Shown piece after piece: positions 1-64,000 of a stretch of DNA of 64,000 nucleotides; positions within the stretch are counted from its first letter, which is position 1, and each line of letters opens with the position of its first letter. Location of the stretch: the NCBI GenBank assembly GCA_964501355.1, contig CAZCSM010000004.1, forward strand, positions 3,340 through 67,339. Direction: 5' to 3'. Source of the DNA: an uncultured Candidatus Saccharibacteria bacterium (GTDB taxonomy: Bacteria; Patescibacteriota; Dojkabacteria; CAZCSM01). The notes beneath the pieces are model-generated. The model was not told the origin of the DNA. It was given only the letters and a program-made list of their open reading frames with translations, and ran no database searches. The translations under genes and the position numbers were made by a program.

Positions 1-326
1 TTGATTCAATTTTTTCCAAATATTCAGCAAAATCAACAAATAACATTTTTAAACATATACTAAGTTAAATATTTTCATCTTATCGATTATTTCGTTTCTT
101 TTATATTCCCCTTTGTTACCTGTATTTGGTCGTTCATACATGGGGTCTGGGACAACCTATTCCGGTAGTTATCTGTATTAAGTTGCTATTTGTCGGAACT
201 GGAGAAACCTCTCTGTCTTAACTTTGTTAAGACATCTCTCCTCCAAAGGAGGAAAGTCTTCCCAGAAATTTTGGTTACTTTTGTTTGCAAAAGTAACCAG
301 CAGCAAGCAAACCCCTTTCCGACCAA

Positions 327-533
327 CTAAAAAATCAAATTAACCAATTTCGTCAACGCACCAATAAGCAATACAAACATAAGAAAACCTGAAAATACAA
401 CAGATATGATAAAGTTAGCACGGCTAATCACCTTCTTTTTAGACAAATTCTTAAACCCGCGATACATGCCAAATCCAAGCATTATTACAATACTAATCAT
501 TATCAATGCTGTCAGAAACTCATAAATCCACAT
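327..533 (-). CDS. hypothetical small membrane protein (2 predicted TM helices)
   Basis: 68-aa ORF with two hydrophobic stretches. No recognisable motif. Confidence 0.3.
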   Translation of the reverse strand: MWIYEFLTALIMISIVIMLGFGMYRGFKNLSKKKVISRANFIISVVFSGFLMFVLLIGALTKLVNLIF

Positions 534-538
534 TCAAA

Positions 539-1597
539 TTAATCTCTCAAAATATATCTTGCAGACTTGGTCTTTCCAGTCTTCTTGATCAGGTGTCTAT
601 CAATAAGCACTTTCACATCACGAAGAATCGTATCGTCAGAGAATTTCGGAAGCAAATCCCGCCACTCACTGTTATTAATATAACCATGATCCTGAATAAA
701 GGAAAGAATCTTGACCTGACGATCGGTTAATGCGATTTGCCCCAGTTTCTTTTTAAGTCTCATATCTTGACTTAAGTCTAAGACTCGATTCTTAATTCTC
801 TCAAGTTCCTCTGCCAAGCCCTCACTAAAATATTCCAGCCAAAATGTCATATCGCCTTCCAATTTTTCGACACTTTGCAAAGCCTCATAATATCTTGGCA
901 AATCTCGATCATAATGCTCATCTAGACAAAAGAATCTCTTTATATCATAGCCATCTAACGACAAGCTTAATGTTGCCACGACTCGGGAAGTTCTTCCATT
1001 TGCCTCGACAAATGGGTGTATTCTGGCAATTTGAGTATGTAATATCCCCGACTTGATGACCGGATGTACTCCATTTTTCATCTCAGAATTATACCATTGG
1101 AAGAGACTGTCCAGAAGCTCCGGAACGAATCTTGCATCCGGTGCTCGGTATGAAACTTTTTGAGTTTTTGAATTAACTAGAACCACCGGCACATTTCGAA
1201 AAACGCCTGAATATTTTGCCGGCACAAGATCTTTGCTAATAATCCTGTGTATTTTCAATAAGAGATTTGAGTTAAGTTCCGGGGTCTTTCCCTTCCCTAG
1301 CTCATTATCAATATAGTTTAAGACTTCACGATAGTTCACAATCTCCTTGAAATCGCGAATTCGGACGTCATTTGAATCAAGCTTTCCATGAACAATTTGA
1401 CTTACCTGCTTATATGAAAGAGGATTATTTTCAATGTGTGTAGAATAATGAACCGTACGAACAAGAGCTTCGTTTTGGAAATTACGCTCCCACGCAGGAA
1501 CTAAAGGCGCATTAAGTATTATCGCTCGTGAAGATTCAATACGAGAAATGTTATTTAGGATAGTATTTGTAATTGTATATTTTGGATTAAATTTCAT
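539..1597 (-). CDS. Fic/DOC (Fido) family protein
   Basis: Carries the Fic core motif HPFVEANGRTSR, a variant of HPFx[DE]GNGRxxR. The C-terminal region looks winged-helix-like. 352 aa. Confidence 0.7.
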   Translation of the reverse strand: MKFNPKYTITNTILNNISRIESSRAIILNAPLVPAWERNFQNEALVRTVHYSTHIENNPLSYKQVSQIVHGKLDSNDVRIRDFKEIVNYREVLNYIDNELGKGKTPELNSNLLLKIHRIISKDLVPAKYSGVFRNVPVVLVNSKTQKVSYRAPDARFVPELLDSLFQWYNSEMKNGVHPVIKSGILHTQIARIHPFVEANGRTSRVVATLSLSLDGYDIKRFFCLDEHYDRDLPRYYEALQSVEKLEGDMTFWLEYFSEGLAEELERIKNRVLDLSQDMRLKKKLGQIALTDRQVKILSFIQDHGYINNSEWRDLLPKFSDDTILRDVKVLIDRHLIKKTGKTKSARYILRD

Positions 1598-1612
1598 TTA
1601 TGAGTCAAAGAC

Positions 1613-2323
1613 TTAACTGCATTTCAAATACGAATCCAAATACATCTTTGCATAGTTCACAAATCTCTTTATAACTTTCCAATTATTTCCTCCGTGAGAA
1701 TGGTAAACATCAAGATTGGGTGAATATATAATAGCATAACCCGTATTTATCAATCTTTGTCCCAACAGAGTATCTTCCCCACCACCAAATTTCATCTCCT
1801 CAAATTTCAAATTTTCCTTTTCTAGAACAGATTTTCTAACAGCACAACTTGTACTTTGCAATAACCCCGGTTGTGATTTATTATTAATAACTTGAAATTT
1901 TCTTGGCCAGTATAATCCATCCGCCATGCACATCAATCTCTCAATTAGAGTAGATCTTTCATCATCTTCATACGGATAACATCTACCAAATAATCCAGCC
2001 ACATTTACATTTCCACTCATGCACGATGCAATTTCACCTAAGATATTTTTATGAATTGGAGTAGAATGAGCATTAGTTAAATACACAATATCATATCTTG
2101 CCTTCTCTATCCCCATATTACATGACTTTGCATGAGTGAATTCTTCATTTGAAATATTCACAAGAACTAATCCTTCCGCTGCACAGTACTGCTGAGTTCC
2201 ATCCGTCGATTCATTATCAACAACAACAATTTCGTAATCTTTGAAATCCTGCTTTTTATAAAGGTCTACAAGGTCCCTCAAATACTGCTTTTCATTTTTG
2301 CATCGAATAACAATAGATATCAT
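1613..2323 (-). CDS. glycosyltransferase family 2
   Basis: N-terminal GT-A signature ISIVIRCKNE...EIVVVDNESTDGT with DxD-like acidic residues. 236 aa. Confidence 0.65.
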   Translation of the reverse strand: MISIVIRCKNEKQYLRDLVDLYKKQDFKDYEIVVVDNESTDGTQQYCAAEGLVLVNISNEEFTHAKSCNMGIEKARYDIVYLTNAHSTPIHKNILGEIASCMSGNVNVAGLFGRCYPYEDDERSTLIERLMCMADGLYWPRKFQVINNKSQPGLLQSTSCAVRKSVLEKENLKFEEMKFGGGEDTLLGQRLINTGYAIIYSPNLDVYHSHGGNNWKVIKRFVNYAKMYLDSYLKCS

Positions 2324-2324
2324 G

Positions 2325-3149
2325 CTAACTTATGTTATATTTAAATTTATTTCTGCTCCAAAACCATAGTGGCGAATGAACATCGATTGGGCGAAGATTT
2401 GTTCCATCCAGAAGATTCCTCCACCTTTCTGCAATTTCATCACGCGATAATACATTTGATTCTCCCTTCGTAATCAAACCCAATTTTACAGAAGATTGAA
2501 TCACATGAGTATCTGGCGCAATGCCTATCTTATCAGAATGCAGCAAATCAATGTCACAATACTGCGTAAGAATGTAACTCCAGTAGTTAAAGATCTTTGG
2601 GCCGGATAAATAAGGAAATTCTTTCTTATAATCTCCCCGGACAACTTTCTGTAAGACAAGAAAATCAGATTTACAATAATCTAAAATCAGGTTTTTAAAA
2701 GTTCCCCAATTATTGCTTACCGTTTCTGAAACTCTATACCAGGTGTTAATATGCTTATTCGGTTGCAACGCTAATCGATGTTTCAGAAGTTTTAATCTTA
2801 GTTTTTCTTCCCCGATAGATTTTATATTCCCAATTTCGAAAGCATCATTTGTCGAGTTATCTAAGTATGTATCCGTTGCTGCTCGCCAAAGTTTGAAACT
2901 ATCTCTCTGATAATTCAATGCCATCGGCAAGGTAAAAAACCGCAGTTTTTGTTCCAAAGACTTCTCAAATTCAGGATGACAATCCTCCGGCATTGTTGTA
3001 TCACCCAAATTACCATTTTTATACGCAGTAATAATTTTCTTTACCTTTTGAAAAACTTCATCTTTATTCAAAATCAATTTCCTCCAACTCACATAAATTA
3101 TTTCCAATCTCCACACCAACCGACAACGGAATCGAAAGTTTAATAACAT
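2325..3149 (-). CDS. hypothetical protein, possible HhH-GPD-like base-excision repair fold
   Basis: The segment LSGPKIFNYW...IAPDTHVIQSSVKLGLI resembles the endonuclease III helix-hairpin-helix/'vDTHv.Rv..RlGl' region. The ORF start overlaps the polA 3' end, so the true start is probably internal. Confidence 0.3.
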   Translation of the reverse strand: MLLNFRFRCRLVWRLEIIYVSWRKLILNKDEVFQKVKKIITAYKNGNLGDTTMPEDCHPEFEKSLEQKLRFFTLPMALNYQRDSFKLWRAATDTYLDNSTNDAFEIGNIKSIGEEKLRLKLLKHRLALQPNKHINTWYRVSETVSNNWGTFKNLILDYCKSDFLVLQKVVRGDYKKEFPYLSGPKIFNYWSYILTQYCDIDLLHSDKIGIAPDTHVIQSSVKLGLITKGESNVLSRDEIAERWRNLLDGTNLRPIDVHSPLWFWSRNKFKYNIS

Positions 3150-5913
3150 TCTCCATTGCAGCCTTCATATTTTTCGCAAACTTTACCAAATTTTCACTAA
3201 CTATTTCACCCTCTTTGAATAAATCACTGCGGGATTTTCCTTCCTCTCTATATTCGAAAACAATTTCATCATGAATTTGGAGGAGCATTCTGGCCTCGAC
3301 TTTTTTATTTTCGCTTAGAAACAATTCTAGCGCGTCACTTGCCTCGATCATTGAAACCTTCATAATATCTGAAGCGGAAGACTGCATCGGGAAATTAATC
3401 GAAAATCTTTCTGCAGCTTTTCTTGCAGCAAAATTACTATTATTAATATTTCGAACAAGTGCTTTTCTGCCAAACATTGATTCCAAGTATCCATGCTCAT
3501 GGGCAAGCTCTTTTACCCGATCAATATACTTATGAATTTCCGGATATTCTTCGAAATAACGATCGATAATTTCTGCAGCCTCTTCCGGAGTTGCATTCAT
3601 TTGTTGTGATAAACCGTAGGCAGAAACTCCATAAAGGACTGCAAAATTTACTGTTTTTGCAACTCGACGTTGATCTTTTTTCACTTCTGCAACAGGAACA
3701 TCGAAGATTTCTGCAGCAGTGGCGGCATGAATATCTAAACCATTATTAAACGCAGCAAGCATTTTATCTTCTCCCGCAACATGAGCGGCTAATCGAAGTT
3801 CAATCTGAGAATAGTCAATTGCTACGAATACACTATCTTCTGATGCGATAAAGCATTTCCTAATTTCATTTCCCGATTTTGATCTAATCGGTATATTTTG
3901 TAAATTCGGATTCGAAGAAGACAGCCTACCGGTGATTGCAACAGCCTGATTATATGTGGTATGAATTTTCCCATCTTTTTGAATAAGTGGGAGAAGACCA
4001 TCAACGTAAGTTGAAACAAGTTTTGTCAGCTCACGATATTCTTCGATCGGCTTAATAATTGGATGCAAAGGCCGCAATTCCTCTAAGACTGATGCGGCTG
4101 TTGAATACCCTGTTTTTAATTTCTTCACCGGAGGAAGCTGCAGTTCTACAAAAAGAATATCTGCAAGCTGTCTTGATGAAGCTATGTTAAATTCATGACC
4201 TACAATCTCGTATATTTCCTTTTCAAGTGAAGAAACTTTCTTATCGAATTTTGACTTTAGCTCATGCAAATATGATTCGTCTACCAGAATGCCATTTGAT
4301 TCCATCTGTGCAAGAATCGAAAGTATCGGCATTTCCACTTTATAGAACAGATCTTTGACACCAACTCGATAATCGGGAAGAGCCATGAACTTTTCAAATT
4401 CGCCCTTTACCAGTTTCTTCCAAACTAATCCTGCAATTTTATCCTCTTCCTCAAGTCTCTTTTTTAAAATAGGTTGCAGCTTTGAAATAACAGAGACCAT
4501 TTTCCCACTATAACTTTCGATCAAAACAATACTCGTCGGCTTTTTATCTTCAACAACAGTCCCAAGTTCGGAAAAAGCCAAAGAACGAAGATCTAAATTG
4601 CCGCCGCTGAAACCAAGCAGATACGCAGCCAGCATAATATCAAATGTCATTCTGTGTGCCGAAATTCCGAGTTTCTCTAAAACGTGTAGATCAGATTTGA
4701 TATCATATCCGCATTTCTCGACTTCTATATTTTCGAAGAGAGTCTTAAAAGATGACAATGCGTTTCCCTTAATAATCTGGGCAGGAAGAACATACGACTC
4801 TTCCTCTTCAAAGTTTACAGATAGACATTCAAGTTCATTTTCTGCATTGATGCAGATGTGATATGAAAACGACTTTACGGAATTGGCCTTATCGAAGAAT
4901 TTCTCAACCTCAATTTGGTTCTGCAAAACTTTAGTATCCGTCGAGGATTGTTCCTGAATAGCTTCGGAAGAAAATAGTCCAATCTGAGTCTTATTTTTAC
5001 TCTCTCTGGTAGATTGAGGTAATCTTTTGATTAACGACCTGAACTGTAGTTCTTGAAAAAGATTGAGCACAGAATCTTTGTCATAGTCTGCTAGCACCGA
5101 ATCTTCATAATTTAAAGTGATTGGCACATCGGTAACAATTGTAGCTAGTTGTTTACTCATTATCGCAGATTCATGCTCCTCCGCAAACTTCTTGGCATAT
5201 CGTGATGGAACCTTGTCTAGATTTTCATAAATGTTCTCGACCGTACCAAACTCTTGCAGAAGGGTTGTCGCCCCTTTATCACCAACACCTTTAACTCCTG
5301 GAATTTCATCTGACGGATCTCCTGCAATTGCCTTGAGATCTATTATCTGTTTTGGCGCTAAACCGAAGCGTTCTTTCACTTCTTCAATTCCGTATAGCTT
5401 CATGTCTTTGAAAGTTTTCCCCGGCAACCAAACCTTTGTGTTTGCATCAATAAGTTGCAATGCATCTTTGTCACCCGTAACGATAATTGTGTTTACCTGA
5501 TTTTGGGGATCAAGTTCATCAATCTGACGACAAAGCGTTCCTATGACATCATCTGCTTCATAGCCCTCTACTGCAAATATGGGAATGTTCAATGCCTCTA
5601 CAACCTGTCTAACTCTGGCAAATTGGGGTTTCATCTCTTCATCCGGCTCACGGCGATTCGCCTTGTAACCGATGTACTCAAGATGGCGAAATGTTGGTTT
5701 TGGAAGATCAAATGCACAGGCGATATACGTCGGTTTTATCGTTTCCAGAACGTTGAATAGCATTGAGGTGAATCCATAAACAGCATTTACTTGCTCACCG
5801 GAAACGGTCGTTAAGGTTGAAGGATATGCATGGTATGCTCTGTGAATCAGAGCATTTGAATCAATTAATGCGAAGATTTCTTTACCATTATTATTGAAAT
5901 GCGCAACAGCCAT
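3064..5913 (-). CDS. polA: DNA polymerase I
   Basis: 949 aa. N-terminal 5'-3' exonuclease/FEN domain and a C-terminal family-A polymerase with motif B RRVAKTVNFAVLYG and motif C QIHDEIVFE. Confidence 0.9.
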   Translation of the reverse strand: MAVAHFNNNGKEIFALIDSNALIHRAYHAYPSTLTTVSGEQVNAVYGFTSMLFNVLETIKPTYIACAFDLPKPTFRHLEYIGYKANRREPDEEMKPQFARVRQVVEALNIPIFAVEGYEADDVIGTLCRQIDELDPQNQVNTIIVTGDKDALQLIDANTKVWLPGKTFKDMKLYGIEEVKERFGLAPKQIIDLKAIAGDPSDEIPGVKGVGDKGATTLLQEFGTVENIYENLDKVPSRYAKKFAEEHESAIMSKQLATIVTDVPITLNYEDSVLADYDKDSVLNLFQELQFRSLIKRLPQSTRESKNKTQIGLFSSEAIQEQSSTDTKVLQNQIEVEKFFDKANSVKSFSYHICINAENELECLSVNFEEEESYVLPAQIIKGNALSSFKTLFENIEVEKCGYDIKSDLHVLEKLGISAHRMTFDIMLAAYLLGFSGGNLDLRSLAFSELGTVVEDKKPTSIVLIESYSGKMVSVISKLQPILKKRLEEEDKIAGLVWKKLVKGEFEKFMALPDYRVGVKDLFYKVEMPILSILAQMESNGILVDESYLHELKSKFDKKVSSLEKEIYEIVGHEFNIASSRQLADILFVELQLPPVKKLKTGYSTAASVLEELRPLHPIIKPIEEYRELTKLVSTYVDGLLPLIQKDGKIHTTYNQAVAITGRLSSSNPNLQNIPIRSKSGNEIRKCFIASEDSVFVAIDYSQIELRLAAHVAGEDKMLAAFNNGLDIHAATAAEIFDVPVAEVKKDQRRVAKTVNFAVLYGVSAYGLSQQMNATPEEAAEIIDRYFEEYPEIHKYIDRVKELAHEHGYLESMFGRKALVRNINNSNFAARKAAERFSINFPMQSSASDIMKVSMIEASDALELFLSENKKVEARMLLQIHDEIVFEYREEGKSRSDLFKEGEIVSENLVKFAKNMKAAMENVIKLSIPLSVGVEIGNNLCELEEIDFE

Positions 5914-5974
5914 AAAAAAATAGGAGTAGAATAATCTACTCCTATTGTACTATAAATTATTAAGTTAGTGTAAA

Positions 5975-6247
5975 TTAACCCTCTTGTACATCTCCTCGAT
6001 AACAAACACGAGAGAAAGCTTTAGATCCTGCTGTAGGTCTAAACGTACACCCGTTTTCACTCTCAGGCACAAGAATCTCTGCAAATAATTTGCCATCATG
6101 TTTAAGTTCAATCAGAGCGTGATTTAGTCCTCCTCCTGTTACATCAGTAACAATAAACCCAAAATCTTCAAAAGGCATCCTTTCACCATCGCGAAGGACT
6201 ACTGGCTCTTGCCCTCCAGGAATATACACTTCCGTACACATAAACAA
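5975..6247 (-). CDS. hypothetical small protein, possibly cupin-like (weak resemblance to DUF1255/Ppnp)
   Basis: 90-aa ORF that is locally more GC-rich than its surroundings. Weak similarity to YaiE-like small cupins (VP..E...F......S..CY). Tentative only. Confidence 0.25.
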   Translation of the reverse strand: MFMCTEVYIPGGQEPVVLRDGERMPFEDFGFIVTDVTGGGLNHALIELKHDGKLFAEILVPESENGCTFRPTAGSKAFSRVCYRGDVQEG

Positions 6248-6405
6248 AAAAATCTGATTTATTTGCGCAGATTTTACAAGAAGAAGAAGAAGAAGAAACT
6301 GTCAATACTAGAGGATAAACAAGCATTTTTCAATTATCAATTTTCATCTTTTACAAAAGAAAAAGATTCGCTGTGTCAGACATAGATTTCAAGGACAATA
6401 CATTT

Positions 6406-6439
6406 ACAAAAGTAGGAACGCGCCATGGCGCGTTCCTAC
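6406..6439 (-). terminator. rho-independent terminator downstream of ftsH
   Basis: Perfect 28-bp palindrome GTAGGAACGCGCCATGGCGCGTTCCTAC, followed by a T-run on the minus strand. Confidence 0.5.
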
Positions 6440-6463
6440 AAACTATTTACTACTCTCTACTAA

Positions 6464-8320
6464 CTATTTACTTTTCTTCAAATAATCTTCCACAAACTTA
6501 TCATACTCCTCCATATCCATAACCTCTTTATCAAGAAGTTCTTTTGATAAGCTATCAAGAAGTTCTCTATGTTTCGTCAAAATATCAGTCGCGGTCTGCC
6601 AAGCCTTTTTAATAATAGCTTCGACTTCTTCATCAATGTCCTTTGCTGTCTCTTCAGAATAGTCCTTTCCCATGCCGTATCCATAGCCCAACGCTTCGCT
6701 TTCGTCATCCTGCCCGTATTTAACCATACCAAGTTTCTTGCTCATACCATACTGCTTCACCATATTTCTTGCAAGTTTCGAAGCGTTGGCAATGTCAGAA
6801 GACGCACCTGTCGTAACGTCACCAAAAACAAGCTCTTCTGCAGCATTACCTGCCATATCAATTGCAATTCTAGAGAGAAGCTTTGTCTTTGTTCGAAAAG
6901 TTTCATCCTTCTCTGGAAGCATCATAGTAACACCGGCAGCTCGTCCTCGAGTAATAATTGAAATCTTATGAACAGGATCAGATTCCGGAACAAATTTAGA
7001 AACAATTGCATGTCCTGATTCATGATATGCAGTAATTTCAAGATCTCTTTTTCCTTTCTTTCTATGCTTCTCTCGCCCCATTTGTACACGAACAGAAGCC
7101 TCTTCAATCTCACTAAATCCAATTTTATCCTTACCTCTTTGAACAGCCAATATCGCAGATTCGTTAAGCATGTTCTCAATATCAGCACCAGAGAAGCCAA
7201 CGGTTCTTCTCGCAATTCGCTCGAAGTCAACATCTTCCTCAACTGGTTTATTTTTTGCATGAATCTTTATAATTTCTTCACGACCCTGTACATCGGGAAG
7301 TTCCAAATAAACATGTCTGTCAAATCTACCAGGTCTAAGAAGGGCCGGATCGAGAACATCTGGTCTATTTGTTGCAGCTAGGACAATTACGTTATCATTC
7401 TTTTCGAAACCATCCATCTCAACAAGAATCTGATTCAACGTCTGCTCAGTTGCTCCGGAAGTAACATTTGTACCTCTTTTACGAGCTACAGCATCAATCT
7501 CATCAATGAAGATAATACAAGGTGATGCTTTCTTTGCTTTTTCGAATAAATCTCGAACACGAGAAGCACCCGCACCGACAAGCATTTCCTCAAATTCTGC
7601 ACCTGAAGTATGAAAGAATGGGACACCTGCTTCACCGGCAATTGCTCGAGCGAGCAAAGTTTTACCGGTTCCCGGAGGCCCGAAAAGAAGCATTCCCTTT
7701 GGAATTCTTGCTCCCATTTTTGAGAACTTCTTTGGATTCTTCAAAAACTCAACAACCTCTTCGAGCTCATCCTTCGCCTCATCACAACCCGCAACGCTTT
7801 TAAATGTTACATCCGGTTTTTTGCCAAAAATCATTCTTGCCTTGCTTTTGCCAAATTCAAAAATCTTTCCACCTGCACCTTGCATATTCTTGAGGAAAAT
7901 AACAATTAAAACAACAGTTCCTCCAAGAAGCAAAATATTTAAAATATCAGAAAAGTTAATTCTGAAAGTTGGAACATACTCAATTTTCACTTCAGACTGA
8001 GTAATATCAATACCTTCCTCATCCTGAAGAACTTTAACAATATCAAAACCGGGCTGAGTAAGGGCGTATACCATAGTCCCATCCAGCTTTTCAATCTCCA
8101 CCTTGTCATCACGAATCCGAACTTCATTTACGTTCTCCTCTTTTACCTCTCGAATAACATCATTTAATCCGACGAGCTCAGACTCTTTGTACCCTGCAAA
8201 AAAGTTGAATAGCGTAATTGCTATTATTACGGAAATTACAATTGTCGTAATTGAAAGACCCCTTCTCTTCGAAGGCAACTTTACTCTGACAATATTGGGA
8301 TTCTTCGTATTCTCTGCCAT
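6464..8320 (-). CDS. ftsH: ATP-dependent zinc metalloprotease FtsH
   Basis: N-terminal TM, AAA+ Walker A GPPGTGKT, second region of homology, and zinc motif HESGHA. 618 aa. Confidence 0.9.
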
Positions 8321-8480
8321 AACTTTAATAAAAAACTGATTAATAAACTAACAAGATGATTGTACCGTTATTGCGCACAATTAACAAGAATTTCAAGAAC
8401 AAGTTACAGTGTTAGTAACAGGAACAAAGAACTTTATCAATTAAAGGTGAAGTTTTAAAGATCTCTCAAAATCACAAAAT

Positions 8481-8650
8481 CCAAGCATCAATTTCCAAAC
8501 AAATTACAATTACCCAAACAACAAATTCAAAACAAATCGGAATAATAACATTTTTGCAAAATAGTTTGAAAATGTTTGAGGTTTAAAATTTGTGATTTGG
8601 TATTTATTTGGAACTTGAGATTTATTATTTGGAATTTGAGCAAGCGAAGC
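8481..8650. repeat. intergenic element shared with 44101..44290 (copy 1, upstream of ftsH)
   Basis: A 26-nt identical core, CAATTTCCAAACAAATTACAATTACC (8489..8514). Collinear similar blocks follow (AAAATGTTTGAGGTTT…GATTTG…ATTTATTTG…TATTTGGAATTTGAG). Confidence 0.6.
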
Positions 8651-8658
8651 TTGCATAG

Positions 8659-8737
8659 TGGTGGTGACGAGTGGAATCGAACCACCGACCTAGGGCTTAT
8701 GAGTCCCTCGCTCTAACCAACTGAGCTACATCACCAC
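8659..8737 (-). tRNA. tRNA with anticodon CAT (elongator Met or lysidine-Ile2)
   Basis: The reverse complement folds as a cloverleaf, GTGGTGATGTAGCTCAGTTGGTTAGAGCGAGGGACTCATAAGCCC...TCGTCACCACCA, with anticodon loop CTCATAA. Confidence 0.8.
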
Positions 8738-8767
8738 AAACTTTTATTAGGTTAGAAAGATCATAAA

Positions 8768-8842
8768 TGGTTGCGGGGGACGGATTTGAACCATCGACCT
8801 TCAGGTTATGAGCCTGACGAGCTGCCACTGCTCCACCCCGCG
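8768..8842 (-). tRNA. initiator tRNA-fMet (CAT)
   Basis: The reverse complement, CGCGGGGTGGAGCAG...GGCTCATAACC...GGTTCAAATCC...CCCCGCAACCA, is near-identical in design to E. coli tRNA-fMet, including the C1 mismatch and the CCCCGC 3' acceptor end. Confidence 0.8.
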
Positions 8843-8891
8843 TTAGTGCACAAAGGAATATACAATATATGGGCATGAAAGTAAAGGAACG

Positions 8892-9305
8892 TTAGAGAAT
8901 CAAGTTCAACCAATTTCTAATATCTGGGGAAACTTCTGAATCATCATTCTCCGTTGTCGACTCATTAGAAACATTGCTGAAAACTCCTTCTGGAACAACT
9001 AGTATTGAATCGCCCTCATTTGCAAGATTCAAATAATCTCGAGACTGAGCCTCTATAAAATCCAAAGAAGAGAACCAATCAAGGTCTGCTCGCAATTGAT
9101 CTTCCTGCAATTTCAAAGCATTCAATTTATCAACCTCGTTTTGGATTAGGTTATATCTTTCAATACCAAGCTTAATAACACCAAAGATGTTTACAGCAAA
9201 AAAGCCTACACCTATAACGCAAGTTATATTTACTATAATTCCCATAATTGAAACTTTTGGGAAGCTGACATCCTTCAAATATTTTCCTATTAATCCGCCT
9301 CGCAT
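8892..9305 (-). CDS. hypothetical membrane protein with coiled coil (FtsB/DivIC-like architecture)
   Basis: Single N-terminal TM helix followed by a coiled-coil segment (LNALKLQEDQLRADLDW). Architecture only. Confidence 0.3.
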   Translation of the reverse strand: MRGGLIGKYLKDVSFPKVSIMGIIVNITCVIGVGFFAVNIFGVIKLGIERYNLIQNEVDKLNALKLQEDQLRADLDWFSSLDFIEAQSRDYLNLANEGDSILVVPEGVFSNVSNESTTENDDSEVSPDIRNWLNLIL

Positions 9306-9345
9306 ATTATCCTGTAGTCTTATTTATTGACTAATCACATATTAA

Positions 9346-10281
9346 GTGTTATTATCCAAACAACTGTCCTACTGCATAAACGCCCCTGATATTTATAATT
9401 TCTTTGATTTTGAGATGATTGATACACAAGAAACCGTTAACTTATTTATAAAGCAGCTGGAGACAGAAGGCAAGTCCAACTCGACCCTTCTTGCATATGG
9501 AAAAGACATTGAACAGTTCATTGAGCTTATTAACAAGATACATCTTGATACTCTCGATGAACTAGAGGAAGAACATATTAAACTCTTCTTGGAGTCTTTA
9601 GAAAAGCAGAACTATACGCCGAAAAGTATCTCAAGAAAACTTAATAGCATCAGAACCTTTTGCAAGATTATGAATGAAAAAGGATTGATGATTAAGAACC
9701 CTTCAAGTGTTGTATCTCATCCAAAGATTGAAGTAAAAGAACCACGAGTTCTAACGGAACTTGAATACAGAGCATTAAGAGATGTTTGCAGAAGAGATCA
9801 AAGACTTTACACAATAATCGAGCTAATGCTTCAAACAGGAATTCGAATTGGAGAATTAGCAAGACTTAAACTTGAAGAACTAAAGTTAGAAAAGAAATCC
9901 GGAGAGATCTTTATTCGAGCATATGGTAGCAATGGAGAGAGAACAATCCCTCTTAATGATACAGCAGCTTTATCACTATCAGACTATTTGAAGGAAAGAT
10001 ACCAAACAGAAAACACCGCAGTCTTTGTAACCAAAACAGGACGGCCCCTACTCGTTCGAAACATCAGAACTTCTGTAAACAGAGCTTTCAAGAAAGCCGG
10101 CATTGAAAATGCAAAAGTGAATGATTTAAGAAACACTTTTATCGCACACAACCTTGCAAAGGGAGCGGATCTTGTTAGAATCTCTCAAATCGTAGGACAT
10201 AAGAGAATATCAACAACTGAGAAGTATTTAGATCTTATTAAAAGCGACGAGCAGAACAAAACAAAACTAGAAGAACTGTAA
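9346..10281 (+). CDS. tyrosine site-specific recombinase (XerC/XerD/integrase family)
   Basis: N-terminal SAM-like core-binding domain. C-terminal catalytic motifs R...HNLAKGADLVRISQIVGHKRISTTEKY (H-x-x-R ... Y). Lies next to the twin tRNA-Met genes. The true start is probably the internal Met at about 9411. Confidence 0.75.
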   Translation: MLLSKQLSYCINAPDIYNFFDFEMIDTQETVNLFIKQLETEGKSNSTLLAYGKDIEQFIELINKIHLDTLDELEEEHIKLFLESLEKQNYTPKSISRKLNSIRTFCKIMNEKGLMIKNPSSVVSHPKIEVKEPRVLTELEYRALRDVCRRDQRLYTIIELMLQTGIRIGELARLKLEELKLEKKSGEIFIRAYGSNGERTIPLNDTAALSLSDYLKERYQTENTAVFVTKTGRPLLVRNIRTSVNRAFKKAGIENAKVNDLRNTFIAHNLAKGADLVRISQIVGHKRISTTEKYLDLIKSDEQNKTKLEEL

Positions 10282-10393
10282 CCACACAGAAAAACAATCA
10301 AACTAAGTCCGCATACAGCGGACTTTTTGATACTCATTGAAATTCATCCTTAATAACAATAATATAATATTGCATTAATTTATTATTAACAGG

Positions 10394-12007
10394 ATGGAAG
10401 ATCAGGAACAAGCCCCCATTCAGCCTACGCAACTACCAGTTGCTGCTGCACCAATGAATGAACAACCACTGGAGAAATCTCAAAGCAAATCCGGAATACT
10501 AATAATCCTAGTATTATTGCTTCTACTCCTAGCAGGAATAGCCGGTATTTTTGCATATGCCTTCCTGAGCAACAAGAACATCCCTATCATTTCGGATATT
10601 GTTGAACAGGTAGAAAATGTGGCAGTTAGTGATGAGCAGTTCGCAGAGATGGTTCAGGACCAACTTAGCGAAGCTATTTTTTCCACAATAGAAAAAACGA
10701 GCTCGGTAGCGGCAACCGAAGCAATTGTTGAAATTGATGCATCAGAAGAGTTCTTAAATAATTATGCAGAATCAACAACAAAAGGATTATCCTCATATCG
10801 TTTCGACAGCATGATTGACATGCAGATTACCACAGAGGATGACTATTATCCTGTTGACCTAGGAATACAATTAAGTATGGATGGAGCAGTTCAAGCAAAT
10901 GGTGACACGTTGAAGCTCGAAACAAATATTTATGGAGAGTACGCTGAAGCGGAAACAAACTTGATATTTGACGGGAACATCAAAGCTCTCGGAGAGGTTC
11001 TCTATTTCAAGATTAACGAGTTACCCGACTTTGGAGTCGATCTAGATGAGTTTCTAAATACATGGTACTTCCTGGATATTACGGAAGAAGAAGACTTAGT
11101 CACGGGTCTTAAAGAAAGCCAAGGACTGGAAACAGATGATAGTATTTCAGAGGATGATCTAGAGAAACTTAACCAGCTTATTACAGGAGAAACCATTAAA
11201 GCAAACATCGTTCGATTGCCAGACATGGTGTTGGAAGATGAAGAGAAATTTGGCGAATCAACTGGGACAAGGACAAATTGCTTCGAACTTAATCTAGATG
11301 GAGACGATATTGTCGCCCTGGTCGAGGAAATTGAAAAAATTTGGGAAGTCACTGATGCGGAAAAAACTTCGAGCTCAGATAAGGCTGAAATCAAAAACAC
11401 ATTTCAAGAGGTCAGTATGGGCGCATGTGTAGGACGACAGGATCATCAAGTATACAAATACATGTTCGACGTTGCTTTGGACTCAGAGGGAACAGCATAT
11501 GCAATGAATGGATGGTCCGAAATGTGGGATCACAATAAAGATGTTAATATTGCGGAACCTACCGATGCCATTAACTTCGAAGATGCAATCGGAGATATAC
11601 TTAATACTGTAACACCAGAACCATATGGCCCTGCTGCCCAATTATCGAGCACGAGAAATACAATTCGAAAATCTGATATTAATGCCATGCTTCAAGCAGC
11701 AAGTCTCTACACTATTGATAATGACGGAGAATTCCCCACTATCAATGGTGAGCCGATGAAGACATTAACCATTGAAGATGGTTATGCCTACTGTGAAGAA
11801 TGGGGAGAATGTTTTGCTACAGATCTTGATGAAATCGCAGATGGATTTGGTGCCTACTTAACAGAAATCCCACTGGACCCTCAATATGATATGGACTATC
11901 TGATTGGAGTTGACGATTCAACAAATCCAATGCATATAATAGTAGCAACAAATTATATGGAAGAAGGAGATGATCAGGTCGGTACACTATACTATCTGGA
12001 ATATTAA
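10394..12007 (+). CDS. hypothetical membrane-anchored acidic protein
   Basis: 537 aa. N-terminal TM (ILIILVLLLLLLAGIAGIFAYAFL) followed by a long D/E-rich extracytoplasmic region. No catalytic motif recognised. Confidence 0.4.
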   Translation: MEDQEQAPIQPTQLPVAAAPMNEQPLEKSQSKSGILIILVLLLLLLAGIAGIFAYAFLSNKNIPIISDIVEQVENVAVSDEQFAEMVQDQLSEAIFSTIEKTSSVAATEAIVEIDASEEFLNNYAESTTKGLSSYRFDSMIDMQITTEDDYYPVDLGIQLSMDGAVQANGDTLKLETNIYGEYAEAETNLIFDGNIKALGEVLYFKINELPDFGVDLDEFLNTWYFLDITEEEDLVTGLKESQGLETDDSISEDDLEKLNQLITGETIKANIVRLPDMVLEDEEKFGESTGTRTNCFELNLDGDDIVALVEEIEKIWEVTDAEKTSSSDKAEIKNTFQEVSMGACVGRQDHQVYKYMFDVALDSEGTAYAMNGWSEMWDHNKDVNIAEPTDAINFEDAIGDILNTVTPEPYGPAAQLSSTRNTIRKSDINAMLQAASLYTIDNDGEFPTINGEPMKTLTIEDGYAYCEEWGECFATDLDEIADGFGAYLTEIPLDPQYDMDYLIGVDDSTNPMHIIVATNYMEEGDDQVGTLYYLEY

Positions 12008-12024
12008 AAGGATCTTTATAGACT

Positions 12025-12053
12025 GAAACACCAGCAGTTGCTGGTGTTTTTTA
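12025..12053 (+). terminator. rho-independent terminator
   Basis: AACACCAGCAGTTGCTGGTGTTTTTT, a GC-rich hairpin plus T-run, lying immediately after the stop of the 537-aa gene. Confidence 0.6.
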
Positions 12054-12297
12054 TTTCTTCTATTTTTCTATAATAATATCAGCCAATAATCCTTCTTAAG
12101 GACAGAAGAGTCATGAATAAAATATCGTTGAGTTTGGGGATTACATTTTAATTTCTCAAATGGTGGGCCTCTTGATGGGGTTTTACAACTTTTAGAACAC
12201 TTCAAAAAGTTCTACGAAGAGACAATTAGCTTTTCACAATACATTCCAGAACTGAAAAAATATACGACCAACAATTCCTTGCTGGCCGCATAGTAAT

Positions 12298-12511
12298 ACC
12301 TAAAAATTCAATTGAATTTACGACTCAATAAGCATTGGCATAACTTCGGCAATAAAAGCCTGTGAATCCTCTTCTGACACACCACATTCATTCATGATTG
12401 GAATACCTAAAAATTCAATTGAATTTACGACTCAATAAGCATTGGCATAACTTCGGCAATAAAAGCCTGTGAATCCTCTTCTGACACACCACATTCATTC
12501 ATGATTGGAAT
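12298..12511. repeat. perfect 107-bp tandem direct duplication (2 copies)
   Basis: 12298..12404 and 12405..12511 are identical. Each copy contains the last ~26 codons plus stop of the 106-aa minus-strand gene, and an AATTCAATTGAATT palindrome. Confidence 0.9.
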
Positions 12512-12745
12512 GCTCGTCATAACAATATCCAACATTGCTGCACTAGAATCTAATTCACCAGCTCTAAATTTAGCCGTCAAAGTAGCTAATTCCTCCACTC
12601 TCCCTGTTCTATACAACTCATGTAGGAACCTCCCAGCCATATCTGGCTGTCCTTGGCAAATTTGAGACAGTGTTTCGACATCAGCTTCAGCTAGAAGTTG
12701 CTGTTCATTTTGGGCAGGGAAAAAAGTAAAATCGGCTTTTCCCAT
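12425..12745 (-). CDS. hypothetical acidic protein
   Basis: 106-aa ORF. Its 3' end lies inside the downstream copy of the 107-bp tandem repeat. Confidence 0.35.
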   Translation of the reverse strand: MGKADFTFFPAQNEQQLLAEADVETLSQICQGQPDMAGRFLHELYRTGRVEELATLTAKFRAGELDSSAAMLDIVMTSIPIMNECGVSEEDSQAFIAEVMPMLIES

Positions 12746-12795
12746 AACGAGAAGCTTGCTTAATTAAAGTGTGAGGATTATATAAGCTTTTGGAG

Positions 12796-12993
12796 CTATT
12801 CGTCAAATCTCGTGTCTATTGCAAAAGGAACAATTTTGATTCGACTATTTATTTTAATTAACACCTGAAATAATCCAACAAGGTTAGAAAAAGCTTCCCG
12901 AGATTCTTCGTATGAATAATCAACTCCATAGTTTGCTTTCATACTTTTCTGATAATCTCGGACGGTTTCATCAGAAATAGGAATGAGGGGCAT
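12796..12993 (-). CDS. hypothetical small protein
   Basis: 65-aa ORF sitting directly upstream of the YgjP-like gene, in the same orientation. Confidence 0.25.
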   Translation of the reverse strand: MPLIPISDETVRDYQKSMKANYGVDYSYEESREAFSNLVGLFQVLIKINSRIKIVPFAIDTRFDE

Positions 12994-13009
12994 TGTCGTA
13001 ATGACTAAA

Positions 13010-13726
13010 CTAAACCATTACTAACTCTAGTCTTTCTTTTAGTTCTTTCCAATTAGGCAGTTGTTTTTCAAGAACTTCGAAGTAATCCTTACTATGATTC
13101 GGGTGAACTAAATGACAAAGTTCATGAACTATCACATAATCAACACATGACTTAGGGGCTTTAATAAGTTCAGGGTTTAATGATATCAGCCCACCATTAG
13201 AACAGCTCCCCCACTTTCTCGAAAGTCTCTTCATTTGCAACCGTGGTTTCTTACCTACTTTTTGCTTCTTTATAAATGATTCCGACAATTCCTCGAAACG
13301 CTCTTGGAAAATTCTTTTTGCATTTCGCTCATACCATTGAGAAAGCAAAAGCTTTACATAATCTTTATTATCAACACTTGTTTCAACTACTAATCGGCCT
13401 CTATAAAGTTTTATGTTGGAATCTTTTGATTTCTTAATTTTCAACATATATTGACGGCCGAGATATTTATGTGTTTCGCCATTAACATATTCTCGTTTCG
13501 GAGTTCTAGGAAGAAACTTTTCGAAATACTGTTGTTGCTTCTTTATCCAGGCTCCTCGTTTTTTCAACCGTTCTTGAATTTGACCCAAACTCGCTGTTAT
13601 GGGGGCTTTAACTTCAACGGTAAGGTCTGGATAAACGTCAATAGACAAAGTCTTTCTGCTTTCTTGTTGCAATGTGAAAGGAATCTCTAGCGAACCATAT
13701 TTTATAATATGACGAGAAAGTTTCAT
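13010..13726 (-). CDS. YgjP-like (DUF45/M48-like) zinc metallohydrolase
   Basis: Carries the motif VIVHELCHLVHPNHSKDYFEVLEKQLPNWKE, an HExxH plus the downstream pattern typical of COG1451. Overlaps the hsdR stop by 4 nt. COG1451 genes are commonly found next to hsdR. Confidence 0.7.
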   Translation of the reverse strand: MKLSRHIIKYGSLEIPFTLQQESRKTLSIDVYPDLTVEVKAPITASLGQIQERLKKRGAWIKKQQQYFEKFLPRTPKREYVNGETHKYLGRQYMLKIKKSKDSNIKLYRGRLVVETSVDNKDYVKLLLSQWYERNAKRIFQERFEELSESFIKKQKVGKKPRLQMKRLSRKWGSCSNGGLISLNPELIKAPKSCVDYVIVHELCHLVHPNHSKDYFEVLEKQLPNWKELKERLELVMV

Positions 13727-16700
13727 TTATATCTATTCTTTGCTACTTCAATTGAAGTATCGATAATCTCATCCATTTCATCAAAGCTTATTCTAAGATT
13801 TAGACTCTTGTTAAGTTCATATAGATATTCATCAATCGCAGTTCGCATTTTATTCTGAACATCAACATTGCTCTGGAAATCAACAATCTTATATTTCTTT
13901 ATAATCTCATCTATCGCTACTCCAATTTCCGCTGATAACTGTTTGTTATCTGTATTCTCAACGGCCTTTCGATTAATAACAGCACCCGCCACACCATAAA
14001 ATGCTTTTGCATTGTCATTACCCTCAAGTATGGAAGGCGTGTCATCACCCTTTCTCTCAAGAACATTGCCAACCATCTCCTTCATTCTTTGCAGATATTC
14101 AGCATCCGTAATACGCTTATCTCGATATTCTTTTATTGTTTCTTCTAACAAGTCAGAAAACTTTTTGTAATATGTCGGGTCTTCGTTCATCTTCTCCGTT
14201 AACGTTTTTTTCAATCGACTTGCCATAGTATCAGCCTGAGCAGCTGTACCCTCAATACCTTCAACCTCTTGTTGAAACTTGTCTTTATCAAAAATGTTTA
14301 CCTGTTCTGTTATTTGAATAACCTCGTCTGTAGTAATATGCGTATCAATAAGCTTCTGAATTTGTGCTTCATATTGTTTGTAATCAATATCATCCGAGTA
14401 TCGCTGCTTTACAGAAACCCTCAATTTCAAGAAGAACCTAGAATCATTTTTGTACATATTAACCTCATCTTCTGGAACTTGTTCCTCAAATTCTAGTGTT
14501 GATAAAGCAAGTTTTAGTGTCCTTGCAAATTTGGATAATGAATCATAAAAATCATTTCTCAATTCATCATCTGCAAGAAGCTGTTCATATTCTTCTAAAT
14601 CCTGTCTGTTCTGAATTACATTAAATATGTCCCAAACTTCTGAATGATACTGTTTCAGATTTGCAATTTCTTCTTTGACGTTTGTCAGCGTTCCGATTAA
14701 ATCCTCTTCATCGAAACTAGAAAGCGAACTATACGTTGTCAAAGCTTTATCTAGTTCCCCCAATATTCCGTAATAATCGATAATGTAACCGTAATCTTTT
14801 CCCGTATGAACACGGTTAACCCTTGCGATGGCCTGAAGCAAGGTGTGTTCTTTCAAACTTCTGGTTATGTAAAGAACAGTATTTCTCGGAGCATCAAAAC
14901 CTGTTAACAACTTATCAACAACAATTATTAACTCTGGCTCATCACTTTTCTTAAAAGCATCAATCAGCTGTCTGTTATACCTTTCTTCATTTCCGTACTT
15001 ATCCATCATGGAATGCCAAAATCTCAAAACAACGTCCTCAGATTCACTAAAAATATCTTCATGACCTTCCCTCGTATCGGGGCCAGAAATAAGGACGTCC
15101 GATTTAATAATCCCGATTCTATCGAAGAACTGTTTATATTTGACGGCAGCAGCTTTTGAAGGAGCTGTTAATTGTGCTTTATATTCTGTTCCTTGCCAAT
15201 TATCTCGGAAATGTTCACTTACATCCCAAGCTATCGCATAGAGCTTTTGTTCAGCTTCGTTTAGTTGGTCTGCTCGACTGAATTTATCTTTTAATACTCC
15301 TGCCTGCTTTTCTGTTAGTGGTTGAGATATTCGGTCAAAATATGTATCAATAGGTTTTCTATTTACATCCTGAACAGCTAAACGGCCTTCATACAGCAAA
15401 GGGACAACCGCTTTATCTTTGACAGCTTGGTCTATGGTGTACTTATCTATAATACCCCCAAACTTCTGTGCTGTATTCTTATCCTTTTTCAGCAAAGGTG
15501 TCCCCGTGAAGCCAATATAGCAAGCATTAGGAAGAACTTTCTGCATTTTTACATTTGCTGTACCGTATTGACTCCTGTGACTTTCATCTACAAGGACAAA
15601 GATTTCTGAAGATTCATTAACAGTAACTTGCCTTTCAAGTCCCGATTCGAACTTGTCGATTACTGTTGTAATGATGTCATATTTTGGCTTTTCGACAAGC
15701 TTCATCAATTCCTTTCCACTGCTAGCCTTTACAACTTCTTTTCCACAATCGTTAAATGTGTCATGTATCTGCTTATCTAAATCAACTCTATCAGTCACAA
15801 CAACTATCTTTGAGTTCGAATAATCCAAAGCAAGAGACTTGGCAAGCATAACCATTGTTAAAGACTTTCCGCTTCCTTGGGTGTGCCAAATTACACCACC
15901 TTTTCTTCTTCCTTGCTCTAAATTCTTAACCTTTCTTAAGGTTTTCTTCACTGCAAAATATTGTTGATATCTTGCAATCTTCTTTGTACCAGCATCGTAA
16001 ACAATGAACTTATAAATCAGTTCTAACAGTCTTTCTGGCCTACATAAGCTATACAAATCTCTATCTTGTTTTGTTACCTTTCGTTCTATTTCTTCGAGTA
16101 AATCAAAGTATTGTCGAACGTATCTAAATCTTTCTGTAAACAACCTGTCTTTTACCTCTTCTTGAATTGGTGTGTTTTTCAGTTTTGAAATAACAGTCTC
16201 ATATTCAGACTTTTGCTCATCGTTTTGAAATTGTTCTTTCCATACAGCCCAGAAGTCTTCTGATGTTCCTGTTGTTGCGTACTTTGAATCATTTCCGCTA
16301 GTTGCAATAAGAAGTTGTGAATACTTAAACAGTTGCCTTATCCCGTCTTCCTTTTGGTTTCGTATGTGCTGAGATACAGCCTGCTCTATCGGTTTATCAA
16401 TGTCGGGACGCTTACATTCAATCACGACAAGAGGGATTCCATTCACATAGAGGACAATGTCAGGTCTGTAATGTTCGTGTAGTCCAGTTCTCTCTACTTC
16501 CAGTTCCTCGGTTACATGATACTCATTATTCTCGGGATTTTCCCAATCAATGTATTGAAGGGTAAAGCTCTTGCGGTCTCCGTCTACATTCTGTTCAAAA
16601 CTTTTCCCCATAACGAGCAAATCAAAGACATTCTCGCTTGCAACCATTAATCCTTCATTCAAAGGTACTTCTCGGAGAGCATCAATTGCACGCTGAATAT

Positions 16701-16923
16701 TTGAATCTGAAAATTCATGCTCTGAGCCCTTGAAAGAAAATCTGTTCAACTTCTTTAACTGTTGCTCCAGAATATCCTGAAGTAACACTTTTCGTGTCGA
16801 ATTGCCTCGAAGCTGAAGAGCTTCTTCTTGGGATAAATATTTGTAACCCATATTCACCAAAAGCTGCAATGCAGGGATTTGAGAAATATGGTCTTCTTTG
16901 AATGATGGTGTCGTTATTTTCAT
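13723..16923 (-). CDS. hsdR: Type I restriction enzyme R subunit
   Basis: 1066 aa. N-terminal PD-(D/E)xK nuclease (IVLYVNGIPLVVIECKR). SF2 helicase Walker A HTQGSGKSLT and DEAH box VLVDESHRSQ. HsdR-type C-terminal region. Confidence 0.9.
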   Translation of the reverse strand: MKITTPSFKEDHISQIPALQLLVNMGYKYLSQEEALQLRGNSTRKVLLQDILEQQLKKLNRFSFKGSEHEFSDSNIQRAIDALREVPLNEGLMVASENVFDLLVMGKSFEQNVDGDRKSFTLQYIDWENPENNEYHVTEELEVERTGLHEHYRPDIVLYVNGIPLVVIECKRPDIDKPIEQAVSQHIRNQKEDGIRQLFKYSQLLIATSGNDSKYATTGTSEDFWAVWKEQFQNDEQKSEYETVISKLKNTPIQEEVKDRLFTERFRYVRQYFDLLEEIERKVTKQDRDLYSLCRPERLLELIYKFIVYDAGTKKIARYQQYFAVKKTLRKVKNLEQGRRKGGVIWHTQGSGKSLTMVMLAKSLALDYSNSKIVVVTDRVDLDKQIHDTFNDCGKEVVKASSGKELMKLVEKPKYDIITTVIDKFESGLERQVTVNESSEIFVLVDESHRSQYGTANVKMQKVLPNACYIGFTGTPLLKKDKNTAQKFGGIIDKYTIDQAVKDKAVVPLLYEGRLAVQDVNRKPIDTYFDRISQPLTEKQAGVLKDKFSRADQLNEAEQKLYAIAWDVSEHFRDNWQGTEYKAQLTAPSKAAAVKYKQFFDRIGIIKSDVLISGPDTREGHEDIFSESEDVVLRFWHSMMDKYGNEERYNRQLIDAFKKSDEPELIIVVDKLLTGFDAPRNTVLYITRSLKEHTLLQAIARVNRVHTGKDYGYIIDYYGILGELDKALTTYSSLSSFDEEDLIGTLTNVKEEIANLKQYHSEVWDIFNVIQNRQDLEEYEQLLADDELRNDFYDSLSKFARTLKLALSTLEFEEQVPEDEVNMYKNDSRFFLKLRVSVKQRYSDDIDYKQYEAQIQKLIDTHITTDEVIQITEQVNIFDKDKFQQEVEGIEGTAAQADTMASRLKKTLTEKMNEDPTYYKKFSDLLEETIKEYRDKRITDAEYLQRMKEMVGNVLERKGDDTPSILEGNDNAKAFYGVAGAVINRKAVENTDNKQLSAEIGVAIDEIIKKYKIVDFQSNVDVQNKMRTAIDEYLYELNKSLNLRISFDEMDEIIDTSIEVAKNRYK

Positions 16924-17519
16924 TCTTTCTTCAGGTTATTTATTTTCTGTTCTAATTCATTAAGCCTACTCTCAAAAGGCTCATACTTTTTTAACTCTTC
17001 ATTTTCAAATCTATCTTTCAGTCGACTAAATTCCTCATTTAATGAAGTTAATTTACAGACATCCTCGTCTTTGGCAGAATTTGTAAAATACCCTCCAACT
17101 GAAATCAAAAAGATAGATAAAAGAGATACAGCAATAAACTTGAAAGTGGCCCTCTTCTCTCTACGACTATTAACCGTATAATCAAGAAGCAACACAAACA
17201 GTGCAAGAAGCCCTCCCAAAACAAGACTTAACCCTAGAACCCTATTGAAATCACAAACACTTTTAATTATCTGAACTTCGATAAGAAGAAATGCAACAAT
17301 CGAAGCAAATATTCCCAAAACAGAGATATAATCAGCCGTTACTGAACTTCGAGTATCTTCAATATTATTTTTTAACTCTTGCTTAAGTTCGTCTAAATCA
17401 TCAAAGGTAACTGCCGTCTGTTCGTTTCCGCTTGTTAGCGGTCGACGAAAAACCTGCTCAAATAAGCTTTCACGCTCAGTCTCTACTTTATTATGAATAT
17501 CTCTATTATTCTTCGGCAT
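16920..17519 (-). CDS. hypothetical membrane protein with C-terminal coiled coil
   Basis: 199 aa with three predicted TM segments plus a coiled coil. Lies between hsdS and hsdR. Confidence 0.35.
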   Translation of the reverse strand: MPKNNRDIHNKVETERESLFEQVFRRPLTSGNEQTAVTFDDLDELKQELKNNIEDTRSSVTADYISVLGIFASIVAFLLIEVQIIKSVCDFNRVLGLSLVLGGLLALFVLLLDYTVNSRREKRATFKFIAVSLLSIFLISVGGYFTNSAKDEDVCKLTSLNEEFSRLKDRFENEELKKYEPFESRLNELEQKINNLKKE

Positions 17520-17772
17520 AATTTTCTACATCTGGCATTAAAGCTTTAACAGCAAAAAAATACACTCTTCCCGTCTTATTCCCTACTACAGCAATCATTG
17601 GAAGGCTGGGACCCCCAATAACAAAAGATGAGGACATCTCTTTCTGAAAAGGACTATTAAAGAAACCGTCCACTAAAGTAAGCCCCTCAGGTTCAGTAAA
17701 CCCTAAGAAGCTCTTCCTTTCGTCAATTGCACCTACCAATTTATCTTTAACTTTCTCAAACTTAACGGTCAT
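17506..17772 (-). CDS. hypothetical protein
   Basis: 88-aa ORF between hsdS and hsdR, overlapping the next gene by 14 nt. Confidence 0.3.
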   Translation of the reverse strand: MTVKFEKVKDKLVGAIDERKSFLGFTEPEGLTLVDGFFNSPFQKEMSSSFVIGGPSLPMIAVVGNKTGRVYFFAVKALMPDVENYAEE

Positions 17773-17793
17773 TCTTTTATTAAAAGAAGTAAT

Positions 17794-19056
17794 TTAACCT
17801 AATTTTACCCTAACCTCACCAGTAAGCAACTTCTGCATCAAACCTTTTTTCTCAAGCTTTAATTTCTCCAGTTCATCCTTCAACAACTCAATCTCCCTAT
17901 CCTGCTCACTCAATAATTCAGCAATTTTCTTTTGTTCTTCAATTGACATTTGCAAAATGGGACAATCGAGAACTTGGTCTTTCCTTAAGTTGGTTTGACT
18001 AACACCATCATCAAACTTCAAATAATATCTGTTGCGATTCAACGTGTAGTATAGATATCTGCTGTCGAGAAAATCATTCACTCTCAGTTTACATATTCGC
18101 TGATTCAGTGCATATTTATTATCCTCCTCAATGTAAAAGCATCGAGCTAAAGCTCGACCATTCGGTATATCGCTCATGACCATCGCAACATCCCCCTTTA
18201 CCAAAGGAAGCAAGTTCTCATTTACGTGCTTTTTGACACGGCCCCCAGTTGAGATAAACTTCGAGTTAACAAGGACATACTTTCCCTCAGAATCTACATA
18301 TGACTCATGAGCCTTTCCATTTTCGAAATCCACCAACAAAAATAACTTCACAACCTCCCAATCCTCAGGAACTTTCCCAATCTTCGTATCAACTAACTTC
18401 TCACTCTTTACAAACTCACTAAACCTCACCTTCCCCGTCAACAAAACCTGCATAAACCCCTTCTTCAATTCCTTTTTCTTCTCAATCAACATCTCAACCA
18501 TCTCAATCGCCTCATCCCAAGCAGAAAGAATCTCAGCAATTTTCTTTTGTTCAGAGATTGGAGGGAAAGGTATTGCAAACCTTCCCAAATCACTATTATT
18601 TATTGAGTTTATGGTTGCACCTAGGTTTCTATGTACTTCTTTTCGATAAATATCTGTATCAAAGACCTGAAACACAAAGTCATTATGTTCACTCCTGTAA
18701 ATTGACATGAATGCACCAAAAGCTTTTCCCTCAACACTCTTGTCAATCAATGCATTTTTACCAATCAGACTCCTACTGCCATTCCTTACACAAATGAGTA
18801 TGTCATTTCCCTTTACTGGATTAACTTTTAAGTTTGATGTATCCACATATACGTTGTCCTTAAATGATAGCTGTCGATTCTGAACATTTGAAGACCTTAA
18901 CACCAACGTCCCCGTATCCCGAACATCTTTAGGAGAGTATGTTAGACCGTTTATCATCTTCCCTATCTCTCTCAAGGTTACCACGTGCCAACTATCAGGA
19001 ATCCAACCTACTTTTGTTTCTTTATAACCTTTTCTATTTTCGTTAACTTTGCTCAT
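17794..19056 (-). CDS. hsdS: Type I restriction-modification specificity subunit
   Basis: Two target-recognition domains separated and followed by the conserved coiled-coil repeats (...LLTGKVRF... and ...LLTGEVRVKLG). Confidence 0.8.
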   Translation of the reverse strand: MSKVNENRKGYKETKVGWIPDSWHVVTLREIGKMINGLTYSPKDVRDTGTLVLRSSNVQNRQLSFKDNVYVDTSNLKVNPVKGNDILICVRNGSRSLIGKNALIDKSVEGKAFGAFMSIYRSEHNDFVFQVFDTDIYRKEVHRNLGATINSINNSDLGRFAIPFPPISEQKKIAEILSAWDEAIEMVEMLIEKKKELKKGFMQVLLTGKVRFSEFVKSEKLVDTKIGKVPEDWEVVKLFLLVDFENGKAHESYVDSEGKYVLVNSKFISTGGRVKKHVNENLLPLVKGDVAMVMSDIPNGRALARCFYIEEDNKYALNQRICKLRVNDFLDSRYLYYTLNRNRYYLKFDDGVSQTNLRKDQVLDCPILQMSIEEQKKIAELLSEQDREIELLKDELEKLKLEKKGLMQKLLTGEVRVKLG

Positions 19057-19187
19057 TAAAACTTATTAAAACTCAAGAATTTTACAATTGTAAAACAATT
19101 TAACATGTAGTATAATCTTAACAGCCTTGCAAAAGGCAACAAAACATTGGCTTAGGGGCTTTGATATACAGAGTCCCTTTTGCATTT

Positions 19188-19940
19188 TTATCCCCCAATC
19201 TCTTTACTCCAACAAATAAAGTCCTTAATCTTTTTCAATTCAAAAACAAAAGAACCCGTCTGGGATAATTCAATGGAAATCCTACGGGATGTTGCAAATA
19301 TTATTGCATTCTTCCCCTTAGTTTTGAGATGTTCAATGGTATCAGCGAAATCGCTATCACCACTCCACAAAACAAAATTTTCTATAGATTCATCCTGAAT
19401 ATTATCAATCAACATATCCGAAGCAAGCTCAACATCAAAATTACACTTCAGATGCTTAATGTGTGTAATTCCCTGTCGATTCAGTTCAAGAAGCCTCTCA
19501 TTCAGAAATTCTATTGTTTCCAAATCAAACTTACCCAACAATGCTTTATCAATATAATCTTTTATAACAAAGGGAGAATCAATTGGAGTTCCCGTCATAT
19601 CAATTGAGAGGTTCATTTCTTTAACAGGTTTCGTTCTTACCACATATCCCCATTTTTCTAAATCTTCAACCGTTTTACGAGAGTCTTCATTCCCATTCAA
19701 CACACCCTGATACACAACAACCTTATTTACATTTGTGTATGACCTTAATAATTGAATCAATCTTTTAAAATCTATATGCCATCCCAATTTCTTCTGCCAA
19801 TGAAAAACATTGGCATAGTCGATGTAGATATTTGTTTTCTTCGTAAAAGATTTTGAAAGGAACTCTATCTTTTTAGGATATTTTTCTGCTAATTTTGCAA
19901 TTCTATCTGTACTAGGATTGAATATTTCTTTTTTTGCCAT
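19188..19940 (-). CDS. NYN-domain (LabA/PIN-like) predicted RNA nuclease
   Basis: NIYIDYANVF...CNFDVELASDM...VLWSGDSDFADTIEHLKTKGKNAIIF matches the NYN pattern (iDg.N ... nvDvala.D ... SgDsDf.pl...l...Gk.v.v). Located between hsdM and hsdS. Confidence 0.5.
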   Translation of the reverse strand: MAKKEIFNPSTDRIAKLAEKYPKKIEFLSKSFTKKTNIYIDYANVFHWQKKLGWHIDFKRLIQLLRSYTNVNKVVVYQGVLNGNEDSRKTVEDLEKWGYVVRTKPVKEMNLSIDMTGTPIDSPFVIKDYIDKALLGKFDLETIEFLNERLLELNRQGITHIKHLKCNFDVELASDMLIDNIQDESIENFVLWSGDSDFADTIEHLKTKGKNAIIFATSRRISIELSQTGSFVFELKKIKDFICWSKEIGG

Positions 19941-20025
19941 TGAACTATAACCAAATAAATGTAAAAATGTCTTACATCAGGGGGAAAAGACTTTGAGGTT
20001 CCGTCCTCAAAGCAACACCCCCATT

Positions 20026-21591
20026 TTATACCAATTCCAATTCCTCTAAATATTTTTTCATCTTCTTTCTCGATTCCTCAACCAGCTCTTCCAATTCTTC
20101 TATCTCACCATGAACAGTCTTAATATCAACAGTCTCTTCTTCTTCAAAAGTATCAACATATCGAGGAATGTTAAGGTTATAATCATTCTCTTTAATTTCT
20201 TTAATGTTTGCTCTATACGAATATTTTTCAATCGTTTCAAAATCTCGGTAAGTTTTTACAATCTTATCAATATCCTCTTTTCTCAATTTATTCTGATTCT
20301 TCCCGTCAGCAAATTCACGACTAGCATCAATAAACAAAACATCATCTGTAGTCTTCGCTTTATTAAAAACAAGAATTGCAGCAGGAATACCCGTCCCGAA
20401 GAACAAGTTGGAAGGAATCCCAATAACAGCTTCAATCAAGTTCTCTTTCAAGAATTGCTCTCGAATCTTACCTTCCGCACTACCTCGAAATAAAACACCA
20501 TGAGGAACAACAACACCGACTTTACCAGTCTCGTTAATCGTTTCAACCATATGAGAAATAAAAGCATAGTCACCTTTACCCGTTGGGGGCATTCCTCGCC
20601 AGAATCGCTTGTATCTGTCGCTCTCCACATCTTCAGCACCCCATTTCTTCAAAGAAAACGGAGGATTAGCAACAACATAATCAAACTTCATCAACTTATC
20701 ACCTTCAAAAAGAAGAGGATTACGAATCGTATCCCCCCACTCAATCCTTGCACTATCCATATCATGCAAGAACATATTCATCTTACACAAAGCCCAAGTG
20801 CTACCATTGCTCTCCTGTCCGTAAAGAGAAAAGTCTCTGCCACCAACCTCATTCGCAACACGAATAAGCAAAGAACCAGAACCGCAAGTAGGGTCACAAA
20901 TGCGACTGCCCTCTTTAGGACTTAACAATTTCGCAATCAAAATGGAAACTTCAGCAGGAGTATAAAACTCACCACCCTTTTTACCAGCATCACTAGCAAA
21001 TCGAGAAATGAGATATTCATAAGTGTTGCCGATTATATCCTCAATACCCACATTAGACGGCCTCAGGTCCATTCTCTCGTCCGCGAAATCCTCAAGTAGA
21101 TGTTTCAATCGTGAGTTCCTATCTTTGGTCTGTCCGAGATTTGATTCTGAATTGAAATCAATGTTTCGAAAGACACCTTCAAGCTTGTCCTTATTTGCAT
21201 CTTCTATTGCATAAAGGGCCTTATTTATCTTCTCTCCAATATCAGTATCCTTTCGATGCTCAAAGAGATAATAAAAGTCTGAGTTTTCAGGAATCTGGAA
21301 ACGCTCATTACGCATCACACGCTCAACACGCTGCCCATCCCCATTATACTTCTCGAGAAGTGTTTCCTTTCTATCCTTCCACACATCACTCAGGTACTTA
21401 ACGAAGAGCATTACAAGTATGTAGTTCTTGTACTCAGAAGGGTCAACAACCCCACGAAAAGTATCACACGCCTTCCACGCAATAGAATTAATCTCTTTTT
21501 GAGAAATATTTGAATCTTTCATCTGTCCTTGCAACAAATTGATTAAATTTTGAAACATTTTTATTATATTACAAAATTCATCCAAAAGCAC
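20026..21591 (-). CDS. hsdM: Type I restriction-modification N6-adenine DNA methyltransferase subunit
   Basis: N-terminal HsdM_N. SAM-binding motif ICDPTCGSGSLL and catalytic motif VVANPPFS (NPPF). Confidence 0.9.
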   Translation of the reverse strand: MLLDEFCNIIKMFQNLINLLQGQMKDSNISQKEINSIAWKACDTFRGVVDPSEYKNYILVMLFVKYLSDVWKDRKETLLEKYNGDGQRVERVMRNERFQIPENSDFYYLFEHRKDTDIGEKINKALYAIEDANKDKLEGVFRNIDFNSESNLGQTKDRNSRLKHLLEDFADERMDLRPSNVGIEDIIGNTYEYLISRFASDAGKKGGEFYTPAEVSILIAKLLSPKEGSRICDPTCGSGSLLIRVANEVGGRDFSLYGQESNGSTWALCKMNMFLHDMDSARIEWGDTIRNPLLFEGDKLMKFDYVVANPPFSLKKWGAEDVESDRYKRFWRGMPPTGKGDYAFISHMVETINETGKVGVVVPHGVLFRGSAEGKIREQFLKENLIEAVIGIPSNLFFGTGIPAAILVFNKAKTTDDVLFIDASREFADGKNQNKLRKEDIDKIVKTYRDFETIEKYSYRANIKEIKENDYNLNIPRYVDTFEEEETVDIKTVHGEIEELEELVEESRKKMKKYLEELELV

Positions 21592-21653
21592 TTGACATTG
21601 TTTTTAGTTATTTGCTATACTTTCAGTGTTCAGTTAAGACTTAAGTATTTATT

Positions 21654-21956
21654 ATGGAAACATTTGGAGAAGTTATAAGAAACTATCGAGTCCAAAAAGA
21701 AATGACCTTACGTGAATTATCGGAAAGAGTTGGCGTATCACCATCGTTCATCTCAATGATGGAGAATAACAAGAATTTGGGTACAGCAAGCGAAGAGACA
21801 ATTTGTAAAATGGCGTCAGTTCTAGGAATCAATGAGCTCAAGCTTCTCAATTTAGCTGAGAAGGTTCCCGAAAAAGAACTGGTTCAGCTAAAGCAAAACG
21901 CTTTAGCATTTTTTAGAGATGATTTACAGAGCCGAAAAAGTAAAATGGTTAGATAA
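21654..21956 (+). CDS. XRE-family helix-turn-helix transcriptional regulator
   Basis: HTH_3-like segment MTLRELSERVGVSPSFISMMENNK. Transcribed divergently from hsdM. Confidence 0.7.
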   Translation: METFGEVIRNYRVQKEMTLRELSERVGVSPSFISMMENNKNLGTASEETICKMASVLGINELKLLNLAEKVPEKELVQLKQNALAFFRDDLQSRKSKMVR

Positions 21957-22644
21957 GAAAGATATTGAATCTACTACTAACAAAATTATTAAAATAACCT
22001 GCCCAAACAGGAAGCCTTTCACCCCCATCAACACGGAACAAGTAATCATATATATTCAAAATCGCTATGACAAAAAGTTACAGCTTTGGACAGGAAAGAT
22101 TTCTGAAGGACTTGATGGAAAATACGAGCTTTCCGAAAATGGATATAGAATCATCACAATCAATGAGAATCTTTATAACAATCCCACAGAATCCCTTGAA
22201 CATATAATAGCCCATGAATTTGGACATTATTGGTATCACACGACATATTTAAAACAGATAATGCAGCAAAAGAACATTCTAGGAGCCGCATTCCCCAGCA
22301 CTAGCAATCGTAAGCTATTTTCAAATTACAGTGATGCAGAATGGCAAGCCGATTACTTCTCAGGGGCATTGAGATTACCAAGTGATGAAGTATATGCCAA
22401 GCATTCTTCAATGTTTGACAATCTGGGGATTCTGGGTAAATTTCAAAACAATAGTGCATTATATAGATACATTGGAGAAGATGCGACACATACAACATTA
22501 GAGCATTGGGCAAAAGAATTTGGTGTAACACCATTCTGCTTATCAGTAAGAATGTTCTATATTGGAATATTAGATGCTGGGGGTAGAAGCTTTATTTCAT
22601 ATGACAGAAAGAGCAGAAAGGTTATTGAGGGTTTCGCATATTAA
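21919..22644 (+). CDS. ImmA/IrrE-family zinc metallopeptidase
   Basis: HEXXH motif IIAHEFGHYWYH. Partner of the upstream XRE regulator, with the gene overlap typical of such pairs. Confidence 0.7.
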   Translation: MIYRAEKVKWLDKKDIESTTNKIIKITCPNRKPFTPINTEQVIIYIQNRYDKKLQLWTGKISEGLDGKYELSENGYRIITINENLYNNPTESLEHIIAHEFGHYWYHTTYLKQIMQQKNILGAAFPSTSNRKLFSNYSDAEWQADYFSGALRLPSDEVYAKHSSMFDNLGILGKFQNNSALYRYIGEDATHTTLEHWAKEFGVTPFCLSVRMFYIGILDAGGRSFISYDRKSRKVIEGFAY

Positions 22645-22765
22645 AAAATTTTAAGACAAATGTTCAGTGAACGCTTAACATATTAAAGCTATAAAACCCC
22701 AGTTCTTGTACAACTGGGGCAAATGATAGAGCAAACAATTAGTTTATTTTAGTAGGACAAACATC

Positions 22766-23941
22766 ATGTTAGACACTATCAGCTTGATTCTATACGGCAA
22801 GCAACTCAAAATCAACCCCGAAGACGACGGTTGCGTTGAATACATTGGGAATGCACTATATAAACCAACACTAGAACAAGCAACCCCCAAAGGATACATT
22901 ATAAATCGTTCCAAAAAGGTTAAGCACCTTAAGAAGAACAAACCCGAATGGGCGTACTCAATCAGAATTGACGAAAGCAATCCAAGAGGACGACAAATCC
23001 GTGTAAACATAGAGTTTTCTATTCCCAAACTTATATTAGGAAGCAGTCTGTATGAGGTTGAGCTGAACGAAGAAAACTACAATAAACTAATCAATAAACT
23101 TTATACCGAACTATCCCCTCATATAATTGACCTATCTAAAAATGACCTTGAAACTTCCGTAATTAAACGAATAGACTTTTGTAGGAATATCATTCTTCCA
23201 GAGAAGGATTCAGAGATTAACTGGATAATAGGGATTCTTGCAACGTATGACTTAAATGCGAGATATGATTTATCGAAGAAAGACTATCAAAACGATGAAA
23301 GAAAAGGTACATCAATAAGCTTTTTCAACAAAAGCCAAGCAATAAAATTTTACAATAAATTAGAAGAGATTCAGAATCTAAAATCCCTCACCCTTACAGA
23401 ACAAACACTCAAAAAAACACTGGATAAAAGAACAACCTCAAGCCAAGTTTTTCGTATAGAAAGAAGTCTACAACGATATCAAACTGTAAATTACGTTCTG
23501 TCAAAATTCATTGATAAGAAAAACAAATTCATACTCAAAGACGTATGGAATGAGGAGATGGCAAAAAAGCTTCTGATAGAACTTGTGGAAGACATTGTGG
23601 ACAAGAACATAAGTTTATTCACATGTTTTCAAAGCCCCGATGATGCAACGCTAATTAATGACTTGCTAAAAGCTTTTTCACTCGGAGACGTTTCAAAGAT
23701 TTACATGATGAAAAAGCTCGTTGACCAAGTTGGAACAACAGGAACAAAGAAATTACTACGAAAGCATATCTCAAGAGGAGCATATGACTATACACTTAGG
23801 AAGCTACTTGCAGCAAGCAAGGTTTTGGAAAAAGAGAAAGCGATATCTATTGGAAGTACATGGAGCAACATACTCGGTCAACTACGAAACAATGAATTTA
23901 TTACTTCCGAAAATTGGCAAGATAAAATACTAGATGATTGA
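22766..23941 (+). CDS. putative rolling-circle replication initiator (Rep_trans-like)
   Basis: 391 aa. KGTSISFFNKSQAIKFYNKLEEI and VFRIERSLQRY resemble the 'G.R.s....r.YdK..E' and 'R.E' blocks of the Rep_trans family. Recalled from memory, not a search. Confidence 0.4.
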   Translation: MLDTISLILYGKQLKINPEDDGCVEYIGNALYKPTLEQATPKGYIINRSKKVKHLKKNKPEWAYSIRIDESNPRGRQIRVNIEFSIPKLILGSSLYEVELNEENYNKLINKLYTELSPHIIDLSKNDLETSVIKRIDFCRNIILPEKDSEINWIIGILATYDLNARYDLSKKDYQNDERKGTSISFFNKSQAIKFYNKLEEIQNLKSLTLTEQTLKKTLDKRTTSSQVFRIERSLQRYQTVNYVLSKFIDKKNKFILKDVWNEEMAKKLLIELVEDIVDKNISLFTCFQSPDDATLINDLLKAFSLGDVSKIYMMKKLVDQVGTTGTKKLLRKHISRGAYDYTLRKLLAASKVLEKEKAISIGSTWSNILGQLRNNEFITSENWQDKILDD

Positions 23942-24116
23942 TAAGCATACAGCAAGAACAACATTAGGAACTGAAGCAACTTACATGTCGGACGAGCAAA
24001 TCGATTCCATTCTGAATATGTTTTACTCTTTCGCTGAAGTTGCTTATGAAGAATATACTCGGAAAAGGTTGGCAAATAATACAATAGTAATTTATAATAA
24101 AAATGGAGACTGTTAA
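23934..24116 (+). CDS. hypothetical small protein
   Basis: 60-aa ORF between the Rep-like gene and the serine recombinase gene. It sits where a small recombination-directionality or accessory protein could be, but there is no direct evidence. Confidence 0.2.
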   Translation: MIDKHTARTTLGTEATYMSDEQIDSILNMFYSFAEVAYEEYTRKRLANNTIVIYNKNGDC

Positions 24117-24169
24117 ATAAGCAAGGGCTGCCAGAACAACTGTTCAGGTTGTTTTGATTTAGGGGGTAT

Positions 24170-25744
24170 TTGCTCTGTCCTTGCGACAGTCTCCAAAATG
24201 CAGATGCCCCCTTAGTCATATTTGGCATTATGGATAAACCAAACGCAATTTTATACACGAGAGTATCCTCAGAACGACAAGTTGAAAACACTAGTCTTGA
24301 TGAGCAGGAAAAATATGGTAAGCAATATTGTGATAAAAAAGGACTCCATCTAGTGAGTGTTTTCCGAGAAGAAGGAGAATCGGCCAAGACGGACGATAGA
24401 ACACAATTAAAAAACGCACTTGCATATTGTTCTTCAAAAAAGAATGATATTAAATTCTTCCTAGTTTATCGGTATGACAGATTTTCCCGTTCTGTAGAAC
24501 ATCACCATAGTCTCAAAGCCGCACTAAGTAATTGGGGGGTTAGAGTAGTCTCGATGACTGAAGAAGTTGATGACTCTCCAGAAGGTAAGTTTCTCGAAAA
24601 CATTCTTGCCGCAGTTGCACAACTAGATAATGACAATCGTTCTGTTAAATCAAGCAATGGAATGAAGGCTATTTTGGAACAAGGACTCTGGCCATTTCCC
24701 CCACCCTACGCATACATAAAAGGCAAAGAAAACATCAACAAAGTAAACCCTCTTATTCCCGACCCAGAAAGATTCGACCTAATCAAAAAGGGATGGCAAA
24801 TGATGCTAACAGGAAGATACAAAAGCGTAGAAATCGTAAAAGAGCTTAATAATCAAGGATGTACGACAAGAACTGGGAAAAAGATGACTGAGGGACTAAT
24901 ATCCAGAGTGTTTAATAATCCGTTCTATGCAGGACAAATAAACTGCCCTAAATTTAATATTAAGGAAATTGAAGGGAAACACATGCCAATGATTAGCATT
25001 GAAGAGTTCTACAGAGTCCAAAAAATTATCAGTGACCAATCAACATCAAAGAAAGTTCCTCATAGCAAATATAATCCCGATTTTCCTCTCAATAAGATAA
25101 TATACTGCACGCACTGCGGAAGAGTTCTAACAGGAAGTTGGGCAAAGAAACATCTGGGACTTGGTTATTATAGATGTCTAAATTCAGAATGTAATAACAG
25201 AGACGGCAATAGTAAGGATGGTATTGAAGAAAGCTTTATAGAATTACTTAGAAGAATTAAGCCAACTGAAAAGCTACAACAACTATTTAGATTGGTGGTA
25301 AAAGACGTTTTTGAAAATAAGTTATCAGAGAAAGTTTCTTCCAAAAAGACAATCGAACAAAATCTACGAAAACTTGAAGAACAGAAGGTAAGAATTGAAG
25401 AACTATTGGAACAAGGTGTTTATGATGTTGATAAATATCGACTGAAGATATCAAAAATCTCACCAGAAATAGAAACTCTGAAGATTAACATATCTGAAAC
25501 AAACATAGAGATTTACGACCTTGAAACCTATGTGAATTACGCACTTCAATTTATTAACAATTTACCAGACTACTGGTTACAACTTCCGCCAGAAGCGAAA
25601 CATAAACTTAATTGGGCGATTTTCCCTAAAGGGTTAAAGATTCAAAATGGGAAAGTTACAACCGACGAATTAGCCAGTATTTATACAGATATTCAGGAGA
25701 TTGCGAAGCATAGGGTTACAAATGGTGGGCCTTCTGAGATTTGA
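24170..25744 (+). CDS. large serine recombinase (resolvase/invertase catalytic domain + recombinase domain + zinc ribbon)
   Basis: N-terminal catalytic domain with AILYTRVSSERQ (catalytic Ser) and FLVYRYDRFSRS. Recombinase domain and a Cys-rich ribbon (CTHCGR...C...C). C-terminal coiled coil. The likely start is the internal MDKPNA. The 3' end overlaps the tRNA by 22 nt. Confidence 0.8.
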   Translation: MLCPCDSLQNADAPLVIFGIMDKPNAILYTRVSSERQVENTSLDEQEKYGKQYCDKKGLHLVSVFREEGESAKTDDRTQLKNALAYCSSKKNDIKFFLVYRYDRFSRSVEHHHSLKAALSNWGVRVVSMTEEVDDSPEGKFLENILAAVAQLDNDNRSVKSSNGMKAILEQGLWPFPPPYAYIKGKENINKVNPLIPDPERFDLIKKGWQMMLTGRYKSVEIVKELNNQGCTTRTGKKMTEGLISRVFNNPFYAGQINCPKFNIKEIEGKHMPMISIEEFYRVQKIISDQSTSKKVPHSKYNPDFPLNKIIYCTHCGRVLTGSWAKKHLGLGYYRCLNSECNNRDGNSKDGIEESFIELLRRIKPTEKLQQLFRLVVKDVFENKLSEKVSSKKTIEQNLRKLEEQKVRIEELLEQGVYDVDKYRLKISKISPEIETLKINISETNIEIYDLETYVNYALQFINNLPDYWLQLPPEAKHKLNWAIFPKGLKIQNGKVTTDELASIYTDIQEIAKHRVTNGGPSEI

Positions 25745-25799
25745 ACTCAGGACCCCTGCTTTATAAGAACAGTGCTCTCACCAACTGAGCTAAAGGCCC
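25723..25799 (-). tRNA. tRNA with anticodon TAT (tRNA-Ile, AUA-reading)
   Basis: The reverse complement is GGGCCTTTAGCTCAGTTGGTGAGAGCACTGTTCTTATAAAGCAGGGGTCCTGAGTTCAAATCTCAGAAGGCCCACCA. It has a 7-bp acceptor stem, a canonical D-arm and T-arm, the anticodon loop CTTATAA with U33 and A37, and an encoded CCA. Confidence 0.6.
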
Positions 25800-25877
25800 A
25801 CACAGACTCCGTCAAAGAGTCTTCGAAATTGTACGATAAAACGGAAATATAATCAACCCAAACTCATGATTATCTAT

Positions 25878-28334
25878 CTAGAAAGGACTTGGCGGCGGTG
25901 TCAAATCGGGACCTGGAGTCGATTCTTCTTCCGCACCTCGCTGTGCCATCTCAGCTTCCACAAGCTCTCTATCACGACCATATCGAAGACGAGACAACTG
26001 CCTGATCATCTCAGCTGTTTTCTTGTCCGAAGGGAAACGACTCTTATCAAACCAAGTTGAGATAGAAAATGGTGTTGGATATTCACTATTTATTAATAAT
26101 TTTACGTAAGCATTCACATTCTCCAAGTTAACAAGATCATTCTCATCAAAGACCGGATAAAATTCGTTTTTCAAGTACTGGGCATCGTTAACACCAACCT
26201 TGAAACTGACGATTGAACCAATGTTACCAAAAACGGCATCTCGGATTTTCTCCTGAACCTGAGAAATGTACTGGTTTGCAACGATGAGGCCCAGCCCATA
26301 CTTTCTAGCCTCTGACAAAATCTGTGCGAAATCTTCCGTCGCGAAATTCTGAAACTCATCAACGTAAAGGAAGAAAGGTTTTCGGTCCTCTTTGTCAATG
26401 TCAGCACGACTCATGGCCGCAGACAGAATCTTCGGAACAATTAAGAGACCCAGGAACTGTGCATTCTCTTCACCAATAATTCCTTTTGAAAGATTAATTA
26501 ACAATATCTTCTGCTCATCCATCACCTTTCTAAAATCAAAAGATGATTTTGACTGACCGATGATATTTCGCATTAATTTGTTCGTTACGAACCTATCAAA
26601 CTTTGAAACAATATATCCCAGAATTTCGGATTTATGATATTGAGCGGTCTGCGCCTGTTCTTCCGTCCAATATTGTTTAACCATTTCATCTTTTATTTTC
26701 GGGATGAGTTTATCGACAAACTTTTGGGAAATCAGTATTCTTACAACTTCGACAAGTGTATATCCCTCTCCCGCCTCCATGGCGGTTAACATAGCATTTC
26801 TGACAGCACGTTCTAATCTCGGGCCAACAATACCCTGGCCATTCGGGTCAAAAAGTTTAATAAGAAGTCCGATAAATGCATTTACAACGCGATGTCGATC
26901 CTGCTCGTTATATGCTTCCATAATATTGAAAGCAACCGGTCTCTCGGTGTCACTCGGATCAAAAACGATTACATCCTCTATTCTTTCAGGAGGAATTCTA
27001 TCCATTATCCACTCGATAGCATCACCATGAGGATCCATGAATGCAACACCGTTGCCATTCATAATATCCTGAAGAGCCATACTCTGGATAAAGTATGATT
27101 TGCCGGAACCAGTCTTACCAACAACATACATATGTCGAAGACGATCCTCTACATTATCAAAGTAAACAGATCGCTCTTTTCCTCGATAGATATTCGTTCC
27201 CAGCCAAATTGAACCCTCATCGGGAACTTCTGCCGCTGCCGGAGCACGTTTCGACTTTAACCAGTGAATGTTCGGGACAGTAATCTCCTTATTAGGTAAG
27301 TGAAATATCGTCGCTAATTCATCAACGGTTAGAACGGAAGCCTGTTTTGCATTAGGATATCGAAATAGAAAATCAAACACGAACTGCTTTCTCTCCCAAG
27401 GCATCAACTTCTTGAACTTATACTTGGAGAATTTATTCATGTTTGGGCGAGAGAACTGCTCAAATGTACCAATCAAGTTGCTTAATAAGGTTTTCGACAC
27501 AGCTTTTGATTGTCCAACTGCAACTAGTCTTACATTCGTTGCAAACCCTGTCTTTGAACACTTCATTTCAATTCCTCTTAAGACATCTTCGGGAACATTA
27601 ATGTTCTTTTTTTCAGGATCAGAATTATAGTCTTTAACTTTATTCAAATACCCAATACCCGCATCTCGCCAAGTATCCGAAGATGGTGTTATTAATATCT
27701 GTACTGCAGTGGACTCACCTTCCGTCAGCTTGCTCATTGAGGTGAATATTGCACCAACGCCATCGATTGCCAGCTCATTATATGTTTGAATTGGATAGTG
27801 ATTATCCTTCTTTAATTTTAAACTCTCAAATGAAACAGAAGCTCCTTCGGAAAAGATATTATATTCATCGGTGATAACAACCTCGGATGGAGGATATGAA
27901 CCAAGAATCTGTTTCTCAACAAGTTCCTTCAACTCCTTAGGACAAGAAACGTACATACGAATACTTTCTGGAAAGGCAACAATTTCAAAAGAAATGTAAT
28001 CACTAAGTTTCAGTTTGCCACCCTCACTTATGGATGACAATCCTGAGAACATTTGTTCTGCGGCACTAATCTCAATCTCGTTACTTTGTGCTATACGTAT
28101 TTCAAAAAGAACTGATTCATAAGATCTCTTTTCTCTCTTGTTGTTCATATATGACTTGATTGCCCACAATACGAATCCAATAATTGCGAGGACAATACCA
28201 ATAAATACAACGATCATGAGATAGAAAATCGGATTTTGAGGAATTAGTCCCGTCGGAACGACGGGTGTTGAAGTAACATTATTTGTCCCAGTTAACGGGA
28301 CATTGTATTGGGCAGATATTACAAACACGTTCAT
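25878..28334 (-). CDS. VirB4/TraC-like (DUF87/AAA_10, FtsK-HerA superfamily) membrane-anchored ATPase
   Basis: 818 aa. N-terminal TM. Walker A MYVVGKTGSGKSYF at about aa 400 and Walker B-like FFLYVDEFQNF. The size and motif spacing fit type IV secretion/conjugation VirB4-class ATPases. A VirD4/TraG coupling protein is not excluded. Confidence 0.55.
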   Translation of the reverse strand: MNVFVISAQYNVPLTGTNNVTSTPVVPTGLIPQNPIFYLMIVVFIGIVLAIIGFVLWAIKSYMNNKREKRSYESVLFEIRIAQSNEIEISAAEQMFSGLSSISEGGKLKLSDYISFEIVAFPESIRMYVSCPKELKELVEKQILGSYPPSEVVITDEYNIFSEGASVSFESLKLKKDNHYPIQTYNELAIDGVGAIFTSMSKLTEGESTAVQILITPSSDTWRDAGIGYLNKVKDYNSDPEKKNINVPEDVLRGIEMKCSKTGFATNVRLVAVGQSKAVSKTLLSNLIGTFEQFSRPNMNKFSKYKFKKLMPWERKQFVFDFLFRYPNAKQASVLTVDELATIFHLPNKEITVPNIHWLKSKRAPAAAEVPDEGSIWLGTNIYRGKERSVYFDNVEDRLRHMYVVGKTGSGKSYFIQSMALQDIMNGNGVAFMDPHGDAIEWIMDRIPPERIEDVIVFDPSDTERPVAFNIMEAYNEQDRHRVVNAFIGLLIKLFDPNGQGIVGPRLERAVRNAMLTAMEAGEGYTLVEVVRILISQKFVDKLIPKIKDEMVKQYWTEEQAQTAQYHKSEILGYIVSKFDRFVTNKLMRNIIGQSKSSFDFRKVMDEQKILLINLSKGIIGEENAQFLGLLIVPKILSAAMSRADIDKEDRKPFFLYVDEFQNFATEDFAQILSEARKYGLGLIVANQYISQVQEKIRDAVFGNIGSIVSFKVGVNDAQYLKNEFYPVFDENDLVNLENVNAYVKLLINSEYPTPFSISTWFDKSRFPSDKKTAEMIRQLSRLRYGRDRELVEAEMAQRGAEEESTPGPDLTPPPSPF

Positions 28335-28340
28335 ATTATA

Positions 28341-28790
28341 TTAACTTACTTTTTCCATCACTCTCGCAAGCCAAATCTTTAACCAATCATCTGACTTTTC
28401 TAAATCTATTTTAGTTGAAACACCTAAATTATCAAGGATCCTTTTCGGAATTTGATAACCATAATATTTAACGGGGACACCAGAGTCATCATCGTCGTTA
28501 TCGTCATTTGCAGCCATCGCAGCATCATCTGCTGCAGCTGCAGCGGCGGCACCAGTTTTCTGAACTTCACCACGTTCTCTTTCTAAATCTTCCTTATATT
28601 TCTCTATCTGACCCAAAACAGCAGCTTCTGGAGTTTGACGGATTTTAATTTCTCCATAAACATCTTCTTCCGTCTTCTCCATAGACCCCAACTGCTCAGC
28701 CAAGAGCTCAGGATCTAAATCTGGAGATATGACATCCTCAGATTCGATTTTCTTTTTTTGTAAAGTTTCCTCCGTGGGCTTTGCTATCAT
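28341..28790 (-). CDS. hypothetical acidic protein
   Basis: 149 aa with a poly-Ala/Asp low-complexity centre. Lies immediately downstream of the VirB4-like gene. Confidence 0.3.
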   Translation of the reverse strand: MIAKPTEETLQKKKIESEDVISPDLDPELLAEQLGSMEKTEEDVYGEIKIRQTPEAAVLGQIEKYKEDLERERGEVQKTGAAAAAAADDAAMAANDDNDDDDSGVPVKYYGYQIPKRILDNLGVSTKIDLEKSDDWLKIWLARVMEKVS

Positions 28791-28858
28791 GGTTTATACG
28801 TTTAATATCACACAAAAAAATTGTACCACATTAGAAAAATTTTAACTACATGTTAAAA

Positions 28859-29317
28859 TTAAGAGACTCCCTTCAGCTCTCTTTTGAGATCAAGTTTTTG
28901 ATCTTCCGCTTGTAAATGTTTCTTCTTTCCTGCTATTTTTCGTCCTTTCCCCAGCCCGATTTTCACCTTTATTAGAGAACCCTTCAAATATACGGATAAA
29001 GGAACTATTGCACATCCCTCTTGAGCTACCTTAAGAAATAGATCCTCGGTTTCTTTTTTCTTTAACAGTAATTTTCTCGAACGCGCGGGATCATAGTCGC
29101 TCAAAGTATCACCCTTCCACTTGGAAATATTAGCATTTATTAAAAACAAAGAACTTCCTATCGGCTTGACGTAGCTTTCCTTTAGGTTGATTTTACCTTC
29201 TTTAATGGATTTAACTTCACCGCCGGAAAGAACAATCCCCGTCTCTATCTCATCAAGAATTTCGTAATTGAAAAAAGCTTTTTTATTCCGCGCAAGAGTC
29301 TTACTCATCGATGTCAA
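28859..29317 (-). CDS. smpB: SsrA-binding protein
   Basis: KKAFFNYEILDEIETGIVLSGGEVKSIKEGKINLKESYV and the C-terminal basic tail match SmpB. Confidence 0.85.
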   Translation of the reverse strand: MTSMSKTLARNKKAFFNYEILDEIETGIVLSGGEVKSIKEGKINLKESYVKPIGSSLFLINANISKWKGDTLSDYDPARSRKLLLKKKETEDLFLKVAQEGCAIVPLSVYLKGSLIKVKIGLGKGRKIAGKKKHLQAEDQKLDLKRELKGVS

Positions 29318-31448
29318 TTTCTATTATTCTGAAACCATCAAGTATATACAACCTATTGTTTGCGACGTCAACTGCAACTTCTTTCAAATCGTTAAAGAAA
29401 CGTTCTTCTCCCTCTTGAACAGCAAACTGTTTCTCCATCTTGAAAAGAACAGAACCACCTTCCGGTTGTTTAAGTAAAACAACCCTTCTTCCAGCTCTAT
29501 CTAATATAATTGCATACGAGTAGGCAAACAAATCGAATTTTCCTGTGTCGGTTAACTCGCCAACTTCATCGCTAATTTCAATATTATCTTCAAATCGCAT
29601 GAAATTCCCACCATCTCCTAATGTATATATTACATGAGTAATTTCGATATCTTCAGCATTTGAAAACAGAGGATCCTCAGCTCGGACCTGTGGATATGAA
29701 AATCCTGAACCGACGGGAGAAGACTTTTTTACTTTGCTTTCACTTGAGACAAGAAAATATAAAGAACCGTCATTTTCATAAACCGCAATTTCGGTGACAT
29801 CACCAAGAGTTGTTGGATTTAGTCCCGTAACTGAACTCAAGGTATATGAACCGTCATCTCCTTTTTTCGCAGAAAACAAGCCCTCTTCCGCATCGTAAAT
29901 GTATAGAGTATCATCAATTGCCTCCAAATATGCGGGTTTGCTTAATCCATCTGCTCTACCAAAAACGGCTGTTGCAGTTCCATCTGAAGGAGACACACGA
30001 TAAACAACACTAGAATTTGAATCGGACACCCATAAGTTATTGTCAAAAAGTATCAAATCATCAAGTTCTGCGTTTTCATACTCAATCTTTAAATCCGCTA
30101 TAACATTTGGATCCGCAAGCCTGACCCTTTTCTCTATCTGATCAACAATAACTTTTGCTTCAATAGCTAATTGATTAGCGCTGTTATTCTCGACTTCAAA
30201 ACCGGAAAGCTTTTCTGCATCAGTGATTACTCCCAATAGCATATTTCGAGATTCACCAGCATTATACGAAGCCATCGATGTCGCCTCCGATAATGTATTC
30301 TCGATTCGGGAATACTCGGCGGTATAATGTTCCTGAAGTTCGCGTGTAGCATTTTCCGATTTAATCCACCGCACACTTAAAAACAGTCCTACTCCAAAAA
30401 GAATAATACAAACTATCAACAGAATTCTTCGGAACTTTAACCTTTGAGTACTTTCAGTTTTATATTTTGATCTACCGCCGAAACCTACAATCGTCTCGAA
30501 AACCCAAGACCCTACAGAACCAAGTATACGAACAAATTTTGATAATGCTTTTTTTAGAAAAGGAAGAACACTTGTCCGGAAAATTGTAGAAGCATTTGAT
30601 AAAGCAGACTTAAATCGAGATTCTTCCCCGATCATAGGAACCCCCGAATCCTCACCCACCTCTTCTAACTCATATTGAAAATCTTCGTCAACAACCATTT
30701 CCTTCAAATCATCTTCCGGCAAATCAACGTTCTCTTCTTCAGCGACATCGACTGTAGACATGTCCTCCTCCTCCGTAATAACCTCTCCACTCTCTTCTTT
30801 ATCATCATCCTCAGATTCCTCTTGCTCGGGGACACTGATACCTTCTTCAATATCATCAACAGCATTAGCAAACTCCTCGACAGAAACCTTATCGCCTATA
30901 ACCATAGAGAAGTTCTCTAGAATTTGATTAGCAGAAGTTTCAAAACCCGCAGGAAAGTATAAGACGGAATTAGGAGACAATAGAAATAAGTCAGCACCAC
31001 CTACTTTTCCACTAATGACCTTTATAGATGCATCTTCCACCAGCGAAGAAAAGTTCAATATCTTCTCCCCTCTCCCCATATAACAGCCGGATTTCCCTAA
31101 CAAACCGATGTAGACATTTTCCCCCAGGAAAAGCAAAATACACACTCTAACGGAGAGACTATCATCATACTCTGCACCTTCTGAAGTGAAAACTGTCTTG
31201 CTGGAATCTTTGAGTTGATGCAATATTGAATCTAAGAGCTTAATTCTATCATCCTCAACTGAATTCATGACAAGATCCAAGGCAGATTGAGAGAGATATT
31301 TCCCTATCTTTTCCAGATCTAATTTATCATTATCTAGGTGGATGACACCGAAGACCCCTCCTCCACTCCATGTTTTGGAAAATGGGATGGAACGCTGATT
31401 TGCAAGACCATCTTTGAGTTCAAAGACTTGGCTTTTCAGATTTAACAT
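29301..31448 (-). CDS. hypothetical bitopic membrane protein (central TM; C-terminal beta-rich, propeller-like domain)
   Basis: 715 aa with a TM near aa 330-350. The C-terminal half has a repetitive beta-strand pattern (YIYDAEEG..., LYFLVSSE..., LYILDGF...). Confidence 0.4.
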   Translation of the reverse strand: MLNLKSQVFELKDGLANQRSIPFSKTWSGGGVFGVIHLDNDKLDLEKIGKYLSQSALDLVMNSVEDDRIKLLDSILHQLKDSSKTVFTSEGAEYDDSLSVRVCILLFLGENVYIGLLGKSGCYMGRGEKILNFSSLVEDASIKVISGKVGGADLFLLSPNSVLYFPAGFETSANQILENFSMVIGDKVSVEEFANAVDDIEEGISVPEQEESEDDDKEESGEVITEEEDMSTVDVAEEENVDLPEDDLKEMVVDEDFQYELEEVGEDSGVPMIGEESRFKSALSNASTIFRTSVLPFLKKALSKFVRILGSVGSWVFETIVGFGGRSKYKTESTQRLKFRRILLIVCIILFGVGLFLSVRWIKSENATRELQEHYTAEYSRIENTLSEATSMASYNAGESRNMLLGVITDAEKLSGFEVENNSANQLAIEAKVIVDQIEKRVRLADPNVIADLKIEYENAELDDLILFDNNLWVSDSNSSVVYRVSPSDGTATAVFGRADGLSKPAYLEAIDDTLYIYDAEEGLFSAKKGDDGSYTLSSVTGLNPTTLGDVTEIAVYENDGSLYFLVSSESKVKKSSPVGSGFSYPQVRAEDPLFSNAEDIEITHVIYTLGDGGNFMRFEDNIEISDEVGELTDTGKFDLFAYSYAIILDRAGRRVVLLKQPEGGSVLFKMEKQFAVQEGEERFFNDLKEVAVDVANNRLYILDGFRIIEIDIDE

Positions 31449-31457
31449 TGGCAGTTA

Positions 31458-31673
31458 TTAAATTAGAAAGAATACAATTACCGATCCAGCTGCAACAACT
31501 GCAAAATGCAGTATTGCTAATAATTTTAGCAGAACACTTAGGTTCGTACCAAGAATTTTACACAAAATTACGACTTGCCGATAGACTAAAAATGCTAAAA
31601 CGGTGTAACCAAACCCTACGACAGCGACTATTGCTTTTGCTATTATTGTCCCAATAAACGTAGTTTCCAACAT
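31458..31673 (-). CDS. hypothetical small two-TM membrane protein
   Basis: 71-aa ORF. An opposite-strand ORF (31448..31657) is the alternative reading. Low confidence either way. Confidence 0.25.
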   Translation of the reverse strand: MLETTFIGTIIAKAIVAVVGFGYTVLAFLVYRQVVILCKILGTNLSVLLKLLAILHFAVVAAGSVIVFFLI

Positions 31674-31739
31674 CCCCTCTAAGGATTAAAATAAGTTTTT
31701 ATCAAACAAACAACTGCAAGAAAGAAATAATTTCATGAT

Positions 31740-32348
31740 TTATTTCTCTTTCTTCAACAATGCAGCCAAATCCATTATCTTATCTTGAACATATCCTGGC
31801 TTTGGAACATTATCAAATCGGAATTCTGCAGTCTCAGCAGCCGTTTGAATTTTCACGGTACCGAAATCAAAAAGATTTTGCCAAAGTCCAAAGTGACCAG
31901 ACGAAACATCCTCAATATTCGAAAGAGAAGCTTCACTGATTTTGTGGTTTAACAAGCCGTAGAAATCCAAGTCCAAAATTCTATCACTCGTAATAATATA
32001 TACATTAAAGTACCATTTTAAAAACTGCATTAATGTATACGTCGAAAGAACAATGTACCAGCCCACCCAAGCACATACTAAGTATGAGAAAGGGAATAGA
32101 TCAGAATCAGTTGGCAAAGTACTAAGAACAGCGACAATAACAAAGGGAATTACGAGTCCAATTAATAAGTTGAAAACCCAGGGTAAATTGACTGCCCAGT
32201 GTTGACGAAGAAGAATGTACACGTCCTCATCGTCATTCTGACTTTCAAATCGCACACTTTTCGGAAGTAGCATCATCGAAGCAAAGGCACCAACACTGTC
32301 TTTCTCTAACAGACAGCGCATTTTTTCCTTTGTATTTTTTCTTGCCAT
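31740..32348 (-). CDS. membrane protein with bacterial PH (bPH_2/YdbS-like) domain
   Basis: Two TM helices followed by a ...YIITSDRILDLDFYGLLNHKISEASLSNIEDV block, typical of DUF304/bPH_2. Confidence 0.45.
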   Translation of the reverse strand: MARKNTKEKMRCLLEKDSVGAFASMMLLPKSVRFESQNDDEDVYILLRQHWAVNLPWVFNLLIGLVIPFVIVAVLSTLPTDSDLFPFSYLVCAWVGWYIVLSTYTLMQFLKWYFNVYIITSDRILDLDFYGLLNHKISEASLSNIEDVSSGHFGLWQNLFDFGTVKIQTAAETAEFRFDNVPKPGYVQDKIMDLAALLKKEK

Positions 32349-32408
32349 TATCTTTTGCTATAAAATACCATCTGAAAATATTATACCACAACTATTACAT
32401 TATAATGC

Positions 32409-34286
32409 CTAACTCGCAATAAAATCAAAGCGAGAAGTTTTAATATGCAAGGTCCCAGGAGATCTTAAGTAATAAACATTCTTGAAGCCCTGTGCTGCAA
32501 ACTCTCTAACAGGATAATTTGCACTTTTAACAATAATCGTCGTTGTATCACCAGAATTGTTTTCATATGTTAGAACTTCGGATATTGTTCCAATCGGTGT
32601 AACACCCAATTCTATCAGTTTATCAATTACCTGTTGATGCGACCACGTGTCGTCATATCCATAATACAAAGGTGACAAGTGAACATTATATTCCTCACCG
32701 GAAACTTCCATAAGTAACATGATGTTGAATAGGTCCTGGGTTTCTTCATTTGTTAACCAAGGATTACAATCACTTGGATAACTAGCAAATTGCGTACAGT
32801 GCTTTGTATTCCAATCATCATTCTTCGCTCCCCAGAATCTGTGGTAAAAAGGAGATTTTGCGTAAGCGCTCCCTTCATAAGGACCGTTTGGACCATAATC
32901 TTTTATAGACTTCATCCAAGGCAGGTTCTGTGCATAATACCCGGATTCAATTCCAAGTTTGGTATACCCACCGGCTGAGGCTGAATAGTATGCGGAGATT
33001 GGACTTCCGCCGGAAGACAGAACCATTCCAGAAGTATCGAGAACCGCTTGATGCCAAATCGATGCCGAGGAATTTTCAACCTTATCCATGTTATAAACCT
33101 GATTGCTTTGGTTCGGCTGAATAGATTTTGTTCCATTATTTGTAAAGGCAATTGCGTATGAACGAGCAAGAATCGCCTGTGCCTTTTGAACCTCTGCTGG
33201 CCAGCTGGAAGGAACTTCCGCTATACCTTTCATATATTTCCCCTCAAATGACATCACTTCATCAACATATCTCCCCTGCTCGTCAGTTCCTTGTACATGG
33301 ATAGTATCCATAGAAGCATATCCGCCAACTAAATCTGCATTGAAATATGCACCTAAAATCTGTTCATAGTTTTGACCGTCTAGAGCCCTACCATAAGCGC
33401 CATACTGACTCATACCAACTCGATGGGGAACTCCGTAGCTAGCTACTGCGAAAGCTCCTGAATACGGAGAAGCGGGCATGTTATATACATTACTTGACTC
33501 AAGAAGTCGTTGGGCGGCAGCTTCAGCTGCCAACTTCGCTTGAATTAACGCTTTCTGTTTTTCCGTTAACGCACCAATATTACTTTCAATAGTACTCATT
33601 TGCTGTCCTAAAGATTGCTGCTTATTCTGCTCTGAGGAAATGCGACTATTTGCACCTGCAATCTGCGCATTTAATTTCTCAATTTCAGAATCAAGATCGG
33701 TATTAACGGCTACCAGTTCATCTTTTAGAAAAACAATCTGCTCTAGATTGGTTTGGAGATTTTCAAGCTGTGAATTTAAGGAAACCAACGTTTCATGATC
33801 GACCTCAATAGCAGATTCCTTATACTCCCAAATCCGCATTAAGCGATTAAAATCACTAACGTTCATCAGGAACTCAAACACTGGAAATTTGTATTGGTAA
33901 TACAAGCTCTGAACTCTTGTATTCTTTTGATCAAGCCTGCTATTTACTAAATCAGAGGTTGAAGAGATCTCACCGTTGAGACTTTCTATACTCTTTTCAT
34001 TTTCTTCTATCTTTGCCCTAATTGCGTTTACCTCAGTTTTCACGCCATTTAATTGCCAGTACAGCGTACCTTTGTTATTTTCTAAATCCTTGAGGTATTG
34101 CTTGCTTGATTCTAAATCATTTTTAATTTTCTCTAATTCCTGATTTTGTGCATTAATCTCTTTTTGGACATCTTCAATCTCATCAGCAAAAACACTTTTG
34201 TCATTCAGTAATAGAGAAGCACCAACGACAAAAGTAAGTACAACTGCAATAATGGATAAAGTTTGTTTTCGTAATTTAACAGCCAT
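32409..34286 (-). CDS. secreted SpoIID/LytB-domain protein with N-terminal coiled coil
   Basis: Signal/TM segment, then a long coiled coil, then SpoIID-like VPHRVGMSQYGAYGRA (the G.GMSQ.GA motif). Confidence 0.6.
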   Translation of the reverse strand: MAVKLRKQTLSIIAVVLTFVVGASLLLNDKSVFADEIEDVQKEINAQNQELEKIKNDLESSKQYLKDLENNKGTLYWQLNGVKTEVNAIRAKIEENEKSIESLNGEISSTSDLVNSRLDQKNTRVQSLYYQYKFPVFEFLMNVSDFNRLMRIWEYKESAIEVDHETLVSLNSQLENLQTNLEQIVFLKDELVAVNTDLDSEIEKLNAQIAGANSRISSEQNKQQSLGQQMSTIESNIGALTEKQKALIQAKLAAEAAAQRLLESSNVYNMPASPYSGAFAVASYGVPHRVGMSQYGAYGRALDGQNYEQILGAYFNADLVGGYASMDTIHVQGTDEQGRYVDEVMSFEGKYMKGIAEVPSSWPAEVQKAQAILARSYAIAFTNNGTKSIQPNQSNQVYNMDKVENSSASIWHQAVLDTSGMVLSSGGSPISAYYSASAGGYTKLGIESGYYAQNLPWMKSIKDYGPNGPYEGSAYAKSPFYHRFWGAKNDDWNTKHCTQFASYPSDCNPWLTNEETQDLFNIMLLMEVSGEEYNVHLSPLYYGYDDTWSHQQVIDKLIELGVTPIGTISEVLTYENNSGDTTTIIVKSANYPVREFAAQGFKNVYYLRSPGTLHIKTSRFDFIAS

Positions 34287-36410
34287 TTACAAATTTATTA
34301 AATTACCCCAAGGATTGTAGTCTTTATGGCAAGTTAGCATGACCACTTGATATTTACTAGAAACTTTCTGCAGAACATCCTTCACGCCCTGCAATCTGGC
34401 TTCATCAAAAGTGACAAAAGCATCATCAACTATTAATGGAGGAGAAGCATCCTTGCAAATAACGGAAAGAATCGCTAAACGAATAACGAAATAGATCTGA
34501 TCAATCGTTCCTTGTGACAAGTATACATCAGGAACTAGCCAATCGTTCTTCTCCTTTGAGAATACCATAAACTGGAAGTCCGGAGTAATCTTTACCTCAG
34601 AATATTTACCATCAGTAAGTTGAGGTAAATAATCCTTTGCATACTCGGAAATTATTGAGCCACTTTGCTTTAAAACCTCTACTCTCGCCTTCTCTATATT
34701 CTCTTGAACCAATTTAAGAATTTTTGATTTCTTCTTGTAATAGTCAAGCTGTTTCCGAACATCATAGATTTCCTCTTCAACCAGATTTAAATCATCTGAG
34801 GTAAATCGAGAAGATTCTTTTTCAACCTTAGCTTTCATTAACGATTCTTTAAGTTGAGATTGCTGTAACTTCAATTCTTCTAACCTACGACTTTGTGAGA
34901 ATTTCTGCATAGGATCTATTCTGCTTGCAACAACTTCATCCGTTAATTTATTTTGCTCAATATCCTTCTTCTCGCTTAAGTATCCAACCTGTTCCTCCTT
35001 CAAGCTACTTATATCTGATGTACCGGAAAGAGCTTTCAGACCAGCCTCATATCCTGCAACTTCAGAGTCAAGAAGATTAATACGCGAGTTTAGAGACATT
35101 AACTCACTCTCCGTTGAAATATTTAGCTTTTCAAAAAGCATCTCCTTCTCCCTTTCAAGATGGGATATACTGTCAGATAACGCTTCAATCTTATCTTCCA
35201 AACCGACCTGTGAAGAGAAAAGATCTTCTCCGAAGAATTTGCCGAAGTATGAATAAATTCCAATACCAATGACTACGCCGATAAACAGAGGAATTAAATT
35301 AAACTGGGTAATAACAAAAGCGATTAGTGTTACAACCGTAAGAATTAAGATGGCGTTCTTCGCAAGACGCTTATTTCGACTTTGTAAGTTCAAAATGCTT
35401 TCCTTTTTCTCTTGCAGCTGAATTTCTATCATCTTCTTTTCGTCAATCTTATCCTTTGTTAGGGTCTTCAATTCAAGAAGACGATTTTCAACATCTTTTA
35501 TGTTTACATCAACCTTTATATCAGCACGTTCCTTTTTAATAAGTTCAAGCTTCGCATCCAATCTCTCAATTTCTCGAATCCTTTTTTCTGATTCAGAAAT
35601 TAAACCATCTAGCTCCTTTAATCGTTTATATGACTTTTCTCTTATTTCATCGTTTTTGAATAATGATTCTAATTTTAGAATCTCTTCTTCTACCTTTTTT
35701 AAATCTTCCTCGGATCCGCCCTTCTCCTTTGTAGAAGTCGAAACTTTTGATACAGCTTCCCGTATTTCGGAAGCCTTGGCTTGTAGTTCCTGGAACCTAT
35801 CAGACAGACCTTTTATCGTTCCTGGGTATTTCACTGGACGATCTATTCCTCTATCCAAATCACCAATCTCTTTCGTCAGTTCTGCTAGCACAGAACCCGT
35901 TTCAACACGCGCGCTCCCTAACAAACTAGAATCTATTGCTTCACGAAGACTTTTAATTGGCTGCTTTTCTTTTGAATTCCCAACTCGTGCAATATCATTT
36001 TGAGCAATTAGAGATGTGAGTATGAAGACCTGCTCACTGCCAATTCCTGTATGTTCTTTTATTAAAGCAGATATTCCTGCAAAATCATTTGCTAAAATCT
36101 TTCCGGAATTTAATTCTTTCAATACCTGAGAACTGTTTTGGAAGTCCTTTTCTAATACAAAATCCTCGCCTTCATTTGAATATTCTAGACGAATAAACGG
36201 AGAAGTATTACCTCCCCAGGGAGAAATCTTATCCAACAGCTTTGAACTCTTTGTATTTGCATCAAAGTAAAGAACAGTTAGTAGCGCTATTAAAACGGTT
36301 GATTTCCCCTGCTCGTTCTTGCCATAAATAACATTCAACCCCTCTTGGAAATCTACAGTTTTCTCGCTAAATCTTCTGAAGTTCTTTAGAATTAATCGTT
36401 TTATCCTCAT
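34287..36410 (-). CDS. SbcC/YhaN-like AAA ATPase with internal TM segments
   Basis: N-terminal Walker A GKNEQGKST (RecF/SbcC type), long coiled coils, a central hydrophobic pair (ILILTVVTLIAFV...LFIGVVIGIGIYSYFG), and C-terminal ABC signature/D-loop regions. Overlaps the upstream SbcD-like gene by 4 nt. Confidence 0.65.
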   Translation of the reverse strand: MRIKRLILKNFRRFSEKTVDFQEGLNVIYGKNEQGKSTVLIALLTVLYFDANTKSSKLLDKISPWGGNTSPFIRLEYSNEGEDFVLEKDFQNSSQVLKELNSGKILANDFAGISALIKEHTGIGSEQVFILTSLIAQNDIARVGNSKEKQPIKSLREAIDSSLLGSARVETGSVLAELTKEIGDLDRGIDRPVKYPGTIKGLSDRFQELQAKASEIREAVSKVSTSTKEKGGSEEDLKKVEEEILKLESLFKNDEIREKSYKRLKELDGLISESEKRIREIERLDAKLELIKKERADIKVDVNIKDVENRLLELKTLTKDKIDEKKMIEIQLQEKKESILNLQSRNKRLAKNAILILTVVTLIAFVITQFNLIPLFIGVVIGIGIYSYFGKFFGEDLFSSQVGLEDKIEALSDSISHLEREKEMLFEKLNISTESELMSLNSRINLLDSEVAGYEAGLKALSGTSDISSLKEEQVGYLSEKKDIEQNKLTDEVVASRIDPMQKFSQSRRLEELKLQQSQLKESLMKAKVEKESSRFTSDDLNLVEEEIYDVRKQLDYYKKKSKILKLVQENIEKARVEVLKQSGSIISEYAKDYLPQLTDGKYSEVKITPDFQFMVFSKEKNDWLVPDVYLSQGTIDQIYFVIRLAILSVICKDASPPLIVDDAFVTFDEARLQGVKDVLQKVSSKYQVVMLTCHKDYNPWGNLINL

Positions 36411-37519
36411 AAGATGTTCTTCCCCTCAAGTAGAGAAACTCCGAATTTCAAAACTTCCGATTTATCCTTCTCGTCTATTTCAGAATCCTTTACGACCTTT
36501 ATGAATCTTCCGATTAAGTAATCATCAGGATATTTATTTTCATCATATGAATCAGCAGAAAGCGAGGTCTTATCTACCAAATTAACATAGAAGAATTCAC
36601 CCTCAATTGATTCCAAAAACTTTATAGAATCGAATCCCACAATGTTTTGCCAGAAACCGGTCAACTCGAGATTCAACACAGCATTTTTATCAGAAACTGC
36701 CAAAACATTATTTGTTAAATCATTTACGGAAGGAATGCTTCCAACATCAATCATCAAATCCTTAATGTATCGCTTTCCTATTTTAATAGTTTCAACTTTT
36801 ACATCATCGCCATCTACTTCAACAGAAAGAACATTGCCGGAACCATTTTGATCCAAAGCAACAAGCTCAGGGGAACCGCAATAATATGCCTTAACTCCAC
36901 CGGAAGAGACATCTAAAGTGTTATGCCAATGTGCAAGAGCAATATAATTCATTCCTGACTCAGAAACTTCATCGGAAGTAATCGGATAATCATCAGGACT
37001 AGATTTACCTTCTATCTGCAGGGAACCATGTGCAAGGGCAATGTGATACCGGTGTGTTTCAACTTTCTCAAAATCAGTAATTGGAGACTGTGTTGATTTA
37101 TTTGTTAGATTAGGCTTTGCATAAAAGACAGTATCGAGTTCAGAAATCGAGAATGAGCCTTCTGAAGGATTCGTAAAGACATGGACCCTATCACCGCAAT
37201 CACTGAAATTATCAACACTGAAAACAGATCCGGATTCTAGCCTATCATGAGTTCCGGGAACAATTATCGTGTATATCCCGGAATCGTTTAGTTTTTTCAA
37301 TAATCGTTTTACGAAAGAAATTGAATATTCAGAAGGATTGGTTGTGTCAAATAAATCACCAGCAATCAATACTGCATCGACTTTCTTTTCAATAGCAAGA
37401 TCTACAACACTGGATAAAGTGTCTTTAATTTGATTGCGCTGGGATTTTCCCTTCTCCCCTAGCTTTACGAATTTGGCACCAATGTGGACATCTCCAGTAT
37501 GAATAAATCGAAGAGACAT
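36407..37519 (-). CDS. SbcD/YhaO-like metallophosphoesterase nuclease
   Basis: Calcineurin-like motifs IHTGDVHIG, GDLFD and GTHD. Confidence 0.7.
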   Translation of the reverse strand: MSLRFIHTGDVHIGAKFVKLGEKGKSQRNQIKDTLSSVVDLAIEKKVDAVLIAGDLFDTTNPSEYSISFVKRLLKKLNDSGIYTIIVPGTHDRLESGSVFSVDNFSDCGDRVHVFTNPSEGSFSISELDTVFYAKPNLTNKSTQSPITDFEKVETHRYHIALAHGSLQIEGKSSPDDYPITSDEVSESGMNYIALAHWHNTLDVSSGGVKAYYCGSPELVALDQNGSGNVLSVEVDGDDVKVETIKIGKRYIKDLMIDVGSIPSVNDLTNNVLAVSDKNAVLNLELTGFWQNIVGFDSIKFLESIEGEFFYVNLVDKTSLSADSYDENKYPDDYLIGRFIKVVKDSEIDEKDKSEVLKFGVSLLEGKNIL

Positions 37520-37687
37520 AAATTCAATTTACAAAGATTTTAGTTATTAATTATCCTAGCACAGATGACCAGGAAGTTACAGTAGCAATTAGTTAATAGC
37601 CAGTAATGAATAACTTCAACATTTCTAAACATATACTCACATCTAAAAGCTACTTACTAGTAACTAATCACCGCGCATCTTTTTCTC

Positions 37688-37717
37688 TTGACAAATTTTT
37701 ACTAAATTTGATATATT
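37688..37717 (+). promoter_or_regulatory. sigma70-like promoter upstream of hsp20
   Basis: TTGACA, then a 17-18 nt spacer, then ATATAT/TATATT. Lies about 100 nt upstream of the Hsp20 start. Confidence 0.4.
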
Positions 37718-37718
37718 T

Positions 37719-37745
37719 CTAGCAGAGACGGTCCCCGAGTGCTAA
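37719..37745 (+). promoter_or_regulatory. CIRCE-like (HrcA-type) inverted repeat
   Basis: cTAGCAgag-N9-GAGTGCTAA. The right arm is a perfect CIRCE half-site and the left arm is degenerate. Confidence 0.4.
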
Positions 37746-37811
37746 ATTGGTTTTTAAGGAAAAGTTAATACTTACGGACTAAACTCTAATTTATTTTAGT
37801 TTTATTTCAAT

Positions 37812-38234
37812 ATGAACAGAATTCACTTCTGGCAACCGATGTCACCTTTCTGGTCAGATGATTGGGATGAAAAGTTTGGAAGTAATTGGGACCTATCATT
37901 TGAAGACAATGAACTAGATATGTACGAAACAGATAATCTGGTCGTAGTCGAAGTTAAATGCGCCGGATTTAAACCGGAAGATTTAGAGGTTACGCTCGAG
38001 GATAAAGTTCTTTCAATTAAAGGTGAAGTCAAAGAAGAAGTTGAGGAAAAGGAAGAAAAGAAACAATATTATAGAAAGGAGATTAAAAGAAAATCATTTG
38101 CCAGATCCGTCACCTTACCAGTAACAGTAAGACCAGAAGACATCCAAACGGAATTTACAAACGGAATGCTCAAACTAACGATGCAAAAAGTTGAAGAGGA
38201 AAAGCCGAAACAGATTAGAATAAATGTAAAATAA
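37812..38234 (+). CDS. Hsp20/alpha-crystallin family small heat-shock protein
   Basis: Alpha-crystallin domain (VVVEVKCAGFKPEDLEVTLEDKVLSIKGE...). 140 aa. Confidence 0.8.
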   Translation: MNRIHFWQPMSPFWSDDWDEKFGSNWDLSFEDNELDMYETDNLVVVEVKCAGFKPEDLEVTLEDKVLSIKGEVKEEVEEKEEKKQYYRKEIKRKSFARSVTLPVTVRPEDIQTEFTNGMLKLTMQKVEEEKPKQIRINVK

Positions 38235-38314
38235 CTTTCTCGTTTTATGAAATTTATGAAAAAGGACGCCCTAAAATGGGAGTCCTTTTAATTATCAACT
38301 CAAAAAATCGCAAG

Positions 38315-39088
38315 TTAATTTGGAACTCGACAGGCCCGATTCCCCGTTGGTAATACATAACATTCAGTCTCACCTGCATCATACCCCATTGACGGGCAAA
38401 CCCAATTGTAGCAAGGATCTGCAATGCACTCATGTGTAGCTTCTTTACAATACTCTCCCTCAACACAGGCGGGATCACATGCCTCCGGGGTCGGAGATGG
38501 TGTAAATGCAGGCTCACAGTAATTGAGAACACCATCTTGAACACAAGTTTCGTTTGGTGTACAACAAACATTCCCACAGGTAACAAGGTTGTCATCTTCA
38601 CAGGTTCTTTCCCCAGGAGTGAAAGAATTATCGTCCCCATCAGAATCAGAGTACGAAGAACCTGTATATTTATAGTCTTCTATACAAAAGTCTACCCTCA
38701 TGACTCCTTCATCACTAATCCACTTGAAAGTTCCCGATCCTAATATAATCATCTGTAACGTTCCAATTATGGCAATTGCGGACAAACCAACAATCAAACC
38801 AATCACACCATAAGTTAAAGTCTGTTGAGACTGCTGAACTTTTTGAGGCTCAGCACCCGCAGTTGCCCATAGAAAAGCTCCATACATCAATATTGCCAGC
38901 CCTCCTAGAGGAAATACAGCAACAACCATATTGAATACGGACATTATTACCGAAGTTAATTCACAAATCTTCGGAGCGGTTATAGTCGAAGGCGCAGCGA
39001 ATGCTGGCATAACAAATGGAAGAACCAGCAGATAAAAGGAAAGAAAGAAAGGAAATAGAAATTTTATTCGCTTCCAATTAATTTTCAT
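38315..39088 (-). CDS. VirB2/TrbC-like pilin-fold protein with C-terminal Cys-rich extension
   Basis: Signal peptide, then two hydrophobic helices around an AGAEPQK loop (…LMYGAFLWATAGAEPQKVQQSQQTLTYGVIGLIVG…). The ~110-aa C-terminal module has 16 Cys. Confidence 0.4.
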   Translation of the reverse strand: MKINWKRIKFLFPFFLSFYLLVLPFVMPAFAAPSTITAPKICELTSVIMSVFNMVVAVFPLGGLAILMYGAFLWATAGAEPQKVQQSQQTLTYGVIGLIVGLSAIAIIGTLQMIILGSGTFKWISDEGVMRVDFCIEDYKYTGSSYSDSDGDDNSFTPGERTCEDDNLVTCGNVCCTPNETCVQDGVLNYCEPAFTPSPTPEACDPACVEGEYCKEATHECIADPCYNWVCPSMGYDAGETECYVLPTGNRACRVPN

Positions 39089-39252
39089 GTGATGTTTGTT
39101 TCAAATATGCATCAATATGATACCAAAGATTTCAAGAATTACAAAGAAAGATATCGAACATCTCTTTTCATGAAACATCCTACAAAACAAATTCCCGTAG
39201 AATCAAAAACAAAAATGGCGCCGAAGCGCCATTTATTTTCGAAATGAAACAA

Positions 39253-39648
39253 CTATGGTGTAGGAAGTAAAGAACCGTCCTCTCCCAATCTATCTAATTC
39301 GCTTACTCCGAATCCAACTCCGAATAGATATAGCACAACTCGAAGAATAGTGTATGCCAAGATTACAATTGCAAGACCTATTATTGCAGATATAATTTGC
39401 TTTTGAGCTTCCTCTGTCTTTCCAGGATCTCCCGCTGAAGTAACATATTTAATACCAGCATAAATCAAATAGCCTAATGCAATGAGTCCCGCAAGAATTG
39501 CTGCCCAATTTACAAAGGTATTGATAACCTTATCTAACTGAGTTGCAAATTCACTATCATCCTGAGCAAACACAGGTGCTGCAACAAGAGATAACGAGAA
39601 GGCTGCTAATGTTGCACTCTTTAAAACTTTCTTCATAGGATCTTTCAC
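39253..39648 (-). CDS. VirB2/TrbC-like pilin-fold protein (minimal form)
   Basis: Signal peptide (…AAPVFA|QDD), then VNWAAILAGLIALGYLIYAGIKYVTSAGDPGKTEEAQKQIISAIIGLAIVILAYTIL. Two TM helices flank a GDPGK loop, matching T4SS-pilin architecture. Confidence 0.45.
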   Translation of the reverse strand: MKDPMKKVLKSATLAAFSLSLVAAPVFAQDDSEFATQLDKVINTFVNWAAILAGLIALGYLIYAGIKYVTSAGDPGKTEEAQKQIISAIIGLAIVILAYTILRVVLYLFGVGFGVSELDRLGEDGSLLPTP

Positions 39649-39711
39649 CCCCTTAATTAATAGTTAAATTATACAGTATAATTTTGAAAAAACAAACATT
39701 TTCTAAATTAC

Positions 39712-40293
39712 CTACTCACATGTCAATCGAGAAACTGTCACATTGTAGGTGCAGGCACCAGATTGACATTCCGGTCCAGTTGTACAATCTTCTCCCCGAG
39801 TTTTTTTTGCAACTGTTTCTGTTTCCTGAGCAGAAACAGTAGGGCCGCCGACACACTTATTGCTCACGCCAAACAACCACATGACTAATCCCGCAACTGA
39901 CCACGCAAGGATGACAATTGCAAAACCAATCATTGCATTAATAATAGTTTTTTGCCCCTGCTCCATCTTCCCGGGATCTCCTGATGAAATCATATAGGTA
40001 ACACCACCATATATCAAATACCCCAACAAACCCAATCCTGCAAGAATCCCTGCCCAGTTAACAAATGTTTTAGCAATAGACCAAGGAATACATTTTGATT
40101 TTGTAACATCGTCTACATCAATTTCGCCTGCTAATCCAAAAGAGAACATGGAGACAATTTCATCCCAAAGAGACGAAATTGAGTCAACTCCATCACCTTC
40201 AGCAGCATGGACAGAAACCGGAGCAGAAAATACACAAACAAAAGCTACGGAGATGACTACTGTTGCAATAATTGTTTTAATAAACTTGTTCAT
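39712..40293 (-). CDS. VirB2/TrbC-like pilin-fold protein with C-terminal Cys-rich tail
   Basis: …VNWAGILAGLGLLGYLIYGGVTYMISSGDPGKMEQGQKTIINAMIGFAIVILAW… followed by a CxxxC-rich tail (CVGG…CTTGPECQSGACTYN…CE). Confidence 0.4.
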   Translation of the reverse strand: MNKFIKTIIATVVISVAFVCVFSAPVSVHAAEGDGVDSISSLWDEIVSMFSFGLAGEIDVDDVTKSKCIPWSIAKTFVNWAGILAGLGLLGYLIYGGVTYMISSGDPGKMEQGQKTIINAMIGFAIVILAWSVAGLVMWLFGVSNKCVGGPTVSAQETETVAKKTRGEDCTTGPECQSGACTYNVTVSRLTCE

Positions 40294-40315
40294 TAATTAC
40301 TTAAAAAAATTAAGA

Positions 40316-40798
40316 TTAAGTGCAAATACACTCACCGGCACCATTAATATATCCGCCCGTATTACTCGGATCAGTATTAATACAATCCTCTTCACACATT
40401 TCTTGAGTCATTCCACCGCCGCCACCCGTTCCACCATTTGACCCAACACCCGTAAAAAGATCTGACCAATTTATTCCCAAAACAAACGACAAGAAGAAGA
40501 AAATTCCTAAGCCTACCCCAAACAAAGCAAACCCTATTACCGCATTCACCAAAGTCTTTCTTGCTCCTTCTAATTGATCAGGTTTATCGGCAGCGGTCAT
40601 CCACATATATGCACCGTATAATAAGTAACCAACAAGAGCAACACCGATTACAATTGCAACAACCGGAAGAAAAGCTCCGATTACCCCCCAGATTGAATCA
40701 AATCCTAAAGGATTGTTTAATCCTGCAGAATATATAGGAGTAACAAAAATCGCAGATAAAAACAGAACGGATATTGTTGTTAACAAATATTTCTTCAT
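40316..40798 (-). CDS. VirB2/TrbC-like pilin-fold protein with Gly-rich/Cys C-terminal tail
   Basis: …VALVGYLLYGAYMWMTAADKPDQLEGARKTLVNAVIGFALFGV… followed by GSNGGTGGGGGM…CEEDCIN…CICT. Confidence 0.4.
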   Translation of the reverse strand: MKKYLLTTISVLFLSAIFVTPIYSAGLNNPLGFDSIWGVIGAFLPVVAIVIGVALVGYLLYGAYMWMTAADKPDQLEGARKTLVNAVIGFALFGVGLGIFFFLSFVLGINWSDLFTGVGSNGGTGGGGGMTQEMCEEDCINTDPSNTGGYINGAGECICT

Positions 40799-40816
40799 AG
40801 AATATTTACTGAAATA

Positions 40817-41722
40817 TTAATCTAATTTAAATCCAAAACTTCCAAGCCCCAATACATCGAACCCAAAGAACTTCAATAATAAAACCGCACTGACGATAAC
40901 AACCAATCCAATTAGGGCCGCAGTTATTATGCTCTTTCCCTCTTGTAGTTTATCAGGATTTCCCGTAGCTGTCATTACCATAAACGAGCCCTGGATAATT
41001 TTGAATACGGCTATTATACCACCAATAATTGAACCAAATATAATTGCCCAATTAGCAAGACCGGTAGATTCCGTTGGAATACAACCAAGTGCAGTTAATA
41101 CACCTTCGCCGCCAATGGCCGTTTTGCAACCTACTTCAGGATTCCGCAACAGAACACCTCCGGAAATAGACCAACCTTTTGCTGTGCACTCAGCCTGACA
41201 ATCCGCTTTTGCCACACCGGACAGTTCATGAGAAATCCCTGCATCATCAATGCAAACACAGGTATCCTTAGCAACACCGTAAATGGCAGAATCTTGATCG
41301 CAAAACCCAAATGTAAGAGGCACTCCCACACCGCCTAATGTTCCCGACCTTGTAGCAAAACTCTTACACCCAAGAAAGTTTTGTCCTTTATGATCACCGT
41401 CTTCAACTTCCGATCCCGCAGAATAGCATTTATCTGTACCTGCACGAACCCACACATTTCCTTCTGGACAAAACTCAGCATTTGTAACACCACCATTTTC
41501 TATTCCTTTTGCAGCAGCTCCATTTACACCGCCGAACATACACTTAGGCCCAGGGAATGCAGCAGAGCCATTTTCACAACAATACTTATTCAGCACAGAA
41601 GCAGAATCCTCGAAATACCCAACAGGACATTTCAAGGGCTCCGTTCCTACAGCATAAGTAAACCTTGACGATGTCAACAAGAGTATGAAAGCTATCGCAA
41701 AAGAAGTTAAGATTTTTCTCAT
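40817..41722 (-). CDS. Cys-rich secreted domain fused to a C-terminal VirB2/TrbC-like pilin-fold module
   Basis: Signal peptide and an ~200-aa N-terminal module with ≥18 Cys. The C-terminus, …NWAIIFGSIIGGIIAVFKIIQGSFMVMTATGNPDKLQEGKSIITAALIGLVVIV…, places the domains in reverse order relative to its neighbours. Confidence 0.4.
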   Translation of the reverse strand: MRKILTSFAIAFILLLTSSRFTYAVGTEPLKCPVGYFEDSASVLNKYCCENGSAAFPGPKCMFGGVNGAAAKGIENGGVTNAEFCPEGNVWVRAGTDKCYSAGSEVEDGDHKGQNFLGCKSFATRSGTLGGVGVPLTFGFCDQDSAIYGVAKDTCVCIDDAGISHELSGVAKADCQAECTAKGWSISGGVLLRNPEVGCKTAIGGEGVLTALGCIPTESTGLANWAIIFGSIIGGIIAVFKIIQGSFMVMTATGNPDKLQEGKSIITAALIGLVVIVSAVLLLKFFGFDVLGLGSFGFKLD

Positions 41723-41780
41723 TTCGTTTCTATTAATAGTACAAACAAGAGTATATTAACAATAACGCAAATAGTCAACA

Positions 41781-41809
41781 AAAAGAGGTGCAAGAAGCAC
41801 CTCTTTTTT
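41781..41809. terminator. bidirectional rho-independent terminator downstream of groEL
   Basis: AAAAGAGGTGCAAGAAGCACCTCTTTTTT, a hairpin flanked by an A-run and a T-run. Confidence 0.55.
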
Positions 41810-41835
41810 GTAAATTCACGTTTTAACAAGTGGAA

Positions 41836-43491
<1,656 letters not shown>

Positions 43492-43593
43492 CTAAATTAA
43501 TAATTTAAAGACTTCTCGACTTTCCTTCACAGAGCTCAGGATCGCTCGAAGAATAATCTTTTCTTTTTTTCCTTTTTACTTTTTCCTTTTTAT

Positions 43594-43884
43594 TTATTTT
43601 ATTATCGCCAACACATCCTCTTCCGACATAATCAAATAATCCTCATCTTCCAACTTAACTTCATCTGGAGAATATTTCTTAAATAGAACCATGTCGTCTA
43701 CTTTTACTGAAAACTCTACTTTTGTACCATTGTCTAAAATACGTCCGGTTCCAAGAGCAATAACCTTTCCTTTTTGAGGTTTTTCTTTTGATGCAGTTGA
43801 AGGAATAATTACCCCTGATGCCGTTACAGAATCATCTTCAACGGCCTGCACCACGATGTTTCCTCCTAGTGGCTGTAAATTCAT
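43594..43884 (-). CDS. groS: co-chaperonin GroES (Cpn10)
   Basis: 96 aa with a mobile loop. Sits immediately upstream of groEL. Confidence 0.9.
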   Translation of the reverse strand: MNLQPLGGNIVVQAVEDDSVTASGVIIPSTASKEKPQKGKVIALGTGRILDNGTKVEFSVKVDDMVLFKKYSPDEVKLEDEDYLIMSEEDVLAIIK

Positions 43885-43947
43885 TTTGTAAAATAACTAA
43901 AATATAAAATATAAAACTTTTGGTGAATTTTTAAACTTCAAATTTTA

Positions 43948-43974
43948 TTAGCAGAAGATTGTCCGAATTGCTAA
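43948..43974. promoter_or_regulatory. CIRCE-like inverted repeat upstream of groES
   Basis: TTAGCAgaa-N9-aaTTGCTAA, in the groES 5' region. Confidence 0.45.
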
Positions 43975-44100
43975 CGATTAGTATTATAAGATTGAGAGGG
44001 GAAAATTGTCAAGAGAAATCAGCGAATAAGAAATTGCTTTCGGTTAATTCAGTTTTATAATTCAAGCATAAACTTAATAAAATACCCTTGCGCTGAAAAT

Positions 44101-44290
44101 TCCAATTTCCAAAATCTCAATTTCCAAACAAATTACAATTACCAAAAAAATCATAAACAATTGTAAATTATTTATTGATAAATGAATTTATCAAAATGTT
44201 TGAAGTTTGGGATTTATGATTTGAAATTTATTTGTTATTTGGAATTTTGAATTTGGTGCTTATTTAGGTAATTAGAACTTAGGTCAATTA
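44101..44290. repeat. intergenic element shared with 8481..8650 (copy 2, upstream of groES)
   Basis: The same 26-nt core (44118..44143) and the same downstream blocks in the same order and spacing. Confidence 0.6.
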
Positions 44291-44300
44291 GAAATTATAC

Positions 44301-46430
44301 CTACTCTTCAGTCGTTTCTACAGTTTCAGCTTCACCCTTATCCACCTCCAACTTCACCTCAATCTTCCCCTTAATCGTCGGAACGTGTTTGAATTTCTCA
44401 GGAAGCCAATCAGGCCCAAGGGTTAACTCAAAACTAGTAATTGATTCAAGAGAATTCATAAATGACTCAACATCTTCGACTTTTTTTCCTGCAATTGATT
44501 CTTTGACCGAAGTCTCCGTAATATCACCAGAAATCACTCCCATCGCCTTCATAATTATAATTGCATCATCACCATCCCTACGAATGAAATCACCAGAATA
44601 TTCAGATTGCTCTTCTAGCAACTTCAACCCGGTAGCAACCTGCGAAAGAAGCAATTGATTTCCAAGTGTCTTAATATCATCTGCAGAATAAACGTATGCC
44701 CGAGCTTTAACTTTCATATTCAAATTAACCGCACTTGTCTCTGCGCCTGCTTCAACATCATAATTCTCTTCAACTGTTTCAACGCTAATCATTTCATCTC
44801 GAATTTCGAAACCGCTTCCCACCTGAGCCTTAACCTTGTTTTTAACTTTTTCTTGAAGAGATTGCTCCAAGGACTCCTTTAATAATCTTCTATCATCTGC
44901 AGTAACAACGACAACCTCTTTCTTTGTACCGCCAGAGAAAGCAGCGAAACTCCTGCCCAACATTGCCGTAGAGGTAAACCCTTCAACCACAAATTCAGTA
45001 CCTGATGCCAAATTGTATTCTTCACCAATGTCATATGCTTCGACACTAACTTCCGCTTTTCCTAAACCTGCGAAATAATCGGTTTTAGGAATATTCTCAT
45101 TATTTAAAAGTTTGAACTTGTAACCATCCCCTGTCATAACCGTACCTGCATTAATTTGTATATCCGATTCTGTTTTATTAACCAATGTAACTTTTCCTTT
45201 CGCTTTTTCACCACGAACCTCATTTCCTGTCGCGGCACGAGAATCAGATCCGCTTTCTTCCACTTCTTGCATCACAAGAGGAATTTTTAAATTTTCTAAA
45301 TCAACATCGGTATCTTGCAAACTAGCTCGAATTTCTTGTTCTAAATTAACAGTTTCATATTTTACCTGAGCGGTTAATGTAGCCTCAGGAGCAACGAAAT
45401 ATGCATATACTCCACCTACTCCGGCAAGAATTAATAAAATAATAATAATCGGGATTAATAATTTTGCATTGAATTTCGGCATCCCAAATTTCGGAAGTTT
45501 AATTGCACTTAAAATCCGCTTTGGATTGAGTTTCTCACGAACAGGTTCTTTTAACTCATAACTCGTCATATCCCGTCCAACAGCGTGAAGATTATCGCTT
45601 TTCTCCTCCTCTTCAGAATGAAAATCTGAAACAAATTCTCTCTTTTCAATAATCTTTTCCGGTTTTTTGCTAATAATTCCCCTATCAATTTTAGCAACAT
45701 CTTGCCCAACAACAAAACCAAATTCCTCTAAGCTAGGTTCTGTTGAAACTTCTTGATCAACTATTTCTTTCTTCTCTTTATTACGCAGGAAAGAAGGAGT
45801 TTCGGTATCTTCCTCTATTTCTAAACTCTCCGCTTCAAGTTGTTTCTCAGTATCATAAAAATCATCAGAATCAGTGTCAGGAACAGTTACAGTTACAGGA
45901 GCAGTTTCAACTCCAGAAACAAGCTCATCCTCCTTTGTCGTTTGTCCTTTGTCTTTCTTGTCTGCCGTAGCCTTGGCGAAGGCGGATGACGTTTGACTTT
46001 CAGACTCAACAATTCCATCATCGCCTTCAACTTCAAAATTTTCTTCTTTCTTTTCTCTTTCTTCATCCTTCTTTCCTAGTACCGGATTCATCCCCCTCTT
46101 TCTCAATCTGTTCTCAGATTCTAACCAAATACCCTCACTTATATCTGCGACTCTTTTAAGCACGGGAACTCCTGCACGAGTTGCAAATTTTTGAGCGCCC
46201 TCGTCAAGGGTAACAAGGACCAAGCTTTTCCCACGTTTGAAAACAAGCTTCGATAATAATTTGAGTGAAACTAAGGACGAAATGACAGCAGCCCCTTCCG
46301 GAGCAACTAAAACAATTCGATCCGCCTCTGCATCACGAATTCGCTCAACGACAAAAGTAATTTCGTCATCTAAATCTACAAATATTTTTTCGTCCTGTTT
46401 ATTAAGCATTTCAATGAAACTTCTAAACAA
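44301..46430 (-). CDS. hypothetical bitopic membrane protein
   Basis: 709 aa. N-terminal ~110-aa cytoplasmic domain, an acidic low-complexity linker, a TM (LLIPIIIILLILAGVGGVYAYFV), and a ~370-aa extracytoplasmic domain. Lies downstream of ftsA. Confidence 0.4.
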   Translation of the reverse strand: MFRSFIEMLNKQDEKIFVDLDDEITFVVERIRDAEADRIVLVAPEGAAVISSLVSLKLLSKLVFKRGKSLVLVTLDEGAQKFATRAGVPVLKRVADISEGIWLESENRLRKRGMNPVLGKKDEEREKKEENFEVEGDDGIVESESQTSSAFAKATADKKDKGQTTKEDELVSGVETAPVTVTVPDTDSDDFYDTEKQLEAESLEIEEDTETPSFLRNKEKKEIVDQEVSTEPSLEEFGFVVGQDVAKIDRGIISKKPEKIIEKREFVSDFHSEEEEKSDNLHAVGRDMTSYELKEPVREKLNPKRILSAIKLPKFGMPKFNAKLLIPIIIILLILAGVGGVYAYFVAPEATLTAQVKYETVNLEQEIRASLQDTDVDLENLKIPLVMQEVEESGSDSRAATGNEVRGEKAKGKVTLVNKTESDIQINAGTVMTGDGYKFKLLNNENIPKTDYFAGLGKAEVSVEAYDIGEEYNLASGTEFVVEGFTSTAMLGRSFAAFSGGTKKEVVVVTADDRRLLKESLEQSLQEKVKNKVKAQVGSGFEIRDEMISVETVEENYDVEAGAETSAVNLNMKVKARAYVYSADDIKTLGNQLLLSQVATGLKLLEEQSEYSGDFIRRDGDDAIIIMKAMGVISGDITETSVKESIAGKKVEDVESFMNSLESITSFELTLGPDWLPEKFKHVPTIKGKIEVKLEVDKGEAETVETTEE

Positions 46431-46552
46431 ATTTCACAAATCAGAAATCGGAAACTTCGTTTCCTAGATTCCTCATTACATTCGGAATGACACTCCATTG
46501 GTGTCATGCTGAGTCCACGAAGTGGACGAAGCATCTAGCGAAGCGTTCTCTA

Positions 46553-47779
46553 TTATTTATCCTCTTTTATAACCTCCAAAGCAAACCTCGCAAGAGCCGC
46601 AGGTGTTACATCAGAAGGCTCGTTCAGACTCCCCGTATCATCAATAATGTTTCTTGTTTGATCAACAAGGAAATAATTTACCTTCGGGAATTTATTAAAA
46701 CTCAAAACTTGAGTCCATGGATATTCTAACAAAGCCTCTTTGATTTCCGGCAGCAAGCTTCCTCCTCCACAAAGGAAAATGTACGATGGATAAACTTCAA
46801 TATCTTCAATTTCGCTTAACGCCAACTCTACCCCGCTAATCCAAACTTCAATATCTTTTCGAATTGCCTTTCGAACCTTATCGGCGACATCGTCAGAAAG
46901 ACTTCCTGACGAGTATCGAATTTTCATTTCTTCCGCTTGTTTAAAATCGATATTTAAATCTGCAGAAATTCTTTTTGTAAAAACTCGACCTCCAAATGCG
47001 AACATTTGAGTGTCAACAATACCACCTTTTCGTACAACGGCAATATCCGTTGTACCACCACCAACATCAATAAATATCGCGCCAAAGTTCTGATCATTTG
47101 CATTTTTATATGCCTGAGAAACAACAAATGGTTCTGCAACAATTGTCATTACTTTTAATCCCAATTGTTCAGCAATGTGTCGCAGTGCATTAAAGTGAAT
47201 CGCAGGAGCAAATGAGGCAAATACATTAAACTGCACAGATTTGCCTTGGAATCCGAAAGGATTTGTTACTCGGAAATTATCAATATAGGTATCTGTGATA
47301 TTTGCATTAACAAGCTGAATTTGTGAGCGATCAATTCCAAGTTCTATCGAAAGCTCCTCTGCAGCATGATCAAAAGCCTCAGCCTTAATGTTGTTCATTA
47401 CCTGAGCAATCTCCTTCTTGTCAATCTTTTCGCTTGGAACTTCTCTATCATAGTGAGCAGCAACAGAAACACCTTTCACGAATTCCCCCGCAATTCCCAT
47501 TATAACCTCTTCTAATTTTTCTCTTTTTTCCAATATTTGAGAAACATCTTCTATTGCGAGACGACATGCCTCAACTACACTTTCAATATTTGTAATCGCG
47601 CCACCTTTCATTGCGTCCGGTTGTTGGCGAATTTTACTTGCAGAAGTAATATGAATGAAACTATCATCCGCAGGATCAAGTTTGAAAATGATTGCTTTGA
47701 CAAACTCCGTACCGATATCAAGAGCCAAAAGAGGCTTATCTTTATACGTTGATTTTGTAGGAATAAATGGAAGTCTCAA
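46553..47779 (-). CDS. ftsA: actin-like ATPase, FtsA family (PilM not excluded)
   Basis: Phosphate-1 motif LALDIGTEFVKAII, phosphate-2 motif IFIDVGGGTTDIAV and adenosine motif FLCGGGSLLPEI. 408 aa. Confidence 0.55.
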   Translation of the reverse strand: MRLPFIPTKSTYKDKPLLALDIGTEFVKAIIFKLDPADDSFIHITSASKIRQQPDAMKGGAITNIESVVEACRLAIEDVSQILEKREKLEEVIMGIAGEFVKGVSVAAHYDREVPSEKIDKKEIAQVMNNIKAEAFDHAAEELSIELGIDRSQIQLVNANITDTYIDNFRVTNPFGFQGKSVQFNVFASFAPAIHFNALRHIAEQLGLKVMTIVAEPFVVSQAYKNANDQNFGAIFIDVGGGTTDIAVVRKGGIVDTQMFAFGGRVFTKRISADLNIDFKQAEEMKIRYSSGSLSDDVADKVRKAIRKDIEVWISGVELALSEIEDIEVYPSYIFLCGGGSLLPEIKEALLEYPWTQVLSFNKFPKVNYFLVDQTRNIIDDTGSLNEPSDVTPAALARFALEVIKEDK

Positions 47780-47873
47780 TTCTCTGTGAATTTATAGATT
47801 TATACACCTATATCTAACCAAAAGATAAGGGAGAATACAAGAGAATTCAGTTACAGGGACAGAAACATCAGGC

Positions 47874-47992
47874 TGTCATCTCGACCGAGTCCACCGTAGC
47901 CTTGGCGAAGGCGGATGAGCGGAGAGATCTTTTGAATTTTGTTAACAGAAAGATTTCTCGAATCGCTTCTGTGAAGCTCCCTCGAAATGACA
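47874..47992. repeat. MITE-like element with terminal inverted repeats TGTCATCTCGA…TCGAAATGACA
   Basis: 119 bp. The left module is TGTCATCTCGACCGAG…GAGCGGAGAGATCT and the right module is AGATTTCTCGAATCGCTTCTGTGAAGCTCCCTCGAAATGACA. The right module recurs identically at 48477..48520. Confidence 0.6.
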
Positions 47993-48015
47993 TACTGAAG
48001 AGTAACCCAAAGTTG

Positions 48016-48058
48016 TGTCATTTCGACCGAGTTCCAAAGGAACGAGTGGAGAAATCTT
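48016..48058. repeat. partial copy of the MITE-like element (left module only)
   Basis: TGTCATTTCGACCGAGTTCCAAAGGAACGAGTGGAGAAATCT, abutting the GIY-YIG gene stop. Confidence 0.5.
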
Positions 48059-48060
48059 TA

Positions 48061-48354
48061 TTATAACAATATCTCCTCATACAAATCTTTCCATTCAGGG
48101 TTCTTCGTCATAATCAAAGTCTCTTTCTTACCTCTACCCCATCGTTTCAATTGCTTCTCTCGTTCGATCGCAACGTTTACATCCTCATAAGTTTCGTAAT
48201 AAACCAATTTATTTATATTATACTTTTTCGTAAACCCATCAATGACTTTTTCTCGATGTTGCCATGTCCGCTTACGCAAATCGCCAGTAACGCCGATGTA
48301 CAGGACGTTATGATTAAAGTTCGTTAGAATATAAACGTAATACTGCTTATTCAT
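48061..48354 (-). CDS. GIY-YIG nuclease family protein
   Basis: YYVYILTNFNHNVLYIGVTGDLRKRTWQH matches the GIY-(10-11)-YIG motif with the conserved Arg. 97 aa. Confidence 0.7.
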   Translation of the reverse strand: MNKQYYVYILTNFNHNVLYIGVTGDLRKRTWQHREKVIDGFTKKYNINKLVYYETYEDVNVAIEREKQLKRWGRGKKETLIMTKNPEWKDLYEEILL

Positions 48355-48433
48355 AAATTAATGATATTAGATTTCTACATTCTTTACTACGCAATTCAGT
48401 CGAAATGACAGAAAAACACCAAAACAAAATGTT

Positions 48434-48520
48434 GTCATCTCGACCGAGCTACTTAGTAGCGAGTGGAGAGATCTAAAAAGATTTCTCGAATCGCTTCTGT
48501 GAAGCTCCCTCGAAATGACA
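48434..48520. repeat. MITE-like element, second full copy
   Basis: TGTCATCTCGACCGAGCTACTTAGTAGCGAGTGGAGAGATCT…AGATTTCTCGAATCGCTTCTGTGAAGCTCCCTCGAAATGACA. An isolated right-TIR remnant, TCGAAATGACA, sits at 48400..48410. Confidence 0.6.
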
Positions 48521-48770
48521 CACGCCCCTTGCCCCTCAAGACTATAAGTTGTATAATACATTCAACTTAATAGATACATCTCTAGAAACCAAGCGTTCAA
48601 TAAACGAACCGAAGTAACAGTAGGAGATTTGTGATGAGCAACATCATTAAAAAATAAATGTTGCGAAATCCACCGAAGCCTTGGCGAAGGTGTGACCGAA
48701 AACAAATACAATCGTTTAATAAAACACTTGACTAGAGAAATTCTAGAAAAGTGTTTTTTAATTTAGAAAA

Positions 48771-49082
48771 TTAAGTAATGGCAGGAGAAGGAGAACAAAC
48801 TCGATTCAGCCTAAAGAGACTTGTCGACACAGGAGGTAAATCAGGCAGAGTAACAGTTCCAACAACACCACCAGCTGCAACGCCACCACCAGCGGGAGCA
48901 CAGGTAGAATGGACACCAGGTTCTGGAATAGCATCAACAGATGCACCACAGGTATATGCATCAGTTAAGGTATTCGATACATAACTCTTTTCCATACCAA
49001 TCACCCTCCCAAGGGTGACTGTGAAAAAGCATAAAGCCAAAAAAGTCACCCGAAGTCGGGTGACTTTCATTTCAAATCTCAT
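48771..49082 (-). CDS. hypothetical small secreted protein (very uncertain)
   Basis: A locally GC-rich ORF with a signal-peptide-like start (MKVTRLRVTFLALCFFTVTLG) and a Gly/Ala/Val/Pro-rich body. An opposite-strand ORF (48778..48984) overlaps it. Confidence 0.2.
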   Translation of the reverse strand: MRFEMKVTRLRVTFLALCFFTVTLGRVIGMEKSYVSNTLTDAYTCGASVDAIPEPGVHSTCAPAGGGVAAGGVVGTVTLPDLPPVSTSLFRLNRVCSPSPAIT

Positions 49083-49160
49083 CCCGAAACATCAAACTCT
49101 TGATACATTCTTTGCCACCATGTATAATCGGCATATATTACACATAATCCCATATATTAC

Positions 49161-49744
49161 ATGAAGATTACAGTAGTTGCATCGAAGAAAAGCAAGGAAA
49201 ACGCGGAACGCGCAAAGAAGATTGCCAAGATTCTCAAGAAAGCAGGATATAATGTAGATGATTCAATGCTTAAGAAAACACGAGAAGCAGAAAGAAAGGA
49301 GTTTTCCAAAACCTATAAAACCAACATCGATCTATAATGAATGCGGATGTTGTCATCGCAGAATCAACCCTATACAGTGCAGGGCTAGGATTTCTAATTG
49401 CCACTGCAGTTAATGAAAGAAAACACGTTCTTTGTCTTGAAGACATAGAATCAGATGAGGAGATGAAAGGTTCAGGAACCCTTCAAGCAGCAGAGTCAAA
49501 CATGCTAACTTACAAGAAATATAATACGGTTACATTAAAAAGGGTGTTAACCGATTATTTGGAAGATGTAAAAGGCAGGTTAGATACAAAGTTCATTCTT
49601 ATTATTTCACCTGAAATAGACAAGTTTCTCAAGTGGGCATCATATGAATACAGGTTACACAAATCTCAAATCGTTCGAGATGCTATTGAGGATATTATGA
49701 AAAACGACGAGAACTATCAGAAATATCTACGCAAAGAGGAATAA
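49161..49744 (+). pseudogene. frameshifted paralog of the 51373..51969 NDT-like/RHH gene
   Basis: ORF 49161..49337 (MKITVVASKKSKENAERAKKIAKILKKAGY…) aligns with the N-terminus of the 198-aa paralog. ORF 49337..49744, in the +2 frame, aligns with the rest (…KFILIISPEIDKFLKWASYEYRLHKSQIVRDAIED…). The two are joined at ATAATGA by a 1-nt frame change. Confidence 0.5.
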
Positions 49745-49822
49745 TTAGTCATAAATTTTAAGAGAGGACCATCGAAGGATGGTTCTCTTTTGTTATTTAT
49801 CAAATAGATTCATCACGATAAG

Positions 49823-50524
49823 CTAATTTCTCGATAAGTGATTCCATACATCGTCCGGATTACATGCAACCTTCTCTAGACCAGACAGATCAAGTTCGCT
49901 GGTTTCCGGATTAGTCCATGGGCGATCCGAAACCAGAAAAGAAGAGACATTTTGCATGCTTAAACCGAGACACAATCGGATTGTATCCGGGTCGTCATCA
50001 CAAAAGGCACTCCCCTGCCCCACGACAGAATCAGCTTTTTTCAAAAAGTTAACCTTTTGATCTACATCACCAAAAATGAACATATCCACAGGAATATCAT
50101 TCTTTTCAAACCACTTCGCCGTAGCGTGTGGATATTTTTTCTCAACATGAGCCCTGTGCGTAAGGGCAATTACCTTTATTCCAACGTTATGAGCCTTACG
50201 GGCAAGCTGCGCATAACCAATATATTGCAGCGATTCAGAATACGTTTCTTCTAAATTTAAAACATCTAAGAAGCATTCTTTAATTTCATCTTCGGTTGAA
50301 GCTTCCCGTTCACATTTCGTAACAGCGTACTGAATTTTTCTTTTTGTCATCTTTGCAAACTCGACGGAAATACCATGCCGCTTCTTTAATAAATCCGCCA
50401 AACGCTCTTGTGTACGAGCCAACGTTTCGTCAACATCGAGAAATAATACCCGTTTTCCTTTTACGAAACGGAACAAATCTACAGCAATATCAGCTTCTAA
50501 ATCAAGAAAGGACTCTTTTTTCAT
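49823..50524 (-). CDS. HAD-superfamily hydrolase, possible 5'(3')-(deoxy)nucleotidase
   Basis: Motif I LFLDVDETL (DxDxT). The overall size and layout resemble NT5C-like nucleotidases. Confidence 0.5.
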   Translation of the reverse strand: MKKESFLDLEADIAVDLFRFVKGKRVLFLDVDETLARTQERLADLLKKRHGISVEFAKMTKRKIQYAVTKCEREASTEDEIKECFLDVLNLEETYSESLQYIGYAQLARKAHNVGIKVIALTHRAHVEKKYPHATAKWFEKNDIPVDMFIFGDVDQKVNFLKKADSVVGQGSAFCDDDPDTIRLCLGLSMQNVSSFLVSDRPWTNPETSELDLSGLEKVACNPDDVWNHLSRN

Positions 50525-50649
50525 CTTCAGTCGTTTAATTTATAGGATTAGTATACTACATTATTGCAATAAGTGTTATATCTTAAAATATTTACGTGCT
50601 TGTATAACTGTGCTATAATGTACCCGACATATAATTAACGAAACGCTAG

Positions 50650-51309
50650 ATGACAATTTATTCAAATGGCGACAATCAAATAGCAGAATTACTAACCCAA
50701 GTTCCGGGTACAGTAAACTATAGCAAGGAAAATCCCATTGAAGTAAAACCTAATGTTTTTACTCCTATTTACATAAATCTTAGAAATACCATAAGTCACG
50801 TTATGGTTAGAAATATTATATCGAAGAAATTAGCCCAATCAATAAAGAGTAACCCTGATTATATTTGTGGAATAGAAAGTGGCGGAAGCTATTACGCCTC
50901 AAGAGTTAGTGACATTTTGAATAAACCACTAATTCTATTAAGAAAAGAGGATAAGGGCTACGGAGACAAGAAAAGAGTGCTTGGACAGATACCGGATCCA
51001 GGATCAAAAATTGCCGTCATTGACGACGTTATTGCCACAGGATTAACAACCTCTAAGTCGACAAAGTACCTGAATAGTATTGGGCTGAAAACAGAAGTAT
51101 ATGCAATATTCAGCTATGGGTATAACGAAGACATTGCAAGAATACTAGGCAAACACACTTCTCGCATTGCATCTCTTGTTACATTTGCGGATATTCTGAA
51201 CAGTCTTGAAGAAAGAGAGGTTCTACCACAATCTGATATCGACTTCTTAAGAAAATACACACGTTCATACGAAGACTTTTCGGGAGAGCAGGAAGTAAAA
51301 ATTAATTAG
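50650..51309 (+). CDS. phosphoribosyltransferase (type I PRTase, OPRT-like)
   Basis: PRPP-binding motif KIAVIDDVIATGLTT. 219 aa. Confidence 0.6.
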   Translation: MTIYSNGDNQIAELLTQVPGTVNYSKENPIEVKPNVFTPIYINLRNTISHVMVRNIISKKLAQSIKSNPDYICGIESGGSYYASRVSDILNKPLILLRKEDKGYGDKKRVLGQIPDPGSKIAVIDDVIATGLTTSKSTKYLNSIGLKTEVYAIFSYGYNEDIARILGKHTSRIASLVTFADILNSLEEREVLPQSDIDFLRKYTRSYEDFSGEQEVKIN

Positions 51310-51372
51310 ACTTGAAACAATTCCAATATACATATATAATATAGACTGATATATAATTAATTCTATCAAACA

Positions 51373-51969
51373 ATGAAAGTAAATTTTGCAGGAGCAATTA
51401 CTGATGACAAATCAGCAAAAGAAAGATACGCCAAAATTAAGGCAGCCGTTAGCAAAAGCGGAAGCACCGTTACTCATAGACAACATGAGAAACTTTCTAC
51501 CGGAGAAATTTTAAAAAGAACCGACAAAGAGATAAAAGATTCATATAAACTCATAACTATGAGTATGAAATCAGCCGATGTATTCATCGCTGACATAACA
51601 CTTCCTAGCGTCGGAGTTGGCGTAGAAATAGCACAGGCTATGGAAGAGAGAAAGCCAACATTGGTTTTAAGATACAAAAATGAAAAGGAAGCACCGATTG
51701 CTAATATCAAGGCGAATCAAAGTGTACTGATGACGTACAGAGAATATGATGATAACAATATTGAAGAAATCATTGCAGATTTTCTCAAAGAAGCAAAGGA
51801 AAAACTCGACACCAAATTCATCCTTATTATCTCTCCTGATATTGATAAGTATCTAAAGTGGGCTTCTGATGAATACAGAATGCACAAAGCACAAATCGTT
51901 AGAGATGCTATCGAGGATAAAATGAAGAAAGATAAAGATTACAAGGATTATTTGAAATTGGCTGCATAA
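51373..51969 (+). CDS. nucleoside 2-deoxyribosyltransferase-like (NDT/DNPH1-fold) domain fused to C-terminal ribbon-helix-helix-like domain
   Basis: N-terminal MKVNFAGAI… plus …ADVFIADITLPSVGVGVEIAQAMEERKPTLVL matches the NDT-family pattern (yfAGp … d.gtafE.GyA.a.gKP). C-terminal KFILIISPDIDKYLKWASDEYRMHKAQIVRDAIEDKM has a strand-helix-helix RHH look. Confidence 0.4.
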   Translation: MKVNFAGAITDDKSAKERYAKIKAAVSKSGSTVTHRQHEKLSTGEILKRTDKEIKDSYKLITMSMKSADVFIADITLPSVGVGVEIAQAMEERKPTLVLRYKNEKEAPIANIKANQSVLMTYREYDDNNIEEIIADFLKEAKEKLDTKFILIISPDIDKYLKWASDEYRMHKAQIVRDAIEDKMKKDKDYKDYLKLAA

Positions 51970-52075
51970 GCAACATTTCAAAGATAATAAAAGACTCGCC
52001 AATGGCGAGTCTTTTATTTTACTATGTTTTAACGATGTTTAATCGACGTTTTCTCAAACAGCGACGAAGTCGATG

Positions 52076-53770
52076 TTACACAAACACCGGCACAACCATT
52101 GGATTTCTATCAGTCTCTTTTCTCACGAACGTCCCCACTCTCTTTGTTATAGCATCACGCAACTCCTGTTGGTAGACCTTATCAAACGGCTTATTTTGCA
52201 GAGATTTATCTTTCACAGATTCTTCTGCGACTTTCTTGATTTCTGCCATAATATCAGTGCTTTCCTTCACGAAAACAAACCCTCGGGAAATTACCTGAAT
52301 AGGTTCTGCCAGAGAGCCTCTTGCATCAAGGTTAACTCCGAGTACGAGGAATCCGTTATTCGCAAGTTGAGATCGCTCCTTCAAAACTAATGCGCCAACA
52401 TCTCCAATACCTTTCCCCGATACTAGAACCGGAGATCCTTTTATCTTCGTTCCCTTTATGAAACCTTTTCCGTCAAATTCGTAAATTTGACCATTTTGAG
52501 GAATAACTATGTTCTTTTCTTTCACACCAACACTCATAGCAGTTTTCGCATGAGCAAGCAGAAAGGATTGTGGGCCCTCAATTGGCATGAAGAACCGTGG
52601 TTTAAGCATATTAAGCATTATCTTTTGATCATCCTGATGACCATGTCCACCTGCATGTACGTCCATCAAAGCCTGATGGATGACGTCAGCCCCTTGCATA
52701 ATCAAATCGTCAATCAAATCCTGAATCGCCAATGCATTTCCGGGAATAACGGATGAGGATAAGATAATTGTATCACCTTTCTTTACAGTAATGTCTTTAT
52801 GCTCTTTTCTTGCAATCCTTGCAAGTGCGGCCATGTCTTCTCCCTGACTTCCCGTAGTAATGAACAAAACCTGCTTATCATCCAAGTTCTTTGCCTCGCT
52901 TGGATCAATAAAATGCTTTGCATCAAATTTGATGTACCCCAATCTTGTTGCTATCTCAACTGCTTGTCTCATTCCAAAGCCGGAGATTGCAATCTTTTTA
53001 TTATACTTAATTCCAATCGAAATCAACTGATGAACTCTAGTAACCAAAGAAGCGAAAGTTGCCGCTATTACACGCCCTTTTGCGTTCTTAATAACATCCT
53101 CCAGAATATCTGTCACCTTAGCTTCTGAAATTGAATGACCGGATTTCATTGAGTTTGTGCTATCGCACATTGCCAATAGAACGCCTTTTTCTCCTAAATC
53201 ACAAATTCTTCCATACTCGGCGACTGGCTCGTTTACAGGTGTATCGTCAAATTTATAATCACCGGTATGAACAATCACACCTTGCGGTGTATGAATGCCA
53301 ATTCCCATTGATTCAGGGATATTGTGATTGACCCCGAAGAAGCTAGCTTTGATGCTACCAAGTTGTACAGTATCGGTTGTCTTTACAACGACAAGTTTTG
53401 TCTTATTCAATAAACCGAATTCTTCAAGCTTCGGCTTAATAAATTCAATTGTAAACTCACTAGAGTAAATTGTTGGGAAGCCCAATGCCTCAATTACATA
53501 AGGAATTGCACCAATGTGGTCTAAGTGACCATGTGTAATCAACAAACCGCGTATCTTCTCTTTATTCTCCTTTAGATAGCTCACATCAGGAATCAAATAG
53601 TCGACGCCGTACATTTCACTACCCGGAAACCCAAACCCCATATCAATTAAAACTATGTCATCACCATATCTAACCATAGTGCTATTTATTCCAACCTCTT
53701 CAGATCCACCCAAAAGGGCAACCTGAAGCTTGGATTTTGCACCATTAACCTTATTATTTTTAAAACTCAT
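52076..53770 (-). CDS. rnj: ribonuclease J
   Basis: Metallo-beta-lactamase motif ITHGHLDHIG, a beta-CASP domain and a C-terminal RNase J domain. 564 aa. Confidence 0.85.
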   Translation of the reverse strand: MSFKNNKVNGAKSKLQVALLGGSEEVGINSTMVRYGDDIVLIDMGFGFPGSEMYGVDYLIPDVSYLKENKEKIRGLLITHGHLDHIGAIPYVIEALGFPTIYSSEFTIEFIKPKLEEFGLLNKTKLVVVKTTDTVQLGSIKASFFGVNHNIPESMGIGIHTPQGVIVHTGDYKFDDTPVNEPVAEYGRICDLGEKGVLLAMCDSTNSMKSGHSISEAKVTDILEDVIKNAKGRVIAATFASLVTRVHQLISIGIKYNKKIAISGFGMRQAVEIATRLGYIKFDAKHFIDPSEAKNLDDKQVLFITTGSQGEDMAALARIARKEHKDITVKKGDTIILSSSVIPGNALAIQDLIDDLIMQGADVIHQALMDVHAGGHGHQDDQKIMLNMLKPRFFMPIEGPQSFLLAHAKTAMSVGVKEKNIVIPQNGQIYEFDGKGFIKGTKIKGSPVLVSGKGIGDVGALVLKERSQLANNGFLVLGVNLDARGSLAEPIQVISRGFVFVKESTDIMAEIKKVAEESVKDKSLQNKPFDKVYQQELRDAITKRVGTFVRKETDRNPMVVPVFV

Positions 53771-53831
53771 TAACTATAAACATAACTAAAATTTAAATAA
53801 CCCAAAAACCTGAAAATTTCTGCTGTATCAT

Positions 53832-54083
53832 CTAATACCTCGACTGCACAATGCCGAAACAAACATTCTCTTCCATCTCCCAACCTATACATTTTTGCGA
53901 TTCATTATCGAAGTCTCTTGCGAAAGCACGAAATACCCATGGCATCTTCCACATCGCAAAAAAAGCCACTCCGATAAGAATTCCTGTTACGATATAAACC
54001 TCCATCGTGGACTTTGCCAATCGATAAAGGCCTGACATCAACAGAAGAAATAATATGATAACTACAATCGCCCAAAACTTCAT
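53832..54083 (-). CDS. hypothetical small membrane protein (paralog of next gene)
   Basis: Two TM helices and a C-terminal C.G…CFGIVQ motif. Confidence 0.3.
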   Translation of the reverse strand: MKFWAIVVIILFLLLMSGLYRLAKSTMEVYIVTGILIGVAFFAMWKMPWVFRAFARDFDNESQKCIGWEMEENVCFGIVQSRY

Positions 54084-54091
54084 AATATCTC

Positions 54092-54337
54092 CTATTTAAT
54101 TAATCCGAAGCAATCTCCGCTTTCTAGTATTAATCCGTAGCAAGTAGCGCCATCAGGAATAACCTGAGCAGCATTTTGCATAAGCGGGTCGAGCCACGGT
54201 AATGCAAGGTAAACCAGAAGAGAAACTACTAAAAGCCATAAAAGAAAACTAAATAGTTTTGCTCCGGTTTTCAGAAGTTTCAGTGCAGCAACGATTAACA
54301 ATATCATCGCAGCAATAGCTATTAATTTTGATACCAT
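54092..54337 (-). CDS. hypothetical small membrane protein (paralog of previous gene)
   Basis: Two TM helices and a C-terminal CYGLILESGDCFGLIK. Confidence 0.3.
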   Translation of the reverse strand: MVSKLIAIAAMILLIVAALKLLKTGAKLFSFLLWLLVVSLLVYLALPWLDPLMQNAAQVIPDGATCYGLILESGDCFGLIK

Positions 54338-54432
54338 TTTATTATTCTTTCAAGTATTTCAATCTTTATTTTCTGAACCAAAACCTTCTTGCTTTTTCTT
54401 TTTTACCTTTTGCCTTTTTACTTTTTCCTTTT

Positions 54433-55638
54433 CTATACGACAGTAATGTCAGTGGGCATAAAGACCTTTACATTTGCGGGGTTAATCACAAAATGAGTGC
54501 CTTTACCCTCAAGGATCATTCTCGCAACTCTTCGAACTAAAGATGTGAGATTTCGCTCTAATTGACGAATTCCAGCATCAAAGCCCAATGGTCGAATCAG
54601 CAGAGGCCAGACATCCGGAGTAAATTCGATTGTATTCGGATCCATACCCGCCGATTTCAGAACTTTCGGGAATAGATAGTCTCTCGCAATGACTTCCTTC
54701 TCATTATCAGAGTAGCTCGTAAATCGAATTATCTCTAAACGATCGAGAAGTGCCGTCGACATTGTTCCCAGGTTGTTTGCCGTCGTGATGAACATCACCT
54801 TAGATAGATTAACAGGATAATCTATATAATGATCGGCGAAAGTAGCATTTTGCTCAGGATCTAATATTTCAAGAAGTGCTGCATTCAAATCCGCTCGAAG
54901 ACCACCTTCTCCACTAACCTTATCAATCTCATCAAGCAGAATTAACGGGTTCATGGATTGTGTCTTAACAAGAGACTTAACGATCTGTCCAGGTTCGGCA
55001 TCAGGATTTACTCTAGTCTCACCACGGATGTTTCGAATATCGCCCATTGCACCGAGTGCAACACGAACAAACTTCTTCCCCATTGCCTGTGCTATCGACT
55101 TAGCCATAGATGTTTTACCGATACCCTGCAAACCTACAAAACAGAGAATCGGAGCATGTGCAGACGACCCCGTAAGTTTTTCCATACTTCCCGATTCATC
55201 GGTATAGTTATCCAACATCCCCTTCTGTTTCTGCAAATTCATCACAGAAAGGTATTCTATTATTCTATTTTTAATCGGCTGCATTCCGTAATGATGATCA
55301 TCAAGGATTTGCTTTGCCCGCTCTATATCTAAGTTATCTTCATTGAAACTCCTCCACGGAATGGACGTTACCCAATCTATATATTTCGCAACCTGTTCAT
55401 AATCACTTGAATAGTTTCCAAACTTTGCCATTCTCACCATTCTCTTCAAAAGCTTGTACACTTTGTCATTAAGAGCGAGTGGCAATTTTGCATTAACGAT
55501 TTTCTGTTCGAGCTCTCCAATATCTTCAATCAAAAGGTCCTCCAAACCACGCTGTGATTCTTTGAGAACATCTAGTTTCTGTACTGAGGTTTGTACATCA
55601 TTAACAGCAGATTGGTTGGGCAGATTTTGTTCGTCCAT
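54433..55638 (-). CDS. Lon-family AAA+ ATPase module lacking the S16 protease domain
   Basis: Collinear with Lon from the pre-AAA long helix (YIDWVTSIPW…DDHHYGMQPIKNRIIEYL) through Walker A GLQGIGKTSMAKSIA, Walker B LLDEIDKV, sensor and arginine-finger regions to …GIRQLERNLTSLVRRVARMI. It then terminates, with no Ser-Lys dyad domain. 401 aa. Confidence 0.7.
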   Translation of the reverse strand: MDEQNLPNQSAVNDVQTSVQKLDVLKESQRGLEDLLIEDIGELEQKIVNAKLPLALNDKVYKLLKRMVRMAKFGNYSSDYEQVAKYIDWVTSIPWRSFNEDNLDIERAKQILDDHHYGMQPIKNRIIEYLSVMNLQKQKGMLDNYTDESGSMEKLTGSSAHAPILCFVGLQGIGKTSMAKSIAQAMGKKFVRVALGAMGDIRNIRGETRVNPDAEPGQIVKSLVKTQSMNPLILLDEIDKVSGEGGLRADLNAALLEILDPEQNATFADHYIDYPVNLSKVMFITTANNLGTMSTALLDRLEIIRFTSYSDNEKEVIARDYLFPKVLKSAGMDPNTIEFTPDVWPLLIRPLGFDAGIRQLERNLTSLVRRVARMILEGKGTHFVINPANVKVFMPTDITVV

Positions 55639-55760
55639 CTTTATTAAACATTTAATGACTTAATGTTACATCACAAATTTTGCAATGTCTACAAAACATC
55701 ATTTCACAAATCTGTAGAGACGTGGCATTGCCACGTCTCTACGAATATTCTAAAGGAGAA

Positions 55761-57944
55761 TTATTGCTGTACAGCTCGTTTAATACTTAGATTTACTCGA
55801 CCTCTATCATCAATTTCCGTAACCTTTACCTTTACCTTCTGACCAACCTTTACAACTTCATTTGCGTCTTTAACAAATCCATCTTTAAGCTCAGAGACAT
55901 GTACAAGACCTGAAACAGAAGGGGTGATTTCAACAAAAGCTCCGTAGCCCTCGACTCTGGCGACAGTTCCTTCGTAAATCTCTCCGACAACAGGTTCAAA
56001 TACAATTTCGTTAACAAGTGCCTTAGCAGCTTCAATTGCATCAGGAGATACACCTGCAATATTTACAGTTCCATCTTCCTCAATTTCAATCTCTACGCCT
56101 GTTTCTTCTGTGATTCCTCGGATAACTTTTCCACCTGGACCAATAAGATCTCCTATTAATTCTTTATTGATCTTCATTTGGACAATCTTTGGTGCGTATT
56201 TAGAAAGCGCAGCCTTTGGCGCAGGAATAACCTCATTGATCATATCAAGAATTTGGTATCTTGCAGCTTTTGCTTTTTCAAGTGCAGTTGCTAATACTTC
56301 CATTGGAATACCTTTTAATTTGTTATCCATCTGAAGTGCCGTAATACCATCTCTTGTTCCTGTTACCTTGAAATCCATATCTCCAAAGTGATCTTCGAAT
56401 CCTTGAATATCGGTTAAAACAACCATTTCATCTGAATCTTTTGCTTTCATAAGTCCCATTGCAATTCCCGCAACAGGAGCTTTGATTGGAACACCAGCAT
56501 CCATAAGAGCAAGTGTAGAACCACACGTTGCAGCCATAGATGTTGAACCATTTGCTGAAAGAATTTCAGAAACAACTCGAATTGTGTATGGGAATACTTC
56601 CTTCGAAGGAATAACCGGTAATAATGCTCTTTCTCCTAATGCGCCGTGTCCGATTTCTCTTCGACCAGGATAATAGCTATATCGACCTGTTTCTCCTGTG
56701 CAAAATGGCTTGAAATTATAATGGTGCATATAACGTTTTGTAGTTTCTCCACCGATATCCTCAACCATTAGTTCTAATTTACCAGAACCCAATGTTGCAA
56801 CTGAAAGAGCCTGAGTTGTTCCTCTCTGGAATAAACCGGATCCATGCGTTCTCGGCAAAATTCCGACAGATGCTGATAGTGGTCTGATTTCATCAAAGCC
56901 TCTTCCATCAGGTCTCTTGCTCTCTTTTACAATTCCGTCGATTACTACATTCTTGGTAATCTCATGTGCAATTCCATTTAATGTGCTCTTGCTATATTTC
57001 CCTTCATATTCTGCATACATTTCCTGATGGATTTCATCCATCTTTGCATCTCTTTCAGATCGATCTTTGATGTAAACGGCTTCTTTCATTTTTTCTCCGA
57101 AAACAGCAAAGACCTCATTATAAGATTCTTCAAGAACGGAGACTGAAACAAATTCTGCTTTCTCTTTACCCCACTCTTTTGCAATTTCTTCCTGCATTGC
57201 CAACACTGCCGGTGAAGAATCCTTTGCAAAATTTAATGCTTCGAGCATCTTAACCTCATTAACTTCTTTTGCTCCAGACTCGATCATCACGATAGAATCC
57301 TTTGACGCTGAAATTATTAAGTCTAAATCTGCAGATTCATAAACCGTTTCATTTGGATTAACGACTAACTGTCCGTCTAACATAGAGACTCGAACTCCTG
57401 CAACAGGTCCTTCAAAAGGAATGTCAGAAATCATAAGTGCTGCAGATGTAGCATTTACCGAAAGCATAGAAGGATCGTGCTCTCCATCATACGAAAGAAC
57501 AGTTGCAATAACTTGAACTTCATTTGCGAAACCTTCTGGGAAAAGAGGTCTAATAGATCGATCGATAACTCTAGCCTTCAACGTTGCTTCTGAACTTGGG
57601 TGTCGTTCTCTTTTCACAAATTTGGAAGATGAAATTAATCCTCCGGCGTACATTTTTTCTACATATTCAACGGTTAGAGGGAAGAAATCAATTCCTTCTC
57701 TTGGGGCTGCCATAGTTACAGTGACAAGCACTGCAGTTTCTCCCCATGTTGCATAAATAGATCCATTTGCTTGCATTGCCATTCGACCTGTTTCAAAGGT
57801 CATGTCGGCATCGCCAAACTTAATGGTTTTGGTGAGCGGTGTGTTCATAGAAAATTCCTTTCTGTTTGCGCAGTAACTTTGAGTACTGGGAGAAGGATTT
57901 AGATATTGGAAGTTAAACACCGGGCAATCGTAACTGATACTCAA
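55761..57944 (-). CDS. pnp: polyribonucleotide nucleotidyltransferase (PNPase)
   Basis: Two RNase PH domains followed by KH and S1 domains. The likely true start is the internal MNTPLTKT, at about 57848. Confidence 0.9.
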   Translation of the reverse strand: MSISYDCPVFNFQYLNPSPSTQSYCANRKEFSMNTPLTKTIKFGDADMTFETGRMAMQANGSIYATWGETAVLVTVTMAAPREGIDFFPLTVEYVEKMYAGGLISSSKFVKRERHPSSEATLKARVIDRSIRPLFPEGFANEVQVIATVLSYDGEHDPSMLSVNATSAALMISDIPFEGPVAGVRVSMLDGQLVVNPNETVYESADLDLIISASKDSIVMIESGAKEVNEVKMLEALNFAKDSSPAVLAMQEEIAKEWGKEKAEFVSVSVLEESYNEVFAVFGEKMKEAVYIKDRSERDAKMDEIHQEMYAEYEGKYSKSTLNGIAHEITKNVVIDGIVKESKRPDGRGFDEIRPLSASVGILPRTHGSGLFQRGTTQALSVATLGSGKLELMVEDIGGETTKRYMHHYNFKPFCTGETGRYSYYPGRREIGHGALGERALLPVIPSKEVFPYTIRVVSEILSANGSTSMAATCGSTLALMDAGVPIKAPVAGIAMGLMKAKDSDEMVVLTDIQGFEDHFGDMDFKVTGTRDGITALQMDNKLKGIPMEVLATALEKAKAARYQILDMINEVIPAPKAALSKYAPKIVQMKINKELIGDLIGPGGKVIRGITEETGVEIEIEEDGTVNIAGVSPDAIEAAKALVNEIVFEPVVGEIYEGTVARVEGYGAFVEITPSVSGLVHVSELKDGFVKDANEVVKVGQKVKVKVTEIDDRGRVNLSIKRAVQQ

Positions 57945-58010
57945 CTTTCAACATCTAAAAATCCTTTTCAATTCCCCTCTCTCGAAACTGCAAAAAATAA
58001 ATAAACCTTT

Positions 58011-58040
58011 TAAAAAATTCAGCTCCGCTTATGGAGCTGA
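58011..58040 (-). terminator. rho-independent terminator downstream of rpsO
   Basis: Hairpin CAGCTCCGCTTATGGAGCTG, followed on the minus strand by a TTTTTT run. Confidence 0.5.
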
Positions 58041-58046
58041 AACTTC

Positions 58047-58316
58047 TTACTTGTTTAAACCAACTTTACCAATCAATTCTTGATATCTTGCGTCATCTTT
58101 TCTCTTTAAGTAATCAAGCAATCTTCTTCTCTTGCCAACCATTTGAAGAAGACCACGTCTTGAGTGATTATCCTTCTTATGAGTCTTTAAGTGATCGGAA
58201 AGCTGTGTGATTCTTTCAGTTAAAATCGCAATCTGTACTTCTGGTGAACCAGTGTCTCCATCATGTACTGCATATTTCTTGATTAGTTCTTCTTTGTTTT
58301 TTAGTTTTGTTGCCAT
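58047..58316 (-). CDS. rpsO: 30S ribosomal protein S15
   Basis: 89 aa. …[27 protein letters not shown]… matches the S15 signature. Confidence 0.9.
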
Positions 58317-58461
58317 ATCTTTGTTTATTATCCTAGTTACTTAAATCGTATCACACAAAATTGTGCTTAGCAAATAAATCAACCCTCTTCTAGTAGAAGG
58401 GCTCGGATAGGATAATATCACAAAATTAATGACGAAACAATAACAATATTAACAAATATTA

Positions 58462-59904
58462 CTATTTCTTATTCCCCATTCCGCTAAAAGGACCACCGAA
58501 ACTTCCAGAGTTGAAAATCTTTGGTGGACCAAAACTATCATCTGAAGTAATTATCGGATCATCAGAGAAAACCTCATTTTCAGCTTCCGCAGCAGGTTTC
58601 ATTGGTTCGACAGGTAAAACGGATTCGTCAACTTGTTCAGCTACCTCTGAAACAGACTCCTCTAAGATTCCTATTGAAGCGGGTTCTTCATCAACCGCTG
58701 TTACTTCTACATTTTCAGCACTAAGTTCTTTTGATTCTGTTATTTCCGGTTCAACAAGAGGCTCAACGACAACCTGTTGATCTTCAGAGCCGAGAAGTCG
58801 CAAGATCTTTGTCTCGATAGCTTCAAGCTCACCTTCTGCACGAATAACCAGCCCATCCTGACAAACTGTCATTTCAAATTCCTTAAGAATCTTTGGCAAA
58901 TCTAAATCTTCCGTTTCAACCTTCCCCCAAATTGTTCCATCGCTTAACCCATAAAGAACAAAAGCGTTTCCGTATCCTTGATATGAATTAAATGGGATAT
59001 GTTCATTTACATTTACTTCGGAATCTTCTATTTGTAAGTCTTTTAACTCCGAACTATTAACCGTTGACCATAAAATTCCTGAGGTATCTTGTTTTATATT
59101 TGCAAAAATTCTTTGCTGCAACTGCAATTGTCCAAAAGTGCCCTTTGTACTTGGCTTCGTACCAACTTGAGTCATAGTAGCACCAAGATCCATAAGCTCT
59201 CCAATTCTCTCAAGGGTAGTTTTATCTTTTACATTTCCCAATAAACCGCCAACGCTTTCAACAAATCCATTGAGAATAAGTTGCGCCGTTTCAGTATTTA
59301 TTTTTACATTTAAAACCTTCAAGAAATCATAAATGATTTCAGTAACAGAGCTAGTGCGCGCGATCGATAGGTTGTTTTCATTTATTGTGTTACCGTTTAC
59401 TCCTATAGAAGTCCTAGGAGCGCGATCAAAGAAAGACTTATTTTTTGTATAAACTTCTCCCAAATCAGTAAGTTTCTCGAATCCAACAAGGACCACATAT
59501 TTATAGCTCGAACCAATTTGTTCAAATTTCAAATCACTAATTGCAAGATCTCCATATGCTGGAGTTAAGAATAACTTGAATGCTTCATTTTCCTCTCTCC
59601 ATTTCACCTTCCCAATTTTTCCGTCTTTGGGAATACTGATGATGTAATTCCTCGGATCCAGCGTACTTTTAACATATTTTAAAACACCGGCTCCCACCAA
59701 ACTCTTTTGGGCCTCAGACAATGGTGATGTCATTAATAAATCAACGACATTAAAAACGGGACCCTCATCGGCAATTTGTCGAAGTGTAGAAAAAAGTGCA
59801 GAGGCAGCAAGTAAACTGTCTCCATTAAAATGCGGTGACAGGACAACTAGGATTTCCTTGTGTGATAATAAACGTTTGCGTAATTCTTGAAGATTCTCAC
59901 TCAT
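58462..59904 (-). CDS. hypothetical protein, possibly a degenerate DHH/NrnA-like phosphoesterase
   Basis: It occupies the rbfA/nrnA-type slot between infB and rpsO. The N-terminal ILVVLSPHFNGDSLLAASALF loosely resembles DHH motif I-II, without the canonical DHH residues. The C-terminus is an acidic/Gly tail. Confidence 0.25.
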   Translation of the reverse strand: MSENLQELRKRLLSHKEILVVLSPHFNGDSLLAASALFSTLRQIADEGPVFNVVDLLMTSPLSEAQKSLVGAGVLKYVKSTLDPRNYIISIPKDGKIGKVKWREENEAFKLFLTPAYGDLAISDLKFEQIGSSYKYVVLVGFEKLTDLGEVYTKNKSFFDRAPRTSIGVNGNTINENNLSIARTSSVTEIIYDFLKVLNVKINTETAQLILNGFVESVGGLLGNVKDKTTLERIGELMDLGATMTQVGTKPSTKGTFGQLQLQQRIFANIKQDTSGILWSTVNSSELKDLQIEDSEVNVNEHIPFNSYQGYGNAFVLYGLSDGTIWGKVETEDLDLPKILKEFEMTVCQDGLVIRAEGELEAIETKILRLLGSEDQQVVVEPLVEPEITESKELSAENVEVTAVDEEPASIGILEESVSEVAEQVDESVLPVEPMKPAAEAENEVFSDDPIITSDDSFGPPKIFNSGSFGGPFSGMGNKK

Positions 59905-59981
59905 GAGTATTTTGAATTATTTACATAAAAAGCCCCAAGTTTGGGGCTTATATTTCTTTCGGAAGTATACAATATGTTATA

Positions 59982-61505
59982 TTACTTTTCAATCCTAAAG
60001 CAGACGATCTTATCGCCCGACTCTATTTCGAACTTTGGAGTAAGGACAACACCACATTCTTGTCCCTTCTTTACCTTGTTAACTTCCTCTTTCAACACAC
60101 GAAGAGTGTTAATTTTTCCTTCGGCAATTCTCTCTCCTGCTCTCTCAACGTAACATTTCTGACCTCTTGCGCATGTACCGTCCGTAACAACACATCCTGC
60201 AACGATTGATTTATCTGAAAGGACAAATACCTGACGAACCTCAAGTTCCCCCATATTTATTTCTTCAGCCTCGATATCAATCATACCGGTTAACACATCA
60301 TCAATCTCATCAACAAGTTCATAGATTATGTTATAAATTCTAGTGATAACTCTCTCTCTTTTGGCAATTTCTTTGACATAGTCGGAGATACCGACATCAA
60401 ATCCAACAACCAAACCTCTTGATGTCTTCGCTGCAATAACGTCTTTTTCGACAATATCACCAGTTCCTGATTGAATTACTTTAACCTCAACATCTTCATC
60501 CGAGAGATTTTTTAATTCAGACTCGATGGCTTCTAAGGTTCCACTTGTATCAGCTTTCAACACAACAGAGAGGATTTTCTTTTTTGATTCCACTTCCTGC
60601 ATTCCAAGAAGTTCCAAAACAGAAAGTTCTTCAACTTCTTCAATTAATTCTTCCTTCTCTTTTTCTTCTTTGACGATAACCTCAAGTTCCTTTGGTGTTT
60701 TTGCAGAAGTAAACAATCCTCCAACGGGAAGAACCTCTTTTATTCCTAAAATTGAAACAGCATCTGCGGGCTCAGCTTTCTCAATATTGTTTCCTTCTGT
60801 ATCAAGAAGTGCACGAACCTTTCCTGTTGATTCATTACACAAAACATATTCTCCTAATCGAAGCGTTCCTTCTTTTACAAGAACCGTTGTAACAGCGCCA
60901 AGGCTTGAATCTAGTTTAGATTCTAAAATCACACCACTAGCTTGTACCGTTGGGTCAGCTTTGAGTTCCTTCATCTCAGCAACCAAAAGGATCATTTCCA
61001 AAAGCTTATCGATATTTTCTCCGGTTTTTGCAGAAACAGGAATAATTGGAACATCGCCACCCCACTCCTCAACTAGAACATCATTATTTGCTAAGTCCTG
61101 CTTGACCTTTTCAATGTCTGCACCCGGTAAATCGATTTTATTTGCAGCAACAACAATAGAAGCTCCGGCTTTCTTGATGTGTTGAATTGCCTCCTTTGTT
61201 TGAGGTTTTACACTATCATCAGCAGCAACAACCAAAACTGCAATATCAGCTACCTGACCACCACGGGATCTCATTTCTGTAAAAACCTCATGTCCCGGTG
61301 TATCAATAAAAGTTATTTTCTTATCATTGTATGAGAGCTGATGCGCTCGAACATGCTGAGTAATTCCACCAGGCTCACCCTCTTGAACATGAGCCTTTCG
61401 AATGTAATCCAAAATTGAAGTCTTCCCGTGATCAACGTGACCAAGAAAAGTAACAACAGGAGGTTTTACCATTAAATTTGTATTTACTTCTTTCTTTTTT
61501 GCCAT
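59982..61505 (-). CDS. infB: translation initiation factor IF-2 (short form, G-domain onward)
   Basis: GTP-binding motifs GHVDHGKTS, DTPGH and NKID, plus a C-terminal beta-barrel domain. 507 aa. Confidence 0.9.
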   Translation of the reverse strand: MAKKKEVNTNLMVKPPVVTFLGHVDHGKTSILDYIRKAHVQEGEPGGITQHVRAHQLSYNDKKITFIDTPGHEVFTEMRSRGGQVADIAVLVVAADDSVKPQTKEAIQHIKKAGASIVVAANKIDLPGADIEKVKQDLANNDVLVEEWGGDVPIIPVSAKTGENIDKLLEMILLVAEMKELKADPTVQASGVILESKLDSSLGAVTTVLVKEGTLRLGEYVLCNESTGKVRALLDTEGNNIEKAEPADAVSILGIKEVLPVGGLFTSAKTPKELEVIVKEEKEKEELIEEVEELSVLELLGMQEVESKKKILSVVLKADTSGTLEAIESELKNLSDEDVEVKVIQSGTGDIVEKDVIAAKTSRGLVVGFDVGISDYVKEIAKRERVITRIYNIIYELVDEIDDVLTGMIDIEAEEINMGELEVRQVFVLSDKSIVAGCVVTDGTCARGQKCYVERAGERIAEGKINTLRVLKEEVNKVKKGQECGVVLTPKFEIESGDKIVCFRIEK

Positions 61506-61508
61506 TTG

Positions 61509-61901
61509 TTATTTTGTTAAAGCATCAATTAAATCGTCTTTTGTGATCCTGAGCGTAACAGTCTTTTTTCCCTTCCTAAATTCTCTTTTGTATAAAACTT
61601 CCTGAAAATCTTTTTGAAGTTTCTCAACCTCTTCTTCGTTAAGTTTTTTTCCAAGTTCTAAAGATCTCTCAATTGCACCTATCCTCGTAGCCTTATTAAA
61701 GCAATCCATACTTTCACAAAGATTTGCTCCACGTCCCCGAATCTTTCCTGACTCATCAATTACCGCGGTACCGTCTTCCATTCGAACGACACGAACCATG
61801 TCCCCCTTTGCCGCCTTATTTCTGCATGCTATACAAGTTCGTTCAGGAACCTTTTTTTCTTTTACACCTTTTTTCTTTGCCATTGTTAAACTCAAACTCA
61901 A
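61509..61901 (-). CDS. YlxR/RnpM-like (DUF448) protein
   Basis: RTCIACR motif. Sits in the conserved position between nusA and infB. Confidence 0.6.
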   Translation of the reverse strand: MSLSLTMAKKKGVKEKKVPERTCIACRNKAAKGDMVRVVRMEDGTAVIDESGKIRGRGANLCESMDCFNKATRIGAIERSLELGKKLNEEEVEKLQKDFQEVLYKREFRKGKKTVTLRITKDDLIDALTK

Positions 61902-61934
61902 ACAAAACTTACTTCTGATTATATGAACAACGTT

Positions 61935-62519
61935 TTACAATTTGGTTGCTATCTTCTTTGTAATTTTTGATGCTTCAATTTGTCCAGGAGACATCTTTAT
62001 TCTTTCTCTATAGAACTTAGCGGTCATTAATTCTTTGTAATCGGAAATTTTTTCAGTAAACTCAATTCCTGACAAGTGATCATATTCATGCTGAATTACC
62101 CTTGCTAAAATTCCATCACAAGTAAGCCTAAACTTTTTTCCACTTTTATCAAAAGCCTCTATCGTTATTTCTCTTGGTCGTTTAACTGGTCCGAACAAAT
62201 TACCTTTTAACACACTTCCACAACCTTCATATACTACACTTATCTCACTTGAAGATTTAATTATTGTTGGATTAATGTAAATACGTAGTTCATCGGCTTG
62301 ATTTGCAGGTCTTGATGCAGTTTCTCTCGGCTCAGTTACAAATATTTTCCAATTCGCACCTATTTGTTGAGCAGCCATACCAATCAATTCATTTTTATAC
62401 ATGGTATCAATCAAGTCTTGAATAACTTGTTTGACAACTGGACTACTAAAATCATTTACAACCTTGTTTTCGACTTTTAATCTCGGATCACCAATTTGAA
62501 TTGTTCGTTTTACAGCCAC
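61935..62519 (-). CDS. def: peptide deformylase
   Basis: Motif 1 GMAAQQIG, motif 2 EGCGS and motif 3 QHEYDHLSG. 194 aa. Confidence 0.8.
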   Translation of the reverse strand: MAVKRTIQIGDPRLKVENKVVNDFSSPVVKQVIQDLIDTMYKNELIGMAAQQIGANWKIFVTEPRETASRPANQADELRIYINPTIIKSSSEISVVYEGCGSVLKGNLFGPVKRPREITIEAFDKSGKKFRLTCDGILARVIQHEYDHLSGIEFTEKISDYKELMTAKFYRERIKMSPGQIEASKITKKIATKL

Positions 62520-62636
62520 ACTCTACATCATCTAAATTATATTTCAAACGATTTTTAACTACGTTTCAACAATGTTTGAACGATGTTTTAACAATTTCTA
62601 CGTTTAACAATGTTTGAACGACGTTTTCTCTACTTT

Positions 62637-63926
62637 TTATCTACTTTTTAACGATGTAATTATCTTCTCTGCAGCCTTCTCTCCAACACCCTTCAATTCC
62701 ATCAATTCCTCTTTGTTCATTTTCTTCAAGTCGTCGACTGATTTACCTGCGTCTTTGATTGATTTAACAACCCTAGCCGTCAATCCGAGTAATTCTAGTT
62801 TATCCTTTGATTCTTTAACAGATTCCTTTGTAGAAACTTCTTCCTCAACATCCTTGGAAACAACCTCTGCTGCTGCACTTCCAATAATCTTTCCTTCTGG
62901 ACCAGAGATATCAATCTTCCAACCTGTGAGTTTTGCTGCCAATCGTACATTCTGACCTTCTTTTCCAATTGCTAATGACAATTGATCCTCAGGAACCTTT
63001 ACAACAGCAGTCTTTGATTTCTCATCTATCTTTACGTCAAGGACTTCAGCTGGAGACAAAGCATTTGCAATAAAGTTTGCGATGTTCTCATCCCAAAGGA
63101 TAATATCAATCTTTTCTCCACCCAATTCATCAGTAACTGCATTAATTCGAATTCCTCTCTGACCGACACATGAACCGATTGGATCTACACCTTCCTGTGT
63201 TGACCAAACAGCAACCTTGCTTCTTGAACCGGATTCTCTTGCGACAGATTTAATTTTAACAGTACCCGTTGAAATTTCAGGAACTTCGAGTTCGAATAAA
63301 CCAGCTAAGAATTCAGGGCATGCTCTAGAAACAACCATTTGTTGATTTCCAGCAACTTCTTTTGCTTTCTTCAAGTAGAATTTCTTTCGTGTACCAGCCT
63401 TGTAGAATTCGCCAACAATTTGCTCTTCAGGAGGCATAGTTACTGTAATTCTATCAACTTCAATAATTACACTTCTTCCGCTCATTCTCTGGATCGTACC
63501 CGTTTGGATTGTGTCTTCTTTCTCTTTGAACTTGTTAACGAGGACGTCTCTCTCAGCCTCCCGAACCTTTTGCATAATAACCTGTCTTGCAACCTGTGCT
63601 GCTAGACGACCAAATCCTTCTTCAGGAGTTACATCAACTTCAACATGATCACCTTTCTTTAGTCTTGGTTCAAGTTCTTTTGCAACATCAATGTTAATCT
63701 GTGTCTTGTCATCAGTAACTTCATCAACAACTTTTTTATCAGCAATCATTCGGATTTCTCCTGTTTCTCTGTTAAGTTCTGTATAGATTGTTTCTCCTTC
63801 GCCGTAGTACTTTTTGTAAATTGTAAGCATTGCCTGCTCGATAGCAACGAATACTTCTTCTGCATTAATGCCTCTTTCCGAAGCCAATTGCTGAACAGCT
63901 GCCATAAATTCTGAGTGAGTTGTCAT
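62637..63926 (-). CDS. nusA: transcription termination/antitermination factor NusA
   Basis: N-terminal NusA_N, then S1, two KH domains and a C-terminal HhH tail (…LMELKGVGEKAAEKI…). 429 aa. Confidence 0.9.
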   Translation of the reverse strand: MTTHSEFMAAVQQLASERGINAEEVFVAIEQAMLTIYKKYYGEGETIYTELNRETGEIRMIADKKVVDEVTDDKTQINIDVAKELEPRLKKGDHVEVDVTPEEGFGRLAAQVARQVIMQKVREAERDVLVNKFKEKEDTIQTGTIQRMSGRSVIIEVDRITVTMPPEEQIVGEFYKAGTRKKFYLKKAKEVAGNQQMVVSRACPEFLAGLFELEVPEISTGTVKIKSVARESGSRSKVAVWSTQEGVDPIGSCVGQRGIRINAVTDELGGEKIDIILWDENIANFIANALSPAEVLDVKIDEKSKTAVVKVPEDQLSLAIGKEGQNVRLAAKLTGWKIDISGPEGKIIGSAAAEVVSKDVEEEVSTKESVKESKDKLELLGLTARVVKSIKDAGKSVDDLKKMNKEELMELKGVGEKAAEKIITSLKSR

Positions 63927-64000
63927 TTTTTCTATAATTTAAATATTAATTTCACATGTCATTCCGCACAGCGTAGCGTGATGCGGAATCTCGGACTATG

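Follow-up and report, generated by a model that had tools for sequence, protein, structure and literature searches.

Five adjacent, co-oriented genes on the minus strand, between positions 38315 and 41722 of the analyzed stretch of DNA (64 kb; the window), raised the question of whether their products belong to a known pilin family and what the dissimilar segments appended to a common core might do.

Common plan and family identity of the core

The sequence-only reading had reported five co-oriented ORFs, and all five were confirmed on the minus strand with the coordinates and lengths given: p301 (40817..41722; 301 aa), at the head of the array, p160 (40316..40798; 160 aa), p193 (39712..40293; 193 aa), p131 (39253..39648; 131 aa), and p257 (38315..39088; 257 aa). 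Hydropathy analysis indicated a common plan in which a hydrophobic, signal-like segment at the N terminus precedes two more hydrophobic helices. AxA-like cleavage sites were present in the array proteins, giving mature lengths of 277, 136, 163, 103, and 226 aa for p301, p160, p193, p131, and p257, respectively. In an alignment of the cores, the loop separating the helices was of a G-D/N-P-x-K type with an invariant proline, and full-length alignment of the paralogues gave 23 to 28% identity to p301. The recurring W(A/I)xIxAGL motif proposed earlier fitted p131 and p193 well but p301, p160, and p257 only loosely. A core HMM searched against the six-frame ORFs of the window matched the five array ORFs with E values of 4e-34 to 9e-30, which are circular because these same five sequences were built into the model, and detected no sixth pilin core in the 64 kb.

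Pfam searches matched PF18895 (T4SS_pilin) to all five proteins, with E values of 1e-15 to 5e-5. Scores exceeded the gathering score of 26.6 bits for p131 (57.7 bits), p193 (49.7 bits; E, 4e-13), p301 (32.4 bits; E, 9.6e-8; aa 220-286), and p257 (28.4 bits; E, 1.7e-6), while p160 scored 23.6 bits (E, 5.4e-5), under the gathering score. The database entry P0011, which is identical to p160, carries PF18895, and p160 was matched by the p131 core in a phmmer search (E, 7e-11). p131 also matched PF04956 (TrbC/VirB2) at 33.4 bits (gathering score, 27.9) over 89 of 98 profile positions and the mycoplasma ICE pilin-like family NF045849 at 50 bits (cutoff, 40); PF04956 gave no direct match to p301, p160, p193, or p257. 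A profile of the pilin family (120 sequences) was compared by hhalign with bona fide MPF_T VirB2/TrbC proteins from plasmids, encoded by genes located between virB1 and virB3, and gave a probability of 90.8% (E, 1.2e-6; 90 columns). The control two-helix family DUF5657 reached 9% versus VirB2 and 0.3% versus the pilins. Part of the 90.8% may stem from the signal peptide region, as a small core-only profile with signal peptides removed reached 9.7% versus VirB2. The proposal of a VirB2/TrbC-like core was thus borne out by PF18895 on all five proteins, by PF04956 and NF045849 on p131, and by the hhalign result. Judged on their sequences, the five genes are members of the known VirB2-like T4SS pilin family PF18895. 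The statement that this is not a described family was wrong, since the core is Pfam PF18895 and tandem arrays of such genes in Patescibacteria have already been published (PMC12102498 and PMC10633639).

If the core belonged to some generic class of small membrane proteins with two helices (holins, immunity proteins, or DUF proteins, for example), the database name would mislead. Structure comparison returned a generic alpha-hairpin, a fold too unspecific to place the family, and a peptidoglycan hydrolase is encoded nearby. The sole holin match, Phage_holin_3_6 on p193, was below threshold (E, 0.09; 13.3 bits versus a cutoff of 28.4), and the cleavable signal peptides of the array proteins are unlike holins. 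As p131 exceeded the curated TrbC/VirB2 and mycoplasma ICE pilin-like thresholds and the plasmid VirB2 profile was matched at 90.8%, against at most 9% for a two-helix family from the same cluster, a nonpilin core is very improbable and a holin identity was rejected. A type IV pilin identity was also rejected: such pilins combine a class III signal peptide with one N-terminal helix, but the G↓FTLxE-type prepilin motif was missing in all five proteins, whose signal peptides are type I-like and which possess two helices.

The minimal pilin and the modular paralogues

p131 is the minimal pilin, being free of both Cys and modules. Its probable start is an ATG at 39636 (Met5), giving 127 aa, the length of database entry P0009. 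An AF2 model contained the hairpin (helices 32-70 and 75-108) at a pLDDT of 85 to 92, and many orthologues with 50 to 90% identity were found. Within the array, a strong Shine-Dalgarno-like site, AAGGGGGTGA, preceded p131 only. A terminator hairpin past p131 (39213-39234, minus strand), together with a promoter-like, extended-TG site before p257 (39117-39144, minus strand), splits the array into p301-p160-p193-p131 and p257. The region ahead of p301 (41750..41809) contained, on the same strand, the intrinsic terminator of groEL (GAGGTGC-ttctt-GCACCTC plus a T run; about 41780-41803) and a promoter-like TTGACT-17-TATACT sequence scoring 10/12. As p131 is the most conserved of the five, has the sole strong Shine-Dalgarno-like site, and is followed by a terminator, it is likely the major subunit.

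The other four proteins carry accessory modules, which are real, different in each paralogue, and located at either terminus, as the sequence-only reading had claimed. In p301, a signal peptide (aa 1-24) is followed by an orphan N-terminal ectodomain with 14 Cys (aa 25-215; about 41078-41650), a linker, and, at the C terminus, the pilin hairpin (aa 219-285). The linker, C...GVLTALGCI, was conserved, with C199, G213, C214, and I215 invariant in five homologues. AF2 modeling of p301 gave helices at 219-250 and 256-285, with the remainder, including the N-domain, below a pLDDT of 50; the model as a whole (pLDDT, 43) was unusable. A search with the N-domain alone against 1.84e9 representatives produced a single dubious match. 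In p160, the hairpin comes after the signal peptide and is connected by a Gly-rich linker, GGTGGGGG, to a tail with 4 Cys (aa 113-160; about 40319-40462). The p160 orthologue in locus L001 was 62% identical and tail-less, and the core/poly-Gly/Cys-rich architecture was also found in L022, L023, and L024. p193, which is 53% identical to the p131 core, has a signal peptide, an acidic N-extension of ∼40 aa, a hairpin with C68 on one side and C147 on the other, and a tail with 4 Cys (aa 148-193) in which the spacing is C-x5-C-x4-C-x10-C and not the CxxxC described earlier. The L001 orthologue of p193 kept both flanking Cys but had a different tail. In p257, C42 and C135 bracket the hairpin that follows the signal peptide, and an acidic linker leads to the C-terminal module (aa 136-257; about 38318-38683). 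A C-terminal domain of 16 Cys had been ascribed to p257; the number holds for the protein overall, but 14 of these residues lie in the module and C42 and C135 flank the hairpin.

Total Cys numbers were 14, 4, 7, 0, and 16 in p301, p160, p193, p131, and p257, and those of the mature proteins were 14, 4, 6, 0, and 16, all even. Cys made up 7.3 to 11.5% of the modules versus 0.50% of 22 other proteins of the window. The modules occurred only at the N or C terminus and never in the loop, and CPR genomes are enriched in an MdbA-like oxidoreductase and VKOR (10.1101/335083). Taken together, the Cys enrichment, even mature Cys counts, terminal positions, and these CPR oxidoreductases led us to read the modules as probably outward facing and disulfide bonded.

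The extensions could be artefacts of miscalled starts, frameshift fusions to neighboring ORFs, or decaying sequence. The public annotation of p257 (P0001) begins at Met27 instead and lacks the signal peptide found in the orthologues; in addition, an ORF of locus L007 with three cores may result artefactually from assembly or a frameshift. The ORFs of the array are uninterrupted, however, Cys parity was even in each mature protein, P0006 shows homology to p301 along its whole length, and the same architectures recurred independently in dozens of genomes, such that this explanation is scarcely credible and has been largely refuted.

The modules themselves had no Pfam or NCBIfam match at an E value of ≤1 except for a match of the p193 tail to the spider toxin family Toxin_21 (E, 0.16). 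A C-C-CC-C-C spacing was observed in p257 (aa 163-191), which is a pattern only. Assignment to knottin/ICK or another curated Cys-rich domain was rejected, as there was neither a family match nor a confidently predicted fold. These observations bear on the idea that the hairpin exports and anchors knottin-like tails that are then cut off as host-aimed toxins, signals, or inhibitors. The p257 spacing, the weak Toxin_21 match, and the separation of core and module by Gly-rich or acidic linkers would suit such a precursor. No toxin or knottin family in Pfam was matched significantly, though, no cleavage motif was recognizable, and N-modules are joined through the conserved disulfide-type C...GCI linker and not through a cleavable spacer; we consider release of the tails improbable.

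Comparison of orthologues demonstrated rapid gain, loss, and exchange of modules from lineage to lineage, alongside conservation of the hairpin sequence. p257 has a C-terminal module, its orthologue P0002 has none, and the L001 orthologue (1622-2158) has an N-terminal Cys-rich module; C42 and C135 were invariant across these three proteins. In P0005, the core was 71% identical and the N-domain was unrelated and Cys free. First-gene pilins spanned about 100 to 540 aa, and 38 of 75 modules were BLAST singletons.

Recurrence and gene neighborhood

A search for this domain combination in other genomes confirmed that modular pilins recur across dozens of related genomes. Among 36 related loci, the majority from Microgenomates, the array usually began with an N-terminally extended Cys-rich pilin that adjoined a conserved SpoIID/bPH_2/DUF5657 cluster that is also present in the window. 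Among 219 pilin-core ORFs in 38 loci, 171 were bare pilins of 100 to 130 aa, 39 were N-extended, 6 were C-extended, and 3 were extended at both ends; the share of N-extended forms is skewed upward, because the loci were picked with the N-extended subtype as the query. Pilins in which a poly-Gly linker leads to a C-terminal Cys-rich module also recurred among these loci, and one pilin of L007 carried a dockerin module.

The array is flanked by groEL and hsp20 and then sbcCD, with the SpoIID hydrolase gene 4 kb off. The partner cluster (29301..34286), assigned by Pfam and NCBIfam and entirely on the minus strand, encodes the SpoIID-domain protein (32409-34286), a bPH_2 membrane protein (31740-32348), the small two-helix DUF5657 protein (31458-31673), and a 715-aa membrane protein of no family (29301-31448). 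Homologues of SpoIID and bPH_2 adjoined a pilin array in 31 and 24 related loci, respectively, and the gene order of the cluster was identical in L035 and L002. At the far end of the syntenic block, 10 kb from the array, lies a gene for an 818-aa VirD4/TraD-like (T4CP-like) ATPase (25878..28334, minus strand) with Pfam matches to T4SS-DNA_transf, TrwB_AAD_bind, and TraG-D_C; NCBIfam matches to TraD and the CD1115 VirD4-like family were below cutoffs, and PDB matches to DotL and TrwB were weak. In L035, a homologue with 46% identity is found at the corresponding position. T4CP homologues, which may be exapted, occur throughout the Patescibacteria. VirB4, VirB6, and VirB8 were not recognized with Pfam or NCBIfam in the 64-kb window or in the sampled flanks of related loci, and the link to a T4SS machine hence comes mainly from pilin homology. 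The SpoIID hydrolase is a possible VirB1 analogue.

Proposed surface display and comparison with known systems

Core homology, modular architecture, synteny, and module turnover between orthologues were all demonstrated at the level of sequence comparison. The reading that we prefer, to which we assign a probability of roughly 60%, is that of a VirB2-like pilin array in a conserved envelope gene block (the array, the SpoIID-like cell wall hydrolase, bPH_2, DUF5657, the ∼700-aa membrane protein, and the T4CP-like ATPase), in which p131 is the main subunit and four extended paralogues display disulfide-bonded modules. Each pilin would be exported by Sec, its signal peptide cleaved, and the core inserted in the form of a helical hairpin, its G-D/N-P-x-K loop turned inward and both termini outward, as for VirB2/TraA. 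The Cys-free p131, as the best conserved and presumably best translated protein, would form the main structural subunit, with the extended paralogues serving as minor subunits or as alternative ones. Whether joined straight to an exposed terminus or by way of a Gly-rich or acidic linker, their modules would project from the filament or cell surface and may provide variable binding or protective surfaces toward host cells; as the modules lack detectable homologues and domains and the AF2 model was unusable, a binding function is pure inference. In p257 and p193, the conserved Cys pair flanking the hairpin probably staples both termini, given that C42/C135 is invariant in three p257 orthologues and that the equivalent p193 pair is kept in L001.

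Lattice crowding would result if every VirB2-type subunit bore a module of 120 to 190 aa, which counts against a filament. The hairpins may instead stay unpolymerized in the cytoplasmic membrane, perhaps in or near a translocation channel, as two-helix anchors that show Cys-rich ectodomains at the cell surface or at a cell wall remodeled by SpoIID. Monoderm T4SSs are generally pilus free, and no pilus of a CPR T4SS has been observed (PMC12102498 and PMC12857230). N-domains of up to about 450 aa would also fit poorly on every subunit of a VirB2 lattice, the dockerin module of L007 is typical of cell surface scaffolding, and VirB4/VirB6 were not recognized nearby. Conversely, the hairpin is kept as a VirB2-like unit with a typical loop, the arrays consist mainly of bare pilins with nothing to display, the Southlakia array is essential along with T4SS genes, and 5 to 11 divergent paralogues would be needless for a simple anchor. 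We regard membrane anchoring as possible but rather unlikely.

The pilin array reading places the locus beside published systems. Tandem VirB2-like pilin arrays in Patescibacteria have been described (10.1101/258137, PMC10633639, and PMC12102498; reviewed in PMC12857230), with 441 arrays of 2 to 11 genes and about 25% identity, and with a pilin gene near virB4 in 1,135 of 1,948 assemblies (PMC12102498). The review states only a "potential to elaborate conjugative pili," and a filament has been demonstrated for no Patescibacteria T4SS pilin (PMC12857230). These 441 arrays, the T4SS locus of Southlakia epibionticum ML1, and the "Sec-secreted array" of Nanosynbacter TM7x belong to the same PF18895 family as the window array and, like it, are tandem and co-oriented, within the same ranges of gene number and identity, with Sec signal peptides and a chromosomal location in a reduced, episymbiont-type genome. 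In contrast to the window array, in which four of five genes are extended and virB4 was unrecognized in 64 kb, the pilins in the published descriptions consulted are small, with no mention of terminal Cys-rich or Gly-linked modules. A description of Cys-rich add-on modules on PF18895 pilins was not found in the literature. The locus is a known patescibacterial pilin array and apparently an undescribed modular variant of it.

VirB2 (Ti), TrbC (RP4), and TraA (F) of PF04956 share with the array proteins a signal peptide and a pair of hydrophobic helices around a short polar loop. VirB2 and TraA have their termini on the outer face, and VirB2 and TrbC are cyclized head to tail; the Cys pair conserved here may be analogous to this joining of ends. 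The canonical proteins have a mature mass of about 7 to 10 kDa and no extra domains, whereas only p131 of the window array falls in the range of about 70 to 100 aa. Hallmarks of the canonical family also include assembly together with phospholipid to give a helical filament outside the cell, and processing of the N and C termini, for instance by cyclization or acetylation. Canonical virB2 is found in diderms beside virB1, virB3, and virB4 (virB1-virB2-virB3 in the reference plasmids), unlike the window array, which sits elsewhere. The VirB2 arrays of Anaplasma and Bartonella likewise consist of tandem divergent paralogues; to our knowledge, these vary in sequence only, with no domain gain, and the systems are diderm and eukaryote targeting, unlike the window array. 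Their amplification and divergence have been read, in work as cited in PMC12102498, as surface variation or host range adaptation.

The N-extended first-gene pilin resembles the VirB5 tip adhesin in being typically single copy per locus, in a fixed position, and with a large exposed domain; the two have no sequence relation, and the analogy is speculative. Gram-positive T4SSs otherwise lack VirB5, as they do VirB2 (PMC12857230). With modular or large minor type IV pilins, the likeness is purely functional, the fold and machinery being unrelated. In Streptococcus sanguinis PilB and PilC, a functional module is grafted onto a pilin scaffold in a monoderm filament. In archaea, the Ced/Ted conjugation-like pili are a precedent for VirB2-like filaments where an outer membrane is lacking; their subunits are small and unmodular and serve DNA import, whereas the window pilins are mostly extended. 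The Ced system is mentioned in PMC12102498.

The array and its pilin core

The sequence-only reading had proposed a modular array of VirB2/TrbC-like pilins at 38315-41722, and the five ORFs were confirmed there, all on the minus strand and named here by length in amino acids: p301 (40817-41722), p160 (40316-40798), p193 (39712-40293), p131 (39253-39648) and p257 (38315-39088). The intergenic gaps were 18, 22, 63 and 164 nt in turn. A clear intrinsic terminator was present at the 3' end of groEL, and p301 had a promoter-like site of its own; a strong terminator followed p131, with a separate promoter-like site for p257. A strong SD-like sequence was detected only at p131 among the array genes. 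Hydropathy analysis of all five proteins indicated an N-terminal signal-like hydrophobic segment and then two more hydrophobic helices, which in the alignment were joined by a short polar loop (AGDPGK, SGDPGK, ADKPDQ, TGNPDK or AGAEPQK). Full-length identity of the paralogues to p301 was 23 to 28%. The public annotation of p257 (231 aa) starts at Met27 and lacks the signal peptide retained by p257 orthologues, which is probably a start-codon miscall. Annotation artefacts were considered a minor alternative explanation for the extensions. A core HMM searched against six-frame ORFs of the 64-kb window matched exactly the five array ORFs.

As this HMM was built with the five sequences, its E-values were circular, and Pfam provided the independent test. 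PF18895 (T4SS_pilin) matched all five proteins, four of them above the gathering score. The exception was p160 (23.6 bits against 26.6), whose identical database entry was already annotated with PF18895; N-extended pilins often scored 20 to 26 bits against this family. p131 also exceeded the cut-offs for PF04956 (TrbC/VirB2; 33.4 versus 27.9 bits) and NCBIfam NF045849 (mycoplasma ICE pilin-like protein; 50 versus 40 bits). A VirB2 reference alignment was assembled from genuine virB2/trbC genes located between virB1 and virB3 in seven conjugative plasmids. Comparison of this reference with 120 aligned p131-family sequences by hhalign gave a probability of 90.8% (E = 1.2e-6) over 90 columns that covered the end of the signal peptide, both helices and the loop. 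For DUF5657, a small two-helix family that is encoded in the same gene cluster and served as the control, the probability was 9% with VirB2 and 0.3% with the pilins. A small core-only profile (A2, 11 sequences) reached just 9.7% against VirB2, which was not supportive and indicated that part of the VirB2 signal may sit in the leader region. Derivation of the core from an unrelated membrane-protein family was regarded as a minor alternative. Membership tests ruled against assigning the proteins to the holins or to the type IV pilins. No VirB2 or TraA match was detected in PDB sequences by phmmer and profile searches. Word-indexed searches returned, besides identical entries, two homologues for p257 and four for p301, and a profile search of genome contigs with the p131-orthologue alignment gave no match.

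Arrays of four to six small VirB2-related signal-peptide proteins were noted in Saccharibacteria in 2018 (10.1101/258137). A pilin series is essential in the Southlakia T4SS locus (PMC10633639); few loci have been shown to be essential for epibiotic growth, the T4SS pilin array being among them. VirB2-like pilins occur in 1,948 Patescibacteria assemblies, with 441 arrays of 2 to 11 genes each (mean identity, 25%), especially in Microgenomatia and Saccharimonadia (PMC12102498), and a 2025 review highlighted those of Patescibacteria as the only ones in monoderms. The pilin array itself and its assignment to PF18895 are therefore already known, and the initial description of an undescribed family was wrong. 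In the open-access literature, nothing relevant was found on cysteine-rich or modular VirB2 pilins, and there was no mention of terminal Cys-rich or Gly-linked modules on VirB2-like pilins or their recurrence, of the fixed SpoIID-side position of the N-extended pilin, or of module swapping between orthologues.

Cysteine-rich terminal modules

To our knowledge, VirB2-family pilins are regarded as uniformly tiny subunits without domains. The modules of the array were located at the N or C terminus only. VirB2 and TraA have both termini outside and the loop toward the cytoplasm or pilus lumen, so that an exchange of module position between the N and C termini of paralogues would be topologically neutral. 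Total cysteines in p301, p160, p193, p131 and p257 were 14, 4, 7, 0 and 16, respectively, and removal of the predicted signal peptides left 14, 4, 6, 0 and 16, every count being even. Cysteine content was 7.3% in the p301 N-domain, 11.5% in the p257 C-module, 10.2% in the p193 tail and 8.3% in the p160 tail, compared with 0.50% in 22 other window proteins. This even parity, together with the enrichment of an MdbA-like oxidoreductase and VKOR in CPR bacteria (10.1101/335083), is consistent with disulfides outside the cytoplasm.

In p257, C42 before helix 1 and C135 after helix 2 were invariant among orthologues with differing modules, and an equivalent pair in p193 (C68 and C147) was kept in its orthologue. 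These pairs are predicted to form disulfides that staple both termini. VirB2 and TrbC undergo head-to-tail cyclisation, which the putative staple would resemble in outcome only. Release of the modules as cleaved Cys-rich peptides was a minor alternative. The N-extended pilins had in common a conserved linker, C...G-V-[LW]-T-A-[LI]-G-C-I, with two invariant cysteines.

No window module had a Pfam or NCBIfam match, and the p301 N-domain alone had no credible homologue among 1.84 billion representatives. Its sole match, a 4891-aa protein with InlK_D3 repeats, was judged spurious, as the cysteines were unaligned and the score was summed over repeats. An AF2 model of p301 from a five-sequence alignment had a pLDDT of 43, and its N-domain was unusable. 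The C-C-CC-C-C spacing of p257 residues 163-191 is reminiscent of knottins and is offered as a lead rather than a result.

Module turnover in related loci

A 2.3-kb Logan contig from a close relative (L001) had the same gene order with different decorations. Its p160 orthologue (62% identical) was without the Gly/Cys tail, its p193 orthologue had a different tail, and its p257 orthologue carried a Cys-rich mini-module at the N terminus and none at the C terminus. A third p257 orthologue (P0002) was without a module. The core of a database homologue of p301 (P0005) was 71% identical, while its N-domain was unrelated and contained no cysteine.

A genome scan with a p301-type alignment yielded 36 loci, mostly from Woese-, Collier-, Roizman- and Gottesmanbacteria and other Patescibacteria. 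Local HMM searches of these, L001 and a further locus (L002) detected 219 pilin-core ORFs. Short forms accounted for 171 (median, 118 aa), of which 134 were without cysteine. N-extended forms numbered 39 (172 to 540 aa, mostly with 8 to 40 cysteines), a frequency inflated by the use of the N-extended subtype as query; 6 ORFs were C-extended and 3 were extended at both ends. All 120 matches listed in a profile search for cores were of 160 aa or less, indicating that extended forms are a minority overall. With four of five array genes extended, the window has unusually many. First-gene pilins of the p301 subtype ranged from about 100 aa without a domain (L026, L035, L037, L038) to 540 aa.

Most modules had no relation to each other: of 75 extension modules clustered by BLAST, 38 were singletons and one N-domain cluster had 18 members, and the only relation of a window module was that of the p301 N-domain to the N-domain of a database protein, P0006 (27% identity). 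The C-extended proteins of three loci (L022, L023, L024) shared the p160 design of core, poly-Gly and then a Cys-rich module. Pfam analysis of ten extended pilins from other genomes detected only a dockerin in the N-extension of L007 and a weak Big_1 match. In L007 (5889-7451), one ORF encoded a dockerin type I module and then three tandem pilin cores; it is either a true poly-pilin or the product of a frameshift or misassembly.

Partner genes and proposed function

The window had a GC content of ∼37% and consisted of chromosomal Patescibacteria-like DNA encoding polA, ftsH, groESL, pnp, infB, nusA, RNase J and smpB. In 31 related loci, the first pilin gene had as its immediate neighbour a homologue of the window's SpoIID-domain protein (32409-34286); a bPH_2 protein was next in 24, and DUF5657 and a 650- to 750-aa protein formed the rest of the block. 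This block (29301-34286 in the window; L002-L036) adjoined pilin arrays in more than 20 genomes. The order in L035 was five pilins, SpoIID, bPH_2, a 90-aa protein, a 751-aa protein, SmpB, a 107-aa protein and an ATPase 46% identical to that at 25878-28334; the window had the same order, save for hsp20 and sbcCD inserted between the pilins and SpoIID. DUF5657 (two helices, 71 to 90 aa) might be a PrgI/VirB3 analogue. This conserved neighbourhood, including the ∼700-aa membrane protein, points to unannotated pilin-associated machinery. The gene for the tmRNA partner, smpB (28859-29317), lay between the 715-aa membrane protein and the ATPase, and was at the same place in the distant L035 (11004-11447), an unexpectedly conserved linkage. 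Directly after three Microgenomates arrays were 800- to 990-aa proteins with no Pfam match (L002, 9866-12301; L020, 14372-16771; L021, 15667-18648), of which the L002 protein had a secretion signal and was very rich in cysteine in its C-terminal region.

The ATPase was VirD4/TraD-like; such T4CP homologues are found throughout Patescibacteria and need not be T4SS parts. No VirB4, VirB6 or VirB8 was recognised in the window or the sampled neighbours of related arrays, and Pfam detected no VirB4 or VirB6 among the large neighbours; any linkage to a T4SS machine in the window is thus putative. The lack of a nearby VirB4 or VirB6 would suit the main rival reading, in which the hairpins remain in the membrane as anchors for surface display; we consider it distinctly less likely than the preferred one. 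Our preferred reading, to which we assign a probability of roughly 0.6, is that Sec exports the array proteins as VirB2-like hairpins whose two termini lie outside. p131 would be the main structural subunit and the four extended paralogues alternative or minor subunits, whose disulfide-rich modules would project outward as variable binding or protective surfaces for host interaction. Rapid gain, loss and swapping of modules was seen directly in the comparisons, as were the core homology, the modular architecture and the synteny; export, topology, disulfide bonding, filament formation and binding are inferred. Should the extended paralogues prove to be genuine parts of a filament or of the surface, they would be ready-made candidate host-recognition determinants for CPR episymbionts, and rapid module turnover would be a genomic read-out of host range.

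A wider proposal, which we regard as doubtful, is that Patescibacteria, especially Microgenomates and the lineage of the window, assemble a heteropolymeric VirB2-type filament on cells that have no outer membrane. Its shaft would consist of bare pilins, and "modular VirB2 pilins" would bear rapidly swapped disulfide-rich modules on exposed termini. The N-extended first-gene pilin, always beside SpoIID/bPH_2/DUF5657, would be a VirB5-like initiator or tip adhesin, and module exchange would set host specificity. If true, these would be the first VirB2 pilins found to bear domains.

Elsewhere in the window, a probable integrated mobile island (8659-25799) was bounded by two tRNA-Met genes (8659-8842) and tRNA-Ile(TAT) (25723-25799). 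It encoded a tyrosine integrase (9346-10281), a 537-aa secreted orphan (10394-12007), a complete type I R-M system (hsdR, 13723-16923; hsdS, 17794-19056; hsdM, 20026-21591), an HTH protein, a Phage_CRI/G2P-like replication protein (22766-23941) and a large serine recombinase (24170-25744) that overlapped tRNA-Ile at its end. Two adjacent small paralogous membrane proteins of 83 and 81 aa (53832-54337), without a Pfam family, both had tails of the form C-x(9-10)-C-F-G-(I/L). A perfect sigma-70 consensus, TTGACA-18-TATAAT (12/12), was present upstream of groES (43983-44012), and a 709-aa membrane protein (44301-46430) with only a weak Baseplate_J-like match (E = 3e-5) was flanked by an ftsA/pilM-like gene and groES.

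Follow-up and report, generated by a model that had tools for sequence, protein, structure and literature searches.

A probable Ssn-type single-stranded DNA endonuclease gene embedded in oriented hairpin repeats in a probable Patescibacteria genome

Results

The window, by which we mean the whole 64-kb stretch of DNA analysed, comes from a probable Patescibacteria (Dojkabacteria-like) genome and contains an intact open reading frame for a 97-aa GIY-YIG protein, as an earlier note on this DNA had claimed. A Pfam search matched residues 4-75 of the protein to PF01541 (E 1.6e-13). Pfam and NCBIfam searches revealed no second domain family, and no NCBIfam model matched the protein. The gene, here referred to as ssn, is surrounded by chromosomal genes, namely an FtsA-like gene, groES and groEL. 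A promoter scan detected no sigma-70-like promoter upstream of it.

The ssn gene has six copies of a hairpin repeat of 42-57 nt around it, and three further copies lie at 46466-46536 and 63957-63991 (Table 1). The repeat unit is a single oriented hairpin of the form TGTCAT-stem...stem'-ATCT, and not a MITE bounded by terminal inverted repeats (TIRs). The region 47874-48520 consists of three tandem hairpin pairs with their TGTCAT heads facing out; ssn lies within the middle one, and there is no gene inside the other two. Units C and D bracket the gene with both heads outward, in an inverted SRM-ssn-SRM layout, where SRM denotes an Ssn-related motif. Unit D, canonical in its position and orientation, is degenerate and 76% identical to C; its inner pairing is gone and only a 5-bp basal stem is left.

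Table 1. Hairpin units, ssn and insert-module copies in the 64-kb window. Positions are those of the window.
Feature	Position	Strand	Description
Unit A	47874..47930	(+)	57 nt; arms as in C and E; loop holds the 30-nt inserted module 47889-47918
Unit B	47951..47992	(-)	Identical to F; with A forms the gene-less head-out doublet 47874-47992
Unit C, candidate 3'-flanking SRM of ssn	48016..48057	(+)	3 nt past the stop codon; opposite strand to ssn, head outward
ssn	48061..48354	(-)	97-aa single-domain GIY-YIG protein, probable nuclease of the Ssn family; Pfam PF01541
Unit D, candidate 5'-flanking SRM of ssn	48369..48410	(-)	TGTCAT...ATCT on the coding strand of the gene, 14 nt upstream of the ATG
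Unit E	48433..48474	(+)	78% identical to C
Unit F	48479..48520	(-)	With E forms the second gene-less head-out doublet 48433-48520, 4-nt spacer
Unit G	46466..46492	(-)	27 nt, stem ATTCC/GGAAT; lies in the 122 nt that separate the FtsA-like gene from the 709-aa gene
Unit H	46502..46536	(+)	35 nt, stem ATGCT/AGCAT plus inner 6-bp stem; head-in pair with G
Unit I	63957..63991	(+)	35 nt, stem ATTCCGCAC.../...GCGGAAT; intergenic, 31 nt beyond the start of ORF 62637-63926
Insert module, loop of unit A	47889-47918	(+)	30 nt
Insert module copy inside the 709-aa CDS	45960..45989	(+)	28/30 identical to 47889-47918; not an SRM
Insert module, third, weaker copy	48668..48697	(+)	67% identical; intergenic; no significant hairpin, z +0.5

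The earlier note had described this region as two full elements with accompanying fragments. The termini that it named, TGTCAT[CT]TCGA, do occur six times, all between 47874 and 48520, and its two elements correspond to a real recurring form, the head-out hairpin doublet, although the second starts at 48433 and not at 48434. The sequence quoted as a 44-nt block common to both has 42 nt (47951-47992 = 48479-48520); adding the AA in front of it brings the identity between units B and F to 44 nt (47949-47992 = 48477-48520). A supposed half-copy at 48016-48058 is actually a complete 42-nt unit, and a supposed TIR remnant at 48400-48410 is the head of the full-length but degenerate unit D. The related fragments at 46503-46535 and 63958-63990 had been quoted with their correct sequences, and unit G is additional to those listed there.

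All nine units form stem-loops and lie between genes, at three sites within the 64 kb. None departs from TGTCAT and ATCT, and their basal 5 bp are always paired, a figure that is 100% partly by construction because the hairpin scan demands pairing. The basal stems covary between ATTTC/GAAAT, ATCTC/GAGAT, ATTCC/GGAAT and ATGCT/AGCAT, with three of the five pairs changed on both sides. Across the 64-kb window, TCGAAATGACA with at most one mismatch occurs 10 times against 2.2 expected, and the combination of TGTCAT, a stem of at least 5 bp and ATCT is found at 10 sites against 0.32 expected by chance (300 random sequences, maximum 2 sites). Units H and I fold at -8.5 kcal/mol (z -3.5 versus shuffles) and -8.4 kcal/mol (z -3.4), respectively; for most of the units, shuffled sequences fold equally well (z -0.5 to -1.1). 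An Rfam search of the whole window at gathering thresholds returned three tRNAs only; thus no known RNA family explains the repeats.

The module inserted in the loop of unit A recurs inside the CDS of the 709-aa protein, where it encodes SSAFAKATAD in an acidic linker. This stretch is not conserved in the syntenic homologue of a related contig, L084. The CDS fragment and a second fragment at 48664-48697 had previously been counted as members of the repeat family. A 25-mer, CCGTAGCCTTGGCGAAGGCGGATGA, is indeed shared between the CDS and unit A, its coordinates being 45965-45989 and 47894-47918 rather than 45960-45984 and 47892-47916. Both fragments nevertheless represent a different module of 25-30 nt, which falls outside the hairpin family because the CDS copy and the copy at 48668 lack the TGTCAT...ATCT arms. 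The module was absent from all other loci compared.

A homologue search with the 97-aa protein yielded more than 8000 homologues. We analysed a set of 80 homologue loci from most bacterial phyla, using a structural definition of the hairpin and a distance of 150 nt. An oriented hairpin lies within 150 nt of the gene in 69 of these loci. A (+) unit is found within this distance upstream in 54/80 and a (-) unit downstream in 45/80, and the full hairpin(+)-gene-hairpin(-) layout is present in 36/80, most units being located only 0-25 nt from the gene ends. An unbiased 6-mer count points to the same motif, with TGTCAT and GTCATT enriched 16-18-fold upstream of the homologues and ATGACA 15-fold downstream. 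In the reciprocal test, on 792 kb of metagenome loci picked only by SRM subtype, all four ssn genes lay within 104 nt of a unit. The SRM subtype of the window is common in metagenomes, with at least 120 loci, and ssn is missing from 116 of the 120 of these that were analysed.

Where two units are neighbours in those 120 loci, they usually form a head-out inverted doublet, separated by about 20 nt (64 of 81 adjacent pairs). A check for target-site duplications, as expected under the MITE reading of the earlier note, found none at either window doublet or at the ends of 130 head-out doublets, where direct repeats of 2-4 and 6 nt occur at chance level. At k=5 and offset 2, 5 direct repeats were counted in the 130 doublets against 0.25 expected; this excess is unexplained and may stem from tandem arrays. 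Related loci also contain orphan heads, consisting of GTCAT and the 5' arm only. These stack with strong polarity directly 5' of complete units, the side of Ssn cutting, and were seen upstream of 87 of 597 complete units and downstream of just one.

Gene-hairpin pairing of this kind has been described for the Ssn nucleases and their SRMs (Chenal et al. 2025, Nat Commun 16:2388; PMC11893778). SsnA of N. meningitidis binds the NTS/dRS3 hairpin only as ssDNA and nicks it a few nucleotides 5' of the hairpin; it neither cleaves duplex DNA nor binds the RNA form (PMC11893778). Cleavage depends on the GTC upstream of the palindrome and binding on the C that follows it, the NTS loop is dispensable and can be extended, and changing the stem sequence while keeping its structure abolishes SsnA activity (PMC11893778). 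The published architecture is NTS-ssnA-NTS, and mutating Y6, Y17 or E64 of SsnA leads to loss of cleavage (PMC11893778).

The catalytic spacing of the window protein, Y-11-Y-47-E, equals that of Y6, Y17 and E64 in SsnA. Its residues Y8, Y19, R29, H33, E66 and N85 are invariant in alignment A1, and all 29 columns that are invariant in an alignment of 25 homologues are kept, Y8, Y19 and E66 included. The protein is 53% identical over 94 aa to a homologue from Neisseria sp., P0122 (E 3e-37). The locus of the latter, L048, carries alternating CGTCATTCCGGCG.AGGCCGGAATC and CGTCATGCCGACG.AGGTCGGCATC units in NTS-like arrays around ssn. N. meningitidis SsnA itself was absent among the best 120 matches listed in a homologue search seeded with the Neisseria sp. 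protein, and a PDB sequence search with the 97-aa protein gave nothing at E <=0.01.

Discussion

Judged from its sequence, the locus very probably comprises an Ssn-type site-specific ssDNA endonuclease gene embedded in its cognate hairpin repeats, the SRMs. The pairing of gene and hairpins was already described in 2025 as the Ssn system, of which the locus is a further example. The earlier note had proposed a dispersed palindromic family tied to the GIY-YIG protein, and this proposal holds up well: a hairpin accompanies the gene in the great majority of homologue loci, and SsnA binds and cuts such hairpins in ssDNA (PMC11893778).

The window shares with the published system a single-domain GIY-YIG protein of about 95 aa (94-100 aa) with equal catalytic spacing, inverted hairpin repeats that bracket the gene, and gene-less copies dispersed between other genes. 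The repeats likewise consist of GTC, a palindrome starting with AT and ending with AT, and then C, around a variable loop; the GTC 5' of the palindrome, the palindromic stem and the C 3' of it are all kept in the window units, which match the published invariant and variable positions. There are differences too. The window stem is AT-rich (ATTTCGA.../...GAGAAAT) whereas the published one is ATTCCCGC/GCGGGAAT, the units measure 42-57 nt and contain a second-tier inner hairpin, T...T flanks them in place of C...CYRG, and the host is a probable Patescibacteria genome.

The published SRM pattern, HGTCWYN(0-2)YYVSBRHN(0-5)WNVSBRGN(0-2)RNCYNB, has no match in the window, where 0.08 would be expected by chance. 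The pattern is confined to G+C-rich hairpins that are short, about 35 nt at most, and we rejected it as a detector here without taking its silence as evidence against membership. Since it finds no match, the window units represent a variant outside the curated SRM definition. Such variants escape the pattern, which detects 18 of the 80 homologue loci compared with 69 for the structural definition; the published pattern therefore probably under-counts SRMs, above all where the homologue is far from the Neisseria type. The stems of G, H and I differ and stem changes abolish the activity of SsnA, so a single enzyme may not serve every unit of the window.

The repeat grammar reads T-GTC, a stem starting with AT, a loop that is short or holds a hairpin or insert, a complementary stem ending with AT, and C-T, with units mostly arranged as head-out pairs that place GTCAT at both outer ends. 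From homology with SsnA and its NTS target, we infer the following working of the system. The 97-aa protein would bind the hairpin only in ssDNA, for example in incoming transforming DNA or in DNA exposed during replication or repair, recognising the GTC that precedes the palindrome and the C that follows it. It would hydrolyse the strand a few nucleotides 5' of GTCAT and would leave the complementary strand, duplex DNA and RNA untouched. If only one strand is cut, 5' of GTCAT, the two cut sites of a head-out pair would therefore lie just outside the pair, one on each strand. Cutting would probably trim repeat-bearing ssDNA or limit its recombination, as in Neisseria transformation, and the repeats probably multiply as a by-product.

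The arrangement is reminiscent of several known repeat families. Neisseria dRS3 and NIME arrays (ATTCCC-N8-GGGAAT) belong to the same hairpin family, and the alternating opposed units of L048 resemble the tandem pairs of the window. However, dRS3 is defined as an unoriented 20-bp palindrome and is a known phage integration target, whereas the window units have an orientation, are longer and occur in far smaller numbers within the available sequence. REP/BIME sequences with their RAYT proteins (REPIN doublets) are also short extragenic hairpins, mostly in inverted doublets and devoid of target-site duplications, and the RAYT gene is usually single-copy and repeat-flanked, its product recognising the repeats as ssDNA hairpins. 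RAYTs, though, are HUH/Y1 enzymes of the IS200/IS605 superfamily that form a covalent DNA intermediate and can rejoin strands, whereas Ssn is a hydrolytic GIY-YIG protein with no relation to them in fold or chemistry; the window protein matches PF01541 only. IS200/IS605 elements themselves (TnpA, 'peel and paste') are tiny, with sub-terminal hairpin ends that are recognised as ssDNA and cleaved a few nucleotides away. Their hairpins act on one strand, and the enzyme excises and reinserts a circle, whereas the window hairpins lie on opposite strands and are paired with an enzyme that has no known joining activity.

Bacterial MITEs such as Correia elements similarly lie between genes in multiple copies, are short, contain no gene and end in inverted termini, but possess target-site duplications and a cognate DDE-type IS. 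In the window, each 'terminus' is a hairpin complete in itself, which can also be found alone. The TIRs of the earlier note are thus the conserved heads of two such hairpins, and the MITE reading has to be abandoned: target-site duplications are lacking, the GIY-YIG gene and its neighbours encode no transposase domain, and matching ends enclose no gene other than that for the GIY-YIG protein.

A broader version of the mobile-element idea overlaps with our preferred explanation and adds mobility to it. Here hairpin-ssn-hairpin would be an autonomous IS-like element, and the gene-less doublets would be MITE- or REPIN-like derivatives copied via GIY-YIG nicks. The preponderance of head-out doublets among gene-less units and the many metagenome loci that carry the SRM subtype of the window but no ssn speak for this idea, and the 44-nt identity of units B and F suggests recent copying. 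The cassette also sits where synteny with the relative L084 (GroEL 77% identical) breaks; the 10 kb of L084 sampled on this side of groEL contain no ssn. In the orthologous gap that separates the FtsA-like gene from the gene that follows, the two genomes carry SRM pairs unlike each other in both sequence and orientation. L084 is the closest syntenic contig, and no precise empty site was found; because the flanking genes on that side differ as well, no insertion boundary can be defined in it. Opposing mobility are the absence of target-site duplications at the doublet ends and of a second ssn copy, of which there is none in the window or within 2 kb in any of the 80 loci. The sole multi-copy case seen, in Caldithrix, is a tandem duplication at a single locus. 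In an all-against-all megablast of 200 loci for presence/absence polymorphism, only three Caldithrix loci were alignable; they differ by a tandem cassette copy and two also in the length of an orphan-head-array stretch, differences that may in part represent assembly collapse.

GIY-YIG enzymes are hydrolytic nucleases that form no covalent intermediate and are not strand-transferases. As DNA is hydrolysed without such an intermediate, they cannot join strands themselves, and excision by the enzyme alone is not expected because there is one cleavable site per strand of a pair. We consider the autonomous IS-like element unlikely. We are equally doubtful that cassette and gene-less doublets form a new class of mobile element, in which the sole enzyme would be a hydrolytic, ssDNA-specific GIY-YIG nickase and host replication or repair would complete the copying. 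The lack of target-site duplications fits such host-completed copying, the three tandem pairs of the window could be successive copies, and the orphan heads could be footprints of the copying reaction. The IS-like architecture was noted by the discoverers of the system as well, who raised an IS-like origin and domestication solely as a hypothesis (PMC11893778). Of the earlier suggestion that the repeats are mobilised or targeted by the protein, targeting is in line with the cutting of such hairpins by the homologue SsnA, whereas mobilisation has the standing of that published hypothesis (PMC11893778). Doublets and orphan heads are not mentioned in that paper (PMC11893778). Our literature search found no paper on GIY-YIG with 'repetitive extragenic palindromic' and none of relevance on GIY-YIG with MITE.

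Two further readings fare far worse. The hairpins might act at the regulatory or RNA level, as terminators, attenuators or mRNA stabilisers like some REP sequences, with the proximity to a GIY-YIG gene incidental. That all nine units are intergenic stem-loops, and that H and I beat shuffles with z about -3.4, would be in accordance with this. Most units, however, fold like shuffles, both orientations are represented among them all, no T-tract follows the stems, a terminator scan finds no terminator at the unit sites, and Rfam offers no matching family. The pairing of gene and oriented hairpin is also kept across phyla, and SsnA does not bind the RNA form (PMC11893778). The regulatory reading is strongly disfavoured and, in our view, very improbable. 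Slightly more remote still is a free-standing homing endonuclease that cuts a duplex target in a neighbouring gene, the repeats being scars of repeated homing. GIY-YIG is a classic homing-endonuclease fold, and the gene combines small size and an intergenic position with a patchy distribution. I-TevI and I-BmoI indeed share its catalytic fold and motif, but these duplex-cutting enzymes possess a linker and a DNA-binding domain, whereas the window protein is a bare catalytic domain: 97 aa leave no room for the C-terminal DNA-binding domain needed by all characterised GIY-YIG homing enzymes. Moreover, the locus has no intron, intein or phage context, the PDB search matched no homing enzyme, and characterised relatives do not cut duplex DNA (PMC11893778).

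Under the preferred Ssn/SRM reading, what would have been annotated as a 'hypothetical GIY-YIG protein' with surrounding inverted repeats can now be named, as a probable Ssn-family ssDNA endonuclease and its recognition hairpins. The AT-rich SRM variant with its inner hairpin keeps only the experimentally important positions, namely the GTC, the basal stem and the C. Each Ssn/SRM pair is also a candidate site-specific ssDNA cutter for biotechnology. Finally, this example comes from a probable member of the Patescibacteria, organisms that are thought to depend on DNA uptake, the very process that SsnA modulates in Neisseria.

Architecture of the repeats around ssn

The sequence TGTCAT[CT]TCGA occurs six times in the window, every time within 47874–48520. 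Repeat finding and alignment resolved the repeat unit as one oriented hairpin, the Ssn-related motif (SRM), which consists of an invariant TGTCAT (the head), a variable 5′ arm, a variable loop that can form a small hairpin of its own, a 3′ arm complementary to the 5′ arm, and an invariant ATCT. All nine units of the window (A–I) are intergenic. The stretch 47874–48520 comprises three tandem head-out pairs, that is, two units on opposite strands with GTCAT at both outer ends: A+B, C+D and E+F, with the nuclease gene ssn inside the middle pair. The earlier note had described MITE-like elements with terminal inverted repeats, two of them full-length. The inverted-repeat stretches are real, but they represent the hairpin pairs A+B and E+F, with slightly corrected coordinates, and what repeats is the individual hairpin rather than an element of 90–120 bp. 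Two of the hairpin fragments that it placed elsewhere in the window correspond to units H and I.

Searching for TGTCAT, a stem of at least 5 bp and ATCT yielded 10 sites where 0.32 were expected; none of 300 random sequences had more than two. The tenth site (31273–31347), located within a CDS and with a loop of 65 nt, is probably a chance match. The basal stems covary among units (ATTTC/GAAAT, ATCTC/GAGAT, ATTCC/GGAAT, ATGCT/AGCAT): three of the five pairs are altered on both sides, and pairing is kept in every instance, as the scan itself demanded. Of the nine units, H and I alone fold clearly better than shuffled sequences as free DNA hairpins (z about –3.4), and the inner pairing of unit D is lost. 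A GTCAT...ATC match at 49748–49801 was rejected as a coincidence outside the SRM family. It is a terminator-like hairpin, GAGAGGACCATC-GAAG-GATGGTTCTCTTTTGTT, directly after ORF 49337–49744.

A separate 30-nt module with the core CCGTAGCCTTGGCGAAGGCGGATGA has a 5-bp hairpin of its own. The repeat fragment previously noted inside the 709-aa CDS is a real 25-nt match (45965–45989 with 47894–47918) that belongs to this module and not to the SRM. This copy is translated as SSAFAKATAD, part of an acidic linker that the syntenic homologue does not conserve. The copies in the CDS and at 48668 are without TGTCAT or ATCT arms, and none of the other 200 fetched loci contains the module.

Coordinates of genes, hairpin units and module copies in the window
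Feature	Position	Strand	Remark
groEL	41836–43476	–	
groES	43594–43884	–	
709-aa gene	44301–46430	–	
FtsA-like gene	46553–47779	–	
ssn	48061–48354	–	intact 97-aa ORF, PF01541 GIY-YIG
Unit A	47874–47930	+	
Unit B	47951–47992	–	
Unit C	48016–48057	+	
Unit D	48369–48410	–	
Unit E	48433–48474	+	
Unit F	48479–48520	–	
Unit G	46466–46492	–	
Unit H	46502–46536	+	
Unit I	63957–63991	+	
30-nt module	47889–47918		inserted in loop of unit A
30-nt module	45960–45989		in-frame within 709-aa CDS
30-nt module	48668–48697		third, weaker copy; intergenic

The nuclease gene and its neighbourhood

The ssn gene sits in a 1-kb gap beyond the FtsA-like gene. Residues 4–75 of its product form the GIY-YIG catalytic domain (PF01541, E 1.6e-13); no further domain family was matched in Pfam or NCBIfam, and tblastn revealed no second ssn copy in the 64-kb window. 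With a GC content of about 38%, this is a low-GC bacterial contig, and the best named matches of its GroEL are from Ca. Dojkabacteria (68% identity). The host probably belongs to the Patescibacteria.

ORFs 49337–49744 and 51373–51969 both resemble a nucleoside 2-deoxyribosyltransferase-like gene (2030–2629) of the syntenic relative L084 and appear to be paralogues of each other; the segment between them is not syntenic with L084. Elsewhere, the window carries a tRNA-Ile gene with anticodon TAT (25723–25799), which is uncommon among bacteria, and two neighbouring tRNA genes with anticodon CAT (8659–8842), one of which could be a lysidine-type tRNA-Ile or an initiator.

A probable variant of the published Ssn/SRM system

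Chenal et al. (2025, Nat Commun 16:2388; PMC11893778) described ssnA, a 94-aa single-domain GIY-YIG gene (CDD cd10448) linked across bacteria with the Neisseria repeat NTS, CGTCATTCCCGCGMAVGCGGGAATCYRG, which includes dRS3; SRM is their name for the general repeat. Binding by SsnA requires the hairpin in single-stranded DNA; the enzyme cuts a few nucleotides upstream and is inactive on the reverse strand, dsDNA and RNA. Cleavage is set by the three nucleotides preceding the palindrome and binding by the C that follows it, while the loop is dispensable and extendable; cutting is lost in Y6A, Y17A and E64A. Moreover, ssnA restricts transformation by NTS-bearing DNA, and the authors point to the IS-like layout NTS-ssnA-NTS and to an analogy with REP/RAYT (PMC11893778).

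The protein of the window shares 53% identity (E 3e-37) with a Neisseria sp. homologue that sits in NTS-like arrays and served as a proxy for Nm SsnA. Its Y8, Y19 and E66 are spaced as the three SsnA residues, and outward-pointing hairpins lie on both sides of the gene. The invariant GTC, the basal stem and the C of the window repeat correspond to the experimentally critical positions of NTS, and here, too, the loop is variable. The published degenerate SRM pattern, which admits only short G+C-rich hairpins, detects nothing in the window and picks up only 18 of 80 related loci. The locus is very probably a further Ssn/SRM system with a variant motif missed by that pattern; the feature is real, non-random and accounted for by the system published in 2025.

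Gene–hairpin pairing across bacteria

More than 8000 homologues of the protein are detectable, the best 120 of which typically measure 93–100 aa with 57–70% identity. The Caldithrix abyssi homologue has CTGTCATTTCGACGAGCCCGCCCGCGGGCGAGGAGAAATCT upstream and an inverted counterpart downstream. We examined 80 homologue loci, one genome per species, from Clostridia, Calditrichota, Cloacimonadota, Patescibacteria, Chloroflexota, Alpha-, Beta- and Gammaproteobacteria, Bacteroidota, Cyanobacteria, Actinomycetota, Omnitrophota, Acidobacteriota, Verrucomicrobiota and Spirochaetota. GIY-YIG homologues elsewhere are likewise flanked: a GTCAT/stem (≥5 bp)/ATC hairpin lies within 150 nt of the gene in 69/80 loci, upstream on the coding strand in 54, downstream on the opposite strand in 45 and in both arrangements together in 36, most frequently 0–25 nt from the gene ends. 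Counted independently of the hairpin scan, TGTCAT and GTCATT are enriched 16–18-fold in the 80 nt upstream of the gene and ATGACA 15-fold in the 80 nt downstream. Stems vary by taxon (ATTCCCGC, ATTTCGA, ATCCTGA, ATTGCGA, ATCCCGA), and GTCAT and ATC are constant.

Public gene calls of two homologous proteins, P0011 (at the N-terminus) and P0064 (at the C-terminus), extend into flanking hairpins, with peptides such as ...SGEIF... and ...DFSLRSK translated from SRM DNA. Thus, spurious conserved-looking peptides contaminate protein databases.

Gene-less doublets, orphan heads and mobility

In a reciprocal test, metagenome contigs were scanned for the SRM subtype of the window, giving at least 120 loci (L085–L204). 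Only four among the 120 listed carry an ssn homologue, each at most 104 nt from a unit, and most SRM copies are therefore gene-less. Adjacent units in these listed loci form head-out doublets in 64 of 81 cases (median spacer about 20 nt). Gene-less units are mainly head-out inverted doublets both here and in L004–L083, REPIN-like in form.

Orphan heads, defined as GTCAT and a 5′ arm without the 3′ arm, are tandemly stacked 17–59 nt (median 27) 5′ of a complete unit. For a total of 597 complete units, we counted 87 orphan heads upstream, in 49 loci (L002 at 1060–1290 and 1860–2360; L010, L027, L051, L066, L070; and 43 more), and one downstream, versus six orphan tails upstream and five downstream. 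The orphan-head side is the side of the reported Ssn cut. The window has no orphan heads, and the text of PMC11893778 mentions neither these nor the predominance of head-out doublets. Two Caldithrix abyssi assemblies (L001 and L002) differ at this locus: one has a single cassette (hairpin-ssn-hairpin), the other has two in tandem with a long orphan-head array between them. Either the copy number has really changed or repeats were collapsed in the older assembly. The L001 stretch with the orphan-head array is shorter in a Caldithrix MAG (L003).

Cassettes and doublets could together represent a nickase-driven mobile element. The cassette has an IS-like layout and lies at a synteny break, gene-less copies are for the most part doublets, and units B and F are identical over 44 nt. 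Moreover, in L084, whose GroEL shares 77% identity, the 10 kb sampled on this side of groEL are devoid of ssn, and the gap that follows its FtsA-like gene, orthologous to window 46431–46552, holds a different SRM pair (6695–6756) with other stems in the opposite arrangement. One unit of that doublet has the exact Neisseria-type core, GTCATTCCCGCGTAGGCGGGAATC; the Neisseria-type stem ATTCCC...GGGAAT is that of the dRS3 repeat. However, target-site duplications, for which the earlier note had suggested a check, were not found when 130 head-out doublets from all scanned loci were pooled; conservation next to their ends is limited to a T on either side, 74% at –1 and 70% at +1. Each stretch examined has one ssn locus, the enzyme chemistry is hydrolytic, a pair offers a single cleavable site on each strand, and no exact empty site was found. 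We thus consider it unlikely that the cassette is actively mobile. Two intergenic regions of L084 (~5290–5330 and ~6800–6840) contain another hairpin repeat, CCTCAC.TTAGTCCTCTCC...GGAGAGGGGA, that is unrelated to the SRM.

Proposed mechanism

Hairpin anatomy, enrichment, cross-phylum gene–hairpin pairing and protein homology are observed; the mechanism is proposed by homology to SsnA. The protein would bind every unit in its single-stranded form and would nick that strand alone, a few nucleotides 5′ of GTCAT. In a head-out pair, this would place one cut site on each strand, immediately outside the pair. Since the stems of G, H and I differ from those of the other units and stem sequence matters for SsnA (PMC11893778), these three may be relics or targets of another paralogue. 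More speculatively, and by analogy with Neisseria, the system may serve to limit recombination of repeat-bearing ssDNA.
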